A stretch of DNA of 64,000 nt from positions 52,588-116,587 of the forward strand of contig JAHDRA010000012.1 of the NCBI GenBank assembly GCA_018433525.1. Reading direction: 5' to 3'. Within the stretch, counting starts at the first letter, position 1; each line of letters begins with the position of its first letter. Positions 1 through 64,000 of this stretch are shown here, piece after piece. The notes beneath the pieces are model-generated. The model did not search any database, was not told where the DNA came from, and was given only the letters and a program-made list of their open reading frames with translations. The translations under genes were made by a program, and so were the position numbers. The DNA is from Paludibacteraceae bacterium. Its GTDB lineage: Bacteria; Bacteroidota; Bacteroidia; Bacteroidales; Paludibacteraceae.

Positions 1-1719
1 GGCGTTAGGATCAGTAACATTCAGTGCTTGCTGGTAAGTATACGATCCTCCAAATACCAGTCCAATATTCCTTGTTATCGAAATTCCGCTTTCCATTGCC
101 ACATCCAACCCATTGATAGAGACTTTACCACAATTTTTCATCGTCCAGTTAAAAATATCCTTGTTAGGAAATGCAACAATTTTATCTCTAATGGCATTGT
201 GAAAGGCATCTAATGTTACTGAAAGCAATGAAATACTTTCCGATGAAAAAGACCAAGTAATGCCGGCATTGAATTGTTGCGCATTTTCGGGCTCCAAATT
301 TCTGTTGCCCACGTATGAATAATAAAGATCGTTGAAAGTTGGCATTCTGAAAACATTTTTATAAAAACTGCGTATCCTGAAGTCATACTGTTCAAAAGGT
401 TTAACAGACAAACTGAAAAAAGGTGAAAAATGCTTTTTGTCGTTGGGAGATGATCCAAATTTAACTTTTTCATTCACAAATGTTTGCAGACCACCAGCAG
501 TAGCCAAAAATTGATTGGATACATATTTGGCGTTTAAAACCATCAATACGGTGTTTCTTTTCGGAAAGGCAAATTCCGGCAAGTTGGCATTCAGCGTATT
601 CAACGAATAATCAGTTGATGCTGAAAAAGATAAATTTTCGAAAGCCTTGTAAAGGAACGAAGCAGAAAAGTAAAATTCCTGTTGTGAATATGTATTGTCT
701 ATTTTTCCTCCCGAATTGTTATAATTTGGATCGACATAATGCAAATAACCATTTTGATATTTGGTGTTGGCTTGAAAAGACAACAAGGAAGAAAAGCTAC
801 TTTCATAATGTGCCTGAGTAAAAAAAGTTTGATCTTTGCTTCGCTGATGGTTGGTATTTTCGTTCATGTAATAAATAACTGCGCCCGGCAAGCCTCTTTC
901 TGATTCATAAAAATAGGTTTTCAGATAGCCTGAACCACGATGAAAAAAATTGGCAAAAATTGTTCCTTCCAATCGCAAGGTTTCAACATCGGTATTTTTT
1001 CTTGTTTCTATTGAAGAACTGTCCCCTGTCTGCGTACCATAAATCAGCAGATAAGGATACTCACCCTCAGCAGTAAGCCATTCACCACTAAAAACGGCAG
1101 AAATTTTTCTGCTCATTTGCTGTCGTATAAAAAGAGAAGGATTAATAAGACCAAAAGAACCTACTTTGCAGGTAATTTTTCCGTGTATCGATTTTTCCTC
1201 TTCAAATCGTGGTGGTAAGGTGCGAATATTTAACACGGAAGACGAAGCAAAAGAACGAGCGGGAAGAAAAATGTTGTCGCTTTGTCCATTATTTAATGAG
1301 ACCATATCCACATTGTCAAGCGAAAAACGCCCAAGATCAATTTGCCCCGTCTGATAATCGGTTAGCATTATCCCATCATAACTCACTGCTGTATGTTCAG
1401 CACCCAGACTTCGAACTGAGACAGTTTTCAAACCGCCAATACCTCCATAATCTTTTACGTTGACACCCGCAAAATATTTTATAGCATCAGAAAGTTGCAA
1501 TACATTCAGATTTTCTAATTTTTTTGCCGAAAGAATCTGCAATGGCATAGCTGAACGAATTTCGCTGTTTTGAAATTTTTCAACAACTACTATTTCGGGA
1601 ATGGAATATGTTTTTGCCGTATCCATACCCATATCTTGAAATAATATCTCTGCTCTTACAGGAATAAAAAAAAACAGAAAAAGAATTTCAATCAGATAAA
1701 AGAAAAAATTTTTGTGCAT
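1..1719 (-). CDS. btuB: TonB-dependent outer-membrane receptor, cobalamin-riboswitch controlled (BtuB-like); C-terminus runs off the left window edge
   Basis: Absent from the ORF track because it has no in-window stop. Manual minus-strand translation from the ATG at 1719 reads 573 codons to position 1 without a stop. It starts MHKNFFFYLIEILFLFFFIPVRAE (signal). Plug-like KTVSVRSLGAEHTAVSYDGIMLTDYQTGQIDLGRFSL and barrel-like NLEPENAQQFNAGITW follow. A B12 riboswitch lies immediately upstream. Confidence 0.85.
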   Translation of the reverse strand, partial: MHKNFFFYLIEILFLFFFIPVRAEILFQDMGMDTAKTYSIPEIVVVEKFQNSEIRSAMPLQILSAKKLENLNVLQLSDAIKYFAGVNVKDYGGIGGLKTVSVRSLGAEHTAVSYDGIMLTDYQTGQIDLGRFSLDNVDMVSLNNGQSDNIFLPARSFASSSVLNIRTLPPRFEEEKSIHGKITCKVGSFGLINPSLFIRQQMSRKISAVFSGEWLTAEGEYPYLLIYGTQTGDSSSIETRKNTDVETLRLEGTIFANFFHRGSGYLKTYFYESERGLPGAVIYYMNENTNHQRSKDQTFFTQAHYESSFSSLLSFQANTKYQNGYLHYVDPNYNNSGGKIDNTYSQQEFYFSASFLYKAFENLSFSASTDYSLNTLNANLPEFAFPKRNTVLMVLNAKYVSNQFLATAGGLQTFVNEKVKFGSSPNDKKHFSPFFSLSVKPFEQYDFRIRSFYKNVFRMPTFNDLYYSYVGNRNLEPENAQQFNAGITWSFSSESISLLSVTLDAFHNAIRDKIVAFPNKDIFNWTMKNCGKVSINGLDVAMESGISITRNIGLVFGGSYTYQQALNVTDPNA

Positions 1720-1829
1720 AACCGGTTTGTAATCATTTACAAAAACAGCCTCAATAGAAAAAGAGAATCAACATAAATAAAAATGTGTAGATGGTTAAAG
1801 CTCTTTCCTCGAAAGCTTTTTAACTGAAT

Positions 1830-2035
1830 AAAAGCATGGCAGGTCTTCTGGCTTGCTCTTTTTTTTGAACGCCTTCCCGTAATGGGAAATTGAAAAAAAG
1901 ATATATTATTTTTTTCGACAACCCCTGAACAGTGGCAACAGTATTGTTCAAAAAAACTACAAGAGCTTACAGCAGCGGGACTGCAGCCGATTGACACGGC
2001 TTTCCCTTTTCATCAATTAACCGGATATGGTTGAT
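1830..2035 (-). promoter_or_regulatory. Cobalamin (B12) riboswitch
   Basis: The minus strand reads GGTTAATTGATGAAAAGGGAAAGCCGTGTCAATCGGCTGCAGTCCCGCTGCTGTAAGC ... GCCACTG ... GGGAAGGC ... AGCCAGAAGACCTGCC. These are the conserved core and the B12 box of the cobalamin riboswitch. It lies about 110 nt upstream of the receptor ATG. Track ORF 1737..1997 overlaps it and is judged spurious. Confidence 0.9.
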
Positions 2036-2052
2036 TGAAACCAATGCTTCTG

Positions 2053-2060
2053 CAAAGATA
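2053..2060 (-). promoter_or_regulatory. Bacteroidetes-type -7 promoter box (TAtcTTTG) for the riboswitch-receptor transcript
   Basis: The minus strand reads TATCTTTG, an exact match to TAnnTTTG, about 15-20 nt upstream of the riboswitch start. No well-spaced -33 TTTG was seen. Confidence 0.5.
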
Positions 2061-2389
2061 CATGAAAATTTCAAATCGACGCACAGACAAATATTAGTTA
2101 ATTCAGATGGAAAAGAGCTAACAAGTCAAACCATCAACATGCAGAAATCCGCTAAAATAAACATACATAAGAATTTATTTTACAGTTAAATACATGAATT
2201 TTTCGGTTTGTAAAAAATACATTTTTAAGAAAAATTGTTTGCTACATATGGTCAACTCCAATTATTTGAATTAAAAAACACAAAATATGGGTTGCTTTCA
2301 GGTTGGGTTTTTTTGATACCTGTGTCAAACACGACTCATCCCTTTTCCCGTTATTCCTCTCATCGATCCATCAGACTGTGATTGTCCGT

Positions 2390-2488
2390 TTTCATCAGAA
2401 TATAATTTATTTTTTAAAGGTCTGATGGAATCCACATGCCTGAATATTATATTCATTCGTGTTTGTGTATGCAATACATGTGGGTTTC
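2390..2488 (+). repeat. Copy A of a ~100-bp duplicated intergenic module (second copy at 20284..20383)
   Basis: Hand alignment to 20284..20383 shows near identity. There is 1 T indel in the first ~35 nt and 6 substitutions in the next 63 nt. The flanks on both sides are unrelated. Confidence 0.9.
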
Positions 2489-2496
2489 TTAGATAA
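2425..2496 (+). CDS. Candidate 23-aa cysteine-rich small ORF (MESTCLNIIFIRVCVCNTCGFLR)
   Basis: ATG at 2425, TAA at 2494-2496. The paralogue at 20320..20391 has the same length. Over codons 1-21, 4 of the 6 nucleotide differences are synonymous third-position changes (GAA/GAG, TGC/TGT twice, ACA/ACC). It is too short for the ORF track. Confidence 0.45.
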   Translation: MESTCLNIIFIRVCVCNTCGFLR

Positions 2497-2808
2497 AAAA
2501 ATCCTTTTGAACTTACGGTACTAAATTAGTTCCAACAAATTAATTTTTTTCATACTTTTGTATTTATTAAAATTTGCATTGAAATTAACATTAAATGCCT
2601 TATACTAACAAATCATAAACCCAAAACTGATACATTCCAATAAAGTGGAAAAGTTTGGTCTTGTCGGGCAAAGTGTTTTTGAATATTTTTTTCATGACTA
2701 ACTACGAAAAATCATAATACTCCAAACGCAAGTACATCCAATCGATTATCATTTAATTTTCAAATAAAAACAAGTATCGATTTTTTTCATACAAATTTAA
2801 CCAAGCTT

Positions 2809-3879
2809 ATGAAGATTACACCATTTACGCATTTTCACATCGCTCTTGGAGCAAAAATGACCGAGTTTGCAGGTTTTTACATGCCGATTGAATATACAGG
2901 CATCAACGAAGAACATTTGACTGTCAGACGGGCTGCCGGCGTTTTTGACGTGTCCCACATGGGCGAATTTCTGGTGAAAGGGCCTCATGCATTGGCTTTT
3001 CTTCAAAAAATGACTACCAACGATGTGGCTGCCCTCCCGTTGGGAAAAGCGCAATATTCCTGTTTCCCGAACGGGAGAGGTGGAATTGTGGACGATTTGC
3101 TGGTGTATCGCCTCGATAAGGAAAATTATTTGCTGGTGGTAAATGCAGCCAATATCGAAAAAGATTGGAATTGGTGCATGCAGAACAATACGGAAAATGC
3201 AGAGCTGGTAAATATTTCGGAACAGGTGGCTCAATTGGCCGTGCAAGGTCCCAAAGCTACGCAAATTCTTCAGAAACTCACGCCTGTTCGGCTTTCCGAA
3301 ATTCCTTATTACTCATTTGCTATAGGAAAGTTTGCCGGTGTGGAGCCGGTGTTGCTGTCCAATACCGGTTATACGGGAGCCGGCGGATTTGAACTTTATT
3401 TCCGTCCCGATTGTGCCGATACGGTATGGAATGCCATTTTTGAAGCCGGAGCAGACGAAGGCATTCGCCCCATTGGACTGGGAGCCCGAGATACTTTGCG
3501 GCTCGAAATGGGTTATTGTCTTTACGGGAACGATATTGACGATACCACTTCTCCAATAGAAGCCGGTTTGGGATGGATTACCAAATTTGTGGAAGGAAAG
3601 AATTTCATCGACCGTCCATTGCTCGAAAAGCAGAAAAGAGAAGGTGTAACGCGAAAACTGGTACGTTTTGAACTTACCGAACGAGGTATTCCGCGTCATG
3701 GCTACCCAATTGTAAACAATGAAAACAAACCCGTTGGACAGGTTACTTCGGGCACCATGCTGCCCGATAGCAAAAAGGGAATCGGGATGGGATATGTGGC
3801 AACGGAATATGCACAACCCGGTACGAAAATTTATATTCAAATCCGAAACAAGAATTTGGAAGCGATAGTGCGGAAATAA
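2809..3879 (+). CDS. gcvT: Glycine cleavage system aminomethyltransferase (T protein)
   Basis: 356 aa. The start reads [29 protein letters not shown]...[10 protein letters not shown]. Length and motifs are typical of GcvT. Confidence 0.95.
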
Positions 3880-3903
3880 ACACATTGTTAAGTACAGGAA
3901 TGA

Positions 3904-3931
3904 AAAAGGCTGCGGTTTTCCGCAGCCTTTT
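3904..3931. terminator. Bidirectional rho-independent terminator between convergent gcvT and the lipoprotein gene
   Basis: AAAGGCTGCGG-TTTT-CCGCAGCCTTT gives an 11-bp perfect stem flanked by A and T runs. Confidence 0.7.
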
Positions 3932-3953
3932 CAATAATTAATCGACAGCATGT

Positions 3954-4421
3954 TTATTGCTGCATGTATTCTTCGTAGGAAGTTTCACGATGACCGGCTA
4001 ATTGGTAAATTGTTCCCGGATCATCTTCAAACTCTAGTTCCATAGTTATGCTGTCCTTGTTGATTACCCGACCATTAGAAACTTTGATTACAATGGGATA
4101 ACCTGCAATAGCATTAATTGAGCCTTCTGTTTGAAACGTAAGTGTCTTCATATCTACGGCCGCCTTCACTTTGAATGACCAAAAATGTCCATTTGTTGCG
4201 GTGGTAGCATAATCGTGAATCCAGATGGAATCTTGACCAAACGAAGTATTATAAGTCATAATTTCAAATGGCCCATATATTTCTGTTCCATCCAAATAGG
4301 CTTTTACCATCCAATCGCCACAAACAGGATAAGCCCAATTATATTCCTTTTCATACTTTGGCTCGCAGGAAAAAAGAGCCAATGATAAAATAGATAGGAT
4401 AAAAAATTTATTTATACGCAT
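3954..4421 (-). CDS. Small lipoprotein, last gene of the SusC/D operon (possibly BT2261-type lipid-binding-fold protein)
   Basis: 155 aa with a signal and lipobox (LSLALFSCEP). It lies 13 nt downstream of the preceding lipoprotein gene. The family assignment rests on operon architecture only. Confidence 0.6.
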   Translation of the reverse strand: MRINKFFILSILSLALFSCEPKYEKEYNWAYPVCGDWMVKAYLDGTEIYGPFEIMTYNTSFGQDSIWIHDYATTATNGHFWSFKVKAAVDMKTLTFQTEGSINAIAGYPIVIKVSNGRVINKDSITMELEFEDDPGTIYQLAGHRETSYEEYMQQ

Positions 4422-4434
4422 AGTTATATCTCCT

Positions 4435-5145
4435 TTAGTTTAATGGTTGTGGATTAGTTAATGTTACCGTAAACAACATTTTTGGGGTATCTTCCATTCT
4501 TGTATTAAGCACTATGGTTTTTGTAGAAGGATCATAAGTGGATACTGTATTTTCAGTTAAAATACATGGATATCCCCAAGCTAGACGTTCAGCGGATACA
4601 ATTTCAAAAGTATTATCACTATTCAACTTAATGATGCCTGGGCCTGCATAAGCCGGACCATATCCTGAACCATAATTATACCACCCGCCTAATAGATCTT
4701 CTATCCAATATTGATCATTACCTACTCCAAAAACAAGGATAGTAAATGGACCACGATTAGCTATAGTTCCATTATTATTTCGCCTTATACGAGACTGATA
4801 ATACCCATTTAAAGGGGCACTTGGCTCATATACATACACTGTTCGCGATGTTTGAGCGTAAAAGCCATCAGAATTTTTAACTTTATAGGTAATGGAATAT
4901 TTACCTCCTTTTGTTGCATTTACATTTGAAATAACCTCTATATTTCCTGAAATGTCAGTTGTTCCTTCAAAAGCTTTACATCCCGGATCTACAAAGGTGG
5001 AATTTAAAGGCCAAAACAATTCTTCAGGCCCATTCAATTCCATAGTAGCATAAGTTGTAACTCTTGAAACACCAAGCGACTCTTTTTCACAGGAAGTAAA
5101 AACAAAAGCCACAAATGCCAAAGTCATTAATATTATTTTTTTCAT
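4435..5145 (-). CDS. Surface lipoprotein co-operonic with SusC/D (possibly BT2262-type)
   Basis: 236 aa with a lipobox (FVFTSCEKE). It is rich in beta-strand-like sequence and starts 28 nt after susD. Confidence 0.6.
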   Translation of the reverse strand: MKKIILMTLAFVAFVFTSCEKESLGVSRVTTYATMELNGPEELFWPLNSTFVDPGCKAFEGTTDISGNIEVISNVNATKGGKYSITYKVKNSDGFYAQTSRTVYVYEPSAPLNGYYQSRIRRNNNGTIANRGPFTILVFGVGNDQYWIEDLLGGWYNYGSGYGPAYAGPGIIKLNSDNTFEIVSAERLAWGYPCILTENTVSTYDPSTKTIVLNTRMEDTPKMLFTVTLTNPQPLN

Positions 5146-5173
5146 AACGAATTAATTTTAATTGTTAATTGTT

Positions 5174-6571
5174 TTACTTAGCCCACCATACAGGTTCTGT
5201 AAGATCCACTCTTGCAGGAGTATAGGGGTTCGAATTGACTTCTCTGCTGGGGAAGTACAAGCGTTTAGGTCTTTCATCTCCATTCAAAACAGAAGTAAGT
5301 GAACGAGTGAAGAAATTGGGATATCCCGTACGATTGTAATCGAAAAATGCTTCTATTCCGTTTTTATTGGCTTGTGCGATCCATTTTTGCTCAATTATCG
5401 ACCGAATTCCATTATAGGGATAGGTTGCATCTATGTCGATGGCGTCTGCTGCTAAACCGAGACTTGTCAAGGAAGCCCGTATGGCAGTTTTATAGGTGCT
5501 CTCAGCATCAGAAGCCGTCCCATAACGAGCTTGAGCTTCAGCAATCAAAAAGAGTACTTCTTCCTTTGAGAAAAAATAAACGGGACTTGTACCCTTAATA
5601 GCTGGAGTCGCATAATTTTTACTGGTTTCAGTGGGGTGATTTTTATTATCACCTGCAGCAATACCATTATATAAGCTACCGGTAACCGAAGGATTAAAAA
5701 TTTTTGCCATTCGTGGATCGTTCTTATCTTTTAGCAAGTCAATAAAAGTTTTATTGGCTACAACATTACCTGACAATCGATCAACAAAAGTATTGTAGAA
5801 AGGATTATATCCGGTTTGTTCCTCTTTAAAGGCAGTAAACTTGGCATCTTTTGTCAAAAACTTATTTTCGGCCAACAAAGCTTCAATCTCTGTTCTATAT
5901 GTGTTTGGATTAACATTCACATATCGTAAATACATTTTTAATTTCAATGTATTGGCAAATGCTTTCCAATCATCTATATTTCCGCCAAAAATAAGATCAG
6001 AAGAGCCGGGATTTTCAACTGTGCTTCCGGTAAAATCTTTAGACATTGCATAATCAATCCGTGCAAGTAGGCTATCATAAACCAGCTGGCCATTATCATA
6101 ATGAGGTATAACATTCCCCTTTAAAGCCTCTCTAAATGGAATTTGATCATACAAATCAGCCAATACCTGAAAAGTATATGCCTGCATTAAGGTAGCGATG
6201 GCATAGAATTTCCAGTTCCCAGTCTCGGCAGTATTTTTACGAACATATTCGTAATCATTTAATCCGCCTGCATATAAAAGTGTAAATTGACGATCAAAGT
6301 CCACATTTGTCAAATTGTAGGATTCCCAATCAGCCCATTGAGACGCTGCAGGAGCCTGAGCATATTGTTGTGTCCAGAAACTTCCCAAAGCATGATAATA
6401 ACCACCCATTACATAGGCCGAATTAGCCAAAGCACTTGGAAGTACTAATCCCGGAGTTGCTTCGGATGGATTGTTTGGGTCATGATTTATGTCAAAAAAG
6501 CTTTCGCTGCAACTGCTTAAGAATAGCAAGCCAATAAAAGCAGCTATATTATAAAATTTTAATCGTTTCAT
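5174..6571 (-). CDS. SusD/RagB-family nutrient-binding outer-membrane lipoprotein
   Basis: 465 aa with a lipobox (LFLSSCSESF). The composition is TPR-like and it sits immediately downstream of the SusC-like gene. Confidence 0.9.
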   Translation of the reverse strand: MKRLKFYNIAAFIGLLFLSSCSESFFDINHDPNNPSEATPGLVLPSALANSAYVMGGYYHALGSFWTQQYAQAPAASQWADWESYNLTNVDFDRQFTLLYAGGLNDYEYVRKNTAETGNWKFYAIATLMQAYTFQVLADLYDQIPFREALKGNVIPHYDNGQLVYDSLLARIDYAMSKDFTGSTVENPGSSDLIFGGNIDDWKAFANTLKLKMYLRYVNVNPNTYRTEIEALLAENKFLTKDAKFTAFKEEQTGYNPFYNTFVDRLSGNVVANKTFIDLLKDKNDPRMAKIFNPSVTGSLYNGIAAGDNKNHPTETSKNYATPAIKGTSPVYFFSKEEVLFLIAEAQARYGTASDAESTYKTAIRASLTSLGLAADAIDIDATYPYNGIRSIIEQKWIAQANKNGIEAFFDYNRTGYPNFFTRSLTSVLNGDERPKRLYFPSREVNSNPYTPARVDLTEPVWWAK

Positions 6572-6593
6572 ATATAATTCGTTTTTATGTTTT

Positions 6594-9500
6594 TTAGAAA
6601 CTCAATTTAATATTAAATCCCAAACTTCTTGTTGATGGAGTTGCCCCGAATTCACCATAATCGGCAGCCAAATCGTTCCCAAAAGTAGTTAATTCAGGAT
6701 CCGTGTACAAATTTGAGTCTGGAGTCCACAAGAACAGGTTATTTCCCACCAAAGATAAATCAACTGAATTGATAAAAGCATTCTTCAAAACCGATTTCGG
6801 GAAAGAATAGGAAATGCTGAGTTCTCTCAGTTTAAAGAATGTTTTGTCAATTAACGCATAAGCATCCCCAATTCCTGCCTTGTAAGTTTGATTGTAATAC
6901 AAATTCAAGTTGTTAGTAAAACCTGCGATAGGAGTGGTGTTTTCAATATATTGTCCTCCAACTAACTGTACAGAATTCGGAATAATAAATGGTTGTCTGT
7001 CGTTGTAGGTAGTAGGTTGTGCATTACCAGTAAAGTAAGCAATTTCTGCTGTGCGGGAATACATTTTTCCTCCATTTCTATAATCAAATGCAGCATGTAC
7101 CCTGAAATTTTTAATTTTCAAAGAAGTTCCGCCACCCAGTCGGTATTTATTTTGAGAAGACCCAATAATTTCCTGTTCGGCTTTGAAAACAGGTAATCCT
7201 TGTGCATTTACAACAATACGTCCTTGTGGATCGGTCTCAGGAACATTGCCTTTAAAAAGTCCCAATTCATAGCCCGGACGAGCCACAAACGGGAAGCCTC
7301 CTGTTCCTCCCAACACAATTTCATCCAAACCAGAAATTAAAGATTTAAGTAAATTGTTGTTTTTGGAATAATTGGCAAAAATCTCCCATTCTATATTTTT
7401 TCTTCGTATAGGTGTTACACTTAAACTCAGTTCAACTCCCTTATTGGTAATTTCTCCCAGGTTTTGAGTTTGTGAAGTATAACCGGTAGAAGATGGAAGT
7501 GTTGCAGTCCAAATTAAAGCAGTGATTTTTTTGTTGTACCATGTGAAATCTATATCCAATAAATTTTTGAAAAGTTTCAAATTGGTACCTATTTCAAAGT
7601 CTTGAGATATTTCGGGTTGTAATTGGTCGTTACCAATAACGTTGGAAATGGTAAAACCATTCACAGGACCAGCCAAAGGAAAATCCAAGGAACGATAGCC
7701 ATCCGTAATACTGGTTTGAAGCAGTACAGGATAAATTAAATATGGGTCAGCATCTTTACCGGTACGAGCAAAGCTGGCTCTAAGTTTTCCATAAGAAAGT
7801 ACATCTTTGTTTTGAATCAATTCAGAAAACAAAAAGCTTCCGCTTATGCTTGGATAAAAGAATGAACGATTATTTGCTGGTAAAGTAGATGACCAGTCAT
7901 TTCTACCGGTTATGTTCAAAAACAACATATCCTTAAAGCTCACATCCAAATTGCCATAAACGCCAATTAATCTACGTTGAGACAAAGTTCCATAAATAGA
8001 AGGAGTAGCAGAACTGTTTGACAAATTATAGAATTTGGGAATATCGAGTCCAATTACTTCAGAACCTTGAGATTGAGCATCGCGCTGATTAAAATTATGG
8101 CCCACAATGACACTAATCGCAAAATCATTATTTAATTTTGGATTGAAATTTAAAAAGAAATCGGTATTCAATTCGGAGGAGTAATAAGCATTTTCTCCTA
8201 CTCTACCCACTTCATCGTTGTAATCAGCTCTTGCACTGTTGGTTATGGCTCTCCATGTTTTCAATGTGCTGTTGGCCACATCATCGCCCAATCTGAAGGT
8301 GGCACTCAATGATGGGGTTATCTGTGCATCGAGGCTGATATTTCCAAAAATGCGGTTTTCCTGAAATTTATTGCCATGTTCATTCAATATATAGTAAGGA
8401 TTTTGGGCATAGATTGTGTAATAATTATCTACATTGTTGAATTTGTTGTTGTAATCTTTTAAATCAACAATACTGATATCGCGTGGCGATTGCCAAAGTC
8501 CATCCAATGCAGCCTGATCCTGTCCGGTTTCTGTGAATCTCATATCCTTTCGAACATAATTCAACGAACCGGAAATGTTAAAAATTTTCAGGAACTTTGC
8601 TGAACCGCGCATGGAAACTGTATTACGATTATAATAATCAGCATCGGTTGGCATAATTCCATCAGCTGTTACATTCCCGTAAGAAATATAATAGCTTTTA
8701 TCAGCATCGCCATTTGAAACAGAAACCGTATTATTATAATTGGTACCGATGTCGAAGAAATCTTTTATATTGGTTGGTAAAGCCACATAAGGTTTTATTT
8801 GTTGTTGGTTGTCAACTACAAAGCCCCATGGGCGAATCTTGCCATCAAAGCGGGGTCCCCAGCTTCCATTTTCCATCAAATCTTGTTCTCCGCCACCTCT
8901 ATCGTACCAACCCTGACCAAATTCGTTCTGAAAATAGGGCAAACGAAGTGGAGAGTCGAAAGTAGAAGTTGAAGAAACTTCAACTTTAGGTTTATTTTTT
9001 AATCCTTCACCTTTTTTGGTAGTTATCAAAATAACACCCGAAGCTGCACGAGATCCATACAATGCAGTAGCCGAACCGCCTTTAAGTATAGTCATCGATT
9101 CAATATCTTCCGGATTAATATCATTGGCACGGTTACCAAAATCCAATCCTCCATTTATGCTTGTCGAGCCAATTTGTCCATTGCTGATGGGAACTCCATC
9201 AACAACATACAAAGGTTGATTGCTTCCTCCCAATGAAGAGTAACCACGCATGATAACGCGAGTAGAAGATCCGGGAGCTCCAGAAGCGGAAGTAATTTCG
9301 ACGCCCGCTACCTTACCTTGCAATGCATTTAATGCACTTCTGTTTCCGGTCATGGTAATGTCTTGTGAGCTCACTGCCGAAGCGGAATATCCCAAAGCTT
9401 TTTCTGAGCGTTTGATGCCGATTGCCGTAACCACAACTTCGTCAATTTCCAACGTTTGAGGTTGAAGCCTTACTACCATCCCGTTTTCAGCTGGAACTTC

Positions 9501-9746
9501 CACTGATTTCATTCCAATGTAGGAAACAACCAGTGTTCGGTTGCCAACCGGCACAGTAATGGAAAAACTTCCATCAGTCCCGGTAATTGTGCCAGTAGTG
9601 GTACCTTTTACCAGTACAGAGGCGCCAATAACAGGTTGCCCATCTTCATCCGAAATCACCTTTCCTTTGACTGTCAGAGATTGGGCGTTGACCAAACCAA
9701 CTCCTATCATAAATAGGCAGGCAAATAAGAATGTTAGTTTTCTCAT
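6594..9746 (-). CDS. SusC/RagA-family TonB-linked outer-membrane transporter
   Basis: 1050 aa with a signal peptide. It has an N-terminal carboxypeptidase-regulatory-like domain (LTVKGKVISDEDGQPVIGASVLVKGTTTGTITGTDGSFSI) and a TonB-box-like DEVVVTA. It ends in an aromatic residue (KLSF). Confidence 0.95.
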   Translation of the reverse strand: MRKLTFLFACLFMIGVGLVNAQSLTVKGKVISDEDGQPVIGASVLVKGTTTGTITGTDGSFSITVPVGNRTLVVSYIGMKSVEVPAENGMVVRLQPQTLEIDEVVVTAIGIKRSEKALGYSASAVSSQDITMTGNRSALNALQGKVAGVEITSASGAPGSSTRVIMRGYSSLGGSNQPLYVVDGVPISNGQIGSTSINGGLDFGNRANDINPEDIESMTILKGGSATALYGSRAASGVILITTKKGEGLKNKPKVEVSSTSTFDSPLRLPYFQNEFGQGWYDRGGGEQDLMENGSWGPRFDGKIRPWGFVVDNQQQIKPYVALPTNIKDFFDIGTNYNNTVSVSNGDADKSYYISYGNVTADGIMPTDADYYNRNTVSMRGSAKFLKIFNISGSLNYVRKDMRFTETGQDQAALDGLWQSPRDISIVDLKDYNNKFNNVDNYYTIYAQNPYYILNEHGNKFQENRIFGNISLDAQITPSLSATFRLGDDVANSTLKTWRAITNSARADYNDEVGRVGENAYYSSELNTDFFLNFNPKLNNDFAISVIVGHNFNQRDAQSQGSEVIGLDIPKFYNLSNSSATPSIYGTLSQRRLIGVYGNLDVSFKDMLFLNITGRNDWSSTLPANNRSFFYPSISGSFLFSELIQNKDVLSYGKLRASFARTGKDADPYLIYPVLLQTSITDGYRSLDFPLAGPVNGFTISNVIGNDQLQPEISQDFEIGTNLKLFKNLLDIDFTWYNKKITALIWTATLPSSTGYTSQTQNLGEITNKGVELSLSVTPIRRKNIEWEIFANYSKNNNLLKSLISGLDEIVLGGTGGFPFVARPGYELGLFKGNVPETDPQGRIVVNAQGLPVFKAEQEIIGSSQNKYRLGGGTSLKIKNFRVHAAFDYRNGGKMYSRTAEIAYFTGNAQPTTYNDRQPFIIPNSVQLVGGQYIENTTPIAGFTNNLNLYYNQTYKAGIGDAYALIDKTFFKLRELSISYSFPKSVLKNAFINSVDLSLVGNNLFLWTPDSNLYTDPELTTFGNDLAADYGEFGATPSTRSLGFNIKLSF

Positions 9747-9815
9747 AAATTTTACATTTTTGTTTATTAATCTTATTATTTATTATTTTCACCTATAGCA
9801 GGGAAAACGTGCTGG

Positions 9816-9823
9816 CAAAAATA
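9816..9823 (-). promoter_or_regulatory. Candidate -7 box (TAttTTTG) upstream of the SusC-like gene
   Basis: An exact TAnnTTTG match on the minus strand, about 70 nt upstream of the ATG at 9746. Chance occurrence is plausible in this AT-rich DNA. Confidence 0.3.
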
Positions 9824-10777
9824 AAATATTAAAAAATAAAAAACAAGTGTTTTTGATGACAAATAGAAAAAATATTCAATTTTTCCCTTTCATTTTGCAG
9901 TTTATTGCCAAAATTCGTATCCCTTTTTAAGTACCATCGATAATTTTACAAATAAAAATATCTTTGCAAATACCTGTGAATAAATGTCTTACTTATTTCT
10001 TAAAATTTTCTGTTAAAAAAATATTGCCATAAGTAAACAAATTTCATTCAACAAAAAATTTTTTGTTAAAATCAAATATTTAACATTTTACTCAGCAAAA
10101 AAATGACAGTTGATACAAAAATCACTACATTTTATGTTAATTTTTAATCAATAAAATTGAAAGTATATCTAACAGTTGGCTCGAAAACGTTAGAAAATAA
10201 ATTTTATAACACTTCTTTATGTTTTTTTCCTTAGGACATAACAAAAAAATTGTAAAAACGTTTATATTTTTTATTTTCAGATATTTAATAACGGGGCTTT
10301 CACCAAACCTCACTTACTTTTTTGTGAGGTCATTTAAAAACAGACCATTGCTTAAATCGTAATTTTTACAAAGGAATTACAGGCGATAAAATGTAATGCT
10401 TCCAGCAGCTGCATGTATCTTCAAAAGAATGATGAATAAATGGGAATTATCTACTTGGCTCGAATTTAAAATACAAATTGTTGACTTGATAAACCCTATG
10501 TTTTACCAAGCCAACAATATTTTAAGACAAAAATGGGGTCTTTAAGGATCGACGTTTTAACAAAAAACTTCTTTTATGAATATCCAATAGATGTTCAAAG
10601 GGTTTTTCGTTGTTGTAGTAGGTTTCTCTGAAGTTACTCAGAAATGGTTGTTGGAGAATTTGATACGCAAATCTAAGCAAAACCCATTTGTTTATAAAAG
10701 CTGCTAAGATTTGGATTCTTTCTGATTAGATTCTTTAAACCATACAGTAAAATCGAAACGGATTTCTAATGTGAAAT

Positions 10778-13240
10778 TTAATAGGTTGTTCTAAATTTAT
10801 CAATCTGAATTTTTTGTTTTACTCTTGTATCGGCCTTGAATTCGAAATGCAACATTCCATTTTTTTTATCAAAAGTGAAATTTGTTAATTTCTTATTGTT
10901 GAGTTTTATACTTTTACATTCAGCGGAGACGGGAATTTCTATAATCCATGTACGTTCTGTAATCTTATTTTCAAATTCTCCCTGCATTGCGTCAATATTA
11001 ATTGTAAGTTGATGATTGCACAACCAACTGGTTATGTTTGTAATTCCAAATTCTCCTTTTTGATAATTTTTGGTTTTGTTGTCATCTTCGTATATTTCAA
11101 ACTTAGCTGTTTTATCAGGATAAATACGTAAAGTAAGTGTGTCATCGGGTTCTTCAGCGCGCATTTTATTTTTAGCTAATGGAATTATAGAACCGGCTTT
11201 AACAAAAACCGGAATAATGTCAAGTGGAGCGTTATAATCGATAGTTTGTCCTCCCCTATAAGTTTTATTACTCCAGAAATCAATCCATGTTTGGTTTTCT
11301 GAAGGCAAGTAAACCTGTTGATTGGTTTTACCTTCGTCAAGTACAGGAGCTACAAGCATTTCTTTGCCAAACATATATTGATAATCCTGTTTACGAGCTA
11401 AGGAGTCTGAAAATTCAAAAAATAACGGACGGATTAGAGTTTCGCCTTTTTTGTAGGTCTTGTATGAATACGAATACATATACGGTATTAACCGATATCT
11501 CAGGTGTAAATATTTTGTTGTTATACTTTCGGTCAGACTGTCGAATGCAAAAACTTCACAAAACTGTTCTTCACCACTGTGTGGACGTAACATTGGCGAA
11601 AATACACCATGTTGAAACCAACGTATGTACAATTCAGGTTCGGTTTTCATTCGTCCATCAACAATATTTGTAAAAATGGTATTGCCATCACGCCTGTCGT
11701 GGGCAAAGGTAAATCCACCTATATCGCTGGAAAAATAAGGTATCCCTGAAAGCACAGTACCTGTCATCATGGGTATTTGTAACTTAAGAGCAAACCAGGT
11801 TTTAGATGCATCGCCACTCCAGCACAATGCTCCATAACGTTGAATGCCGCCAAACCCTGCCCTGCTTAAATTTGTGATTCTTTTGTTTGGAAAATCAGTT
11901 GAAAAACCATCATAAATGTTTTTTGCCCACAATAAACTATAAATGTTATGTACTTTTCTCCAGTCGCCCAAATAAAATTGTCCGTCAACAACAGGACTTT
12001 CGGGTTCAACGAGGTCGCTCCAAAGTCCATCGGCACCGAATTCAACTTCCGCTTTCAGTTGTTGCCAAAGCCATTTTTGGGCATCGGGGTGAGTTATATC
12101 AAAAAGTGAAACATCGCCTGCCCAAAACGGACTAAAAACATAAGGTTCGGATTGATTTTTTTTTGAAACGAGCCATCCTTTTTCCTTGAGAAATTTATAA
12201 TTATATGAATCGATGTTGATATATGGCTCATTTATTAAAATCGTCTTGACATTTTTTCCACGTAATGTATTTATATATTTGATTGGATCGGGAAAATTTT
12301 GTAGGTTCCACGAAAAATTACCCATAAAATGTGGCGAAGTTGGTTTGAGCCCGCCAAACCATGGTATATCAAGTACAATAGCATCGACAGGCAGTTTTTT
12401 CTGCTCAAATTTCTGAAGCGTATTATAAACCATTGTGTCATTTTCGTACGAACATTTGCTCTGAATCAAACCATAAATCCATTTAGGCTGCAAGGGTGGA
12501 TATCCGGTGAGATCAAAATAACTTTTCAGCAGTGATTGTTCATTAGGTGCGGCTAACAGATAGTATGTGAAAGAACCGTTTTCGACCTCATAATACCATT
12601 CTGTCGGATTAGTTTTGCCTAAATCAAATCTGGCTGGATACTGATTGTCAAAATAAACTCCAAATCCGGTTGTAGAATATATATATGGAATATTTATCTG
12701 CATGGTACCATAAGGCTTAGTATAGCCACCAATATGCTGATTAAAAACTTCGAAAGCCTCGCCACGACGATCGACGGCGATGCTCTTCTGTCCCATTCCA
12801 TAAAAATGATCTGTTTCCCGTATTTTAAACGAAGCCTTTTTGGAACTACCATCACATTCAAAAGCACCAGCTGACTGGAGCAATATAGACCCGTCAGGCT
12901 TGTAAAAGCTAATATTAAATGGTATTTTGGTAATTTTCGCAACAATCAGTCTGCCTTTGATAATAAGTTCATTGTGTTTCTCTTTCACAGAAAATTTGAC
13001 TTCGGGCGCCTGATTTAAAATAACTGAATGCGATGAATCTATCTCTATATTATGCATGTCGGGAAACCACGAAATGCGAAATATATTATCGCACCAGGCT
13101 TCCACTTTGATAATTGAGTTATCATTTTGGACTACGACTGTATTTTTTGAACAGGAGTATGAAAACAAGCTGTCGTTGAACTGTGAATAACCTGTGTGTA
13201 AAAGGATTGATAAAAAAAAGCTAAAAAAAAATCTTTTCAT
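10778..13240 (-). CDS. Glycoside hydrolase family 31 (alpha-glucosidase/alpha-xylosidase type), secreted
   Basis: 820 aa with a signal peptide. GH31-like catalytic regions are GADGLWSDLVEPE and YFSSDIGGF. The family-level call is from motif recognition only. Confidence 0.8.
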   Translation of the reverse strand: MKRFFFSFFLSILLHTGYSQFNDSLFSYSCSKNTVVVQNDNSIIKVEAWCDNIFRISWFPDMHNIEIDSSHSVILNQAPEVKFSVKEKHNELIIKGRLIVAKITKIPFNISFYKPDGSILLQSAGAFECDGSSKKASFKIRETDHFYGMGQKSIAVDRRGEAFEVFNQHIGGYTKPYGTMQINIPYIYSTTGFGVYFDNQYPARFDLGKTNPTEWYYEVENGSFTYYLLAAPNEQSLLKSYFDLTGYPPLQPKWIYGLIQSKCSYENDTMVYNTLQKFEQKKLPVDAIVLDIPWFGGLKPTSPHFMGNFSWNLQNFPDPIKYINTLRGKNVKTILINEPYINIDSYNYKFLKEKGWLVSKKNQSEPYVFSPFWAGDVSLFDITHPDAQKWLWQQLKAEVEFGADGLWSDLVEPESPVVDGQFYLGDWRKVHNIYSLLWAKNIYDGFSTDFPNKRITNLSRAGFGGIQRYGALCWSGDASKTWFALKLQIPMMTGTVLSGIPYFSSDIGGFTFAHDRRDGNTIFTNIVDGRMKTEPELYIRWFQHGVFSPMLRPHSGEEQFCEVFAFDSLTESITTKYLHLRYRLIPYMYSYSYKTYKKGETLIRPLFFEFSDSLARKQDYQYMFGKEMLVAPVLDEGKTNQQVYLPSENQTWIDFWSNKTYRGGQTIDYNAPLDIIPVFVKAGSIIPLAKNKMRAEEPDDTLTLRIYPDKTAKFEIYEDDNKTKNYQKGEFGITNITSWLCNHQLTINIDAMQGEFENKITERTWIIEIPVSAECKSIKLNNKKLTNFTFDKKNGMLHFEFKADTRVKQKIQIDKFRTTY

Positions 13241-13286
13241 TTGGATTAAATTTATTCTTGTCTGACGGATGAATCAGTTGGGTCTA

Positions 13287-13294
13287 CAAATATA
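13287..13294 (-). promoter_or_regulatory. Candidate -7 box (TAtaTTTG) for the GH31 gene
   Basis: An exact TAnnTTTG match on the minus strand, about 45 nt upstream of the ATG at 13240. Confidence 0.45.
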
Positions 13295-13378
13295 TAACTT
13301 TAAATTTTCAGAGAATAATACTATTCTAACAATTTATGTACATTTTCTGGCCCTGAAGATATTTATGTAAAATTGAAT

Positions 13379-13433
13379 CCCCTCATAAAACTTAATTTTT
13401 CTAAAGGCAGAAAAAATCAAGTTTTATGAGGGG
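13379..13433 (-). terminator. Long near-perfect hairpin, probable terminator of the pheS transcript
   Basis: CCCCTCATAAAACTTAATTTTTCT / AGAAAAAATCAAGTTTTATGAGGGG forms arms of about 24 bp with one mismatch and one bulge around a 6-nt loop. On the minus strand it is followed by ATTCAATTTT. Confidence 0.6.
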
Positions 13434-13448
13434 CTGAAGTAATGTATA

Positions 13449-14146
13449 ATCAAGTAGGTAGGGGAATCGCCCCTCTCTCACATCAATGTGCATGCTCTCG
13501 CACACGGCGGTTTCTTTTAACTGTTTAACCTCTCGTAATTTAATGTGAGATTTTACAAACCTCCCATCAAATCGTGAATTAAGGCTCGTTCCTGTTCGCC
13601 TGCTTCTTTTACTTGCAACGCCTTTATCGCCTGAGCTCCGCTTACGGCTTCACTCCCTGCGAAAGAACGAATAACATCCTGACCCTTTGAATCAAACAGG
13701 TCGTATTGGTACGTTATTGCTTGCTGCTGCTCCATAAAACAAATTTTGAACTAACTGCTCCTTAAATTAAAAGATTCAGACCTTCTTCTGTTTTTCAACA
13801 GAATACTATGTCCTCTGCTGACTTCTTGTATGGCCTAAAATACATCGCTGCTTTCCTTACACTGTTGGTGTACCCTACAAGACCTCTCGGGATAAGATAT
13901 TAAACTTTCGCTGCGTCTTGCCTGATTTACTCCATTTGAGTTACGATTAAATTTCGGGCGTTCCCAATCCATTGCTCGGTTACCCTCTCATTAGAGCCTT
14001 CTATCAGATTTCTGTTCATCAAAACGTCAGCTTTGCTGATGGCTTCTTTCAGATTTGCAGTCACCCGCAACACCCTTGCCATTCGCTAATGTTTCCTATC
14101 AACTCGGCACATACAGGAACCCGCATCCTGCAAGCTTAATGCCATG
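13449..14146 (-). mobile_element. Decayed, ORF-deleted group II intron relic (class C-like) in the pheS 3' region
   Basis: Minus-strand blocks match my recollection of group IIC ribozyme cores. They are GCAAGGGTGT (14070-14079), AATCTGAAAGAAGC (14042-14055), GAAGTCAGCAGAGGACATAGTA (13804-13825) and a domain-V-like AACCGCCGTGTGC-GAGA-GCATGCAC with a CGC triad (13488-13512). A domain-VI-like hairpin lies at 13460-13474, followed by CCTACTTGAT. Track ORF 13553..13735 sits where the intron protein would start. It continues past stops as an RT-0-like NLTLNYERL. Confidence 0.6.
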
Positions 14147-14195
14147 TCAGCAATATTCTTAAAAGCGCTCTCTGTTTTTTCTGAATACTATCAAA

Positions 14196-15215
14196 TCAGT
14201 ATGCCGATTCGAATTGTCGCAGGAAACGGATGTCATTTTCAGAGAACATGCGCAAATCCTTAACCTGATATTTTAAATTGGTAATTCGTTCAACTCCCAT
14301 TCCAAAGGCATAACCGGAATAAATTTTTGAATCGATACCGCAATTTTCGAGTACATTGGGATCTACCATTCCGCAACCCAATATTTCTACCCAGCCTGTA
14401 TATTTGCAAAACGGACAACCTTTTCCGCCACAAAGATTGCACGAAATATCCATTTCGGCGCTTGGTTCGGTAAAAGGGAAGTAGGAAGGACGCAGCCGGA
14501 TTTGTGTATCCATGCCAAACATTTCTTTTGCAAAATAAATGAGTGCCTGTTTCAAATCGGCAAACGACACATTTTTATCGATATACAAACCTTCTACCTG
14601 ATGAAAGAAACAATGTGCGCGATACGAGATAGCTTCATTTCTGTAAACACGTCCCGGAAAAATCATTCTGATGGGCGGTTTTTGCTGTGTCATCACACGG
14701 GTTTGAACCGAAGAAGTATGAGTGCGCAAGAGAATATCTGGATTTTTTTCGATAAAAAATGTATCCTGCATGTCTCTGGCGGGATGATCGGCAGGAAAGT
14801 TCAAGGCTTCAAAAACATGCCAGTCGTCTTCAATTTCCGGTCCTTCGGCAATGGTGAACCCGATACCTGAAAAAATCGTCGCAATTTCGTTTCTGACAAT
14901 GGAAAGAGGATGACGTGTTCCTATCTGAATCGGTTCAGCGGTGCGCGTCAAATCAATCTTTTCCACATTTCCCCGATTGGCTTCCAATTTTTCCTTGAGC
15001 TGGTTGATTTGATCGTGTGCATTGTTTTTCAGTTCGTTGAGCAATTGCCCGATTTCCCGTTTCTCTTCATTACTTACATTTCTGAAATCGTTGAAAAGCT
15101 GTGAAATTTCTCCCTTTTTGCTCAGATACTTGATTCTTAAAGCTTCAACTTCTTCGAGCGTTTGGGCTGTAAGATGGCTGATTTCTTCCTGCAATTGTAG
15201 AATTCGGTCTTTCAT
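14196..15215 (-). CDS. pheS: Phenylalanine--tRNA ligase alpha subunit
   Basis: 339 aa. Class II aaRS motifs are present, including FPFTEPSAEMD and GFAFGMGVERI. Confidence 0.97.
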   Translation of the reverse strand: MKDRILQLQEEISHLTAQTLEEVEALRIKYLSKKGEISQLFNDFRNVSNEEKREIGQLLNELKNNAHDQINQLKEKLEANRGNVEKIDLTRTAEPIQIGTRHPLSIVRNEIATIFSGIGFTIAEGPEIEDDWHVFEALNFPADHPARDMQDTFFIEKNPDILLRTHTSSVQTRVMTQQKPPIRMIFPGRVYRNEAISYRAHCFFHQVEGLYIDKNVSFADLKQALIYFAKEMFGMDTQIRLRPSYFPFTEPSAEMDISCNLCGGKGCPFCKYTGWVEILGCGMVDPNVLENCGIDSKIYSGYAFGMGVERITNLKYQVKDLRMFSENDIRFLRQFESAY

Positions 15216-15426
15216 TTTTTATATTGGAATTTGCAAAAAAATTGAATAAGTCCTGAGAACAGAAATAACCTGTTATTATTTTTTTAAATTAACTGCAAAA
15301 GTAATTATTTTTTACCAAAATAGGAGGAATTTATACCGGAAAAAGGAATTACTTCAAAAAAATGAGGATAAATGGCAAAGATTAAATAAATTTTACATTA
15401 TATTTGTCGTGCTTAAAATATAAATT

Positions 15427-16098
15427 ATGACCATACAAAAAATACTCGATTTTCTGAGTGTTTTGAGCAAAAACAATAACCGTGAGTGGTTTGCTCAAAA
15501 TAAAAGTTGGTATGATGAGGTGCGTAGCGGTTATTTGGATATGAGTAATTCACTGATAATGAAAATAGCCGAATTTGATCCCGAAATCAAGCATGTTGAC
15601 ATAAAAGATTGCATTTTCCGAATTTACAGGGATATACGTTTTTCTCCCGATAAATCGCCATACAAAACTCATTTTGGTGCTTACATTGCTGCAGGCGGTG
15701 GTAGAAAAAGTCAGCGGGGTGGTTATTATTTCCATTTACAACCGGAAAGTTCTTTTGTTTCAGTGGGAATTTGGAGCCCTGAGCCCAATGTGCTGAAAGC
15801 GTTACGAAAAAGTGTGTACGAAAATATCGACGAATTTAACGATATTCTGTCTCAACCGAATTTCAAACGTTTTTTTGGCGGTTTTTTCGAAGATGGAAAA
15901 TTAAAAAAAGTACCGGCAGGTTTTCCTGGTGATTTTCCGCAGGCCGACTTGCTCAAATTAAAGCATTATGCAACTTCCTCACCATTGGACGGATCCATTT
16001 TAACGGATGAAAATCCTGTTCCGCATATTGCAGAGATTTTGGAAGCCGGCTATCCGCTCAACAGGTTTTTAAATTTTACTTTGGACGAATTATTTTAA
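15427..16098 (+). CDS. DUF2461 (TIGR02453) family protein
   Basis: 223 aa with NNREWFAQNK...FRIYRDIRFSPDKSPYKTHFGA...GGYYFHLQP, typical of the family. Confidence 0.85.
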   Translation: MTIQKILDFLSVLSKNNNREWFAQNKSWYDEVRSGYLDMSNSLIMKIAEFDPEIKHVDIKDCIFRIYRDIRFSPDKSPYKTHFGAYIAAGGGRKSQRGGYYFHLQPESSFVSVGIWSPEPNVLKALRKSVYENIDEFNDILSQPNFKRFFGGFFEDGKLKKVPAGFPGDFPQADLLKLKHYATSSPLDGSILTDENPVPHIAEILEAGYPLNRFLNFTLDELF

Positions 16099-16110
16099 AC
16101 ACATAAAGCC

Positions 16111-16557
16111 ATGATACTCGATACCTTAAAAAATGCCGAATTATACGAATCGGCACATCCACTTTTCAAAAAAGCTTTCGATTTTCTGAAAACAACCGAC
16201 TTGAAAAATTTGCCTCTCGGAAAAATTGAGTTGGAGGGCAGTGATTTGGTTGTCAGCGTGGTGGATATTTCCGGGAAAACGGTTCAGGATGCCCGCATGG
16301 AAATACATCGGAAGTTTATCGACATTCAGCTTCCACTTGATGGTGAAGAAATAATGGGCTGGATTCCTGCCGAAAAGTTGACAAAAGTTTTACAACCTTA
16401 CGATGCTGAAAAAGATATTGCTTTTTTTGCCGATGAGGCAGAAAATCTCCTTAAAGTGAGAGCGATGGAATTTGCTGTTTTTTTCCCTTCCGATGGTCAT
16501 CAACCGGGAATTGGCTTTGGAAACCACAAAAAAATTATAGTTAAAGTTCGTGTTTAG
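16111..16557 (+). CDS. YhcH/YjgK/YiaL (DUF386, EbgC-like) family protein
   Basis: 148 aa. The N-terminus MILDTLKNAELYE...GKIELEGSDLVVSV and the length fit the family. Confidence 0.8.
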   Translation: MILDTLKNAELYESAHPLFKKAFDFLKTTDLKNLPLGKIELEGSDLVVSVVDISGKTVQDARMEIHRKFIDIQLPLDGEEIMGWIPAEKLTKVLQPYDAEKDIAFFADEAENLLKVRAMEFAVFFPSDGHQPGIGFGNHKKIIVKVRV

Positions 16558-16626
16558 GAGTACAATTTTATTTCCAACCAGAAAATTTATTTTGTTTTGC
16601 ACAAAACCACATTAAGCTAAAAAATT

Positions 16627-18627
16627 ATGGAAATTCTTCCAATTGTTAAAATTGATCCGTGGCTCGAACCTTATGCGGGTTCTATTTATGGAAGATATGA
16701 ATATTTTCTTCAGACTGAAAAAAAACTGACGGGAGGCAAACAGAGTTTGTCCGATTTTGCAACAGGATATTTATATTTTGGACTTCATAGAGTGGCGGAT
16801 GGTTGGGTTTTTCGAGAATGGGCACCCAATGCTACGGCCATTTTTTTAATTGGCGATTTCAATAATTGGCAACGTCATCCCGACTATCAGTTAAAGAAGT
16901 TGCAAAACGGAATTTGGGAAATACATTTGCCTGAATACGCAATGGGCCATACACAACTTTACAAACTTTTGGTAGAATGGGAGGGCGGAAGCGGCGAAAG
17001 AATTCCGGCTTGGGCTCAGCGTGTGGTACAGGATACGCAAACCAAAATTTTCAGTGCGCAGGTGTGGAATCCTTTCCAACCCTATGAGTTCAAAAATCGA
17101 CATTTCAAACCACAAAGAGACCCGCTGTTGATTTACGAATGCCATATCGGCATGTCGAGCCAGGAAGAAAAAATTGCTACTTATGACGAATTTCGCCGGA
17201 ATGTACTTCCTCGCATTGCTGCGCTGGGTTACAATGCCATTCAAATTATGGCTATTCAGGAGCATCCTTATTACGGTTCGTTCGGCTATCATGTTTCCAG
17301 CTTTTTTGCTCCTTCATCGCGTTTTGGTACGCCTGAAGAACTCAAACAACTGATTGATGAAGCTCATGGAATGGGAATTGCCGTTATCATGGATATTGTT
17401 CATTCTCATGCAGTGAGAAATGAAGTGGAAGGATTGGGCAGATTTGACGGAACGCCTTATCAGTATTTTCACGGGGGCCCGCGACGTGAACATCCTGCTT
17501 GGGATTCTTTGTGTTTCGACTACGGCAAACCCGAAGTTTTACATTTTCTTTTGTCCAATTGCAAATACTGGCTGGATGTTTTTCATTTCGACGGTTTCCG
17601 TTTCGATGGCGTAACATCGATGATTTATCTCAGTCATGGGCTTGGTGAAGATTTTACCAGTTACGATTGTTATTATAATCTGAATCAGGATGGCGATGCC
17701 ATTTGTTATCTTACACTGGCCAACAAACTGGTTCATCAAGTAAATCCCAATGCCATCTCCATTGCGGAAGAAGTGAGTGGAATGCCGGGATTGGCTGCAA
17801 AAATTGATGATGGCGGAATTGGCTTCGATTACCGAATGGCCATGAATATTCCCGATTTCTGGATTAAAATTATCAAGGAAGAAAAAGATGAAGACTGGAA
17901 AGTTGGACGGATTTTTTGGGAAATGACCAATCATCGTGCCGAGGAAATGACCATCAGTTATGCCGAATCGCACGATCAGGCTTTGGTTGGCGACAAAACG
18001 ATTATTTTCAGATTGATAGATGCCGATATGTATTGGCACATGCGACGTGGCGACAACACTTTGACTGTCGATCGCGGAGTGGCGCTGCACAAAATGATTC
18101 GTCTGGTTACGGCTTCAACCATGAATGGTGGTTATCTGAATTTTATGGGGAACGAGTTCGGACATCCTGAATGGATCGATTTTCCGCGCGAAGGCAACGG
18201 TTGGTCATACAAGTATGCCCGGCGTCAGTGGGATTTGGTGGACAACAAGAATTATCTCTATTATTGTTTGAACGAATTTGACAGAGCCATGATTATGCTG
18301 ATTCGTTCCGTGCCAAGATTTAATAAACTTCCCATTGACCAGTTATGGATAAAAGAAGACGATCAGGTGCTGGTTTTTCAAAGGGGAAAATTGGTATTCG
18401 TATTTAATTTTAATCCTTCAAAATCGTTTACCGACTACGGTATTTTGGCGGAAAAAGGTGCTTACAGAACCGTTTTAAATTCCGACAATTCCTTATTTGG
18501 AGGTTATGATCTGATTGATGAAAGTATTGTGCATGTTACCTTGCCCGAGCCAACAGATCCCGACGGAAAAGAATGGTTGAAATTATATCTCCCCGCCCGA
18601 ACAGCTTTTGTTCTGAAAAAAGATTGA
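16627..18627 (+). CDS. glgB: GH13 1,4-alpha-glucan branching enzyme (eukaryote-like type)
   Basis: 666 aa. The GH13 conserved regions are DIVHSH, GFRFDGVTSM, IAEEVSG and ESHDQALVGDK. Confidence 0.88.
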   Translation: MEILPIVKIDPWLEPYAGSIYGRYEYFLQTEKKLTGGKQSLSDFATGYLYFGLHRVADGWVFREWAPNATAIFLIGDFNNWQRHPDYQLKKLQNGIWEIHLPEYAMGHTQLYKLLVEWEGGSGERIPAWAQRVVQDTQTKIFSAQVWNPFQPYEFKNRHFKPQRDPLLIYECHIGMSSQEEKIATYDEFRRNVLPRIAALGYNAIQIMAIQEHPYYGSFGYHVSSFFAPSSRFGTPEELKQLIDEAHGMGIAVIMDIVHSHAVRNEVEGLGRFDGTPYQYFHGGPRREHPAWDSLCFDYGKPEVLHFLLSNCKYWLDVFHFDGFRFDGVTSMIYLSHGLGEDFTSYDCYYNLNQDGDAICYLTLANKLVHQVNPNAISIAEEVSGMPGLAAKIDDGGIGFDYRMAMNIPDFWIKIIKEEKDEDWKVGRIFWEMTNHRAEEMTISYAESHDQALVGDKTIIFRLIDADMYWHMRRGDNTLTVDRGVALHKMIRLVTASTMNGGYLNFMGNEFGHPEWIDFPREGNGWSYKYARRQWDLVDNKNYLYYCLNEFDRAMIMLIRSVPRFNKLPIDQLWIKEDDQVLVFQRGKLVFVFNFNPSKSFTDYGILAEKGAYRTVLNSDNSLFGGYDLIDESIVHVTLPEPTDPDGKEWLKLYLPARTAFVLKKD

Positions 18628-18664
18628 AAAGTTTTTTGATTTGGAGCTACTCCATTTGAATACG

Positions 18665-18698
18665 ACACCCCAAAAGCTTCGAGTAACTTTTGGGGTGT
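18665..18698. terminator. Bidirectional terminator between convergent branching-enzyme and HIT genes
   Basis: ACACCCCAAAAG-cttcgagtaa-CTTTTGGGGTGT forms a 12-bp perfect stem. Confidence 0.7.
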
Positions 18699-18724
18699 TG
18701 CATGTAAAGTTGGAACAAGGAAAC

Positions 18725-19120
18725 TCACTCCAAATATTTTCGGATAGAAGCTGCAATTTTGTCCATTTCTTCGGATGACAATTCCAATTTCGGGTTTCTG
18801 AAATTCATGTCGTTCTCCTGTTGAATGGGAATAAGATGAACGTGAGCATGAGGCACTTCCAGTCCAATTACTGCCATTCCTATCCGTTTGCAGGGAATGG
18901 CTTTTTCGATGGCAAGGGCAATTTTTTTTGCAAAAAGCATCAATCCCTGATAGCTTTCATCGTCCAAGCGAAAAATGTAATCTTCTTCTTTTTTGGGAAT
19001 CACCAAAGTATGTCCTTTTGTCAAAGGATGAATGTCGAGGAAAGCAAAATAAAGGTCGTTTTCCGCAATTTTATAACTGGGAATTTCTCCGGCTGCAATT
19101 TTACTGAAAATGGTTGCCAT
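18725..19120 (-). CDS. HIT-family (histidine triad) nucleotide-binding protein
   Basis: 131 aa with the histidine triad HAHVHLIP. Confidence 0.9.
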   Translation of the reverse strand: MATIFSKIAAGEIPSYKIAENDLYFAFLDIHPLTKGHTLVIPKKEEDYIFRLDDESYQGLMLFAKKIALAIEKAIPCKRIGMAVIGLEVPHAHVHLIPIQQENDMNFRNPKLELSSEEMDKIAASIRKYLE

Positions 19121-19146
19121 GATTTTAAAAGTTTAACTTTCCGTTA

Positions 19147-19620
19147 TTATAGTGAAATATCGAGAATTTCAAATTCCTGTACTCCATTGGGTACTGAAAT
19201 GGAAGTTTTTTCGCCCACTTTTTTACCCAGCAAACCTTTGGCTATCGGAGTTGTAACCGATAATTTGCCTGCTCTGATATTGGCCTCACTCTCTGAAACG
19301 ATGGTGTAGGTCATTACCTGATTGGTTTTGGTATTTTTTATGGTTACTTTGGTTAAAATCTGCACTTCACTGGTATCGATTTTTGATTCGTCAATCAAAC
19401 GTGCCGATGCAATGGTGTCCTTGAGAATGGCAATTTTCATTTCGAGCATTCCCTGAGCTTCTTTTGCTGCATCGTATTCGGCATTTTCCGACAAATCGCC
19501 TTTGTCGCGAGCTTCAGCTATTTGCCTCGAGATGGCCGGACGCTGGACGTTTTCCATTTGATGAAGTTCATCCACCAGTTTCTTATAACCTTCAGCAGTC
19601 ATGTATGTTACTGTTGCCAT
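19147..19620 (-). CDS. greA: Transcription elongation factor GreA
   Basis: 157 aa. It has the N-terminal coiled coil with DLSENAEYDAAKE and a C-terminal FKBP-like domain. Confidence 0.95.
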   Translation of the reverse strand: MATVTYMTAEGYKKLVDELHQMENVQRPAISRQIAEARDKGDLSENAEYDAAKEAQGMLEMKIAILKDTIASARLIDESKIDTSEVQILTKVTIKNTKTNQVMTYTIVSESEANIRAGKLSVTTPIAKGLLGKKVGEKTSISVPNGVQEFEILDISL

Positions 19621-19665
19621 AGTTTTATTTTTTTAATTTGAATAAAAATATAAAAACAAAAAGAA

Positions 19666-19688
19666 TTCCGAATCATGTAAAGATCGGA
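19666..19688 (-). terminator. Rho-independent terminator after the 140-aa gene
   Basis: The minus strand reads TTCCGAT-ctttacatg-ATTCGGAA followed by TTCTTTTTGTTTTT. Confidence 0.5.
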
Positions 19689-19765
19689 ACTCTCTCTGTT
19701 ATGTTTTTCGATGTTTATTTGACTACAAATATAGTATTTTTTATGATAACAAAAAAATTTTGATT

Positions 19766-20188
19766 TTAATATTTTCTTTCAAAAATTACCGAGTAAATAA
19801 AAGCTTTTTTTGCAGCTTCCGGTGAATCCAATTCCAAAGGAATTGAGCTGGATTCTTCGTAGCGATCCTCCTCTATGAGATGATGGTTATTTTCAATGGA
19901 AACTTTGACGGGTTTTTTGATTCGGAGTTCTGAAATATCGTTGCCGACGGTATCGTATGTTGCATAAGTATTTTCCATGTACTCTTCAACCGGCTTGCTG
20001 GTATGCGCTTTTACCACCTTTTCAAACTCCCTTCTTTCAACTACGGGCTTAAGCTCTTGCCAAGTCGCTTGCTCGTAATGTTTTTTTTCTTCCGGTTTCG
20101 GTGTATCGCTTTTTTTCTTCTTCTTCATATTGCTCAGTAGCACCACGACTACGAAAATAAGAAATATGTAATTGCCAAAGTCTTCCAT
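19766..20188 (-). CDS. Hypothetical N-terminally membrane-anchored protein
   Basis: 140 aa. One N-terminal TM helix (NYIFLIFVVVVLLSNM) is followed by a KKKKK stop-transfer and an acidic soluble region. I do not recognise a family. Confidence 0.55.
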   Translation of the reverse strand: MEDFGNYIFLIFVVVVLLSNMKKKKKSDTPKPEEKKHYEQATWQELKPVVERREFEKVVKAHTSKPVEEYMENTYATYDTVGNDISELRIKKPVKVSIENNHHLIEEDRYEESSSIPLELDSPEAAKKAFIYSVIFERKY

Positions 20189-20214
20189 AATTTATTGTTG
20201 ATGTTATTGAAAAG

Positions 20215-20222
20215 CAAATTTA
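20215..20222 (-). promoter_or_regulatory. Candidate -7 box (TAaaTTTG) for the 140-aa gene
   Basis: An exact TAnnTTTG match on the minus strand, about 27 nt upstream of the ATG at 20188. Confidence 0.4.
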
Positions 20223-20283
20223 CAGTAAATCTTTGAATATTTTAAAAAAAATAGAGAAAAAATCGATTTATTTAAAACATCAA

Positions 20284-20383
20284 TTTCATCAGAATATAAT
20301 TTATTTTTTTAAAGGTCTGATGGAGCGCACATGTCTGAATATTATATTCATTCGTGTTTGTGTATGTAATACCTGTGGGTTTC
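20284..20383 (+). repeat. Copy B of the ~100-bp duplicated intergenic module
   Basis: See copy A (2390..2488). Same orientation, and it also lies in a divergent intergenic region. Confidence 0.9.
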
Positions 20384-20391
20384 ATAATTAA
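20320..20391 (+). CDS. Candidate 23-aa cysteine-rich small ORF (MERTCLNIIFIRVCVCNTCGFHN)
   Basis: ATG at 20320, TAA at 20389-20391. It has the same length and Cys spacing (C5, C14, C16, C19) as the copy at 2425..2496. Confidence 0.45.
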   Translation: MERTCLNIIFIRVCVCNTCGFHN

Positions 20392-20558
20392 TTATCAAAA
20401 AACTATTTTCTCGGTATAGGGTCATGAACAATTTTCGTAAAAATACGTTTTTATGAGCAATTGATAATTCAAAATTTAAAGTGTCCTATTTAATTTTTTT
20501 TGAACCAAAGCCGCTAAAAGTAAACGCACAGCTTTGATTAATTAAACCAAAATATATT

Positions 20559-21674
20559 ATGAAGTACGGATTTTTTGTTGTTGTTTTTTCTATTTTTGCG
20601 TTTTTTTTTGGATATGTCGGTTTTCGTGGTTGGCAATCGCTGGCCTTGTATCCATCAGCACGACCTACCTATATAGTCAGTTTTCTTTTGTTGTTTATTT
20701 GTTCAATGGCTGGCATGATTTTCGGCGATGACATGCCGGCATCAATTGCCAAAGTTTTAACATTTACTGGATATTCGTTTCTTCTGATTTTTGCTTATTT
20801 ATTCATTGTTTTTTTGTTGGTTGATGTGGTTCGAATAGCCAATCATTTTTTTCATTTTGCTCAAAGCAATATGGTTTCTTTCAGATTCTGGAGCTCAATT
20901 GTTGGTTTATCGGTAATTATAATAGCCATGATTATAGGGAATTACAAGTTTAACCATCCTGAAGTAGTTCAACTCGAATTGCAAAGTAATAAACCTTTTC
21001 AAAATAAAAAAATCAGAATTGTGGCTGCCAGTGATATACATTTGGGCACTTATATCGATAAAAATTATCTAAAAAAATATGTTCAATTCATCAATGATCA
21101 GCGACCGAATATAATTTTGTTGGCAGGCGATATTTGTGATCGCTCCCTCAAACCTTTGATTCATCAAAAAATGTACGAAGAATTGCACCAACTGAAAGCT
21201 CCTTTAGGTGTCTATGCCATTCTGGGCAACCACGAGTATTATTCTCAGAATTTGCAAAATACGGTTTTATTTTATAAAGATGCCGGAATTGTAGTACTCG
21301 CCGATAGCATTTCATTTGTCAACAATGATTTTTATCTTGTAGGACGAAAGGACAGAACCGATAAAAACAGGCAACCCCTTTCAACATTGTTGACAACGCT
21401 TGAACAAGATAAGCCGATAATCTTACTTGATCATCAGCCGTTGCATTTAGTAGAAGCAGCAAAAAACAATGTTGATTTGCAAATTTCGGGACATACTCAC
21501 GAAGGACAGGTTTTCCCTGCCAATTTGCTTGTAAAATCTTTATTTGAAAACGGCTATGGATATTTGAAAAAAGGAAACACTCATATTTATGTTTCGTCTG
21601 GACTTGGTTTATGGGGGCCGCAATATCGAATTGGGACAAAATCGGAAATTGTAGTGATAGATTTTAAATTCTGA
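20559..21674 (+). CDS. Membrane-anchored metallophosphoesterase (calcineurin-like)
   Basis: 371 aa with four N-terminal TM helices. The phosphoesterase motifs are SDIHLG, GDICD, GNHEY and GHTHEGQ. Confidence 0.85.
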   Translation: MKYGFFVVVFSIFAFFFGYVGFRGWQSLALYPSARPTYIVSFLLLFICSMAGMIFGDDMPASIAKVLTFTGYSFLLIFAYLFIVFLLVDVVRIANHFFHFAQSNMVSFRFWSSIVGLSVIIIAMIIGNYKFNHPEVVQLELQSNKPFQNKKIRIVAASDIHLGTYIDKNYLKKYVQFINDQRPNIILLAGDICDRSLKPLIHQKMYEELHQLKAPLGVYAILGNHEYYSQNLQNTVLFYKDAGIVVLADSISFVNNDFYLVGRKDRTDKNRQPLSTLLTTLEQDKPIILLDHQPLHLVEAAKNNVDLQISGHTHEGQVFPANLLVKSLFENGYGYLKKGNTHIYVSSGLGLWGPQYRIGTKSEIVVIDFKF

Positions 21675-21861
21675 AAGATAAGTCTATAGGCCATATTTTT
21701 TATGTTTTGCAAAAAGAAAAAGTATTTTCCAAATGTCAATAAATTCGGTAAAAGATTGAATAACATTGATGGATAATGATTTGAACTTCACGACAGAAAT
21801 GTTGAAAGCTGTCTTTCTTTTCTAAAAAAATCTATTTGTATTTTTCTACAGAAACGATTTT

Positions 21862-22935
21862 TTAACCTTTTCGTTTTTCTGAAGCTGCTTTTATGCTTGA
21901 AAAATACATGCCAAAAGACCGATACAGGAAATGAGACCATTTTCCAAATGGAACAATAATTATAGCCCATTGAGCCAAAACGGTTAAATGAACGATATAC
22001 ATCCATACATTATTGTCTATCATATGGGTATCGATAAATAAACGTACAAGGAAAGCTGTAAGCCCCATAAGCATAAGCCATATAACAAACAGCCAGTCGG
22101 AAGGCTGCGAAAATTTGTTCAGTGCCTTTGCTTTCCTAATTCGACTTGAAACAAAATCGGCAGTAATGACAAATACAAAAAAACTTTCCACATAACCCAA
22201 CACTACTACAAAGAAACTTTTTGTGCCAAACCAGTCTAAAAATACGGTTGTGAAAAGCAGCGAAAGATAAGCCAAAACCAGAATAAAATGCTCCAGCCAC
22301 CGAAAATTATCTTCTTTATCACAATCTCGGGCGCGTTTTTGAGTGAACATGTGAACAAACAGATCCGGTAATGATTTTATGTAAATTTTTAGATTTGCTT
22401 TTACTTTTGGTCTTAAAATGGTAAAATTCCACATCCTGGCTATATTGGGGATAAAAATTATTGCGAGCACTGCAAAAACCACATACATTTCAAAAAGATG
22501 TCCATAATGCATCATTTCTGCCAATTGAAATGACATGGCATTACCCAAAACAAGTACGGCAATAAATACCATTATCAGAGCAGAAATAGTAAATGTAACG
22601 GAACGATAAAGCAAACCCGAAAGTCCCGTCCAGTCATAAACTGAAGTTAACCATCGTCGCAAGGACATCATGAGTTCTCCCGGATTGGCTGTTTGAGGAC
22701 AATTTTCGGTACATTCACCACAATAATAGCATTCCCATGGTTTTAAAGAAGATTTAATATCATTTTCAAGTCCAAGACTGCTAAGTCTTACCATTTCGCG
22801 AGGAAAAGATTCTTCCGGTGTGGACAGTGAACATACGGCAGTACAGGTACCGCAATTGTAACAGGCGTTGAAATTTACTGCTCCGTATTTCTTCAATTTA
22901 TCCTGAAATGCAGGATTAATTTTTGATGCCATCAT
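21862..22935 (-). CDS. QmoC-like subunit: N-terminal HdrC-type 2x[4Fe-4S] domain fused to a NarI/HdrE-like multi-helix membrane domain
   Basis: 357 aa. The two cluster motifs are CYNCGTCTAVC and CYYCGECTENCP. At least 5 hydrophobic helices follow, with conserved His (HYGHLFE, WLEHFIL, IVHLTV, KWSHFLYRS). Its start overlaps the upstream stop (ATGA). Confidence 0.8.
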   Translation of the reverse strand: MMASKINPAFQDKLKKYGAVNFNACYNCGTCTAVCSLSTPEESFPREMVRLSSLGLENDIKSSLKPWECYYCGECTENCPQTANPGELMMSLRRWLTSVYDWTGLSGLLYRSVTFTISALIMVFIAVLVLGNAMSFQLAEMMHYGHLFEMYVVFAVLAIIFIPNIARMWNFTILRPKVKANLKIYIKSLPDLFVHMFTQKRARDCDKEDNFRWLEHFILVLAYLSLLFTTVFLDWFGTKSFFVVVLGYVESFFVFVITADFVSSRIRKAKALNKFSQPSDWLFVIWLMLMGLTAFLVRLFIDTHMIDNNVWMYIVHLTVLAQWAIIIVPFGKWSHFLYRSFGMYFSSIKAASEKRKG

Positions 22936-23210
22936 TTGTTCAATTTATAGGTAAAATATTCGTCATTGTCATCAATTTCTCCCACTGCAACGTCGCCATA
23001 TTTAATCAGCGTCATCAAATAAAATGTAACATCCTCTTTTGACATGGATAGTTTTTCCGATAGTTGGGGAATGGTCATTTCTCCATTTTTCAGGGCATCA
23101 ATGAGTGCTTTTTTAATCCTGACAAATTCTTTAAGATTTTCTTTTGCCTTTTCGGGAATACCTTGTTTGTCCCTTAAATATTTGGCCGTTTTTCCTATTT
23201 CTGCTTCCAT
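22932..23210 (-). CDS. Small winged-helix-like protein embedded in the Hdr/Qmo-like operon
   Basis: 92 aa. It has a helix-turn-helix-like segment MTIPQLSEKLSMSKEDVTFYLMTLIKYGDV. It is translationally coupled to the QmoC-like gene by a 4-nt overlap. The fold assignment is tentative. Confidence 0.5.
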   Translation of the reverse strand: MEAEIGKTAKYLRDKQGIPEKAKENLKEFVRIKKALIDALKNGEMTIPQLSEKLSMSKEDVTFYLMTLIKYGDVAVGEIDDNDEYFTYKLNK

Positions 23211-23218
23211 TATTTTTT

Positions 23219-24949
23219 TTATTGAACCAGTGCATCTATCATACTAAAAATCTCCTTATCGGAATAGCCAATCAAATCAATAGCATTGGGTACGCATACA
23301 GGAGCGCACATACCGCAACCCTTGCATACCGATTTGTTGACTACAGCAATTATTTTCCCATCAATTTCTTTTTGTTCAATTGCTTCAAAAGGACAAGCTT
23401 TTAAACATTCACCGCACCAAACACATGAATTACCGTTAATTTCAGCAACTATCGGCTCCGTTTCTACCAATCCGTTACTGATGGATGAAAAGGCCTTTGT
23501 GGCAGCAGACAAGGCCGAATTGACCGATTCGCTGATATTTTTTGGCCCTTGGCAAGTTCCGGCCAGTGTTATTCCATCAATCACCGTTTCCACCGGACGC
23601 AATTTCATGTGAATCTCGTTGTAGAAATTATCTCTGCCTTTTGGCAGTTTAAAAAGTTGACCGATCGACTGATCAATTCTGGGTAACATTCCGGTTACCA
23701 ACACCACTAAATCGGCATCCAGAAGAAGTTCTTTATCGGAAAACAGTAAATCTTTAACTTTCAGGGAAGTTTTTTTATTCTTGAAACTGACTTCAGGAGG
23801 AAAATCATCATGAAACTGGATAAAAATATCCCCATTCTGTAAAGCTTCGTCATAAAGTAATTCCTGTTTGCCGTAAGTGCGAATACCCCGATGAAGATGA
23901 AAATTGCGTATCCCCTTGAATTTCTTTTTTGTTTCGATAGCAGTATGAATTGTCGAAATACAGCAGAAACGCGAACAGTATTTATTCTCACCTTCGGATT
24001 GACGACTTCCCACGCAATAGATATAAGCAATGTCGTGAATTTCTTTTCCGTTGTATAAAAGTGTTTTACCTGTCGATTGATCTGTCAGTTTTTTAAAATC
24101 GGGCAAAGAAATTACATTCTCGTTATTGAGATAGGAAAATTCGCCTCGTTGCGGAATATAATGATCAAAACCTGTAGCAATCACTACAGAACCTACGTTA
24201 ATTTCCATAGTTTCTCTAAGATTGTCAACAGGCTGATGTTTTTTTTGAAGAGTCAGCGTGAAATTTCCAATGCTGCCTTTTGAAGAAACGACTTCGGTAC
24301 CTGTGAGAATAGAAATATTTTCGTGTTGCAGCAAATCGTTATGAATACGTTGAACAAGCTCCGAACCCTTTTCATTTGTCATGAAAAGCGATCCCCATTC
24401 AGCCACATGCCCTCCAACGGTATTTTCTTTTTCAATAAGCACTACAGACATATTTTTTTCGGCAATGGAAAGAGCTGCTTTCATTCCCGCCATTCCTGCT
24501 CCGATGACTGCAATTGCTTTCTCTGCTTCAAACTTATTGGGGTACAAAGCTTCTGCGTAACGCGATTTTGAAATGGCTGCCCTTACCAGTCGAATCGCTT
24601 TTTCGGTAGCTCCTTCTTTATCGTCCGAGTGTGCCCAAGAAGCCTGCTCACGAATATTGGCATGAACGTAGGTATATTTGTTCAAACCGGCTGTTTCAGT
24701 TACATTTCTAAAAGTAACCAAATGCAGTTTTGGAGAGCAGGATGCCACTATGACTCCATCCAACTGATATTGATGAATATCTTCCACCATTTCCTTCTGA
24801 TTGCTATCCGAACATGCAAACATGGTGGTTTTAGCTAAAACGACACCCTCTTCATGTTCAATTGCCTGACGTACTTTTTCTACGTCGACATAATCGGAAA
24901 TATTTCCACCACAATGACAGATATAAACGCCTAAATTCTTTTTCATCAA
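23219..24949 (-). CDS. HdrA/QmoB-like FAD- and FeS-containing oxidoreductase
   Basis: 576 aa. The N-terminus has GVYICHCGGNISDYVD, the FAD fold is AVIGAGMAGMKAA, and the C-terminus carries 2x[4Fe-4S] (CVWCGECLKACP, CKGCGMCAPVCP-like). Confidence 0.85.
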   Translation of the reverse strand: MMKKNLGVYICHCGGNISDYVDVEKVRQAIEHEEGVVLAKTTMFACSDSNQKEMVEDIHQYQLDGVIVASCSPKLHLVTFRNVTETAGLNKYTYVHANIREQASWAHSDDKEGATEKAIRLVRAAISKSRYAEALYPNKFEAEKAIAVIGAGMAGMKAALSIAEKNMSVVLIEKENTVGGHVAEWGSLFMTNEKGSELVQRIHNDLLQHENISILTGTEVVSSKGSIGNFTLTLQKKHQPVDNLRETMEINVGSVVIATGFDHYIPQRGEFSYLNNENVISLPDFKKLTDQSTGKTLLYNGKEIHDIAYIYCVGSRQSEGENKYCSRFCCISTIHTAIETKKKFKGIRNFHLHRGIRTYGKQELLYDEALQNGDIFIQFHDDFPPEVSFKNKKTSLKVKDLLFSDKELLLDADLVVLVTGMLPRIDQSIGQLFKLPKGRDNFYNEIHMKLRPVETVIDGITLAGTCQGPKNISESVNSALSAATKAFSSISNGLVETEPIVAEINGNSCVWCGECLKACPFEAIEQKEIDGKIIAVVNKSVCKGCGMCAPVCVPNAIDLIGYSDKEIFSMIDALVQ

Positions 24950-24954
24950 TCTTA

Positions 24955-26253
24955 TTAATGTTGAATTAAGTAACTGATTGCTTCGGACGAAGCCGAACCG
25001 GCAGATAGAATGGAATCGGGAATATCCATTGGACCGGATGCCGTACCGGCAACGAAAACTCCATCTATATTTGTTTTAGCCGGACTTCCCAGTAAGTCGC
25101 TCTGCCAAATGAAATTCAAAGAATCAAATTGCAACATTTCGCCATCAAAAATTTGATGAACTGACTGATTGGACAACATTCCTACCGACAATACCACCAT
25201 ATCGTGTTCGGCTTCTTTCACTATTCCTTCCTGAATATCTTCATAACGCAGTATTAAATTCCCATTTTCTTTTTCGGAAATTTTTCCAATTTTTCCTTTT
25301 ACAAAATTGACACCCATATCTTTGGCTTGCTGGTAGAATTCTTCAAAGCCTTTGCCGAAAGAACGAATATCAATGTAATAAATGGTAATGTCTGCCATTG
25401 GAAGCGCACCCATTAACAATTGTGCCTGCTTCATGGAATACATGCAACATACTTGTGAGCAAACAGGATTACCAACGCTGTCGTCGCGCGAGCCGGTACA
25501 AAGAACATAAGCAATCTGATCGGGTATTTTTCCGTCGCCCGGTCTCAGAATAGTGTGATAAGGTCTGGTAGGAGCTATTTCTCTTTCCATTTGCATGGAA
25601 GTAACCACATTTTTGTATTTTCCATAGCCGAATCGTGGAATTTTAAGCGGATCAAACAGTTGAAAACCTGTAGCCAGTACGACTGTCTTTACCTGTAATT
25701 CAAAACATTCCGTTTCCATAGTAAAGTCGATGCAGTGAGTAGGGCAAACCCTTTCGCATGCGCCGCACAAAGTACATTGTTCAAGGTCGATAACAGCAGC
25801 TTTGGGATTGGCTATGCTGAAAGGAATGTAGGCAGCTTTTCGACCGACCAGACCAAACTGATATTCATCCCGAACACTAACGGGACAAGCTTTTTCACAC
25901 AATTGGCAAGCCGTACAGTCTTCCACATGAACGTAACGCGGATTCTTTGTAATCTTTGCTATAAATAACGATTCGGTTTTTTTTACAATACTTGTAACTT
26001 CACTTTCAGTAAAAACTGTAATATTGGGATGACGGGCAATTTCAGAAACTTTGGGTGTGGTAATACAGGCAGCACAATCCAATGTTGGAAAAACTTTGCT
26101 CAACAAAATCATTTTACCACCAATAGAATGATCTTTTTCTACCAATAGCACCTTATAACCGTTGTTTGCAATATTCAGGGCAGTTTCGCCGCCGGCAATA
26201 CCCGCACCAATAACCAGCGCATCGAATTCTATTTTTTTTCTTCTCTCCTCCAT
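24955..26253 (-). CDS. HdrA/QmoA-like FAD- and FeS-containing oxidoreductase
   Basis: 432 aa. It has ALVIGAGIAGGETA, FPTLDCAACI and an inserted ferredoxin (CTACQLCEKACP, CTLCGACERVCP). Confidence 0.85.
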   Translation of the reverse strand: MEERRKKIEFDALVIGAGIAGGETALNIANNGYKVLLVEKDHSIGGKMILLSKVFPTLDCAACITTPKVSEIARHPNITVFTESEVTSIVKKTESLFIAKITKNPRYVHVEDCTACQLCEKACPVSVRDEYQFGLVGRKAAYIPFSIANPKAAVIDLEQCTLCGACERVCPTHCIDFTMETECFELQVKTVVLATGFQLFDPLKIPRFGYGKYKNVVTSMQMEREIAPTRPYHTILRPGDGKIPDQIAYVLCTGSRDDSVGNPVCSQVCCMYSMKQAQLLMGALPMADITIYYIDIRSFGKGFEEFYQQAKDMGVNFVKGKIGKISEKENGNLILRYEDIQEGIVKEAEHDMVVLSVGMLSNQSVHQIFDGEMLQFDSLNFIWQSDLLGSPAKTNIDGVFVAGTASGPMDIPDSILSAGSASSEAISYLIQH

Positions 26254-26256
26254 TGT

Positions 26257-26670
26257 TTATTTCTCCGAATAACGGGTTTTAATCAAATATTCATTCAGAC
26301 TGCGCACTTGCCTGACAAAAGCATCGCTACAAACGGAGCAAAGAGCAGCCATTCTCAAGCGGGCGGGATCCAAATTGTTCTGTTTCATTTTTTCGTGGGT
26401 CATTGCTACTACTTTACCGGTTTTTTCGGTGCAGCTTTCGCCAAAAACGCAATCGGTACCATCTGCAGCAATGAAAACGCCATCGAAGCCTTTTTCGAAA
26501 GCATGCAGGATCCAATTGGGCTTTATTCCGCTTGAACATGGAACAGTTATGGTATAAACGGTTGGCGGATAATGCAGTTTAAGCAGCCCGGCCATATCAA
26601 TAGCCGGATCTGAAATTTTCTCGGTAGAAAATACCAGAATTTTTGCATTTTTCTTTACGAAGCTCGTCAT
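26257..26670 (-). CDS. MvhD/FlpD-like hydrogenase iron-sulfur (delta) subunit family protein
   Basis: 137 aa. ILVFSTE...VPCSSGIKPNWILHAFEKGFDGVFIAADGTDC resembles the methyl-viologen-reducing hydrogenase delta subunit fold. A 3-nt gap separates it from the next gene. Confidence 0.75.
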   Translation of the reverse strand: MTSFVKKNAKILVFSTEKISDPAIDMAGLLKLHYPPTVYTITVPCSSGIKPNWILHAFEKGFDGVFIAADGTDCVFGESCTEKTGKVVAMTHEKMKQNNLDPARLRMAALCSVCSDAFVRQVRSLNEYLIKTRYSEK

Positions 26671-26681
26671 GGAGGAAAAAA

Positions 26682-26933
26682 TTATTTCTTTTTCAGATAC
26701 AATTTATAATATCCGTTTTCCTCTACCATGCCAAGAAACTCGTTTCCTTGCTTGTTGCACCATTTTGGCAAATCATTCTTTGTGCCTTCATCGGCCGACA
26801 AAACTTCCAAAATTTCTCCCGATTGTATGGTTCCAATTGCTTTTTTAGCTTCCAAAAGTGGGCCAGGGCAGGCAGTTCCGCGTGCATCTACCGATTTGGC
26901 TACGGTAAGATTTTTCAATTCTTCGGTGGTCAT
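26682..26933 (-). CDS. tusA: TusA-family sulfur carrier protein
   Basis: 83 aa with the canonical DARGTACPGPLLEAKKAI (Cys-Pro-x-Pro) motif. Confidence 0.9.
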   Translation of the reverse strand: MTTEELKNLTVAKSVDARGTACPGPLLEAKKAIGTIQSGEILEVLSADEGTKNDLPKWCNKQGNEFLGMVEENGYYKLYLKKK

Positions 26934-26971
26934 AATTCTATAATTTTTAATGTTTGTTTATGGGTTATTAC

Positions 26972-27541
26972 TTATATCATCCATTGCATGGCGCTTTCGC
27001 CGGCATCTGCCACAAAAGTTGCTGCTCCTGCAATTCGGAAATGTGGATAATCGATAAATTCTTCTTTTTTGAAGCCCATCAAATTCATGGTCATTTCGCA
27101 AGCCGTAATTTCTATTCCCAATTCGGCGGCTTCCTTAAACATTTCGTCCAATGAAAGTACATGCTGTTTTTTCATCAAATTTTTCATCATCATGGGTCCC
27201 ATACCACACATATTGTGTTTGGACAATTTCAGTTTCCCATATCCTTTGGGCAACATGCATCCGAACATTTTGGAAACAAAGTTTTTCCCTTTCACAGTTT
27301 TCTTGGGATCACGTAATGCTGCCAATCCCCAGAATGAGAAGAACAGTTTTACCTTTGTATCCATAGCTGCCGCCGCCAGCGATATAATCATTCCTGCCAT
27401 AATTTTGTCCATGTCGCCTGAGATAATTGCTATCGACAATTGGTCTTTTTTGGCTGAATTTTCCAATTGCGTTGTTTTGGCTTTCAAGTTTTCCAGTTCA
27501 GCCAAAAGTTTTTCCATGGTTATTTCATTTGATTTTTCCAT
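26972..27541 (-). CDS. DsrE/DsrF-like family protein with N-terminal coiled-coil
   Basis: The track ORF extends to 27742. Its first 67 codons are AT-rich and low-complexity and abut the recO stop. I place the start at the ATG at 27541 (MEKSNEITMEKLL...). SIAIISGDMDKIMAGMIISLAAAAMD...FFSFWGL is typical of DsrE-like proteins. Confidence 0.7.
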   Translation of the reverse strand: MEKSNEITMEKLLAELENLKAKTTQLENSAKKDQLSIAIISGDMDKIMAGMIISLAAAAMDTKVKLFFSFWGLAALRDPKKTVKGKNFVSKMFGCMLPKGYGKLKLSKHNMCGMGPMMMKNLMKKQHVLSLDEMFKEAAELGIEITACEMTMNLMGFKKEEFIDYPHFRIAGAATFVADAGESAMQWMI

Positions 27542-27741
27542 AATAATAGTATTTTTAAATTGATTTCTGCACAAATTAACGAAAAAATTTATGAATCTGC
27601 TATATCTTACAGGAATATTTATTCGGAAAAATTCAAAATAAATCGGATAAACAACTTTTGAAGAAGGTTGTCGGAAATAGCTTTTTTGTATCCGCAAAAA
27701 AAAAATTAAAAAGTCAATAATTCCCATATTGACAAACGCCA

Positions 27742-28464
27742 TTAATCAAAAAGAGTTTTCAGCACCTCCAGCGAATGAATCTCGGGAAAATCGGGAAGAT
27801 GAAAACGATAATAACTCACTATATCCTCCAATAATTTTTCTCGCTGCTGACGTGAAAGTTTGATTTCGGTCATGTGCTCATAGTCGGTTTGCAACAACTG
27901 AGCCATTTTCCCGGCTTCTTCGGCAAAGAGATAATGCCGATGAGCAGGCGGAGAGGACAAAAAAACACCGTTTACCAAATCGAAAAAAAGTGTCGTCTGT
28001 CCATCGATATTGGGTTCAAAGCCCAAGTATCGCGAAAGTTTAAGTAAAAATACCAGATGAAAATTCGCCGTTTTTTGCTTACTGTTATCCAAAAACTCCA
28101 ATGATTGCCGCAGAAAAAGGTAGAGTGATTCATCGGCTTCGCTTTGAGAAAGCACTTTCAAAAGCACTTCGGCGATAAACATGGCAATAGAACGCTTGAG
28201 AGGATCGATGGTCAGGCTCTGGTAAGGCACAAGCACCCTTACATCCTTCATTTGCTGAATATTCTTTCGCATATCGTGCGAAACTTCCAGCTCTACTATC
28301 GACAAAGGTTGAAAAAAAGCAGGTTTCCACGAAGACTTTCTTTTCCCTCTGCCATAAATCATGTAAGCAACTCGTCCAAAACGACGGGTAAAAATGGTTA
28401 CTATCGCAGAATTGTCCGAGTACTTTAGTGAATGAAAAACTATACCTTCGGTTTTGACTTGCAC
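27742..28464 (-). CDS. recO: DNA repair protein RecO
   Basis: 240 aa. The N-terminal OB fold MQVKTEGIVFHSLKYSDNSAIVTIFTRRFGRVAYM and the length fit RecO. Confidence 0.88.
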   Translation of the reverse strand: MQVKTEGIVFHSLKYSDNSAIVTIFTRRFGRVAYMIYGRGKRKSSWKPAFFQPLSIVELEVSHDMRKNIQQMKDVRVLVPYQSLTIDPLKRSIAMFIAEVLLKVLSQSEADESLYLFLRQSLEFLDNSKQKTANFHLVFLLKLSRYLGFEPNIDGQTTLFFDLVNGVFLSSPPAHRHYLFAEEAGKMAQLLQTDYEHMTEIKLSRQQREKLLEDIVSYYRFHLPDFPEIHSLEVLKTLFD

Positions 28465-28683
28465 AGCTCGCTCCTTTTTTTGAAAACAAAATTACGGGAA
28501 AAATCTCGTTTTTTACCTGATTCGATGAAGAAACCAATGCAAAACTTAATGCTAAATTCTCACTTTTAAGTTGAACTTAGCATCCGTCCTTCCCCAAAAA
28601 CAAAAAAAATTCGTTTCAAAACGACATTTAAAATCAAGCAACAACCCATATCGCTGAAAAATTAAAAAATTTAAAACAAAGTC

Positions 28684-28714
28684 TTTGATATTTCAAAAAT
28701 CTGCCGTATATTTG
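28684..28714 (+). promoter_or_regulatory. Bacteroidetes sigma-A promoter (-33 TTTG / -7 TAtaTTTG) for tRNA-Glu and rpsT
   Basis: TTTG at 28684-28687, a 19-nt spacer, then TATATTTG at 28707-28714. It lies about 45 nt upstream of the tRNA. Confidence 0.6.
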
Positions 28715-28758
28715 CACCCGCAATTGTGCAAAACAGTTGAAGTTTTCATAACATTTTT

Positions 28759-28833
28759 GGCCCATTCGTCTATCGGTTAGGACGCAAGATTTTCATTCTT
28801 GAAAGAGCAGTTCGATTCTGCTATGGGCTACCA
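28759..28833 (+). tRNA. tRNA-Glu (anticodon UUC), CCA encoded
   Basis: I folded the cloverleaf by hand. Acceptor GGCCCAT/ATGGGCT, D arm GTCT..GGAC, anticodon stem CAAGA/TCTTG with loop TTTTCAT, T arm AGCAG-TTCGATT-CTGCT, then ACCA. Confidence 0.92.
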
Positions 28834-28863
28834 TATTACAACACTTTAATATCTCAAAAAACA

Positions 28864-29118
28864 ATGGCTAACAATAATTCAGCTATTAAAAGAATTCGTC
28901 AGGCAAACAAAAAAAGGCTTCACAACCGCTATTACATCAAATCAACACGTACGGCAATTAAAAGATTGCGTACAACTACCGATAAAGAAAAAGCCGCAGA
29001 ATTGTTGCCACAAGTTTCTTCCATGCTCGACAAGCTGGCTAAACGCAATATGATTCACAAGAACAAAGCCAACAACTTAAAATCGAAATTGGCTATTCAT
29101 GTGAACAAGCTGGCGTGA
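28864..29118 (+). CDS. rpsT: 30S ribosomal protein S20
   Basis: 84 aa, starting [24 protein letters not shown]. Confidence 0.95.
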
Positions 29119-29139
29119 ACCGATAAAAAATGAATTTTT

Positions 29140-29172
29140 AAAGCTCTTCATCGACAGGTGAAGAGCTTTTTT
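29140..29172. terminator. Bidirectional terminator between rpsT and upp
   Basis: AAAGCTCTTCA-tcgacagg-TGAAGAGCTTT followed by TTT. Confidence 0.7.
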
Positions 29173-29174
29173 AT

Positions 29175-29828
29175 TTACAGTTTCTCGCCAAAAGCCAAAT
29201 CTCCGGCATCCCCCAAACCAGGAATGATGTAAGAATGACTGTTTATTTCGGGATCGATGGCAGCAGCCCAGATAGTGGTTATATTTTCAGGGAAATGGGT
29301 AGTGAGATAATTTATCGCATGGCGGCTGGCAATAACCGTAGCGATATGAATTTTAGAGGGAAATCCTTTGGTGGTTAGCGCTGAAAAAGTCTGCTCCATC
29401 GAGCTTCCGGTAGCCAGCATGGGATCAGTGAGAATCAACGTTTTTCCTTCCAAACCGGGAGAAGCAATGTATTCTACAAAAATTTCAAAATTTTCCGCAT
29501 TCCTGTATTTTCTGTAAGCTGAGACAAAAGCATTTTCCGAGCCATCGAAATAATTTAAAAAACCTTGATGGAAAGGAAGGCCGGCACGAAGAATAGTAGA
29601 AATTACCACTTTTTCGTCGATAACTTTCACGGGAGCAATCCCTAAAGGAGTCTGAACTTTTTCCTCCACATAATCCATAGCTTTGCTGATTTCATAAGCC
29701 ATGATTTCCCCAATTCTCTCCATATTCCGCCTGAAACGCATGGAATCTTTCTGAATTTCTACCGACCGGATTTCTTTTATAAACTGATTTAAAATTGAAT
29801 TGTTATCGGACAGATTTATAATTTTCAT
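29175..29828 (-). CDS. upp: Uracil phosphoribosyltransferase
   Basis: 217 aa with the PRPP-binding motif LILTDPMLATGSS and C-terminal GLGDAGDLAFG. Confidence 0.95.
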   Translation of the reverse strand: MKIINLSDNNSILNQFIKEIRSVEIQKDSMRFRRNMERIGEIMAYEISKAMDYVEEKVQTPLGIAPVKVIDEKVVISTILRAGLPFHQGFLNYFDGSENAFVSAYRKYRNAENFEIFVEYIASPGLEGKTLILTDPMLATGSSMEQTFSALTTKGFPSKIHIATVIASRHAINYLTTHFPENITTIWAAAIDPEINSHSYIIPGLGDAGDLAFGEKL

Positions 29829-29889
29829 ATATCGACAAACATCAAATAATTATTTTCTCTTCTCTCTCTCCATCAAAACAACAGTTTTT

Positions 29890-31545
29890 TTACTGTTTAT
29901 CCTTTTCTCTTATTTCCACACGGCGAATTTTTCCGCTGATGGTTTTGGGCAGTTCGTCCACAAATTCGATAATACGGGGATATTTATAGGGAGCGGTAAC
30001 TTTTTTCACATGATTTTGAAGTTCTTTTACAAGCTCCTCTCCTGCTTTATCCTTGTATTCTTTGGCAAGTATTACCGTTGCTTTCACTACTTGACCGCGC
30101 AATTCGTCGGGTACTCCGGTAATGGCACATTCAACAACTGCAGGGTGAGTCATCAGTGCACTTTCCACTTCGAAAGGCCCGATACGGTAACCGGAACTTT
30201 TGATCACATCATCCGTTCTACCAACAAACCAGAAATAACCCTCTTCATCTTTCCAAGCCATATCGCCGGTATGATAAACATTTCCCCTGAAAGCTTCACG
30301 TGTCAGTTCTTCGTTCCGATAATAACCTTTGAACAAACCCACAGGATAATTTTTGTGCAGCTTGATTACAATTTCCCCTTGTTCACCCACTTCAGCCGAT
30401 CGTCCATCCGGCATTTGAATATCCACATCGTAATGAGGTCCCGGCAATCCCATCGAACCGGGTTTTGGTTCAATCCAAGGAGTGGTATATACACAAACTG
30501 TCGTTTCACTTTGCCCGTAACCCTCGTGCAGTTTAATGCCTGTCAACTCGTAAAGTTTTTCGTAAACGGAAGCATTCAGGGCTTCTCCTGCCGTTGTAGC
30601 ATATTCCAGAGAAGACAAATCATACTTGCTAATGTCTTCCCTGATCAGAAAACGGAAAATGGTTGGAGGCGCACAAAGAGAAGTTACATGATATTTCTCG
30701 ATCATTTCGAGCATATTTGCGGGAGTAAATTTTTCGTGGTCATATACAAATACACAAGCACCCACAATCCACTGTCCATAAATTTTCCCCCAAAGTGCTT
30801 TCAACCATCCGGTATCGGCTATCGTCAGATGAATACTGTTTTCATGCAGATTGTGCCAGTATTTGGCTGTAATAATATGTCCCAACGGATAAAGACAATC
30901 AAGCAACACCATTTTTGGATTACCTGTAGTTCCGGACGTAAAACTGATAATCAACGGATCGGTATTTTCATTCACATGATGAATGGGTGTAAAGGGAGTC
31001 GCCTCATCAATTCCCTTGTGAAAATCGAGCCAATTTTCCGGCACGATAGGCCCAATGGAAATCAGCATTTCAACAGTAGGGGATTCAGCCATTGAATCGT
31101 TAATGTGGCTTACAATCGGTTCTTCTCCAACTGCAACTATTGCCTTAATATCAGCAGCATTGTTTCGGTAGATCAAGTCTTTCGGCGTAAGCAAATGCGT
31201 GTCTGGAATAGTAATAGCGCCCAATTTATGTAAAGCCAGAATAGTAAACCAGAACTCATATCGACGTTTGAGTATGGCCATCACCACATCGCCTTTTCCT
31301 ATACCCAAACTTTGGAAATAAGAAGCAGTCTGGTCACTGTATTTTTTCATTTCAGCAAAAGAAAATTTTCTGCATTCTCCCTGATCATTGGTCCAAATCA
31401 TGGCGAGTTTGTCCGGCTCTTTGGCAGCCCACTCGTCTATCACGTCGTAAGCAAAATTAAAATGCTCGGGAACGATCAATTGATAATTAGCCTTAAAATC
31501 ATCAAAATCCTTAAATTCAGTTTGTTTTAAATATTTTTCCAACAT
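29890..31545 (-). CDS. AMP-forming acyl-CoA synthetase/ligase (medium-chain type)
   Basis: The AMP-binding motifs are SFTSGTTGNPK, GYGQSET, YHTGDMA and ISGKIRR. The track start at 31581 is a TTG. I prefer the ATG at 31545 (MLEKYLKQ...). Confidence 0.88.
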   Translation of the reverse strand: MLEKYLKQTEFKDFDDFKANYQLIVPEHFNFAYDVIDEWAAKEPDKLAMIWTNDQGECRKFSFAEMKKYSDQTASYFQSLGIGKGDVVMAILKRRYEFWFTILALHKLGAITIPDTHLLTPKDLIYRNNAADIKAIVAVGEEPIVSHINDSMAESPTVEMLISIGPIVPENWLDFHKGIDEATPFTPIHHVNENTDPLIISFTSGTTGNPKMVLLDCLYPLGHIITAKYWHNLHENSIHLTIADTGWLKALWGKIYGQWIVGACVFVYDHEKFTPANMLEMIEKYHVTSLCAPPTIFRFLIREDISKYDLSSLEYATTAGEALNASVYEKLYELTGIKLHEGYGQSETTVCVYTTPWIEPKPGSMGLPGPHYDVDIQMPDGRSAEVGEQGEIVIKLHKNYPVGLFKGYYRNEELTREAFRGNVYHTGDMAWKDEEGYFWFVGRTDDVIKSSGYRIGPFEVESALMTHPAVVECAITGVPDELRGQVVKATVILAKEYKDKAGEELVKELQNHVKKVTAPYKYPRIIEFVDELPKTISGKIRRVEIREKDKQ

Positions 31546-31650
31546 ATTTTGAATAGAATAAATTACTAACGATAAGTTCAATTAATAAAATTTGCTACGT
31601 CTTTTAAAATTATTTTTTATCCGAAAAAAGCTTTCTTTCGAGACTATTAA

Positions 31651-32199
31651 TTAAATGATAACAGCCAGAAATTTGACTCTTTTCCCGTTCAAAGCTTTCA
31701 TTCCGTGTGGGCGTGTTGCATCAAAGTAAATGCTGTCGCCTTCGTTCAGAATAAGGTCGTTGCCGGCGATGCGCAATAGCAAAGTGCCTTCCAGCACATA
31801 ATTAAACTCCTGATTGAAATGGGTATTCAATGTAAGCGGATTGTCGTTGGGTTCTACGGTAACCTCAAAAGGTTCTGCCTTGGGATGACGAAAACCGTAA
31901 GCAAGTGCCTGATATTTGTAAGCTTTTGTTCTTTCTACGCTTGCTCCCGTTCCCTTACGGGTAACGAAAAAAACCTGTGCGTGAGGATCATCGCCAACAA
32001 GAAGAGCAGTAGTTGCAACGCCGAAAGAATCGGCAGCCTGACAGATAAAACTCATCGGTATATCGTAATCGCCCGATTCGTATTGTTGATATTCTTCTGT
32101 TGTAGCACCACATTTTTCTGCAGCCTGTTCGGGAGTCAGCTCAAGTGATTCGCGCAATGCACGTAATCTTTCGGCAATTTGTTTGATTTGAATATTCAT
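31651..32199 (-). CDS. XRE-family HTH transcriptional regulator with C-terminal cupin domain
   Basis: 182 aa. The N-terminal HTH is IAERLRALRESLELTPEQAAEKCG. The C-terminal cupin has GDSIYFDATRPHGM. Confidence 0.85.
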   Translation of the reverse strand: MNIQIKQIAERLRALRESLELTPEQAAEKCGATTEEYQQYESGDYDIPMSFICQAADSFGVATTALLVGDDPHAQVFFVTRKGTGASVERTKAYKYQALAYGFRHPKAEPFEVTVEPNDNPLTLNTHFNQEFNYVLEGTLLLRIAGNDLILNEGDSIYFDATRPHGMKALNGKRVKFLAVII

Positions 32200-32244
32200 G
32201 GATGTAAAACTTAAAAAAAATTGTTTTTTGCAGAATCTATTTTT

Positions 32245-33045
32245 TCATTTGGAATAAGATGCTTTCAACCCTTTGATAACAGCATTTGAAAATCCATTGG
32301 CTTCCATTTCGTTCAAACCTTTGATGGTAAAGCCTCCGGGCGTAGTAACCTTATCTATTTCCGTTTCTGGATGAGACTGATGGAGTTCAAGCAAATCCAC
32401 AGCACCTCTTACGGTTTGAATAACCGCTTCCTGAGCCATCTGAGGCGAAATGCCCATTTCAACAGCTCCGGCTACCGAAGCCCGCACATACCGAAAAGCA
32501 TAAGCAATGCCACATGAAGTTAATGCCATAAAAGCATCCATTTGATTTTCGGACACGAAAAATGTTTTCCCTAAAACATTAAAAATTTCCAGTAATAACT
32601 GTTGGTGTTCTTTGCAGGCATTGAACGATGAAACAACAGAAACACCCTGTCCTATTTCGACCGCTACATTGGGAATAACACGGAAAAACACTCCATTAGA
32701 ATCAAAAAAATGCGTCAGGGTTTCAAAACTAACGCCTGCCGCAATGGAAATGATTACTTGCTTTTTATAATCGATGTACTTGCTTATTTCTTTGGCAACC
32801 GCTTCGACCAGCCAAGGCTTGATAGCAAGCAAAACAATATCGGCCTGCCTGATGATTTCCCTATTAGAAGTACTTACGGTAAAATGTGGATTAAAAGCAG
32901 TCAATTGATCCAACTTTTCTTGAGAAATATCGCTAATGGCGATATTTTCAGCACTTAAAATGTCTGATTTTGACCAGCCGCGTGCCAATGCTCCACCCAT
33001 ATTTCCGGCTCCAATAATGGCAATTTTTAAATTTTTGATTTCCAT
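32245..33045 (-). CDS. proC: Pyrroline-5-carboxylate reductase
   Basis: 266 aa with the Rossmann motif IAIIGAGNMGGA and C-terminal VTTPGGFTIKGL. Confidence 0.93.
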   Translation of the reverse strand: MEIKNLKIAIIGAGNMGGALARGWSKSDILSAENIAISDISQEKLDQLTAFNPHFTVSTSNREIIRQADIVLLAIKPWLVEAVAKEISKYIDYKKQVIISIAAGVSFETLTHFFDSNGVFFRVIPNVAVEIGQGVSVVSSFNACKEHQQLLLEIFNVLGKTFFVSENQMDAFMALTSCGIAYAFRYVRASVAGAVEMGISPQMAQEAVIQTVRGAVDLLELHQSHPETEIDKVTTPGGFTIKGLNEMEANGFSNAVIKGLKASYSK

Positions 33046-33358
33046 AAGCTCATTAAAATGATAAATATCCGAGAACTTCGTGAACCAAATGCAAACTTAC
33101 ACAAAATTTTGGACTTATTTTCTGCAGCGAAACAAAAAGTATTGGTTCAACTGCAATTCTTTTTAGCAGCAAGAAAACTTTAAATTGTTTCAATTTAAAC
33201 AATTATTCTAACTTGCTGATTTTTATTTAATTGTTCTAAACATTTTAAAATATCTATCAAAAACATTCCAAAAAAATATTTTCACAAGATTTGGTAATGA
33301 AAATTTAAACATAAGGGCTCGAATATTTGTTTTAAAAGTAAAATCAAATCTCAAACTT

Positions 33359-33613
33359 ATGAAAACAAATGTAGGCTCGACCGACAAAGTAGTACGCTTA
33401 GCATTGGCTATCGTGCTGATTGTTCTGTTTTACAAGGGTATTTTCTCCGTCATTCTGGGAATTGTTGCTCTTATTGTCGCTTTTGTACTTACTCTAACCT
33501 CGCTGATTGGGTTCTGCCCGCTTTACACACTTTTTGGAATAAATACAGCAAAGAAAAAAGAGCAGAGTGAAAACGCTGAACAACCCACTAAAAAACGACA
33601 ACCCAAGAACTGA
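33359..33613 (+). CDS. DUF2892 (YgaP-like) small membrane protein
   Basis: 84 aa. It reads MKTNVGSTDKVVRLALAIVL...LIGFCPLYTLFGINT with two TM helices. Confidence 0.8.
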   Translation: MKTNVGSTDKVVRLALAIVLIVLFYKGIFSVILGIVALIVAFVLTLTSLIGFCPLYTLFGINTAKKKEQSENAEQPTKKRQPKN

Positions 33614-33770
33614 GGACATCGATGACGTCAGGAATCGGAATTTTCGGTACACGAAATTGAGTTATCTCCATGCATTTCATTCGACAAAGGATACAAATGC
33701 TTGTAAAAGGGAAAGGGAGAAAAAAATCTTCCAATTACTTAAAAATTTCTTTAATTAAACAACCTGTTCC

Positions 33771-33801
33771 TTTGAAAATCGGACAAAAATTCGTAAATTT
33801 G
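33771..33801 (+). promoter_or_regulatory. Bacteroidetes sigma-A promoter (-33 TTTG / -7 TAaaTTTG) for gap
   Basis: TTTG at 33771-33774, a 19-nt spacer, then TAAATTTG at 33794-33801. It lies about 40 nt upstream of the ATG. Confidence 0.6.
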
Positions 33802-33822
33802 TGCGGTTTTTTAAGTAACTAA

Positions 33823-34842
<1,020 letters not shown>

Positions 34843-34877
34843 AGAGCTTTAACAGAAAAAAAAGAATAGTTTTTTTG

Positions 34878-34912
34878 AACTCTCTCAAAATTAATTTTTG
34901 AGGGAGTTTTTT
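34878..34912. terminator. Bidirectional terminator between gap and rplQ
   Basis: AACTCTCTCAAAA-ttaa-TTTTTGAGGGAGTT followed by TTTT. Confidence 0.7.
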
Positions 34913-34989
34913 ATTCAATTACTCCCAACAAAAAAGGGAACAGCTTGCGTGGTCCCCTTTTTAATATGATTAACAAAAAATCTTCAATT

Positions 34990-35520
34990 TTATTCTTCTG
35001 TCGTTGGTGCCTGATTTTCGGCAGGTGCCTGTTCAACAGGTTTAGGAGCCGAAACTTCCGAAGTGGCAGGTGCTGCCTGAACTTCAGTTTCTGCTTTCTT
35101 TCTAGAAGAAGAACGACGTGTACGAGTTGTTTTCTTGGTAGTTTTATCCTTGAGCATGTTTTCGTTGTAATCAACAAGCTCAATAATGCACATTTCTGCA
35201 TTATCTCCCAAGCGGAAACCCGTCCGGAGAATACGCGTATAACCACCCGGACGATTTGCAATTTTCACCGAAATATTTTGAAACAATTCGGTTACAGCTT
35301 CCTTGTTCTGCAAATAACTGAAAACCAAACGTCTTGATTGAGTCGTATCTTCCTTGGCTCTGGTCAAAAGAGGTTCAACGTAAACTCTTAAAGCTTTAGC
35401 TTTAGGAAGTGTAGTGGAGATTCTTTTGTGCAAAATCAACGATGAAGCCATATTGGACAATAAAGCTTTCCTGTGAGAAGACGTACGACTTAAATGGTTG
35501 AATTTCTTATTATGTCTCAT
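34990..35520 (-). CDS. rplQ: 50S ribosomal protein L17
   Basis: 176 aa, starting [24 protein letters not shown]. It is the last gene of the alpha operon. It carries a C-terminal tail of about 55 aa rich in Ala, Pro, Glu and Thr. Confidence 0.95.
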
Positions 35521-35525
35521 TTCAT

Positions 35526-36518
35526 TTAATCTTTATCTAATTTATACTTTGAAACATCCATCCCGAAGGAAAGATTTAAACTAATCAATTTTTCTTCCAG
35601 TTCGGCGAGCGATTTTTTGCCGAAATTACGGAACTTCAACAGGTCGTTGCGTTGAAAACTGCAAAGTTGTCCCAATGTTTCAATATCGGCAGCTTTCAAA
35701 CAATTCAATGCTCTGACTGAAAGTTCCAAATCGGTAAGTTTGGTTTTTAACAACTGACGCATGTGAAGAACCTCTTCGTCAAATTCGCTTGTTGTTTCAC
35801 CTTCTACTGTTTCAACTTCTATTTTCTCATCAGAGAACAACATGAAATGCTGAATCAGAATTTTTGCTGCCTCTTTCAATGCTTCCTTAGGAGGAATAGA
35901 ACCATCGGTTAAAATTTCAATTACTAATTTTTCGTAATCTGTAACCTGTTCCACACGATAATTTTCGATGGCATATTTCACGTTACGGATAGGTGTAAAA
36001 ATTGAATCGATGGGAATAACGCCAATTTCGAGATTGGAAGTTCTGTTTTCTTCAGCCGGTACATATCCACGTCCCTTGTTGATGGCAATGTCAATCTGAA
36101 AACTTCCTTTCGGATCAAGTTCGCAAATAATAAGCTCCGGATTGAGAACTTCAAAACCGGTAAGATGTTTACCAATATCTCCGGCTTTAAAAACTGCTGT
36201 ATCCGAAACGGTAATCGAAACTTTTTCGTTATCAACACCTTCTACCACTTGTTTGAAACGCACTTTTTTCAGGTTGAGAATGATATTGGTTACATCATCA
36301 ATCACTCCCGGAATGGTAGAATATTCATGATCTATTCCTTCGATTTTGATAGAAGTGATGGCAAAACCTTCCAAAGAAGACAAGAGAATACGGCGCAATG
36401 CATTGCCGATAGTAATGCCATAGCCGGGTTCCAGAGGGCGAAATTCAAATTTTCCATGAAAATCGTCTGCCTCCAGCATAATAACCTTTTCGGGTTTTTG
36501 AAATGCTAATATAGACAT
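35526..36518 (-). CDS. rpoA: DNA-directed RNA polymerase alpha subunit
   Basis: 330 aa with N-terminal and C-terminal domains ([20 protein letters not shown]). Its operon position is conserved. Confidence 0.97.
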
Positions 36519-36529
36519 GAATTTACAAA

Positions 36530-37135
36530 TTATTTAGAGTATAACTCAACGATTAAATGTTCTTTGATATTTTCAGGGATATCCTCTCTTTCGGGGATAT
36601 GCAGATAAGTTCCTGAAAGCGTTGAAGCATTCCATTCAATCCACGGATATTTGCTGTGGTTGAAACCGCTCAACGAATTCTGAATCACTTCCATTGATTT
36701 GTCTTTTTCGCGTACACCCACCACCTGACCAGGTTTAACCTGATAGGAAGGAATGTTAACTACCTTACCATCCACTGTGATGTGTTTGTGGTTTACCAAC
36801 TGACGGGCAGCAGCACGTGTAGGTGCAATTCCCATTCTGAAAACCAAATTATCAAGACGCGATTCCAGCATTTGCAACAAAATTACGCCTGTTACGCCGG
36901 AAGCACGACGTGCACGTTCATAAATGATATGAAACTGCTTTTCAAGAACTCCGTAGGTATATTTAGCCTTTTGTTTTTCGCGCAGCTGAATACCGTATTC
37001 AGAAGTTTTCTTTCTTCGGTTGTTCCCGTGCTGTCCGGGAGGATAGTTCTTTTTGCTCAATACTTTATCGGGTCCAAAAATAGCTTCGCCAAACTTACGT
37101 GCTATTTTTGTTTTAGGTCCAATATATCTTGCCAT
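36530..37135 (-). CDS. rpsD: 30S ribosomal protein S4
   Basis: 201 aa, starting [21 protein letters not shown]. Confidence 0.97.
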
Positions 37136-37297
37136 TTTTTCTAAAATTGATTGTTATAATTAATTTATTCGGGTATCCACATTGTAAAAACTGCTTCAGC
37201 CGCCATTGCAGAGAGGAAAAAACTTGCAATGAATTTTTTAAATTTTTACCTGTCGGCATTACCCTTTTTGATTCATACAAAAAGTGGAAAATTGATA

Positions 37298-37687
37298 TTA
37301 TACTCTTCTCCTTTTGGGTGGACGACAACCATTATGTGGAAGAGGTGTAACATCAACAATCTCAGTTATTTCGATACCTATTCCGTTAACGGTTCGGATA
37401 GCTGATTCGCGTCCATTTCCCGGCCCTTTGACATAGGCTTTTACCTTACGTAAACCCAAGTCGAAAGCTATTTTTGCACAATCCTGAGCTGCCATTTGCG
37501 CAGCATAGGGAGTGTTTTTCTTTGAACCTCTGAATCCCATTTTTCCGGCAGAGGACCAAGAAATAACTTCACCATTTTCGTTGGTAAGAGAAATAATAAT
37601 GTTGTTGAAAGATGAATGAACGTGCAATTGACCTGCGGCATCCACTTTCACTACTCTTTTTTTGGCTGCAACTGTTTTCTTTGCCAT
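37298..37687 (-). CDS. rpsK: 30S ribosomal protein S11
   Basis: 129 aa with [18 protein letters not shown]...[10 protein letters not shown]. Confidence 0.97.
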
Positions 37688-37735
37688 AATTATTTATATC
37701 TTCTTTTTCTGATGATTATAATTTCCAGTTATCTG

Positions 37736-38116
37736 TTATTTGGTTGCTTTTTTCTTGTTTGCAACAGTTTTCTTCTTCCCTTTTCGAGTGCGGGCATTGT
37801 TTTTGGTGCTTTGACCTCTAACAGGTAAACCGAGACGATGACGGATGCCGCGGTAGCAACCTATATCCATCAATCGTTTAATGTTTAACTGAACTTCTGA
37901 GCGCAAATCTCCTTCTACCTTGTATTCGGAAGAAATTATCTCCCTGATTTTTGCGGCTTGTTCATCTGTCCAGTCTTTCACTTTTATGTCTCTGTCAACA
38001 CCGGCCTTACTTAAAATTTTATTTGCGCTGCTGCGACCAATTCCGAAAATATAAGTCAACGCAATTTCACCTCGCTTGTTTTGAGGTAAGTCTACTCCAA
38101 CAATTCTTATTGCCAT
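37736..38116 (-). CDS. rpsM: 30S ribosomal protein S13
   Basis: 126 aa, starting [27 protein letters not shown]. Confidence 0.97.
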
Positions 38117-38142
38117 ATTAAAATTTTTTTCATGTAAATTAA

Positions 38143-38259
38143 TTAACCCTGACGTTGTTTGAATCGGGGATTCTTTTTATTAATCACGTAAAGACGACCT
38201 TTTCGGCGAACGATTTTACAATCTTCAGAACGTTTTTTTATGGATGCTCTCACTTTCAT
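38143..38259 (-). CDS. rpmJ: 50S ribosomal protein L36
   Basis: Not in the track because it is under 60 aa. Manual translation gives [38 protein letters not shown] (38 aa), between infA and rpsM. Confidence 0.93.
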
Positions 38260-38275
38260 CTCTGATAGTATTTTT

Positions 38276-38494
38276 TTATTTGTATCTAAATGTAATTCTT
38301 CCTTTGGTCAAATCATAAGGCGATATTTCAACTTTCACCTTATCTCCCGGTAAAATTTTTATGTAATTCATCCTCATTTTGCCGGAAATATGGGCTGTAA
38401 TAATGTGACCGTTTTCAAGTTCAACACGAAACATGGCATTCGATAATGCTTCTATTATCGTACCATCCTGTTCTATTGCTGTTTGTTTGGCCAT
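38276..38494 (-). CDS. infA: Translation initiation factor IF-1
   Basis: 72 aa with [30 protein letters not shown]. Confidence 0.97.
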
Positions 38495-38499
38495 AAAAA

Positions 38500-39285
38500 T
38501 TAAATTGCTCTTTCTCCTAAAACTTGTTCAATGTATTCAAAACTTGATAGTATATCTGCTTTTCCCTGACGAATGGCTACGGCGTGTTCAAAATGTGCCG
38601 AAGGCTTTCTGTCCAGCGTTCGGGTAGTCCATCCATCTCTTTCAAAAACAATATGTCGTGTTCCCATATTAATCATGGGCTCTATGCAAATCACCATTCC
38701 GTATTTCAGCATTACGCCGTTGCCTTTTCTTCCATAATTCGGTACCTCAGGTGCTTCGTGTATCTCTCTACCCAGACCATGACCAACCATTTCACGCACT
38801 ACGGAATAGCCGCGTTGTTCACAATAACTCTGTACAGCATAACCAATATCACCAGTACGATGTCCTTCCTGAGCCTGCTCAATACCTTTATAAAGTGATT
38901 CTTTGGTTGTTTTCAGCAGATTGACAATCTGTTGATCTACTTCTCCAACACAGAAGGTATAAGCAGAATCGCCATGAAAACCGTTGATATAAGCACCACA
39001 GTCAATCGAAATTATATCGCCTTCCTTTAAAAAAACTTTATCAGAAGGAATTCCATGTACTATCTGTTCGTTTACCGAAGTACAGATGGAATTAGGATAT
39101 CCGTTATAATCAAGAAAACTCGGCACTGCACCATGATCACGAATAAATTCATCGGCTATTCGATCAAGTTCCAACGTACTGATTCCGGGTGTAATATGTT
39201 TTGCGAGTTCAGCTAACGTTTTAGCTACCAATTGATTACTGATTCTAAGTAATTCTATCTCTTCTTCCGATTTGAGATAAATCAT
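38500..39285 (-). CDS. map: Type I methionine aminopeptidase
   Basis: 261 aa with metal ligands in the contexts [22 protein letters not shown] and ICIEPM. Confidence 0.95.
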
Positions 39286-39302
39286 TTTTAATGTTATCTT
39301 AT

Positions 39303-40646
39303 TTAATAAGCAGAAACTCCACTTGTTCGTCCTTTGATACGTCCTGACTTCAATAATCCGTCGTAATGTCGCATCAACAAATGACTTTCAATTTGTTGCA
39401 AAGTATCCAACGTAACACCAACTAAAATTAACAGGGAGGTGCCTCCAAAAAATTGTGCAAAGGCATGGTTTACACCGAAAATACTGGCAAACGCAGGCAT
39501 AATGGCAATGATAGCCAGAAATATTGAACCGGGCAATGTAATTCTGGACATAATCATATCAAGATATTCAGCCGTCTTTTTCCCAGGTTTTACACCTGGA
39601 ATAAATCCATTATTACGTTTCATCTCTTCTGCCATCTGCGTTGGATTAATAGTGATAGCCGTATAGAAATACGTAAACAAAATAATCAGGATGGCAAAAA
39701 CAAAGTTGTACCAGAAACCTGTATTATCCATAAAAGCACCAACAAATCCCTGCATTGACTCGGATTTTGAAAATCCAACAATTGTAATGGGAATAAACAT
39801 GATAGCTTGAGCAAAAATTATCGGCATAACTCCGGCTGCATTAATTTTCAGCGGGATATACTGCCTTACGCCACCATACTGTTTATTTCCTACCACACGT
39901 TTTGCATATTGAACAGGAACTTTACGTGTTCCCTGAACCAGCATTATAGAAGCTCCGATAACCAGTAAAAGGAAAAGAATTTCTATAATAAACATGATCA
40001 GACCTCCGCCCACATCGGTCAATCGAGAGGCAAATTCCCTTACAATAGCTTGCGGCAGACGGGCAATAATACCGACTAAAATAATAAACGATATTCCGTT
40101 TCCAATTCCTCTGTCTGTAATTCGTTCACCAAGCCACATAACAAACATACTACCTGCACAGAGAATAATGGTAGAAGTTGCCTGAAAGAAAAAACCTGAT
40201 GGAAGTGCGGAACCAGCCTGCCTTAACTGAACACTTAAATTAATTAAATAAGAAGGTCCTTGCAAGAGAAGAATTCCTACTGTAAGATAACGCGTTATCT
40301 GATTCATTTTTCTTCTGCCACTTTCACCTTCACGTTGCATTTTTTGAAAATATGGTACTGCTATAGTCAGCAACTGAATAACGATAGAAGCCGAAATATA
40401 CGGCATAATTCCCAACGCAAAAATGGACGCATTGGCAAACGCTCCACCTGAAAACATATCCAATAAAGCAAGTAGTCCTCCGCTTGTTTGAGCTTTAAGA
40501 GCTGTTAATGCTCCTGCATCAATACCCGGAAGCACAACATAAGAACCAAAGCGATAAATCATGACAAACAATAATGTTGTCAATAACCTGTTGCGCAAGT
40601 CCTCTATCTTCCAAATATTTTTAAGTGTCTCAATGAGTTTATTCAT
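39303..40646 (-). CDS. secY: Preprotein translocase subunit SecY
   Basis: 447 aa, 10 TM helices, with the GIMPYISASIV motif. Confidence 0.97.
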   Translation of the reverse strand: MNKLIETLKNIWKIEDLRNRLLTTLLFVMIYRFGSYVVLPGIDAGALTALKAQTSGGLLALLDMFSGGAFANASIFALGIMPYISASIVIQLLTIAVPYFQKMQREGESGRRKMNQITRYLTVGILLLQGPSYLINLSVQLRQAGSALPSGFFFQATSTIILCAGSMFVMWLGERITDRGIGNGISFIILVGIIARLPQAIVREFASRLTDVGGGLIMFIIEILFLLLVIGASIMLVQGTRKVPVQYAKRVVGNKQYGGVRQYIPLKINAAGVMPIIFAQAIMFIPITIVGFSKSESMQGFVGAFMDNTGFWYNFVFAILIILFTYFYTAITINPTQMAEEMKRNNGFIPGVKPGKKTAEYLDMIMSRITLPGSIFLAIIAIMPAFASIFGVNHAFAQFFGGTSLLILVGVTLDTLQQIESHLLMRHYDGLLKSGRIKGRTSGVSAY

Positions 40647-40647
40647 C

Positions 40648-41097
40648 TTATGAAATTTTTACTGCCGTTCCACCGGCTCCAACAATTGCATTTTCGGCAG
40701 ATTTTGAAAAAGCATGAGCTTCAACATCTAATTTTACGGTCAATTTTCCGCGTCCTAAGATTTTTACCAACTGATTTTTAGATATAAATCCGGCTTGACG
40801 AAGATCATCGATCCCAATTTTAGATAATTGATTTTCTTGAGCTAAAATTTCTAAAGTATCGATATTGATTGCTTTATATTCAATTTTATTTATATTCTTA
40901 AAACCAAACTTGGGTAAACGTCTTTGAATTGGCATCTGCCCACCTTCAAAACCGATTTTGTGCGCATACCCCGAGCGAGATTTTGCCCCTTTATGTCCAC
41001 GTGTAGATGTGCCCCCCATTCCAGATCCAGAACCTCTACCTTTTCTTTTATTTGATTTTACCGAGCCTGCAGCTGGGGTTAAATTATGTAAATCCAT
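40648..41097 (-). CDS. rplO: 50S ribosomal protein L15
   Basis: 149 aa with KRKGRGSGSGMGGTSTRGHKG. Confidence 0.96.
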   Translation of the reverse strand: MDLHNLTPAAGSVKSNKRKGRGSGSGMGGTSTRGHKGAKSRSGYAHKIGFEGGQMPIQRRLPKFGFKNINKIEYKAINIDTLEILAQENQLSKIGIDDLRQAGFISKNQLVKILGRGKLTVKLDVEAHAFSKSAENAIVGAGGTAVKIS

Positions 41098-41126
41098 ATC
41101 TCCTTTTTATTAAAGATTAAAATTTT

Positions 41127-41303
41127 TTAATCGACTATCTTTACCAAATGTTTAACTTTCTCAACCATTCCCAAAATTTGTGGAGTCGCTTCATGTTCAA
41201 CAACATCATTGATTTTATGTAATCCAAGTGCTTCTAAAGTCAATTTTTGAACTTTAGGAGATTTTATTTTACTTTTAACTTGTTTAATTTTAATAGTTGC
41301 CAT
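41127..41303 (-). CDS. rpmD: 50S ribosomal protein L30
   Basis: Not in the track because it is 58 aa. Manual translation gives MATIKIKQVKSKIKSPKVQKLTLEALGLHKINDVVEHEATPQILGMVEKVKHLVKIVD. Confidence 0.92.
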   Translation of the reverse strand: MATIKIKQVKSKIKSPKVQKLTLEALGLHKINDVVEHEATPQILGMVEKVKHLVKIVD

Positions 41304-41315
41304 GATTATCTGAAA

Positions 41316-41834
41316 TTATCCATTAAAAACCTTATCCAAAGAAACCTTTCTGTTCTGAGCGACAGTGTATGCATCGCGGAGTTCGGAGAGGGCAGCAATC
41401 GTGGCTTTCACCAGGTTGTGAGGATTGGATGAACCCTTTGATTTTGCTAACACATCCGTAATACCTACACTTTCGAGCACTGCACGCATTGCACCGCCTG
41501 CAGTTACTCCGGTACCTGAAGAAGCTGGTTTGATAAAAACGCGCGCACCACCAAATTTTGCTTCCTGTTCGTGAGGAATAGTCCCATTCAGCACCGGCAC
41601 TTTGATTAGATTTTTCTTGGCTACTTCTGTTCCTTTAGCAATTGCTGCGGTAACTTCGCTTGCTTTTCCAAGTCCCCAGCCTACGATCCCATCTTCATTT
41701 CCTACCACCACAATAGCTGAGAAGCTAAAAGTTCGTCCTCCTTTGGTAACTTTGGTTACCCGATTGACAGCTACTAATCTGTCTTTTAATTCTAAATCCG
41801 TTGTTGTTTTTACTCTATTCATCATTTTTGCCAT
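41316..41834 (-). CDS. rpsE: 30S ribosomal protein S5
   Basis: 172 aa with [24 protein letters not shown]. Confidence 0.96.
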
Positions 41835-41840
41835 ACATTC

Positions 41841-42182
41841 TTAAAATTTAAGACCGCCTTCACGAGCAGCATCGGCCAATTGTTTAACTCTACCGTGATA
41901 TAAATAACCATTGCGGTCGAACACTACTTCAGTGATACCGGCTTCCTTAGCAGCCTGAGCAATTAGAGCACCCACCTTACCGGCTTGCTCTTGCTTGGTT
42001 ATTTTTTCCTTAATAGCTAATGACGAAGCTGAAGCCAATGTTATTCCCTTTTCATCATCAATTAGCTGAACATAAATTTGAGCGTTGCTTCTAAATACGG
42101 TCATTCGGGGTCGCTGAGCAGTTCCAAAAATTTTTTTCCGTATATGAGCCTTTATTTTTTGTCTTCTGTCTAATTTTGTCAT
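41841..42182 (-). CDS. rplR: 50S ribosomal protein L18
   Basis: 113 aa with [20 protein letters not shown]. Confidence 0.96.
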
Positions 42183-42203
42183 AACTTCACAAATTTACGT
42201 ATA

Positions 42204-42755
42204 TTATTTACCGGCTGATTTTCCTGCTTTTCTTCGCAGTACTTCACCCTGGAATTTAATTCCTTTTCCTTTATACGGTTCAGGTTTACGGAAAGAACGT
42301 ATTTTTGCACAAACCTGTCCCAAAAGCTGCTTATCGCAACTTTCCAAAATAATCAGCGGATTCTGATTACGTTCCGACTTTGTTTCTACCTTAACTTCGG
42401 GCGGTACTTTTAAAAAAATACTGTGCGAATATCCTAAAGCAAATTCCAAAACCTGACCCTGAGCAGAAACACGATAGCCTACACCTACCAACTCCATAGT
42501 CTTTTTAAAGCCATTAGACACTCCTTCAACCATATTGTTGATCAAAGAACGATACAGCCCGTGCATGGCACGATTTTCTTTCTCATCATCGATGCGGGTT
42601 AAAGTACAAAAACCATCTTTTACTTCAACTGAAATATTTGGATGAATTTGCTGACTTAAAGTTCCCTTAGGCCCGCTTACTGAAACCAAATTGTTTTTTA
42701 TCGTAACGTTGACTCCAGCCGGAATTTTTATGGGTAATTTTCCTATTCTTGACAT
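42204..42755 (-). CDS. rplF: 50S ribosomal protein L6
   Basis: 183 aa, starting MSRIGKLPIKIPAGVNV. Confidence 0.96.
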   Translation of the reverse strand: MSRIGKLPIKIPAGVNVTIKNNLVSVSGPKGTLSQQIHPNISVEVKDGFCTLTRIDDEKENRAMHGLYRSLINNMVEGVSNGFKKTMELVGVGYRVSAQGQVLEFALGYSHSIFLKVPPEVKVETKSERNQNPLIILESCDKQLLGQVCAKIRSFRKPEPYKGKGIKFQGEVLRRKAGKSAGK

Positions 42756-42773
42756 ATCATTTTCCTCCGCCTC

Positions 42774-43169
42774 TTAATAAACATAACATAAAACTTCGCC
42801 GCCAATTTTCAATTTGGCTGCTTCCTTATTGGTCATAACGCCACTGGATGTTGAAAGGATAGCTATACCCAATCCATTTAACACGCGAGGTATATCCTGG
42901 TATCCAACATATTTCCGAAGACCGGGTTTAGATACTCTGATTAATTTCTTTATTGAATTTACTTTGTTAACAGGGTCATATTTCAACGCAATTTTGATTG
43001 TTCCCTGTGGACCATCTTCAACAACCTTGTAATTCAGGATATAGCCTTGTTCAAATAAAATACGCGTAATTTCACGCTTTAAATTTGAAGCAGGAATTTC
43101 TACAACCCGATGGTTTGCTTTAATTGCATTTCGCAACCGAGTTAAATAATCTGCTATTGGATCTGTCAT
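42774..43169 (-). CDS. rpsH: 30S ribosomal protein S8
   Basis: 131 aa, starting MTDPIADYLTRLRNA. Confidence 0.96.
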   Translation of the reverse strand: MTDPIADYLTRLRNAIKANHRVVEIPASNLKREITRILFEQGYILNYKVVEDGPQGTIKIALKYDPVNKVNSIKKLIRVSKPGLRKYVGYQDIPRVLNGLGIAILSTSSGVMTNKEAAKLKIGGEVLCYVY

Positions 43170-43289
43170 AAATGTTTAAACTTTAAATTAATCTCGACTG
43201 CCGAGAGAATATTTAATATATGGTAAAATTCTAAATGTAATTTTTATAAACCGAAAAATCACTAATCCAGGATATTTTTGAAGGGAAAC

Positions 43290-43559
43290 TTACCAGCTCG
43301 CCTTCTTTACGCCGGGAATAAGTCCTTTTGAAGCCATTTCACGAAATACAATACGAGATACACCAAACTGACGGATATATCCTTTTGGACGTCCGGTAAG
43401 CTGACATCTGTTGTGCAAACGTACGGGAGAAGCATTCTTGGGTATGGATTGAAGCGCTTCATAATTTCCTTCGGCCAGCAACAGACTTCGCTTGGCCTCG
43501 TATTTTGCCACCATTTTGTTTCTCTTTACCTCTCGGGCTTTCATTGATTCTTTTGCCAT
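43290..43559 (-). CDS. rpsN: 30S ribosomal protein S14
   Basis: The track ORF starts at 43598 and overlaps the rplE end. I prefer the ATG at 43559 ([13 protein letters not shown]...), giving 89 aa that end KASW. Confidence 0.93.
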
Positions 43560-43572
43560 TTTTATTCCTTTT

Positions 43573-44118
43573 TTAATTTTTTTTGAATGGTAAACCAAAC
43601 TCTTTTAAAAGAGCAAATCCTTCTTCATCAGTTTTTGCGGTAGTAACAAAAGTTATGTTCATTCCCAGTAATCGACTAATGGAATCGATATTGATTTCAG
43701 GGAAGATAATTTGCTCCGTAATTCCCAATGTGTAATTTCCACGACCATCGAGTTTGTTTTCTATTCCCTTAAAGTCACGAATACGGGGAAGGGCAACTCG
43801 AATCAGACGTTCCAAAAACTCATACATTCTGTCCCCACGCAAGGTTACTCGAACGCCAATGGGCATTTTTTTTCGAACCTTGAAATTTGAAATATCTTTT
43901 TTGGAAACGGTTGCTACGGCTTTTTGTCCAGTAATGGTCGTCATCTCATTGATTGCGGTATCAATAATCTTCCTGTCGGCAACGGCAATACCCAACCCTT
44001 GATTAAGAACAATTTTTTCCAACCTGGGAACCTGCATCACCGATTTGTAAGCAAATTCCTTCATTAAAGCCGGAACAATTCGTTCTTTGTATTCCTGTTT
44101 TAAACTTGCTGTATTCAT
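43573..44118 (-). CDS. rplE: 50S ribosomal protein L5
   Basis: 181 aa. Its operon position is conserved and it has [17 protein letters not shown]. Confidence 0.96.
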
Positions 44119-44120
44119 TC

Positions 44121-44432
44121 TTAAATTTCCTCTCCTGTCTTTTTTGAAATTCGAACTAATTTACCTTCATTATTCAGTTTTCGACCAACACGCACCGGTC
44201 GACCATTTTCTACCGGATTTAAATTGGAAATATGAATGGGCGCTTCTTGTTTAACAATACCACCTTGTGGATATTTGGCATTGGGTTTCATGTTTTTTGA
44301 CACCAAATTAATGCCTTCGACAATAGCACGTTGTTCCTTAACAAGCACTTCCAATACGCGTCCGGTTTTACCTTTGTCTACTCCCGTATTTACGTAAACT
44401 ATATCGCCTTTTTTAATATGTAACTTCGTCAT
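44121..44432 (-). CDS. rplX: 50S ribosomal protein L24
   Basis: 103 aa with the KOW motif [19 protein letters not shown]. Confidence 0.96.
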
Positions 44433-44454
44433 CTCTATATAAATTTTTCTTATG

Positions 44455-44820
44455 TTAAAGCACTTCCGGTGCCAAAGAAATGATTTTCATATTGGTGGCA
44501 CGCAACTCACGAGCTACCGGTCCAAAAATACGACTCCCACGAAGTTCACCAGCATTGTTTAACAATACACACGCATTGTCATCAAAGCGTATATATGAAC
44601 CATCAACACGTCGAACTTCTTTTTTTGTTCGAACTACTACTGCTTTTGATACCATTCCTTTTTTAATGTCTGATGAAGGTATTACACTTTTTATTGAAAC
44701 GACAATGGTATCCCCTACTGTTGCATATCGCTTGCCGGTTCCGCCTAAAACTCGGATGCACAAAGCCTCTTTGGCTCCGCTATTGTCGGCAACGAGAAGT
44801 CTTGTTTCTTGCTGTATCAT
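44455..44820 (-). CDS. rplN: 50S ribosomal protein L14
   Basis: 121 aa, starting [18 protein letters not shown]. Confidence 0.97.
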
Positions 44821-44822
44821 AA

Positions 44823-45080
44823 TTATTTGGCTCTTTCTATTATTTCAGTCAATCTCCATCTTTTTAACTTACTCAGCGGACGAGTTTCCATAATGCTGAC
44901 GGTATCACCTATATTGCATTCGTTTTTTTCGTCGTGAGCATAATACTTTTTGGTTTTATTTACAAATTTACCGTAAATAGGGTGTTTTTCTTTCCACCTT
45001 ACAGCTACAGTTATGGTTTTATCCATTTTGTTGCTGGTAACTACACCAATTCTTTCTTTTCTTAAATTTCTTGTTTCCAT
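44823..45080 (-). CDS. rpsQ: 30S ribosomal protein S17
   Basis: 85 aa with [16 protein letters not shown]. Confidence 0.96.
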
Positions 45081-45094
45081 CGGGTGTACTTAAT

Positions 45095-45289
45095 TTATTG
45101 ATTAATTTCTCGCAGACGCAATTCTGTAGCAATACGTGCAATATTTCTACGAACAACTTTTATTTGCATTGGATTGTCCAATGGACTGATCGAATGATTT
45201 AGTTTTAAACGAACTAAATTTTCTTTTTCAGTTTCTAATCGTTCCAATAGTTCTTTGGTGCTAAGTTCTCTGATTTCTCGCGTTTTCAT
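45095..45289 (-). CDS. rpmC: 50S ribosomal protein L29
   Basis: 64 aa, in the conserved position between rplP and rpsQ. Confidence 0.93.
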   Translation of the reverse strand: MKTREIRELSTKELLERLETEKENLVRLKLNHSISPLDNPMQIKVVRRNIARIATELRLREINQ

Positions 45290-45292
45290 TTT

Positions 45293-45727
45293 TTACAAAT
45301 TTTGATCTGTGAGATCATAATCTCTTCTTACTACAAATTTTGTTATAATGGGCAATTTTTGAGCACCTAAACGTAATGCTTCTTTTGCAACGGCATAGGG
45401 TACTCCATCCACTTCTATAATTATCCTGCCAGGCGTTATTGGAGCAACAAAACCTTCGGGAGAACCTTTACCTTTTCCCATACGTACTTCTGCAGGTTTT
45501 TTGGTTATAGGTTTATCGGGAAAAACACGAATCCAAACCTGACCCTGACGTTGCATATAACGAGTTACAGCAATACGTGCAGCTTCTATTTGTTGTCCGG
45601 TCAACCAAACTGTATCCATAGATTTGATACCAAATGATCCGAAAGCCAGTTGATTCCCGCGCTGCGCATTTCCTTTCATGCGCCCTTTCTGCTGTCTTCT
45701 GTATTTTGTTTTTTTAGGTTGTAACAT
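45293..45727 (-). CDS. rplP: 50S ribosomal protein L16
   Basis: 144 aa, starting [19 protein letters not shown]. Confidence 0.97.
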
Positions 45728-45751
45728 GATGCCTTATATCAAATTATATTT

Positions 45752-46504
45752 TTATTTTTTCTTTCTTCTGGAAGAATTTTTATTTCCATGATCGCCTCCC
45801 GAGTGGTGGTCTCCCGAACGACGTTCGGTACGTGAGCCTTCTTTTTGTCCTGTAACATAGGAAGGAGCCAAATCGCGCTTACCGTAAACTTCGCCTCTGC
45901 AAATCCACACTTTTATGCCTATCAAACCTACTTTTGTCAAAGCTTCGGCGCAAGCATAATCAATATCGGCTCTGAAAGTATGCAACGGTGTTCTGCCTTC
46001 CTTGTACATTTCCGAACGTGCCATTTCAGCACCGTTCAAACGACCGGAAACCTGAACTTTGATTCCTTCTGCTCCCATTCGCATGGTAGAAGCAATAGCC
46101 ATTTTTACGGCTCTTCGGTATGCAATTTTTCCTTCCAGCTGATGAGCAATGTTACTGGCAACTATCACTGCATCAAGTTCTGGGCGCTTGATTTTGAAAA
46201 TATTGATTTGAATTTCCTTATCGGTAATTTTCTTCAATTCTTCCTTTAACTTATCTACTTCCTGTCCTCCTTTACCGATAATGATACCGGGACGAGCCGT
46301 GCAAACTGTTATGGTTACAAGCTTAAGGGTTCGTTCGATAATGATTCGGGATACACTTGCTTTGGATAGGCGGACATTTAAATATTTTCTTATCTTACTG
46401 TCTTCGAGCAAGGTGTCGCCATATTTTTTCCCACCGTACCAATTTGAATCCCAACCACGTATAATTCCCAAGCGATTGCTTATTGGATTAGTTTTTTGTC
46501 CCAT
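45752..46504 (-). CDS. rpsC: 30S ribosomal protein S3
   Basis: 250 aa, starting [20 protein letters not shown]. It has a basic, Gly/His-rich C-terminal tail. Confidence 0.97.
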
Positions 46505-46512
46505 TGAGCTAT

Positions 46513-46926
46513 TTAAATTTGATTTGTATCGTTATTATTTCTTGAATCCACATATAAAGTAACGTGATTGGAACGTTTGCGAATACGATAACCGCGTCCT
46601 TGCGGAGCCGTACGTAATCTTTTTAACGTAGTTCCTTCATTCACATATACTTTGCTTACAAACAAATTAGCATTATCGGCTTTTTGTTCGGTCTTGATTT
46701 CCCAATTGCTGATGGCCGATTTAAGTAATTTCTCCATTCTGCGAGAAGCTTCCTTTGATGAAAATTTCAACACACTTAAAGCCTTATTTACTTCCATTCC
46801 TCTGATCATGTCGGCAACAAGCCTCATTTTGCGCGGAGAAGTAGGAACGTCATTCAACTTAGCGAAATAGAGCGTTTGACGAGCTTCTTTTCTTCTATCA
46901 GCAGATATTTTTTTTCTAGCACCCAT
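46513..46926 (-). CDS. rplV: 50S ribosomal protein L22
   Basis: The track start at 46935 is a TTG. I prefer the ATG at 46926 ([15 protein letters not shown]...). Confidence 0.94.
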
Positions 46927-46969
46927 TTTTACCAATTTTTTTAATTTTCTAACTTACTGCTTCAATGGT

Positions 46970-47236
46970 TTATTTTTTCTTTCCTGCATGTCCACGGAAA
47001 GTACGCGTCAGTGCAAATTCACCCAGTTTGTGTCCAACCATGTTTTCGGTGATATACACCGGAATAAATTTGTTTCCATTGTGAACAGCAATAGTATGAC
47101 CTACAAAATCAGGCGAAATCATGGAAGCACGTGCCCATGTCTTGACAACGGTTTTCTTTCCGCTTTCATTCATGTCAAGTATTTTCTTTTCAAGTTTCAG
47201 ACTGATATAAGGTCCTTTTTTTAATGAACGGCTCAT
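46970..47236 (-). CDS. rpsS: 30S ribosomal protein S19
   Basis: 88 aa, starting [18 protein letters not shown]. Confidence 0.97.
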
Positions 47237-47258
47237 ATTGATTTACTTCATTATTGAA

Positions 47259-48083
47259 TTATTTTTTCCTTCTTTCAATTATGTACTTGCTGGACTGCTT
47301 TTTGGGATGACGTGTTTTGTACCCTTTAGCCAAAAGTCCTTTGCGCGAACGAGGATGACCACCGGAAGCACGGCCTTCTCCACCACCCATTGGGTGATCT
47401 ACAGGATTCATTACAACACCTCTCACGCGAGGACGTCTACCCAACCAACGGGAGCGACCTGCCTTACCCGATTTTTCCAGCGCATGGTCTGAATTTCCTA
47501 CACTTCCTACAGTGGCTTTGCATGCACCAAGAATTTTTCTGACTTCTCCCGAAGGCAATTTTATAATGACATATTTATCTTCACGGGAAACCAACTGAGC
47601 AAATGTACCTGCTGAACGGGCTATTGCGGCTCCCTGACCGGGACGAAGTTCTATATTGTGAACTATCGTTCCGAGCGGAATGTTTTCCAAAGGAAGTGCA
47701 TTACCCACTTCAGGTGCTACATTGCTGCCCGAAATAATTTTCTGACCTACCTGCAAACCGTTGGGAGCTAAAATGTATGATTTTTCTCCATCTGCATAAT
47801 AAAGCAGTGCGATGCGTGCCGAACGGTTGGGATCATATTCAATAGCCTTCACTGTAGCCGGGATTCCATCTTTTTTTCTGGTAAAATCGATAACTCTGAA
47901 TTTCTTTTTATGACCACCACCAATATAACGCATGGTCATCTTACCATTATTATTTCTTCCACCGGTCTTACGTTTTCCGTAAACCAGGGATTTTTCCGGT
48001 TCTCTTTTCGTAATAGTGTCAAACTTGCTAATAATTTTATTTCTCTGCCCCGGTGTTGTGGGCAATAATTTACGTACAGCCAT
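47259..48083 (-). CDS. rplB: 50S ribosomal protein L2
   Basis: 274 aa with [15 protein letters not shown]. Confidence 0.97.
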
Positions 48084-48092
48084 TTTAGTTTT

Positions 48093-48383
48093 TTAAATAT
48101 TGCTAAAAAAATCGATTTCTTCTCCTTTTTTTACAGTAACAATAGCTTTTTTATAAGCCGGTCTTTTCCCTGATATTACTCCACTCTTTGTATAGCGGCT
48201 CCGTTTTTTGGAAGGAACAATCATTGTGTTGACATCAACTACCGTTACGTTGTACATGGTTTCAACAGCCTGCTTAATTTGCAGTTTATTGGCATCCTTC
48301 TGTACCTTAAAGCCATAGCGATTGAACTTGTCGCCAAGCTTTGTCAATTTTTCTGTTACCAATGGTTTTAATATGACTCCCAT
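48093..48383 (-). CDS. rplW: 50S ribosomal protein L23
   Basis: 96 aa, in the conserved position. Confidence 0.94.
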   Translation of the reverse strand: MGVILKPLVTEKLTKLGDKFNRYGFKVQKDANKLQIKQAVETMYNVTVVDVNTMIVPSKKRSRYTKSGVISGKRPAYKKAIVTVKKGEEIDFFSNI

Positions 48384-48397
48384 TTCTATATTCCTCC

Positions 48398-49030
48398 TTA
48401 TTCTACTTTAAAAATTTGCTCCAAAATAGTAACCGATCCTTCCGTCAATACAAGAGTTTTTGCATTGAGTACATTGTAAGTGTTTAGTTCAGAAGTCGTT
48501 ATTACATTTATTGAAGGTAAATTACGAGCCGACAAATATACGTTTTTATTTGCACTTGATAAAACAATTAAAGGCTTTTTATCAGCAACTTGTAAATTTT
48601 TAGCCAATTCGAGCATTTTTTTTGTTTTCGGAGCTTCAAATTCAAAATTTTCAACTACGGTAATTGCTCCATTTTTGGCTTTATAAGAAAGAGCAGATTT
48701 GCGAGCCAACTGTTTAACTTTTTTATTCAACTTGAAGCTGTAATCGCGTGGAACCGGACCAAAAACACGTCCGCCACCAACTCTGAGAGGAGATTTAATA
48801 TCGCCCGGACGAGCACCGCCTCCGCCTTTTTGTCTTCCCAATTTACGGGTGCTGCCCGAAATTTCGCTGCGGGCTTTAGCTTTATGCGTTCCCTGACGTC
48901 GGTTGGCCAAAAATTGTTTTACATCCAAATAAATAGCATGGTCGTTCGGTTCAATGCCGAAAATAGCATCATTCAACGACACTTTTCTGCCGGTGTCTTC
49001 TCCTTTGATATTTAATACACTTAATTCCAT
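48398..49030 (-). CDS. rplD: 50S ribosomal protein L4
   Basis: 210 aa with [19 protein letters not shown]. Confidence 0.96.
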
Positions 49031-49032
49031 GA

Positions 49033-49650
49033 TTATTTATTGATGATTACGATTGAACCTTTAGCTCCGGGAACAGAACCTTTGACCAGCAATAAATTAT
49101 GTTCCGGAATAATTTTTAATACCTGCAAATTTTGAACGGTTACTTTATCGCCTCCCATGCGTCCACCCATTCTCATACCTTTAAATACACGCGACGGAAA
49201 AGAAGAAGCTCCTAAAGAACCGGGCGCTCTCTGTCGGTTGTGCTGACCGTGAGTTGTCTCTCCAACTCCCGAAAATTTATGTCTTTTTACAACGCCTTGA
49301 TACCCTTTTCCTTTTGAAGTACCTACTACATCGACAAAAGTACTTCCGTCAAAGATTTCAACTGTGATAACATCACCCAATTTAAAATCTCCTTCAAATC
49401 CCTTGAACTCAACCAAGTGTCTTTGTGGCGCTACTCCTGCAACTTTAAAATGTCCTGCTTCCGGCTTGTTGGTATGTTTTGGTTTCTTTTCTTCAAAACC
49501 TACCTGAACAGCTTCATAACCGTCGGTTTCAATGCTTTTAATTTGAGTAACAACACAAGGACCAGCTTCGATAACAGTGCATGGAACATTTTTTCCATCA
49601 GCACTGAAAACGGATGTCATTCCGATTTTTTTCCCTATTAATCCTGGCAT
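49033..49650 (-). CDS. rplC: 50S ribosomal protein L3
   Basis: 205 aa, starting [15 protein letters not shown]. Confidence 0.97.
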
Positions 49651-49769
49651 TTCAATTGTTTGTTTTTTTCTGTCTTTCGTAAACGAGAGACAGAAAGTTG
49701 ATAGCTTATTTTATAATTAAATATTTTTCAAATTTCCTGATCTTTGAGGTTTATAACCCTCAAATTTTG

Positions 49770-50075
49770 TCAGACTTTAATTTCAACTTCAACTCCGCTG
49801 GGTAATTCCAACTTCATCAGTGCATCTACCGTTTTGCTGGTGGAACTGTAAATATCGATCAACCTTTTGTAGGATGACAATTCAAACTGTTCGCGCGACT
49901 TTTTGTTGACAAAGGTGGAACGATTTACCGTAAAAATTCTTTTATGGGTGGGAAGCGGAATTGGACCACTTACTACTGCACCTGTTGCCTTCACCGTTTT
50001 TACGATTTTTTCGGCTGACTTGTCAACCAGATTGTAATCGTATGATTTCAATTTAATTCTAATTTTTTGACTCAT
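49770..50075 (-). CDS. rpsJ: 30S ribosomal protein S10
   Basis: 101 aa, starting [18 protein letters not shown]. Confidence 0.97.
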
Positions 50076-50144
50076 CGCTGATGATTTTGTTTTAGTGTGT
50101 TTAATTTTTAATTAAGAGTCATTTACTAATTAAAAATGTATTCA

Positions 50145-52268
50145 TTAATAATGTAATAATTCAACTTTTCCTTTTGCTTCAGCCACTACTTCCCTTGCTA
50201 ACGAATTGGAGACTTCCGCATAATGTGAAAATTCCATTGAAGAAGTTGCACGACCGGATGTTATGGTTCGAAGTGCGGTAACATAACCGAACATTTCTGC
50301 CAAAGGAACTTTTGCCTTTATAATACGTGCTCCGGTTCGGCTCGATTCCATGCCTTCAACCTGTCCTCTCCGCTTATTCAAGTCGGCAATTACGTCGCCC
50401 ATGCTTTCTTCTGGAGTAACCACTTCAATTTTCATGATAGGTTCCAATAAAACCGGTTTGGCTTTCGTGCAGGCATTCTTAAATGCAATCTGAGCACAAA
50501 TTTCAAACGAAAGTTGATCAGAATCGACAGGATGGAACGAGCCATCCAATACCGTAACCTTTAAGCGGTCGACAGGGAATCCTGCTAAAACTCCATTTTT
50601 CATAGCCGACTGGAAACCTTTCTGGATGGAAGGAATATATTCTTTGGGAATATTTCCGCCCTTTACCATATCTATAAATTGCAAACTTCCTTCAAAATCG
50701 TTATCGGCAGGCTCCACGCGAACAATAATATCGGCAAATTTACCGCGTCCACCGGTCTGCTTTTTATACACTTCGCGTATTTCTACAGGCTGTGTAATGG
50801 CTTCCTTGTAGGCAACCTGTGGCCTTCCCTGATTGCATTCAACCTTAAACTCACGTCGCAATCGGTCGATAATAATTTCCAAATGAAGTTCACCCATTCC
50901 ACTAATAATGGTCTGACCTGATTGCTCATCGGTATGTACAGTGAACGTTGGATCTTCTTCTGCCAATTTTGACAATCCTACGCCAAGCTTATCGAGATCT
51001 TTTTGTGTTTTCGGTTCAATGCTGATTCCGATAACTGGTTCGGGGAAATCCATCGATTCCAGCACAATGGGATGGTTTTCATCGCAAAGGGTATCTCCTG
51101 TTTTAATATCCTTAAATCCGACACCGGCTCCAATATCTCCTGCGGAAATCATATCTACAGGATTCTGTTTGTTGGAATGCATTTGGAAAATACGGGAAAT
51201 TCTTTCCTTTTTATCTGTTCGCGGATTGTATACGTAAGAACCCGACTCAAGTTTTCCAGAATAAACACGGAAATAGCACAAACGTCCCACATAAGGGTCG
51301 GTGGCAATTTTGAAAGCCAATGCACACAGAGGTTCATTGGGGTCGGGATGACGAACCACTGTTTTATCTTCGTAACGCGGATCTTTTCCAACGATTTCGG
51401 GATTGTCGAGTGGACTCGGAAGGTAAGCACAAACTGCATCAAGCATGGTTTGTATTCCCTTATTTTTAAATGCAGAACCGCAAATAACCGGATTAATTTC
51501 CTTTGCTAATGTTCCTTTACGAATAGCTGCCTTAATTTCATCTTCAGTTATTTTAGAAGGATCATCAAAGAATTTCTCCATCACTGCATCATCATATTCA
51601 GCTACAATTTCCAGCATTTTTTCTCGCCATTCGCGGGCATCATTCACCAAATCGGCTGGAATTTCTTCTTCCGAATATTCAGCTCCCATTGTTTCGTCGT
51701 GCCAGAAAATGGCTTTCATTTTTATCAAGTCCACCACACCTTTGAATTTCTCTTCAGCGCCTATGGGGATTTGAATTGGGCAGGGTTTAGCACCCAAGAC
51801 TTCTCTGATTTGGCGAACCACTTCAAAGAAATCGGCTCCCGAGCGATCCATTTTATTGACAAAACATAAACGAGGAACATTATATTTGTCGGCTTGCCGC
51901 CAAACTGTTTCCGATTGTGGTTCAACACCACCAACGGCACAAAAAGTTGCAACGGCTCCGTCGAGAATTCGAAGCGAACGTTCTACTTCAACAGTGAAGT
52001 CAACGTGCCCCGGAGTGTCAATCAAATTTATTTTATATTGATGCTGATTGTAATTCCAATAAGTAGTAGTTGCAGCGGATGTAATGGTAATGCCTCGTTC
52101 CTGTTCCTGTTCCATCCAGTCCATAGTGGCAGCGCCATCATGAACTTCTCCGATTTTATGTGTTAAACCGGTGTAAAACAAGATTCGTTCGGAGGTAGTG
52201 GTTTTCCCGGCATCGATGTGAGCCATGATGCCAATATTTCTTGTATAACTTAAATCTACTTTCGCCAT
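50145..52268 (-). CDS. fusA: Translation elongation factor G
   Basis: 707 aa with the G domain [15 protein letters not shown] and DTPGHVDF. Confidence 0.98.
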
Positions 52269-52287
52269 TTTAAAAAAATTCCTTCAA

Positions 52288-52764
52288 TTAAAATTTAAAG
52301 TGTGCAAACGCACGATTAGCTTCCGCCATACGATGAATATCTTCTTTGCGTTTATAAGCTCCACCCTGACTGTTGAAAGCATCCACGATTTCGGCAGCCA
52401 GCTTGTCGGACATGGAATGCCCTCCTCGTTTACGAGCATATAGAATTAAATTTTTCATCGAAATGGATTCTTTCCGTTCAGGACGGATTTCTGTGGGAAC
52501 CTGGAAAGTAGCTCCACCAACACGGCGAGACCTAACTTCGACCAAAGGTGTTACATTTTCAAGTGCTTTTTTCCAGATTTCAAGAGAGGATTTCTCTTCG
52601 TTGGGGAGTTTGTTTTTTACATTCTCGAGTGCAGAATAAAAAATATCGAAAGCAATGGATTTTTTGCCATCGAACATAAGATGGTTGACAAATTTTGTTA
52701 CCATCGGATCATTGAAAATCGGATCAGGTAATACGACCCTTCTTTTAGGTTTCGATTTTCTCAT
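52288..52764 (-). CDS. rpsG: 30S ribosomal protein S7
   Basis: 158 aa, in the conserved str-operon position. Confidence 0.97.
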
Positions 52765-52931
52765 TTTTTATTAAAAATTTCCGTTTTTGTTTTTAGTTGC
52801 TTTCTTAGTATGCTTCAACGACTTCTTTAAGTCATTTACTCAACTATCATCTGCTTCCTGAAAAACTCAAACAAGTGTTTAAACTTGAATTGATTTTATA
52901 TATTCAAAAAAATATAACCTTATTATTTAAA

Positions 52932-52951
52932 AAACTTCACTTCTGAAGTTT
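52932..52951 (-). terminator. Terminator-like hairpin immediately after rpsL (possible partial terminator or attenuator inside the str operon)
   Basis: The minus strand reads AAACTTCA-gaag-TGAAGTTT followed by TTTTAAA. It starts about 5 nt after the rpsL stop. Confidence 0.4.
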
Positions 52952-52955
52952 AATT

Positions 52956-53366
52956 TTATTTTTTCTTGCCTGTTGATGCAGCTGCGGGTTGTCCTTTTTT
53001 AGGACGTTTGGCTCCGTATTTTGAACGACGCTGCAGACGACCATTCACTCCCGCCGTGTCGAGCGTACCTCTAACAATGTGATAACGAACACCCGGCAAA
53101 TCTTTTACACGACCTCCGCGAACCAGTACAATAGAGTGTTCCTGCAAATTGTGTCCCTCGCCCGGTATATAGGCATTTACTTCCTTCTGATTTGTCAGAC
53201 GCACACGAGCAACCTTGCGCAAAGCAGAATTTGGTTTCTTGGGCGTAGTAGTGTAAACACGGATACATACTCCTCTGCGTTGTGGACATGAATCCAAAGC
53301 AGGTGATTTACTTTTATCAACGAGTTCTGTCCTTCCTTTTCTAACTAATTGTTGAATTGTAGGCAT
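52956..53366 (-). CDS. rpsL: 30S ribosomal protein S12
   Basis: 136 aa, starting [12 protein letters not shown], with [14 protein letters not shown]. Confidence 0.98.
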
Positions 53367-53423
53367 TTTATTATTAGTTGTATAAATATTTTTGAGTTCT
53401 TGATTTCTTATTCAAACGGGTTG

Positions 53424-53431
53424 CAAAGTTA
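53424..53431 (-). promoter_or_regulatory. Candidate -7 box (TAacTTTG) of the str/ribosomal operon promoter
   Basis: An exact TAnnTTTG match on the minus strand, about 58 nt upstream of the rpsL ATG. An ATTG lies 19 nt further upstream as a weak -33. Confidence 0.5.
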
Positions 53432-53669
53432 GGAATTATTTTTTTATTTACAATGCAATCCTCAATATTTTTTTAAAAATTCATTATCTATTTGCTTTTC
53501 TGCCTCTTAAAAGCATTCGACCCGAAAAGAATTTGGCTTAGTGAGTCCGGAATTTCCGCAAAAAAACCTTCTTGCGGCAAAAAAGAGAATCGGTTTTTCA
53601 ATTGTTTATAACAAAAACGATGATTTTAGAAATGAGAAATTATTTCAGCACGTGAAAAAATTTTTTCTG

Positions 53670-55463
53670 TTACATTCTTTCCGGAACTTCTATACCCAGC
53701 AATGCCATACCATCCTTAATCACGTCAGCAATAGCCGAAGAAAGAACCAATCTGAAATTGCGCAAATCGGTATTTTCTTCTTTCAAAATGGAATAATCGT
53801 GATAAAACTGATTGTATTCTTTTACTAACTCATAAAGGAAATTGGCTATCAGGGCAGGATTAAATTCATCACCTGCTTCCTTCACCATTAGAGGAAATTC
53901 GGTAAGAAGTTGAACAAGATAGCGTTCCTTTTGAGAGATGGAAAGGTTCAAGTTATTCAATTTACCAAAAGAAATTGACTGTTCTTGAGCTTTTCGCAAA
54001 ACCGAACGAATCCGTGCATGGGTATATTGAATGAAAGGCCCTGTATTTCCATTGAAATCTATCGATTCTTTTGGATTAAAAGTCATGTTCTTTCGTGGAT
54101 CCACTTTCAATATAAAATATTTTAAGGCACCCAATGCTACCATACGAACGATATTTTCAACTTCTTCGGGAGAACAACCATCAAGTTTTCCCAGTTCTTC
54201 AGAAGTTTCACGCGCTGTTCGAAGCATTTCATCAATTAAATCATCTGCATCTACCACCGTACCTTCACGACTTTTCATTTTTCCGTTCGGCAATTCAACC
54301 ATACCGTAGGAAAAATGTACCAGACTTTTTCCCCATTCAAATCCCAACTTGTCGAGCAAAATGGAAAGAACCTGAAAATGATAATTTTGTTCATTCCCTA
54401 CCACATAAACCATTTTCTTGATAGGAAAATCATCATAACGAACTTTTGCCGTGCCAATGTCCTGAGTCATATACACTGAAGTGCCATCAGCTCTCAGCAG
54501 TAATTTTTCGTCCAGACCGTCATCCCTTAAATCAGCCCAAACCGAACCATCGGGACGACGATAAAAAATGCCTTTGCCCAAGCCCTCTTCAACTATTTTT
54601 TTCCCAACAAGATAGGTTTCGGATTCGTAATAAATTTTATCAAAATCAATTCCCAATTTACGATAGGTTTCATTAAAACCTTCATAGACCCAACCATTCA
54701 TTGTTTCCCAAAGTTTACGAACTTCAGGATCGTTGTTTTCCCATGCCAAAAGCATTTTCTGAGCTTCCTGCATCAACGGAGCCGATTTTTTGGCTTCCTC
54801 TTCGCTCCATCCTTCTTCGACGAGTTCCCTGACTTGTTGCTTATACGCCTGATCGAACAACACATAATATTTCCCCACCAGATGATCACCCTTTAAACCT
54901 GAACTTTGAGGCGTTTCGCCATTACCAAACAATTTCCAAGCAAGCATGGACTTACAAATGTGAATGCCTCGATCGTTTACCAAGTTTGTTTTAACAACTT
55001 TCCATCCATTGGCTTCCTGAATTTGAGCAATACTCCATCCCAGCAAATTGTTGCGTACATGTCCCAGATGCAAGGGCTTGTTGGTGTTGGGTGAAGAATA
55101 TTCAATCATCATCAAGTCGGCATTTTCTTTCAGCTTAACTTTCCAAAAATCCTTCTGTAGAAATATCTCATTCAACCTTTCGAGCCAATATGAAACACTA
55201 ATTTTCAGATTCAGATAACCTTTCACCACATTATAATCTTCAATCACGGATGAACTCTTCAACAAATTATCGCCAATTTCTTTCCCTATCTGTTCAGGAG
55301 ACTTGCGTAATAACTTGATGAACGGAAAAAGCACAACCGTCATATCGCCTTCAAATTCCTTTCGCGTTTTCTGAACTTGAAGAGGATTTTGACCGATTTC
55401 CAACCCATATAATTGTTGTAAAGCTTGTTCAACCAGCTGTTGAATGGTGTGTTCTAAATTCAT
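53670..55463 (-). CDS. argS: Arginine--tRNA ligase
   Basis: It has the class I HIGH-like NKPLHLGHVRN and the KMSKS-like GKMKSREG. The track start at 55490 is a GTG. I prefer the ATG at 55463 (MNLEHTIQQ...). Confidence 0.95.
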   Translation of the reverse strand: MNLEHTIQQLVEQALQQLYGLEIGQNPLQVQKTRKEFEGDMTVVLFPFIKLLRKSPEQIGKEIGDNLLKSSSVIEDYNVVKGYLNLKISVSYWLERLNEIFLQKDFWKVKLKENADLMMIEYSSPNTNKPLHLGHVRNNLLGWSIAQIQEANGWKVVKTNLVNDRGIHICKSMLAWKLFGNGETPQSSGLKGDHLVGKYYVLFDQAYKQQVRELVEEGWSEEEAKKSAPLMQEAQKMLLAWENNDPEVRKLWETMNGWVYEGFNETYRKLGIDFDKIYYESETYLVGKKIVEEGLGKGIFYRRPDGSVWADLRDDGLDEKLLLRADGTSVYMTQDIGTAKVRYDDFPIKKMVYVVGNEQNYHFQVLSILLDKLGFEWGKSLVHFSYGMVELPNGKMKSREGTVVDADDLIDEMLRTARETSEELGKLDGCSPEEVENIVRMVALGALKYFILKVDPRKNMTFNPKESIDFNGNTGPFIQYTHARIRSVLRKAQEQSISFGKLNNLNLSISQKERYLVQLLTEFPLMVKEAGDEFNPALIANFLYELVKEYNQFYHDYSILKEENTDLRNFRLVLSSAIADVIKDGMALLGIEVPERM

Positions 55464-55644
55464 TTCCAATTGTTTTGAAATTTGGGGCACAAAGTTACAA
55501 AAAAAAATGCATGTTAAGATGGCGTTAGACTAATGAAGCAAGATAAAAAGCTTTTACCAAAATGATGAAAAAAACTATTTCAACATGAGAAAAAATGAAA
55601 AACAAGCAAACTTCCATTTAAAGATATTCAAAAAGCTTACTCAA

Positions 55645-55690
55645 ATAAAAAACGCACAAACAAATGCAACAATTTGCATAAATTTGTGCG
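55645..55690 (-). terminator. Rho-independent terminator of ssrA
   Basis: The outer stem is CGCACAAA...TTTGTGCG with an inner ATGCAA/TTGCAT stem. On the minus strand it is followed by TTTTTTATTT. It lies about 35 nt after the tmRNA 3' end. Confidence 0.65.
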
Positions 55691-55726
55691 ATTCCTAATA
55701 AAGTAATTGAAAATTAATGAATTTTG

Positions 55727-56123
55727 TGGAGCTGGAGGGAGTTGAACCCTCGTCCAAACATGGAAACAATATGCTTTCTACATGCTTAGCTTCGCTTGGT
55801 TTTTCGTGTACAGGCAAGGCCGAAGCTACCAACCTGTACCTTATCCTCTATGGTTTTCATTGCATTTACGAGGCTAAATGCAACTATCCTCGATTTTGCT
55901 GCACCTCCGTATCAAGCTGCCTCGAGGAGAGGGCGCTTGGAAGATGTCTCGTCCCCGCACCTTGTGCAGGGATAAAGCTTAATCTACTATACTTCGATCA
56001 AGCAGCGAGAGCGTAATTAGTTTCGCCAGTTAATTTTTTGAGATTCGGGATTAACGAGCCGTAAACTCAGCGCTCGACATGCTTACATACCTTTTCTACA
56101 TGTTGTCAAATCCATGCAGCCCC
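55727..56123 (-). ncRNA. ssrA: tmRNA (SsrA)
   Basis: The minus-strand 5' end is GGGGCTGCATGGATTTGAC. The 3' tRNA-like end is GGGTTCAACTCCCTCCAGCTCCA. The tag reading frame GGCGAAACTAATTACGCTCTCGCTGCTTGA encodes GETNYALAA* (55998-56027). Track ORF 55717..56016 is spurious. Confidence 0.93.
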
Positions 56124-56139
56124 ATAATTTCAAAGATCC

Positions 56140-57660
56140 TTACTTGGCATAGCTTACTGCTCTTGTTTCTCTGATAACAGTAATTTTAACCTGACCGGGA
56201 TATGTCATTTCATCCTGTATGCGTTTTGCTATATCGAATGAAAGCAATTCTGCTTCCTTATCATCTATTTTATCGGCACCGACAATCACCCGCAATTCTC
56301 TTCCTGCCTGAATGGCATAAGTTTTCAGAACGCCCGGATAAGAAAGTGCCAAATCTTCCAAATCCTTCAATCGCTTTATGTAAGCTTCTACAATTTCGCG
56401 ACGAGCTCCGGGACGAGCGCCCGATATGGCATCGCATACCTGAACGATAGGAGCTATGAGCGATTCCATTTCGATTTCGTCGTGATGGGCTCCAATGGCG
56501 TTGCAGATATCGGGTTTTTCCTTGTATTTTTCAGCAAGTTTCATGCCAAGTATTGCATGTGGCAATTCCGGCTCATCGTCCGGAACTTTACCTATGTCAT
56601 GCAGCAATCCGGCTCTTTTCGCTTTTTTTACATTCAAGCCCAACTCGGCAGCCATTGTTGCACACAAATTGGCTGTTTCTCGTGAATGTTGCAACAAATT
56701 TTGACCATAGGAAAAACGATATTTCATTTTTCCCACCAAACGAATCAGTTCAGGATGAAGTCCATGAATCCCCAAATCGATGGTGGTACGTTTCCCTACT
56801 TCAATAATTTCTTCTTCCAGCTGCTTACGCACCTTGTTGACCACTTCTTCAATGCGTGCCGGATGAATACGTCCATCGGTAACCAACTGATGAAGAGAAA
56901 GCCGTGCAATCTCGCGTCGAACGGGATCAAAAGCCGACAGCACAATGGCTTCGGGCGTATCGTCCACAATGATTTCAACTCCGGTGGCAGCTTCAAGTGC
57001 ACGAATATTTCTTCCCTCGCGCCCAATAATGCGACCTTTGATTTCATCGGACTCTATATGGAACACCGTAACGGAATTTTCGATGGCCGTTTCAGTAGCC
57101 AACCGTTGAATGCTCTGAATGACAATTCTTTTGGCTTCCTTGTTGGCAGTCATCTTGGCTTCATCCATAATATCGTTGACATAAGCCATAGCTTCCGTTT
57201 TGGCTTCTTCTTTCAGCGATTCGATAAGCCGTTCTTTAGCCTGCTCGGAAGAAAGACCAGAAACAGTTTCCAATTGTTCCTGAGCCTGACGGATCAAATG
57301 TTCGAGTTCCTTTTTCTTGTTTTCGACAGTTAAAAACTGACTTTCCAAGTTCTCTTTCATCACATCCACTTCATTCATTTTTCGCTGCAATTCTCCCTGT
57401 TTTTGGTTGAGTTGCATTTCTCGCTGTTGAATTCGGGTCTCGGCTGCCTGAATTTTGGCATTTCTTTGCTGTACCTGTTGTTCGTGTTCGGCTTTCAGCG
57501 CAATAAACTTTTCCTTTACTTCAATCAGGTTGTTCTTTTTGATCAACTCCGCTTCGGCTTCGAGTTCTTTCAAAGCTTTTTTATGATTGCGTTTGAAGTA
57601 AATGAAACTACCGCCTACACCAACACCAAAAGATATTATAATGGCAATAATTAGATTCAT
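56140..57660 (-). CDS. rny: Ribonuclease Y
   Basis: 506 aa. It has an N-terminal TM helix, a coiled coil, a KH domain ([15 protein letters not shown]) and an HD domain (LLHDIGK). Confidence 0.96.
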
Positions 57661-57813
57661 TTCGTATATATATTTATTTGATAAACAATTAATTACAATT
57701 TCAATTTGATAATAAAAAAACGCATTAACGTTGACAACTTCGGGTTAAAATTTTTTTAACCAACTAAACAACGTAATGCGAGAAAAATTGTTTGAAGAAC
57801 GATTCTTCGAAAA

Positions 57814-58125
57814 TTACTTTTCAGCCAATAATTTTTCCAGTTCCTGATTCAGAGAAGACACTTTTTCTGCCAGAGGCGCAGTATCCTGCTGCATCATTTT
57901 TCTGACAAGCATTACTGCAAGCTCGTAGGCAACAAAAATAAAAACTTCTTCTGCCGACCGGTGACTGTATTTCTTTTGATAAACTTCCAGATATTTTCCC
58001 AAAACTTTTTCTGCCAATCGATACAACTCTTCTTCTTTGCGTTCAATTCTCAATGGCAACCTGTAACCGCCTATCTGTACATTTATTAAAAAAGTATCGT
58101 TTTCGTTCATAACCGCTCTAATCAT
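57814..58125 (-). CDS. zapA: Cell division protein ZapA
   Basis: 103 aa. INVQIGGYRLPLRIERKEEELYRLAEKVL is typical of Bacteroidetes ZapA. The start is ambiguous, with an alternative ATG at 58110. Confidence 0.8.
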   Translation of the reverse strand: MIRAVMNENDTFLINVQIGGYRLPLRIERKEEELYRLAEKVLGKYLEVYQKKYSHRSAEEVFIFVAYELAVMLVRKMMQQDTAPLAEKVSSLNQELEKLLAEK

Positions 58126-58414
58126 TTAACAAAAGAGCCAAACACTTATCAATTTCCCGCACCAGTTTGTTGATTTGCTGCTTTGACTTGATCCGATCTT
58201 CATCAGAAAGGGACAAAGTTTTAGCAATTCGCAAATGGTCATAATTTTTTTGAAGCTCGGAAAACTTGACTTTTAAGAGTTCAATATCTTGTTCTTTATT
58301 GCTCAACTGCGCTCTTAACAACGAATTTTCCTCCTGCAATGACTTGAAATCCTCCATCAGCTTTCGCAGATTGGATTCAAAAGTTGCGACCAAATCATCA
58401 TAAGAATGCGTCAT
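58118..58414 (-). CDS. Coiled-coil protein upstream of zapA (ZapB-like?)
   Basis: The track start at 58444 overlaps a perfect -7 promoter box. I prefer the ATG at 58414 (MTHSYDDLVATFES...). It is heptad-rich. Confidence 0.6.
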   Translation of the reverse strand: MTHSYDDLVATFESNLRKLMEDFKSLQEENSLLRAQLSNKEQDIELLKVKFSELQKNYDHLRIAKTLSLSDEDRIKSKQQINKLVREIDKCLALLLND

Positions 58415-58433
58415 TTTATCAAAAAAATCTATA

Positions 58434-58441
58434 CAAAAATA
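58434..58441 (-). promoter_or_regulatory. Candidate -7 box (TAttTTTG) for the coiled-coil/zapA operon
   Basis: An exact TAnnTTTG match on the minus strand, about 20 nt upstream of the ATG at 58414. Confidence 0.5.
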
Positions 58442-58580
58442 CATTTTTCAGTCGAAATTCATATACGAAATTACCTTTTTTTTCGTATATTGATAATAAT
58501 TATTGTTTTTAAATTATTTTTAATAAATGTATTTGTGCTCTAAATTGTTTAAATAACAGGATTCGAGAATAAATAATCCG

Positions 58581-58588
58581 TATTTTTG
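58581..58588 (+). promoter_or_regulatory. Candidate -7 box (TAttTTTG) for ispG
   Basis: An exact TAnnTTTG match, 20 nt upstream of the ATG at 58608. Confidence 0.5.
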
Positions 58589-58607
58589 CAAAAAATTTCG
58601 TAACATC

Positions 58608-60401
58608 ATGTGGAAAATAGATCCTTTCAATTATCAGCGTCGCCCCAGCACCGAAGTCCGCATCGGCCAACTTTTGATGGGAGGCACTCAACCGATCAGA
58701 ATTCAATCGATGACCAATACCGACACAAATAACATAGAAGCATCGTTAGAGCAATGCATCCGACTGATTCGTGCCGGCAGTGAACTGGTTCGCTTTACCA
58801 CTCAAGGAAACAGAGAAGCGGAAAGTTTAAAAAAAATTCACGATTTATTGCGTGATAAAGGGTATCAAACTCCGTTGTCGGCCGATGTGCATTTTAACGC
58901 CAATGTGGCCGATGTGGTGGCTCAATATGTAGAAAAAGTCCGTATCAATCCCGGTAATTATCTGGGAAGCAACAGAGGAAACATTACTTCCGATTATAGT
59001 GATGAAGAATATAAAGCTGAATATGAAAGGATAAGAAAACGCTTTAAACAGTTACTGAATATTTGTAATAAACATCAAACGGCGCTTCGTATTGGTGTCA
59101 ATCATGGTTCTTTGAGCGAAAGAATTATGAATCGGTATGGAGATACGGCTGAAGGCATGGTAGAATCATGCATGGAATTTCTTCGGATTTGCAGAGAAGA
59201 AAATTTTCACAACGTGGTGATTTCCATGAAAGCATCCAACACCCTTACCATGATTCATTCGGTTAGAATGCTGGTGGAAAGGATGGAAGCTGAAAATTTT
59301 CATTTCCCTTTGCATTTGGGCGTTACGGAAGCAGGCAATGAAGAGGAAGGCCGAATCAAATCGGCAGTGGGAATTGGCACCCTTCTTTCCGAAGGAATTG
59401 GAGATACCATAAGGGTTTCGCTGAGCGAAGACCCGGAAGCAGAAATTCCTGTAGCTCGAAAACTGATTTCTTATATTGACGCAAAAAAAAATCACGAACC
59501 AATAATTGCCGAGAAAAACTTCCAACATTCTCCTTTCAATTATCATCGACGGACAACACATGCCGTAGAAAATATAGGAGGAAATAATGTTCCTGTGGTT
59601 ATAGCTCACACAAAAGAAAATTTTGAGATTACTCCCGATTATTATTTCGCCGAAAATCAGATAATAAACATCCACAATGAAGTTTTTCCCATTTTTGACA
59701 TCGATGAAAAAGAAAAAATAATAAAACATTCCTCCCGCATCAAGTTCCTAAAAATGTCGTTCCCCGAACTGACAAAAGAAAATGTGCATTTTCTTAAAAA
59801 CACGGCCGATACAGTGGTTATTCTCGAAAGCCATCATAAAAATGCACCGGCTGAACAAAAAGCTTTTTTTCATTCACTTATGAATGCCGGTTGCACAGTT
59901 CCCGTAATCGTTACGCAAAGCTATAAAGAAAACATAGAGGAAGACTTGGAAATCAAAGCCGGGGTTGATTTTGGTATGTTATTTGTTGAGGGATTCGGCG
60001 ATGGAATTTTTTTAAAAAATGAAGGAACCATCCCGTCCGAAAAACTTAATTCCATAGCGTTTGGAATTTTGCAGGCAACAAGGGCAAGAATCTCAAAAAC
60101 CGAATTTATTTCCTGTCCCGGTTGCGGTAGAACAATGTTCGACCTTCAAACCGTTGTTTCCCGAATAAAGTCAAAAACTTCTCACTTAAAAGGATTAAAA
60201 ATCGGCATTATGGGTTGCATTGTCAATGGAATAGGAGAAATGGCCGATGCCGATTACGGATACGTTGGAGCAGGGCGAGGTAAAGTTAGTTTATACAAGA
60301 AAAAGATTTGTGTTGAAAAAAATATTCCTGAAGAAGAAGCGGTGGAAAAATTGATCGAACTCATTAAAATAAATGGCGACTGGACAGAACCTATTTCTTA
60401 A
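58608..60401 (+). CDS. ispG: 4-hydroxy-3-methylbut-2-enyl diphosphate synthase (long, insert-containing form)
   Basis: 597 aa with IRIQSMTNTDT, RINPGN, and C-terminal FeS ligands in ISCPGCGRT and GCIVNGIGE. Confidence 0.95.
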   Translation: MWKIDPFNYQRRPSTEVRIGQLLMGGTQPIRIQSMTNTDTNNIEASLEQCIRLIRAGSELVRFTTQGNREAESLKKIHDLLRDKGYQTPLSADVHFNANVADVVAQYVEKVRINPGNYLGSNRGNITSDYSDEEYKAEYERIRKRFKQLLNICNKHQTALRIGVNHGSLSERIMNRYGDTAEGMVESCMEFLRICREENFHNVVISMKASNTLTMIHSVRMLVERMEAENFHFPLHLGVTEAGNEEEGRIKSAVGIGTLLSEGIGDTIRVSLSEDPEAEIPVARKLISYIDAKKNHEPIIAEKNFQHSPFNYHRRTTHAVENIGGNNVPVVIAHTKENFEITPDYYFAENQIINIHNEVFPIFDIDEKEKIIKHSSRIKFLKMSFPELTKENVHFLKNTADTVVILESHHKNAPAEQKAFFHSLMNAGCTVPVIVTQSYKENIEEDLEIKAGVDFGMLFVEGFGDGIFLKNEGTIPSEKLNSIAFGILQATRARISKTEFISCPGCGRTMFDLQTVVSRIKSKTSHLKGLKIGIMGCIVNGIGEMADADYGYVGAGRGKVSLYKKKICVEKNIPEEEAVEKLIELIKINGDWTEPIS

Positions 60402-60445
60402 TTCTGTGCTTCGCAATTTTTTCTGTATTTATTATCAACCAAAAA

Positions 60446-60919
60446 ATGAAAAATATGAAAGAAAAATTAATTGTTTTGTTACTTGCTTCGGCATCTTTTA
60501 TGGGATTAAATGCTCAGGTCAGAGGTCAGGCGCTTGGTGTGAGACTGGGATACGGAGGGGAAGTTTCCTATCAGCATCCCTTGAACAGTCAGAACAGAAT
60601 TGAAGGTGATTTGGGATTTTACTACGATCACGGATTCAATTTGGCAGGAGTTTATCAATGGGTTTTTGACTTGTCGGAACTTTCTCCCGGTTTTAACTGG
60701 TATGTTGGCCTGGGACCGCAAATTGGCAGTTGGTCAAAACATAACAATAAAGACTATGATGGACTGGCATTGGGAATTGTTGGACAAATCGGTATTGAAT
60801 TCAATTTCAATATTCCCTTGCAACTTTCATTGGATTATCGTCCCGGCTGGTACGTACTGCCTTCCAGTTACGGAGGAGCATGGGAAGGTATTGCGCTGGG
60901 GGTGAGATATAATTTCTAA
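60446..60919 (+). CDS. Small outer-membrane beta-barrel protein
   Basis: 157 aa with a signal peptide (ASFMGLNAQ). It has alternating aromatic/Gly strands and a terminal aromatic residue (RYNF). Confidence 0.75.
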   Translation: MKNMKEKLIVLLLASASFMGLNAQVRGQALGVRLGYGGEVSYQHPLNSQNRIEGDLGFYYDHGFNLAGVYQWVFDLSELSPGFNWYVGLGPQIGSWSKHNNKDYDGLALGIVGQIGIEFNFNIPLQLSLDYRPGWYVLPSSYGGAWEGIALGVRYNF

Positions 60920-60940
60920 TCAAACGATTCATAAAAAAGA

Positions 60941-60976
60941 AAGACAGATGGGAAAAGTTTCCTGTCTGTCTTTTTT
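60941..60976. terminator. Bidirectional terminator between the OMP gene and secG
   Basis: AAGACAGA...TCTGTCTT with an inner GGAAA/TTTCC stem, followed by TTTT. Confidence 0.6.
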
Positions 60977-61049
60977 GTTTCATGATCGATAAAAAAGCAC
61001 ATCGAATATTCAACGTGCTTTCCAAAATTAAGTTGACTATTTTTTCTAA

Positions 61050-61469
61050 TTATTTTGCAGGTACAACAGGTAATTTTTGAGGAGCCTTCTGCTGATTTCC
61101 GTTATTTTGCTGGCCGCCATTATTGTCTTGCTGATTGTTACCTGCTCCTTGAGTTTCACCAAAATCGGGAGCTACAACGCCCGGTAATTCTTCCTGGGCT
61201 TTTTGATACTGTTCTTTGATTTCGGAATCGCTTCCTCCGGATTTCTGATTGGCGTGAATGCCGGTGGCACCAATGGAAAGCACCACAATGAAAGCAATTA
61301 ATCCCCATGTAGCTTTTTCCAGAAAATCGGCTGTTTTGCGAACTCCCATGTATTGATTGGAAGAAGAAAAACCCGCTGCCAGTCCACCTCCTTTTGAATT
61401 TTGTACCAACACAATAAGTATCAGGAGAATGGAGGCAATTATAATTAAAATAGTAAACAAAAGGTACAT
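61050..61469 (-). CDS. secG: Preprotein translocase subunit SecG with Gln/Asn-rich C-terminal extension
   Basis: 139 aa, starting MYLLFTILIIIASILLILIVLVQNSKGGGLAAGF. The tail reads GAGNNQQDNNGGQQNNGNQQ. Confidence 0.9.
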   Translation of the reverse strand: MYLLFTILIIIASILLILIVLVQNSKGGGLAAGFSSSNQYMGVRKTADFLEKATWGLIAFIVVLSIGATGIHANQKSGGSDSEIKEQYQKAQEELPGVVAPDFGETQGAGNNQQDNNGGQQNNGNQQKAPQKLPVVPAK

Positions 61470-61482
61470 AAAAGTATATTAT

Positions 61483-62139
61483 TTAAATTTTCAAGTTTTC
61501 TATTACTTTTTCCAAGAAACGAATTTGGTCTGCAAAGTAAACACTTTTTTTCGGATTATTCAAATTTAATTTTTTTAAAATTTCCAATGCTTCAGTGTAT
61601 TTTCTGTTCTTAATTAACCTTTTAACCGATTCTTCTGAAATTTCAAGCTCAGGAATGATTTCTTCCGCAAAATATTCCGATTGGAGTGCGGACGATTTTG
61701 TAGACCCTTTCTTCTTAATGGGTTCTTCTTCATCTGGTGCCGGTGGATTTTCCATCACCATAGCTCGCGCTTTTTTCAACTGATCGGCCAAATTTTTCAA
61801 AGTCTGACCTGAATCTCCTCCTTCCTTTTCAACTACATCCAATAAGTCGAAATAAGAACCTGTAAGTTTTCCTTTTTCGGGACGACGATAAACTTCCTTT
61901 GCAAAAACTTCCGGATAAAGAAAATGATAGAGCCAGCGACGTTGAGAAGTATAGACAACTGCAGTTTTAATGGTTTTTTCAAAATGAATACTACCCGACA
62001 CTTGAAGAGCTTTCAGATAAAGCATCCTTGCCTGCGAAAAATAGGGATAATGCTCTACCAAATCTTTTAGATCAGGAGTATGTTCCGATGTAATGCTTTC
62101 GGGATGCTGCAAAAGTGTTAAAAATTCTGCCTGTGTCAT
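61483..62139 (-). CDS. Hypothetical protein
   Basis: 218 aa with no recognised motifs. It is co-directional and tightly spaced with secG. Confidence 0.55.
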   Translation of the reverse strand: MTQAEFLTLLQHPESITSEHTPDLKDLVEHYPYFSQARMLYLKALQVSGSIHFEKTIKTAVVYTSQRRWLYHFLYPEVFAKEVYRRPEKGKLTGSYFDLLDVVEKEGGDSGQTLKNLADQLKKARAMVMENPPAPDEEEPIKKKGSTKSSALQSEYFAEEIIPELEISEESVKRLIKNRKYTEALEILKKLNLNNPKKSVYFADQIRFLEKVIENLKI

Positions 62140-62178
62140 TATTCCTAAATGCTCAAAAAAACCAGAAAAAACATTTCC

Positions 62179-62739
62179 TTACCATTTAGCAACAGTGTCG
62201 TTATAAATATTTTCAGTAATCTCGGTAATAATCGCCTTCACCAACTCTTCCTGCACATCATTCAACATTTTTGAGCTGTCGAAAACCTGAAAAGCCGAAT
62301 AGGTTTTTTCAAAATCATCTGCCGGATTCACCTTATTGGTAAAACGAACCTTAACGGTTACCGTCAGTTTGGTTTCGGAAGCATAGGTGTCGGCACTAAT
62401 GGACATGGGCGTAAGCTGATAGCCGACAATCTCGCCTTCCAAATTCAAATCTCCATTTTGACGGACAAGCCGAAGTTGGGTCTGCTTGGTGTAAATATCG
62501 CGGAGCGCTTCGGAAAACTGCTGCGACAAAGGCGGATAAACCAACTCCGAAACATTTGGAAAGTCGGCAATGGAAATAGTTTTGATTTTAGTGTAATCGA
62601 TAGAAGCTCCATTGAATTTGTATGAAACGGTACAGGAAGCCAAAAGAAGAAAAGTTCCACAAAAAATTGCCGATAATAGTTTGACCGATTTCGTGTTTCT
62701 TCCAAAAAATGAGTTTCTCGGTTTTCTATTCAATTCCAT
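62179..62739 (-). CDS. LptE-like lipoprotein
   Basis: 186 aa with a lipobox (LLLASCTVS). Its size and position downstream of a sigma-54 activator match what I recall for the Bacteroidetes LptE family. It overlaps the upstream gene by 14 nt. Confidence 0.6.
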   Translation of the reverse strand: MELNRKPRNSFFGRNTKSVKLLSAIFCGTFLLLASCTVSYKFNGASIDYTKIKTISIADFPNVSELVYPPLSQQFSEALRDIYTKQTQLRLVRQNGDLNLEGEIVGYQLTPMSISADTYASETKLTVTVKVRFTNKVNPADDFEKTYSAFQVFDSSKMLNDVQEELVKAIITEITENIYNDTVAKW

Positions 62740-64000
62740 ATTCTTTTATTTTGCGGTACAGGGTTCGTTCTGAAATTTTCAATTCTTCAGCAGCTGCTTT
62801 TCTTTTGCCCTTATGCTTTTCGAGCGTCTTCTTTATCATTTGGCGTTCCATATCTTCGAGCGTCATTGGTTCTTGTATATCTTCAATCTCTTGGAATTCA
62901 GCAGCTTCTTCAAAAGAATTTTGTTTGTTTGTATTGGGAAACTGATTTACTTCGCGCCCCAAATTATTGACAGGTTTCATCACGTCCACCGGCACCGGTG
63001 TAGCCGGAACAAAAGTCTCATGCGGAGCAACATAAGAAGACGATAAAGGGAAGTCTTTTTGTAGCAGTTCCTGATTGCCCTGAGCATTCATTAAATTGTA
63101 AACCAGTTTTTTCAGTTCTATCATATCCTGTTTCATGTCGAAAAGCACCTGATAAAGGATTTCTCTCTCGGAAGTGAAAGTTTTCTGATCGCTTCGATGA
63201 TTGGACAACAAAACAGGAAAACGCTCCAATTCATCCTTCGGCAGATATTGTTTCAAAATTTCTGCTGTAATTTCCCGTTGCTGCTCAATGACAGAAATTT
63301 GTTCGGTAATATTTTTAAGTTGCCGAACATTACCATTCCAATAATATTCGGTGAGCAGTTTTTTTGCATCTTCCGTAAGTTTAATGGGTGGCATGTGGTA
63401 TTTTTCGGCAAAATCGGCTGCAAATTTTCTGAACAACAGAACAATATCTTCTTTTCTTTCCCTCAAAGGCGGGACATAAATGGGAACGGTATTTAAACGA
63501 TAATACAAATCTTCCCGAAAACGTCCGTCCCTAACTGCCTGCGTCATGTTCAAATTGGTGGCAGCAATAACACGAACATTGGTTTTCTGAATTTTTGAAG
63601 AACCAACCTTGATAAATTCACCTGTTTCGAGCACACGCAATAAGCGAACCTGAGTGGAAAGCGGTAACTCACCCACTTCATCCAAAAAAATAGTACCTCC
63701 GTCTGCTACTTCAAAATAGCCCTTTCGGTCGGCCATAGCTCCGGTGAATGAACCTTTTTCGTGCCCAAACAGTTCCGAATCAATCGTTCCTTCAGGTATG
63801 GCGCCACAATTGACGGCAATATAAGGTCCGTGTTTGCGATGACTGTAATAATGAATAATTTGAGGAAAATTTTCCTTGCCAACGCCGCTTTCGCCGGTAA
63901 TCAATACCGATAAATCCGTTGGCGCCACCTGAACGGCCACGTCGATAGCCCGATTTAACAATTCAGAATTTCCAATAATTCCAAAACGTTGTTTTACAGC
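62726..64000 (-). CDS. Sigma-54-dependent transcriptional activator (AAA+ plus Fis-type HTH); N-terminus beyond the right edge
   Basis: It has Walker A GESGVGKE, GAFTGA-like GSFTGA, and a C-terminal HTH (AAAEELKISERTLYRKIKEYG). The frame stays open to position 64000 (..AVKQRFGIIGNSELLNRAID). The track start is therefore an internal TTG. Confidence 0.9.
   Translation of the reverse strand, partial: AVKQRFGIIGNSELLNRAIDVAVQVAPTDLSVLITGESGVGKENFPQIIHYYSHRKHGPYIAVNCGAIPEGTIDSELFGHEKGSFTGAMADRKGYFEVADGGTIFLDEVGELPLSTQVRLLRVLETGEFIKVGSSKIQKTNVRVIAATNLNMTQAVRDGRFREDLYYRLNTVPIYVPPLRERKEDIVLLFRKFAADFAEKYHMPPIKLTEDAKKLLTEYYWNGNVRQLKNITEQISVIEQQREITAEILKQYLPKDELERFPVLLSNHRSDQKTFTSEREILYQVLFDMKQDMIELKKLVYNLMNAQGNQELLQKDFPLSSSYVAPHETFVPATPVPVDVMKPVNNLGREVNQFPNTNKQNSFEEAAEFQEIEDIQEPMTLEDMERQMIKKTLEKHKGKRKAAAEELKISERTLYRKIKEYGIE

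Follow-up and report, generated by a model that had tools for sequence, protein, structure and literature searches.

Among the systems described so far, the QmoABC complex of sulfate reducers likewise combines two HdrA paralogues with a fusion of HdrC to a cytochrome b, as found in the locus analysed here, and confurcation has been proposed as its mode of action (PMC3333476). QmoAB-HdrBC variants of Qmo are also known (PMC10504309). As for sulfur delivery, sHdr clusters nearly always come with the carriers TusA and DsrE, which bring in the sulfur (PMC11094781), a role in the reduction of intracellular sulfur has been suggested for DsrE-Npsr-TusA fusion proteins (PMC7887784), and DsrE3A and TusA of Metallosphaera are reported to carry thiosulfonate (PMC4175335).

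The window, i.e., the whole 64-kb stretch of DNA that was analysed, carries on its minus strand (21862–27541) seven tightly packed genes that form a single operon (Table 1). A first-pass annotation had proposed this operon with intergenic gaps of 38, 11, 3, 5, 8 and −4 nt, and both the ORFs and the gaps were confirmed from the coordinates, while the domain assignments it offered agree with the family matches collected in the table. The two HdrA paralogues, together with a fusion protein matching the NCBIfam qmoC model from end to end, give the locus the QmoABC-like architecture already recognised, with MvhD encoded by an ORF of its own. As reported, CCG, apr, sat and dsr genes were also missing from the window: PF02754 (CCG) was absent from a Pfam search of all seven proteins, a six-frame translation of the whole stretch gave no match to the CCG protein of a related locus, and no apr, sat or dsr genes were found within the window, where the other large ORFs checked were housekeeping or polysaccharide-utilisation genes.

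Table 1. Features of the seven-gene operon in the window, in transcription order, with the upstream region in the last line.
Feature	Coordinates	Strand	Evidence
DsrE2B-like sulfur carrier, 189 aa, with N-terminal helical extension of ~30 aa	26972..27541	-	PF13686 1e-44
TusA sulfur carrier, 83 aa	26682..26933	-	PF01206 5e-25; GTACPGP
MvhD-like [2Fe-2S] electron-transfer subunit, 137 aa	26257..26670	-	PF02662 4e-27
HdrA-like flavoprotein 'A', 432 aa	24955..26253	-	Pyr_redox_2 and Fer4 families
HdrA-like flavoprotein 'B', 576 aa	23219..24949	-	Pyr_redox_2 and Fer4 families; YICHCGGNI
Winged-helix subunit, 92 aa	22932..23210	-	AF2 model, Foldseek
QmoC-like subunit, 357 aa: HdrC-type domain and membrane domain	21862..22935	-	Fer4 dicluster; NCBIfam qmoC NF038018
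Upstream region, probably promoter and leader	27542..27640	-	Upstream conservation with L001 and L006

The operon is real and kept in many anaerobic Bacteroidota and Anaerolineales. An identical gene order was found in 85 related loci with unrelated flanks, a recurrence that puts the arrangement far beyond chance. This order is shared by at least 80 Bacteroidota species, the flanks differing among Paludibacteraceae, Petrimonas and Lentimicrobium, and the module was also present in three Anaerolineales-like loci with a QmoC identity of 35–38%. The module is thus widespread in Bacteroidales and Anaerolineales, not rare. Full-text literature searching found no description of the cluster, and the operon appears uncharacterised so far; in this regard, the earlier claim of a composition without characterised precedent stood, but the operon is not the oddity of one Bacteroidota genome. 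Sulfur-related neighbours in the relatives comprise extra DsrE genes, rhodanese and TauE.

The first two genes encode the sulfur carriers. The DsrE-like ORF is open in frame to 27742, and its length is counted from an internal ATG that was preferred because the homologues have 187–189 aa. The protein scored 66 bits against the NCBIfam DsrE2 equivalog (cut-off 210), with 3pnx (5e-26) and 2qs7, the DsrE2B of S. solfataricus (3e-15), as best PDB matches, and Cys148 is its sole invariant Cys (46/46 orthologues). All 66 TusA orthologues compared have Cys22 of the CPGP motif, and 89% have Cys59. The linkage of both carriers to the redox genes is tight: mvhD directly follows tusA in all 65 testable loci, and a DsrE-family gene was found near the module in 60/60 loci. 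The MvhD-like protein, in which Cys 45, 74, 80, 111 and 114 are invariant, aligns with positions 645–770 of the HdrA2 model, its C-terminal MvhD portion.

A detailed view of the two HdrA-like flavoproteins, 29–35% identical to each other, revealed complementary architectures. 'A' consists of a thioredoxin-reductase-type FAD domain with an inserted 2x[4Fe-4S] ferredoxin domain, lacks the N-terminal domain as well as the C-terminal ferredoxin domain, and aligns to residues 145–562 of HdrA (5odc_A, 3e-109), its Cys60 and Cys63 being the counterparts of HdrA Cys194 and Cys197; every cluster Cys is invariant among orthologues. 'B' carries the N-terminal cluster domain (CHCGGNI), the FAD domain and a C-terminal 2x[4Fe-4S] ferredoxin domain, aligning to residues 3–244 and 314–649 of 5odc_A (5e-106), with neither the ferredoxin insert nor the Cys194/197 equivalents: LFMTNEKGS stands opposite FPTNDCSIC of HdrA, and therefore both Cys are absent. 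Its start is likely the ATG one codon past the TTG (575 aa, the length of the L001 orthologue), which widens the 5-nt gap to 8 nt. Since the N-terminal domain and Cys197 are divided between them, the two paralogues look like an obligate heterodimer of complementary parts, in which the Cys197 equivalent of 'A' would complete the N-terminal cluster of its partner and 'A' would also bring in the ferredoxin insert. Tandem HdrA genes with the same pattern were read as heterodimers by Chadwick et al. 2022 (PMC9012536). A variant, seen in 14 loci, has an NfnB/GltD-like NAD(P)H module nested in the ferredoxin insert, where it separates the two cluster motifs.

The 92-aa protein, described at first simply as small and winged-helix-like, has zero Cys and zero His, and its gene overlaps the qmoC-like gene through ATGA, so that both are translationally coupled. 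The fold was supported by an AF2 model (pLDDT 88) with ArsR/SmtB repressors as best Foldseek matches (E 4e-4, TM ~0.57), but the protein is, from its sequence context, a conserved structural part of the enzyme and not a free regulator, because in L008, L075 and L061 the second HdrA carries a homologue as a C-terminal fusion (phmmer 4e-13 to 5e-11), a fusion variant that also bears the NfnB/GltD-like module, and because it is conserved across phyla, with homologous 78–99-aa genes at the equivalent position in Anaerolineales. In the QmoC-like subunit, an HdrC-type 2x[4Fe-4S] domain is fused to a membrane domain of six helices, in which four His are conserved. The subunit covers positions 5–359 of the 360 of NF038018 but, with 132 bits, stays below the cut-off of 300 for this model; HdrC 7bkb_C is its PDB match (1e-13). 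The eight cluster Cys, H216, H335 and C205 are invariant, and H143 and H316 are kept in at least 94% of the Bacteroidota orthologues. From the six-helix topology given by the hydropathy profile, the four His would form two pairs, one per membrane face. In the AF2 model (pLDDT 86.8), the N-terminus resembles HdrC; the NarI-like Pfam domain expected for the membrane part gave no match in the search of the seven proteins, and Foldseek matched this part to NarI weakly, with a probability of 0.8–0.96 but at E ~1.

At the sequence level, the redox core thus comprises MvhD, two complementary HdrA-type flavoproteins, the winged-helix subunit and the QmoC-like subunit, and the operon product would be a membrane-anchored, menaquinone-interacting flavin/iron-sulfur complex with its own sulfur carriers. 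By analogy with the methanogen Hdr structure and the QmoABC literature, electrons may pass between the menaquinone pool and an HdrA FAD through two b haems and the HdrC-like clusters, and the ferredoxin insert would join the flavin to ferredoxin or, in the NfnB/GltD-like variant, link it to NAD(P)H instead. Gene linkage suggests as third redox partner a sulfane sulfur, present as a persulfide (or thiosulfonate) on TusA Cys22 and DsrE Cys148. The first-pass proposal, in which electrons move to or from a TusA/DsrE persulfide by a quinone-linked and possibly bifurcating route, is plausible and fits this tight linkage. The reading we prefer, which seems to us about evenly poised between right and wrong, is a complex linked to menaquinone and ferredoxin that handles sulfane sulfur bound to the carriers, possibly by bifurcation or confurcation. 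In the reductive direction, menaquinol and reduced ferredoxin would together reduce the carrier-bound sulfane sulfur to H2S, which, if true, would amount to an energy-conserving sulfur respiration comparable to the confurcation proposed for Qmo-AprAB. In reverse, sulfide would be oxidised to carrier-bound persulfide with reduction of menaquinone and of ferredoxin or NAD(P)+. The S0/HS- couple lies at about -270 mV as estimated from textbook potentials, and the reductive reading suits the NAD(P)H-module variant poorly because menaquinol and NAD(P)H are not readily able to reduce it. No persulfide or disulfide catalytic site was identifiable in the operon, and no direct reaction of an HdrA-type FAD with thiols is known. 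No expression, biochemical or genetic data on the module were found in the literature.

Such a site might be supplied in trans. The complex could be the electron input for a true Hdr-type disulfide or trisulfide reductase, whose catalytic subunits HdrC and HdrB (CCG, non-cubane cluster) would have their genes elsewhere in the genome. The HdrA heterodimer has two clusters in its thioredoxin-reductase domains; the QmoC-like subunit could dock at one and an HdrCB pair at the other, and HdrB would then reduce a persulfide or heterodisulfide bound to TusA/DsrE. The initial statement that the system is not of Hdr type for want of a CCG protein is in fact valid in cis at the window, but a pair of HdrC-like (228 aa) and CCG HdrB-like (355 aa) genes lies 1–8 kb from the qmoC-like gene in 6/85 genome loci, directly downstream and on the same strand in L019, L021 and L050 (66 nt away in L021), and the HdrB-like protein scored 32.6 bits for PF02754 (cut-off 20.6). 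Among 33 metagenome loci of at least 8 kb that were reached by searching with HdrB, 8 hold the full TusA/Qmo-like module within 10 kb, a combination recalling the QmoAB-HdrBC variants. We nevertheless consider this reading rather unlikely: most loci, including the window and the three Anaerolineales-like ones, have no CCG gene within 10 kb, most HdrB-family members lie away from the module, the more distant ones in hdrCBA clusters of their own, and an HdrC-type domain is already present in the QmoC-like subunit. There is still less probability in an ordinary QmoABC serving an AprAB/Sat pathway encoded elsewhere, a very remote prospect in spite of the same subunit logic and of homologues named 'QmoC' by automated pipelines. 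The 132 bits of the QmoC-like subunit contrast with the 306 of a canonical-type representative, MvhD is a separate gene, the QmoA-like protein carries a ferredoxin insert, the match of both HdrA-like proteins to methanogen HdrA is very strong, a feature described for 'type II' Qmo (PMC10504309), and no apr- or sat-like family recurs in the flanks of the 85 loci. Moreover, the module's hosts belong to fermentative lineages of Bacteroidales and Anaerolineales.

The lack of an evident sulfur-reactive site, together with identifiable ports for quinone (QmoC-like), ferredoxin (insert) and NAD(P)H (variant B), would also suit an oxidoreductase of energy metabolism that couples ferredoxin (or NAD(P)H) to menaquinone independently of sulfur, with a logic like Fix/EtfABCX, TusA and DsrE being mere passengers that supply sulfur, for example, for cofactor or tRNA thiolation. 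This is improbable, since passenger genes would not be so retained as the carriers are, next to the redox genes in two phyla with QmoC only 35–38% identical, and it leaves the MvhD port without a partner. Furthermore, a TGTGA-N6-TCACA box accompanies a Crp/Fnr-type regulator in most relatives, and 46 of the 51 exact boxes in the 1.1 Mb scanned lie upstream of the first (DsrE-family) gene, so that carrier and redox genes form one regulon. It is similarly doubtful that the carriers bear another adduct for the complex to cleave reductively, either a thiosulfonate derived from thiosulfate or tetrathionate, like that on archaeal DsrE3A/TusA, or a selenium species, as with YedF-type TusA/DsrE. TauE/SafE-type anion exporter genes do flank the module, but in a minority of 6–8 loci; the DsrE here is DsrE2B-like, unlike the archaeal DsrE3A, and TusA matches the selenium YedF models weakly, at 35 bits against a cut-off of 110.

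Regarding the control of the window operon itself, neither a TGTGA-N6-TCACA box nor a Crp/Fnr-type regulator was found in the window, the region upstream of the operon included, and generic sigma-70 and terminator scans performed no better than shuffles. The stretch of ~100 nt that precedes the dsrE-like ATG is also conserved in L001 and L006, relatives with 92% identity, despite unrelated distal flanks, and contains TTAATTTG, a near-match to the Bacteroidetes -7 element TAnnTTTG.

Translation of the window placed seven ORFs on the minus strand between positions 21862 and 27541, with intergenic gaps of 38, 11, 3, 5, 8 and -4 nt, which bears out the tightly packed operon described in the first-pass annotation. 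Its domain assignments for the DsrE-like, TusA, MvhD, QmoC-like and two HdrA-like proteins were equally sustained by Pfam and NCBIfam matches (see table); altogether, the observation itself was confirmed and its interpretation partly supported. Were the 576-aa HdrA-like protein, the second (QmoB-like) of the pair, to start at the ATG one codon past the TTG, the fourth gap would widen to 8 nt; the orthologue of this protein in the related locus L001 has 575 aa, and an exact look-up of the 576-aa sequence found no identical protein on record. The frame of the dsrE-like gene remains open for 67 codons 5' of the true start, reaching the recO stop at 27742, and an automatic gene caller might over-extend it to 256 aa; since its orthologues are 187-189 aa long, the ATG at 27541 is taken as the real start. 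That the seven genes are transcribed together is argued from their narrow spacing and from the constancy of their order.

Features of the operon and of related loci (L numbers), with their coordinates and matches
Feature	Location	Strand	Match or content
DsrE-like	window 26972-27742 (open frame)	minus	PF13686, 1e-44
TusA		minus	PF01206, 5e-25; CPGP present
MvhD		minus	PF02662, 4e-27
432-aa HdrA-like (first, QmoA-like)		minus	FAD/pyridine-nucleotide-disulfide oxidoreductase and 4Fe-4S dicluster families; covers HdrA residues 145-562; FAD domain and inserted 2x[4Fe-4S] ferredoxin domain present; N-terminal cluster and C-terminal ferredoxin domains absent; Cys60 and Cys63 equivalent to HdrA Cys194 and Cys197
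576-aa HdrA-like (second, QmoB-like)		minus	FAD/pyridine-nucleotide-disulfide oxidoreductase and 4Fe-4S dicluster families; covers HdrA residues 3-244 and 314-649; N-terminal cluster, FAD and C-terminal ferredoxin domains present; inserted ferredoxin domain absent; Cys194 and Cys197 equivalents absent
QmoC-like	window 21862-22935	minus	4Fe-4S dicluster families; NCBIfam qmoC, positions 5-359 of 360
Variant B first HdrA	L008:4954-7779; L075:5011-7788; 12 other loci		about 930 aa
HdrL-like first HdrA, Anaerolineales-like contig	L087:4305-7016		
ArsR-family regulator opening Anaerolineales operons	L086:4189-4527; L088:2886-3362		best PDB match SqrR, 6e-8
HdrC-like/HdrB-like pair	L021:1795-3585; L019:11765-13554; L050:7286-9073		
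HdrC-like/HdrB-like pair, further genome loci	L049; L061; L071		
HdrC-like/HdrB-like pair, metagenome loci	L090; L091; L093; L095; L097; L102; L103; L107		

The gene-neighbourhood comparison advised at the outset revealed that this order is conserved across related loci. Homologues of the QmoC-like protein formed 2277 clusters at 90% identity, the best 120 of which all came from Bacteroidia MAGs and isolates, including Paludibacteraceae, Dysgonomonadaceae, Proteiniphilum, Petrimonas and Lentimicrobium. In a scan limited to one genome per species, relatives numbered at least 594; the 80 best were all Bacteroidota (58-92% identity), and the closest among those listed was 'Porphyromonadaceae sp. 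NP-X' (JAVLUG01). Complete Bacteroidales chromosomes (OW818649, OW818699 and OY760143) carry the module too. The 92-aa winged-helix protein has a 100%-identical entry in a Paludibacteraceae MAG, which assigns the window to this family, and three loci that were looked up carried the identical seven genes in identical order within unrelated flanks. When the seven window proteins were mapped onto related loci, counting linkage only where the flank was sufficient, tusA immediately preceded mvhD in 65 of 65 loci, a DsrE-family gene adjoined the cluster in 60 of 60, and the order mvhD, hdrA, hdrA, (small gene), qmoC was invariable. Moreover, the module was found in three loci retrieved through Anaerolineales-type QmoC homologues with 35-38% QmoC identity, which indicates an old unit kept intact across two phyla. 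Two of these (L086 and L088) read ArsR-type regulator, TusA, MvhD, HdrA, HdrA, small protein, QmoC and DsrE, and in the third (L087) a dsrE gene comes first in place of the regulator and the first HdrA is HdrL-like. The module is thus widespread in Bacteroidota and occurs in Anaerolineales-type loci as well.

Both HdrA-like proteins matched the methanogen HdrA structure (5odc_A) far above any other solved structure, with E-values of 3e-109 for the 432-aa and 5e-106 for the 576-aa protein, in a PDB search where no Qmo structure was found. The two paralogues are only 29-35% identical to each other. The four HdrA domains are divided between them and neither is a full four-domain HdrA; with the HdrA2 model, whose cut-off is 1100 bits, they scored 477 and 465. 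The N-terminal cluster of a methanogen HdrA protomer is completed by Cys197 of its partner, and the complementary tandem HdrA genes of ANME archaea were taken as evidence for obligate heterodimers (Chadwick et al. 2022, PMC9012536). The window pair shows the same complementary pattern, as in a putative heterodimer, and the relevant HdrA cysteines are all invariant in 66-74 orthologues. MvhD is, as initially claimed, encoded by a separate gene (137 aa, upstream of both hdrA genes); it reached 95.1 bits with PF02662 (cut-off 22.3) and its five cysteines are invariant. Annotation of the large window ORFs found no hydrogenase or formate dehydrogenase genes near the module.

A natural variant, here called variant B, was found in 14 loci, where the first HdrA carries some 470 extra residues. 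These make up a GltD/NfnB-like module, composed of Fer4_20 and a Pyr_redox_2 domain that binds NAD(P). It is inserted into the ferredoxin insert itself, with one CxxCxxCxxxC motif on either side, so that both motifs are kept, and TusA, DsrE, MvhD and QmoC are unchanged. Such a location suggests that the presumed ferredoxin port of the window version is wired to NAD(P)(H) in variant B.

The membrane subunit aligned end to end with the qmoC equivalog model (NCBIfam NF038018), though its 132 bits stayed below the cut-off of 300; with the same model, a Bacteroidales representative scored 163, an Anaerolineales one 200, and a canonical-type representative, about 27% identical to the window protein, 306. 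The QmoC architecture, an HdrC-like domain fused to a predicted six-helix cytochrome b, is matched at sequence level, and together with the two HdrA paralogues upholds the resemblance to QmoABC that had been pointed out. Eight invariant cluster cysteines mark the HdrC-like 2x[4Fe-4S] domain, and the hydropathy profile delineates six hydrophobic helices, from which His143 and His316 were placed at the outer face and His216 and His335 at the inner face. Such a placement of the four conserved His would be the arrangement expected for two bis-His b haems. In a confident AF2 model (pLDDT 86.8), Foldseek matched HdrC to the N-terminal part, and NarI chains recurred weakly for the membrane part (probability 0.8-0.96, E 0.9-2). 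A His-containing NarI/HdrE-like membrane domain had first been proposed; the window protein gave no match to Pfam NarI (PF02665), which a few homologues carry, and the structural likeness to NarI is weak. Residues 195, 205 and 277 of this subunit were also noted. The cytoplasmic loop that joins helices 2 and 3 contains Cys205, which does not vary in Bacteroidota orthologues (81/81) or in a further alignment (A3) and is conserved at 90% or more in the wider QmoC-like family (alignment A1); His195 is conserved at 93% in Bacteroidota. The 'SHxxDW' stretch widely conserved before helix 5 reads 'SQPSDW' in the window protein.

The 92-aa protein, which has neither Cys nor His, was modelled as a winged helix (pLDDT 88) weakly nearest to ArsR/SmtB repressors (Foldseek E 4e-4, TM about 0.57), and with Pfam HTH_5, whose cut-off is 22, it scored 16.3. 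The stop codon of the small gene overlaps the start of the qmoC-like gene. The separate small gene is missing in 18 loci, and the C-terminal 70 or so residues of a longer second HdrA are homologous to the 92-aa protein (4e-13 to 5e-11) in the three proteins examined for this fusion (from L008, L075 and L061); L008 and L075 are variant B loci, the group to which this fusion is ascribed. In the Anaerolineales loci, genes of 78-99 aa in the same position are homologous to it (1e-9 to 2e-5). The fusion and the conservation across phyla argue for an adaptor or structural domain instead of a free transcription factor. The winged-helix-like fold originally noticed is matched, weakly, in the model. 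A DsrD-like activator was also considered and dropped, as no Pfam DsrD match was obtained and the top 50 Foldseek matches were of ArsR/SmtB type without DsrD.

On the side of the sulfur carriers, TusA exceeded the PF01206 cut-off by far (87.5 versus 28.6 bits) and Cys22 of its CPGP motif is invariant across 66 orthologues, in agreement with the initial identification; with the E. coli TusA equivalog model it scored 45.7 bits, below 78. The DsrE-like protein gave 152.7 bits with PF13686 and its Cys148 is invariant, whereas with the DsrE2 equivalog (NF047629) it obtained 66 bits against a cut-off of 210; its nearest solved structures are 3pnx and DsrE2B 2qs7. Regulation in the related loci connects these carriers with the redox genes. 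In 53 loci, a divergent gene upstream encodes a Crp/Fnr-family regulator that has a CxxC...C motif near its N-terminus. The palindrome TGTGA-N6-TCACA occurs in 51 exact copies in 1.10 Mb of related loci; 46 of them precede the first gene of the cluster, which is usually of the DsrE family, by no more than 320 nt, and only 2 lie between dsrE and tusA. Counted by locus, a CRP-type box precedes the cluster in 45 of 61 (L002, L004 and L033 among them), at a median of about 112 nt before the first gene, a position that puts carriers and redox genes in one regulon. Both the Crp/Fnr-type regulator and the box are missing from the window and from L001 and L006, its closest relatives, a lineage that has lost them; no copy with up to one mismatch was found in the 64 kb of the window, including 27542-27960, and the three share a conserved region of about 100 nt upstream of dsrE. 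Scans for generic promoters and terminators, and for the Bacteroidetes -7 motif, performed no better than shuffles, and a 6-bp inverted repeat (GTCAAT-N9-ATTGAC) just past the recO stop was dropped as it is not conserved in the nearest relatives. Further DsrE genes (22 and 7 loci) recur beside the module, as do rhodanese genes (4-14 loci) and TauE/SafE permeases (6-8 loci). The ArsR-type regulator of the Anaerolineales operons has the sulfide sensor SqrR as its best solved relative, and a persulfide sensor of SqrR/BigR type was considered as a possible assignment; however, Trp stands at the position of the sensing Cys41, and two other cysteines lie about 70 residues apart.

How the module relates to QmoA, QmoB and sHdrA was judged from NCBIfam equivalog scores and PDB matches. 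As in the type I QmoABC found in sulfate reducers and in green sulfur bacteria, two HdrA-related flavoproteins go with an MvhD module and with a membrane subunit in which an HdrC-like 2x[4Fe-4S] domain is joined to a cytochrome b with two haems (predicted here), and the whole is linked to cytoplasmic sulfur metabolism. Canonical QmoB has a C-terminal MvhD-like domain and QmoA is a simple FAD/[4Fe-4S] protein (PMC4911364, PMC3333476), whereas in the window MvhD is a separate gene upstream of the HdrA pair, the QmoA-like protein bears a 2x[4Fe-4S] insert, an extra winged-helix subunit is encoded and the partner is TusA/DsrE instead of AprAB. Neither apr, sat nor dsr was found among the annotated large ORFs of the window, as first noted, and no recurrent apr- or sat-like family appeared in the flanks of 85 loci. 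The qmoC score, the unfused MvhD, the insert, the extra subunit and the tusA/dsrE partners all indicate, at the level of sequence, a module that would work like QmoABC and shares its subunit logic without being a member of canonical Qmo. Vulcanisaeta moutnovskia and Ammonifex degensii possess a 'type II' Qmo (Neukirchen et al. 2023, PMC10504309; Chernyh et al. 2020), whose proteins are described in the accessible text as resembling typical HdrA more closely than bacterial QmoAB. Compared by description only, the window proteins fit it in their strong HdrA matches, whereas a TusA/DsrE linkage, a winged-helix subunit and a Bacteroidales/Anaerolineales distribution are not mentioned for type II in that text.

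Other systems share parts of this logic. In sHdr-LbpA, too, a flavin/FeS complex related to Hdr has gene-linked TusA and DsrE-family carriers, which deliver its sulfane sulfur (PMC11094781), but it is soluble, with duplicate HdrB (the CCG subunits HdrB1/B2) and HdrC and a need for lipoate-binding proteins, whereas the membrane cytochrome-b anchor and the MvhD subunit belong to the window module, which has no CCG protein in cis. Matches to sHdrA (6tjr) were much weaker (2e-38 and 3e-24) than the 1e-106 to 1e-109 obtained with methanogen HdrA. Moreover, sHdr is found in sulfur oxidisers, most of them aerobic, whereas the hosts of the module, Bacteroidales and Anaerolineales, are anaerobic fermenters. 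The claim that this is neither a classical (methanogen-type) nor an sHdr-type heterodisulfide reductase holds in cis, because a CCG subunit is lacking and the HdrA domains are split between two proteins. Tandem or fused HdrAs of ANME archaea and Moorella (PMC9012536) divide the N-terminal domain and Cys197 in the same complementary way, but those complexes are soluble, with HdrBC, MetFV or Fdh as partners, and none has been described with QmoC, TusA and DsrE. The first subunit of variant B resembles HdrL of Desulfobacterium autotrophicum in its NAD(P)-binding GltD/NfnB-like insertion. NADH-dependent persulfide reductase (Npsr) is also a flavoenzyme coupled to TusA/DsrE-type carriers, in rhodanese/TusA/DsrE fusions including DsrE-Npsr-TusA, for the reduction of sulfane sulfur inside the cell (PMC7887784), but it is a soluble single chain with a redox-active Cys, not quinone-linked and unrelated to HdrA. 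In line with the first impression that no characterised system has this composition, a full-text search of the published literature found no description of TusA/DsrE combined with MvhD, an HdrA pair and QmoC.

What has been gathered shows, as far as translated genes can, a conserved operon with its cofactor motifs, a predicted heterodimer complementarity, a membrane anchor with four His and a strict linkage to TusA/DsrE. By homology to the Hdr structure and QmoABC, electrons would pass between menaquinone and the HdrA flavin via two b haems and the HdrC-like clusters, and a ferredoxin or NAD(P)H port would lie at the insert; the third partner, suggested by gene linkage and by the sHdr and Npsr-fusion precedents, would be sulfane sulfur on TusA Cys22 and DsrE Cys148. 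In the reductive direction, menaquinol and reduced ferredoxin would confurcate onto the persulfide with release of H2S, and oxidation of the quinol at the outer face would render sulfur reduction energy-conserving. Quinone-coupled confurcation and this energetic rationale were already proposed for QmoABC and its partner AprAB (PMC3333476). In the oxidative direction, sulfide would be converted into carrier-bound persulfide and electrons would bifurcate to menaquinone and to ferredoxin or NAD(P)+; the carrier-bound sulfane sulfur would then be the mid-potential partner, menaquinone the high-potential one, and the low-potential place would fall to ferredoxin or, in the variant with the NfnB-like module, to NAD(P)+. 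Midpoint potentials are about -270 mV for S0/HS-, -75 mV for menaquinone, -320 mV for NAD(P)H and -450 mV for ferredoxin. From these textbook values, the ferredoxin version is estimated to lie near equilibrium in both directions and the NAD(P) version to favour the oxidative one, for which reason neither direction is chosen.

The quinone-linked, possibly bifurcating persulfide complex put forward by the first-pass annotation is plausible in view of the strict TusA/DsrE linkage, but its main weakness is that no recognisable site for S-S chemistry was found in the module. For this reason, appreciable weight is given to an alternative where a CCG-type HdrB encoded elsewhere in the genome would do the disulfide chemistry. 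PF02754 matched none of the seven operon proteins, and the CCG protein of a related locus found no counterpart in a six-frame translation of the window, so that the absence initially noted holds there. In a minority of relatives, however, a CCG protein adjoins the module: in 6 genome loci, an HdrC-like (228 aa) and a CCG-type HdrB-like (355 aa) gene form a pair that is 1-8 kb away from the qmoC-like gene. In L019, L021 and L050 this pair follows the qmoC-like gene in the same orientation, with a gap of just 66 nt in L021. Searching from the HdrB side, the whole module was present in 8 of the 33 metagenome loci of at least 8 kb; the link between module and HdrCB exists, but it is not obligatory. 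The pair is often followed by a gene for an Mrp/ApbC-type ATPase. That the module is a CCG-free, menaquinone-linked, flavin-based bifurcating sulfide/persulfide oxidoreductase, and hence an unrecognised enzyme class, is regarded as a rather unlikely reading.

If it were true, the abundant Bacteroidales and Anaerolineales that live by fermentation in digesters, sediments and wetlands would gain an energy-conserving link to the sulfur cycle to which marker surveys based on dsr, apr, sox, sqr and psr are blind; and if the sulfur link is real, very common 'fermenters' of digesters, sediments and peat would join sulfane-sulfur cycling unnoticed by the standard marker genes. Qmo- and Hdr-type complexes hold a central place in the sulfur and energy metabolism of anaerobes, and the working of QmoABC is still unsettled. 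In this regard, the module encodes its presumed substrate carriers, TusA and DsrE, in the same operon, has its low-potential port in two natural versions (ferredoxin insert or nested NAD(P)H module) and is carried by cultivable, non-sulfate-reducing Bacteroidales such as Petrimonas and Proteiniphilum, which makes the hypothesis of Qmo-type bifurcation or confurcation directly testable. It is a widespread, uncharacterised and experimentally accessible member of the Qmo/Hdr kind.

As annotated, the large ORFs of the window outside the operon appear to be housekeeping or polysaccharide-utilisation genes. Translations near the operon read as glgB-like, HIT, greA, recO, rpsT, upp and acyl-CoA synthetase genes, and Pfam matches elsewhere comprised GcvT, SusC/SusD, GH31, PheS, ArgS, RNase Y, IspG, GAPDH and a sigma-54 activator. 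A 431-aa ORF on the plus strand (29800-31095), rich in Phe, Ile and Cys, runs antisense to the gene of the 563-aa AMP-binding acyl-CoA synthetase (29890-31581, minus strand) and is probably a spurious shadow ORF. Between about 34900 and 53400, a run of small co-directional ORFs with a 707-aa ORF on the minus strand has, by ORF sizes only, the layout of a ribosomal-protein/elongation-factor cluster (str/S10/spc/alpha). At 5174-13240, a SusD-like protein (465 aa) and a SusC-like TonB-dependent receptor (1050 aa) are encoded beside a GH31 enzyme (820 aa); together they make up a small polysaccharide-utilisation locus.
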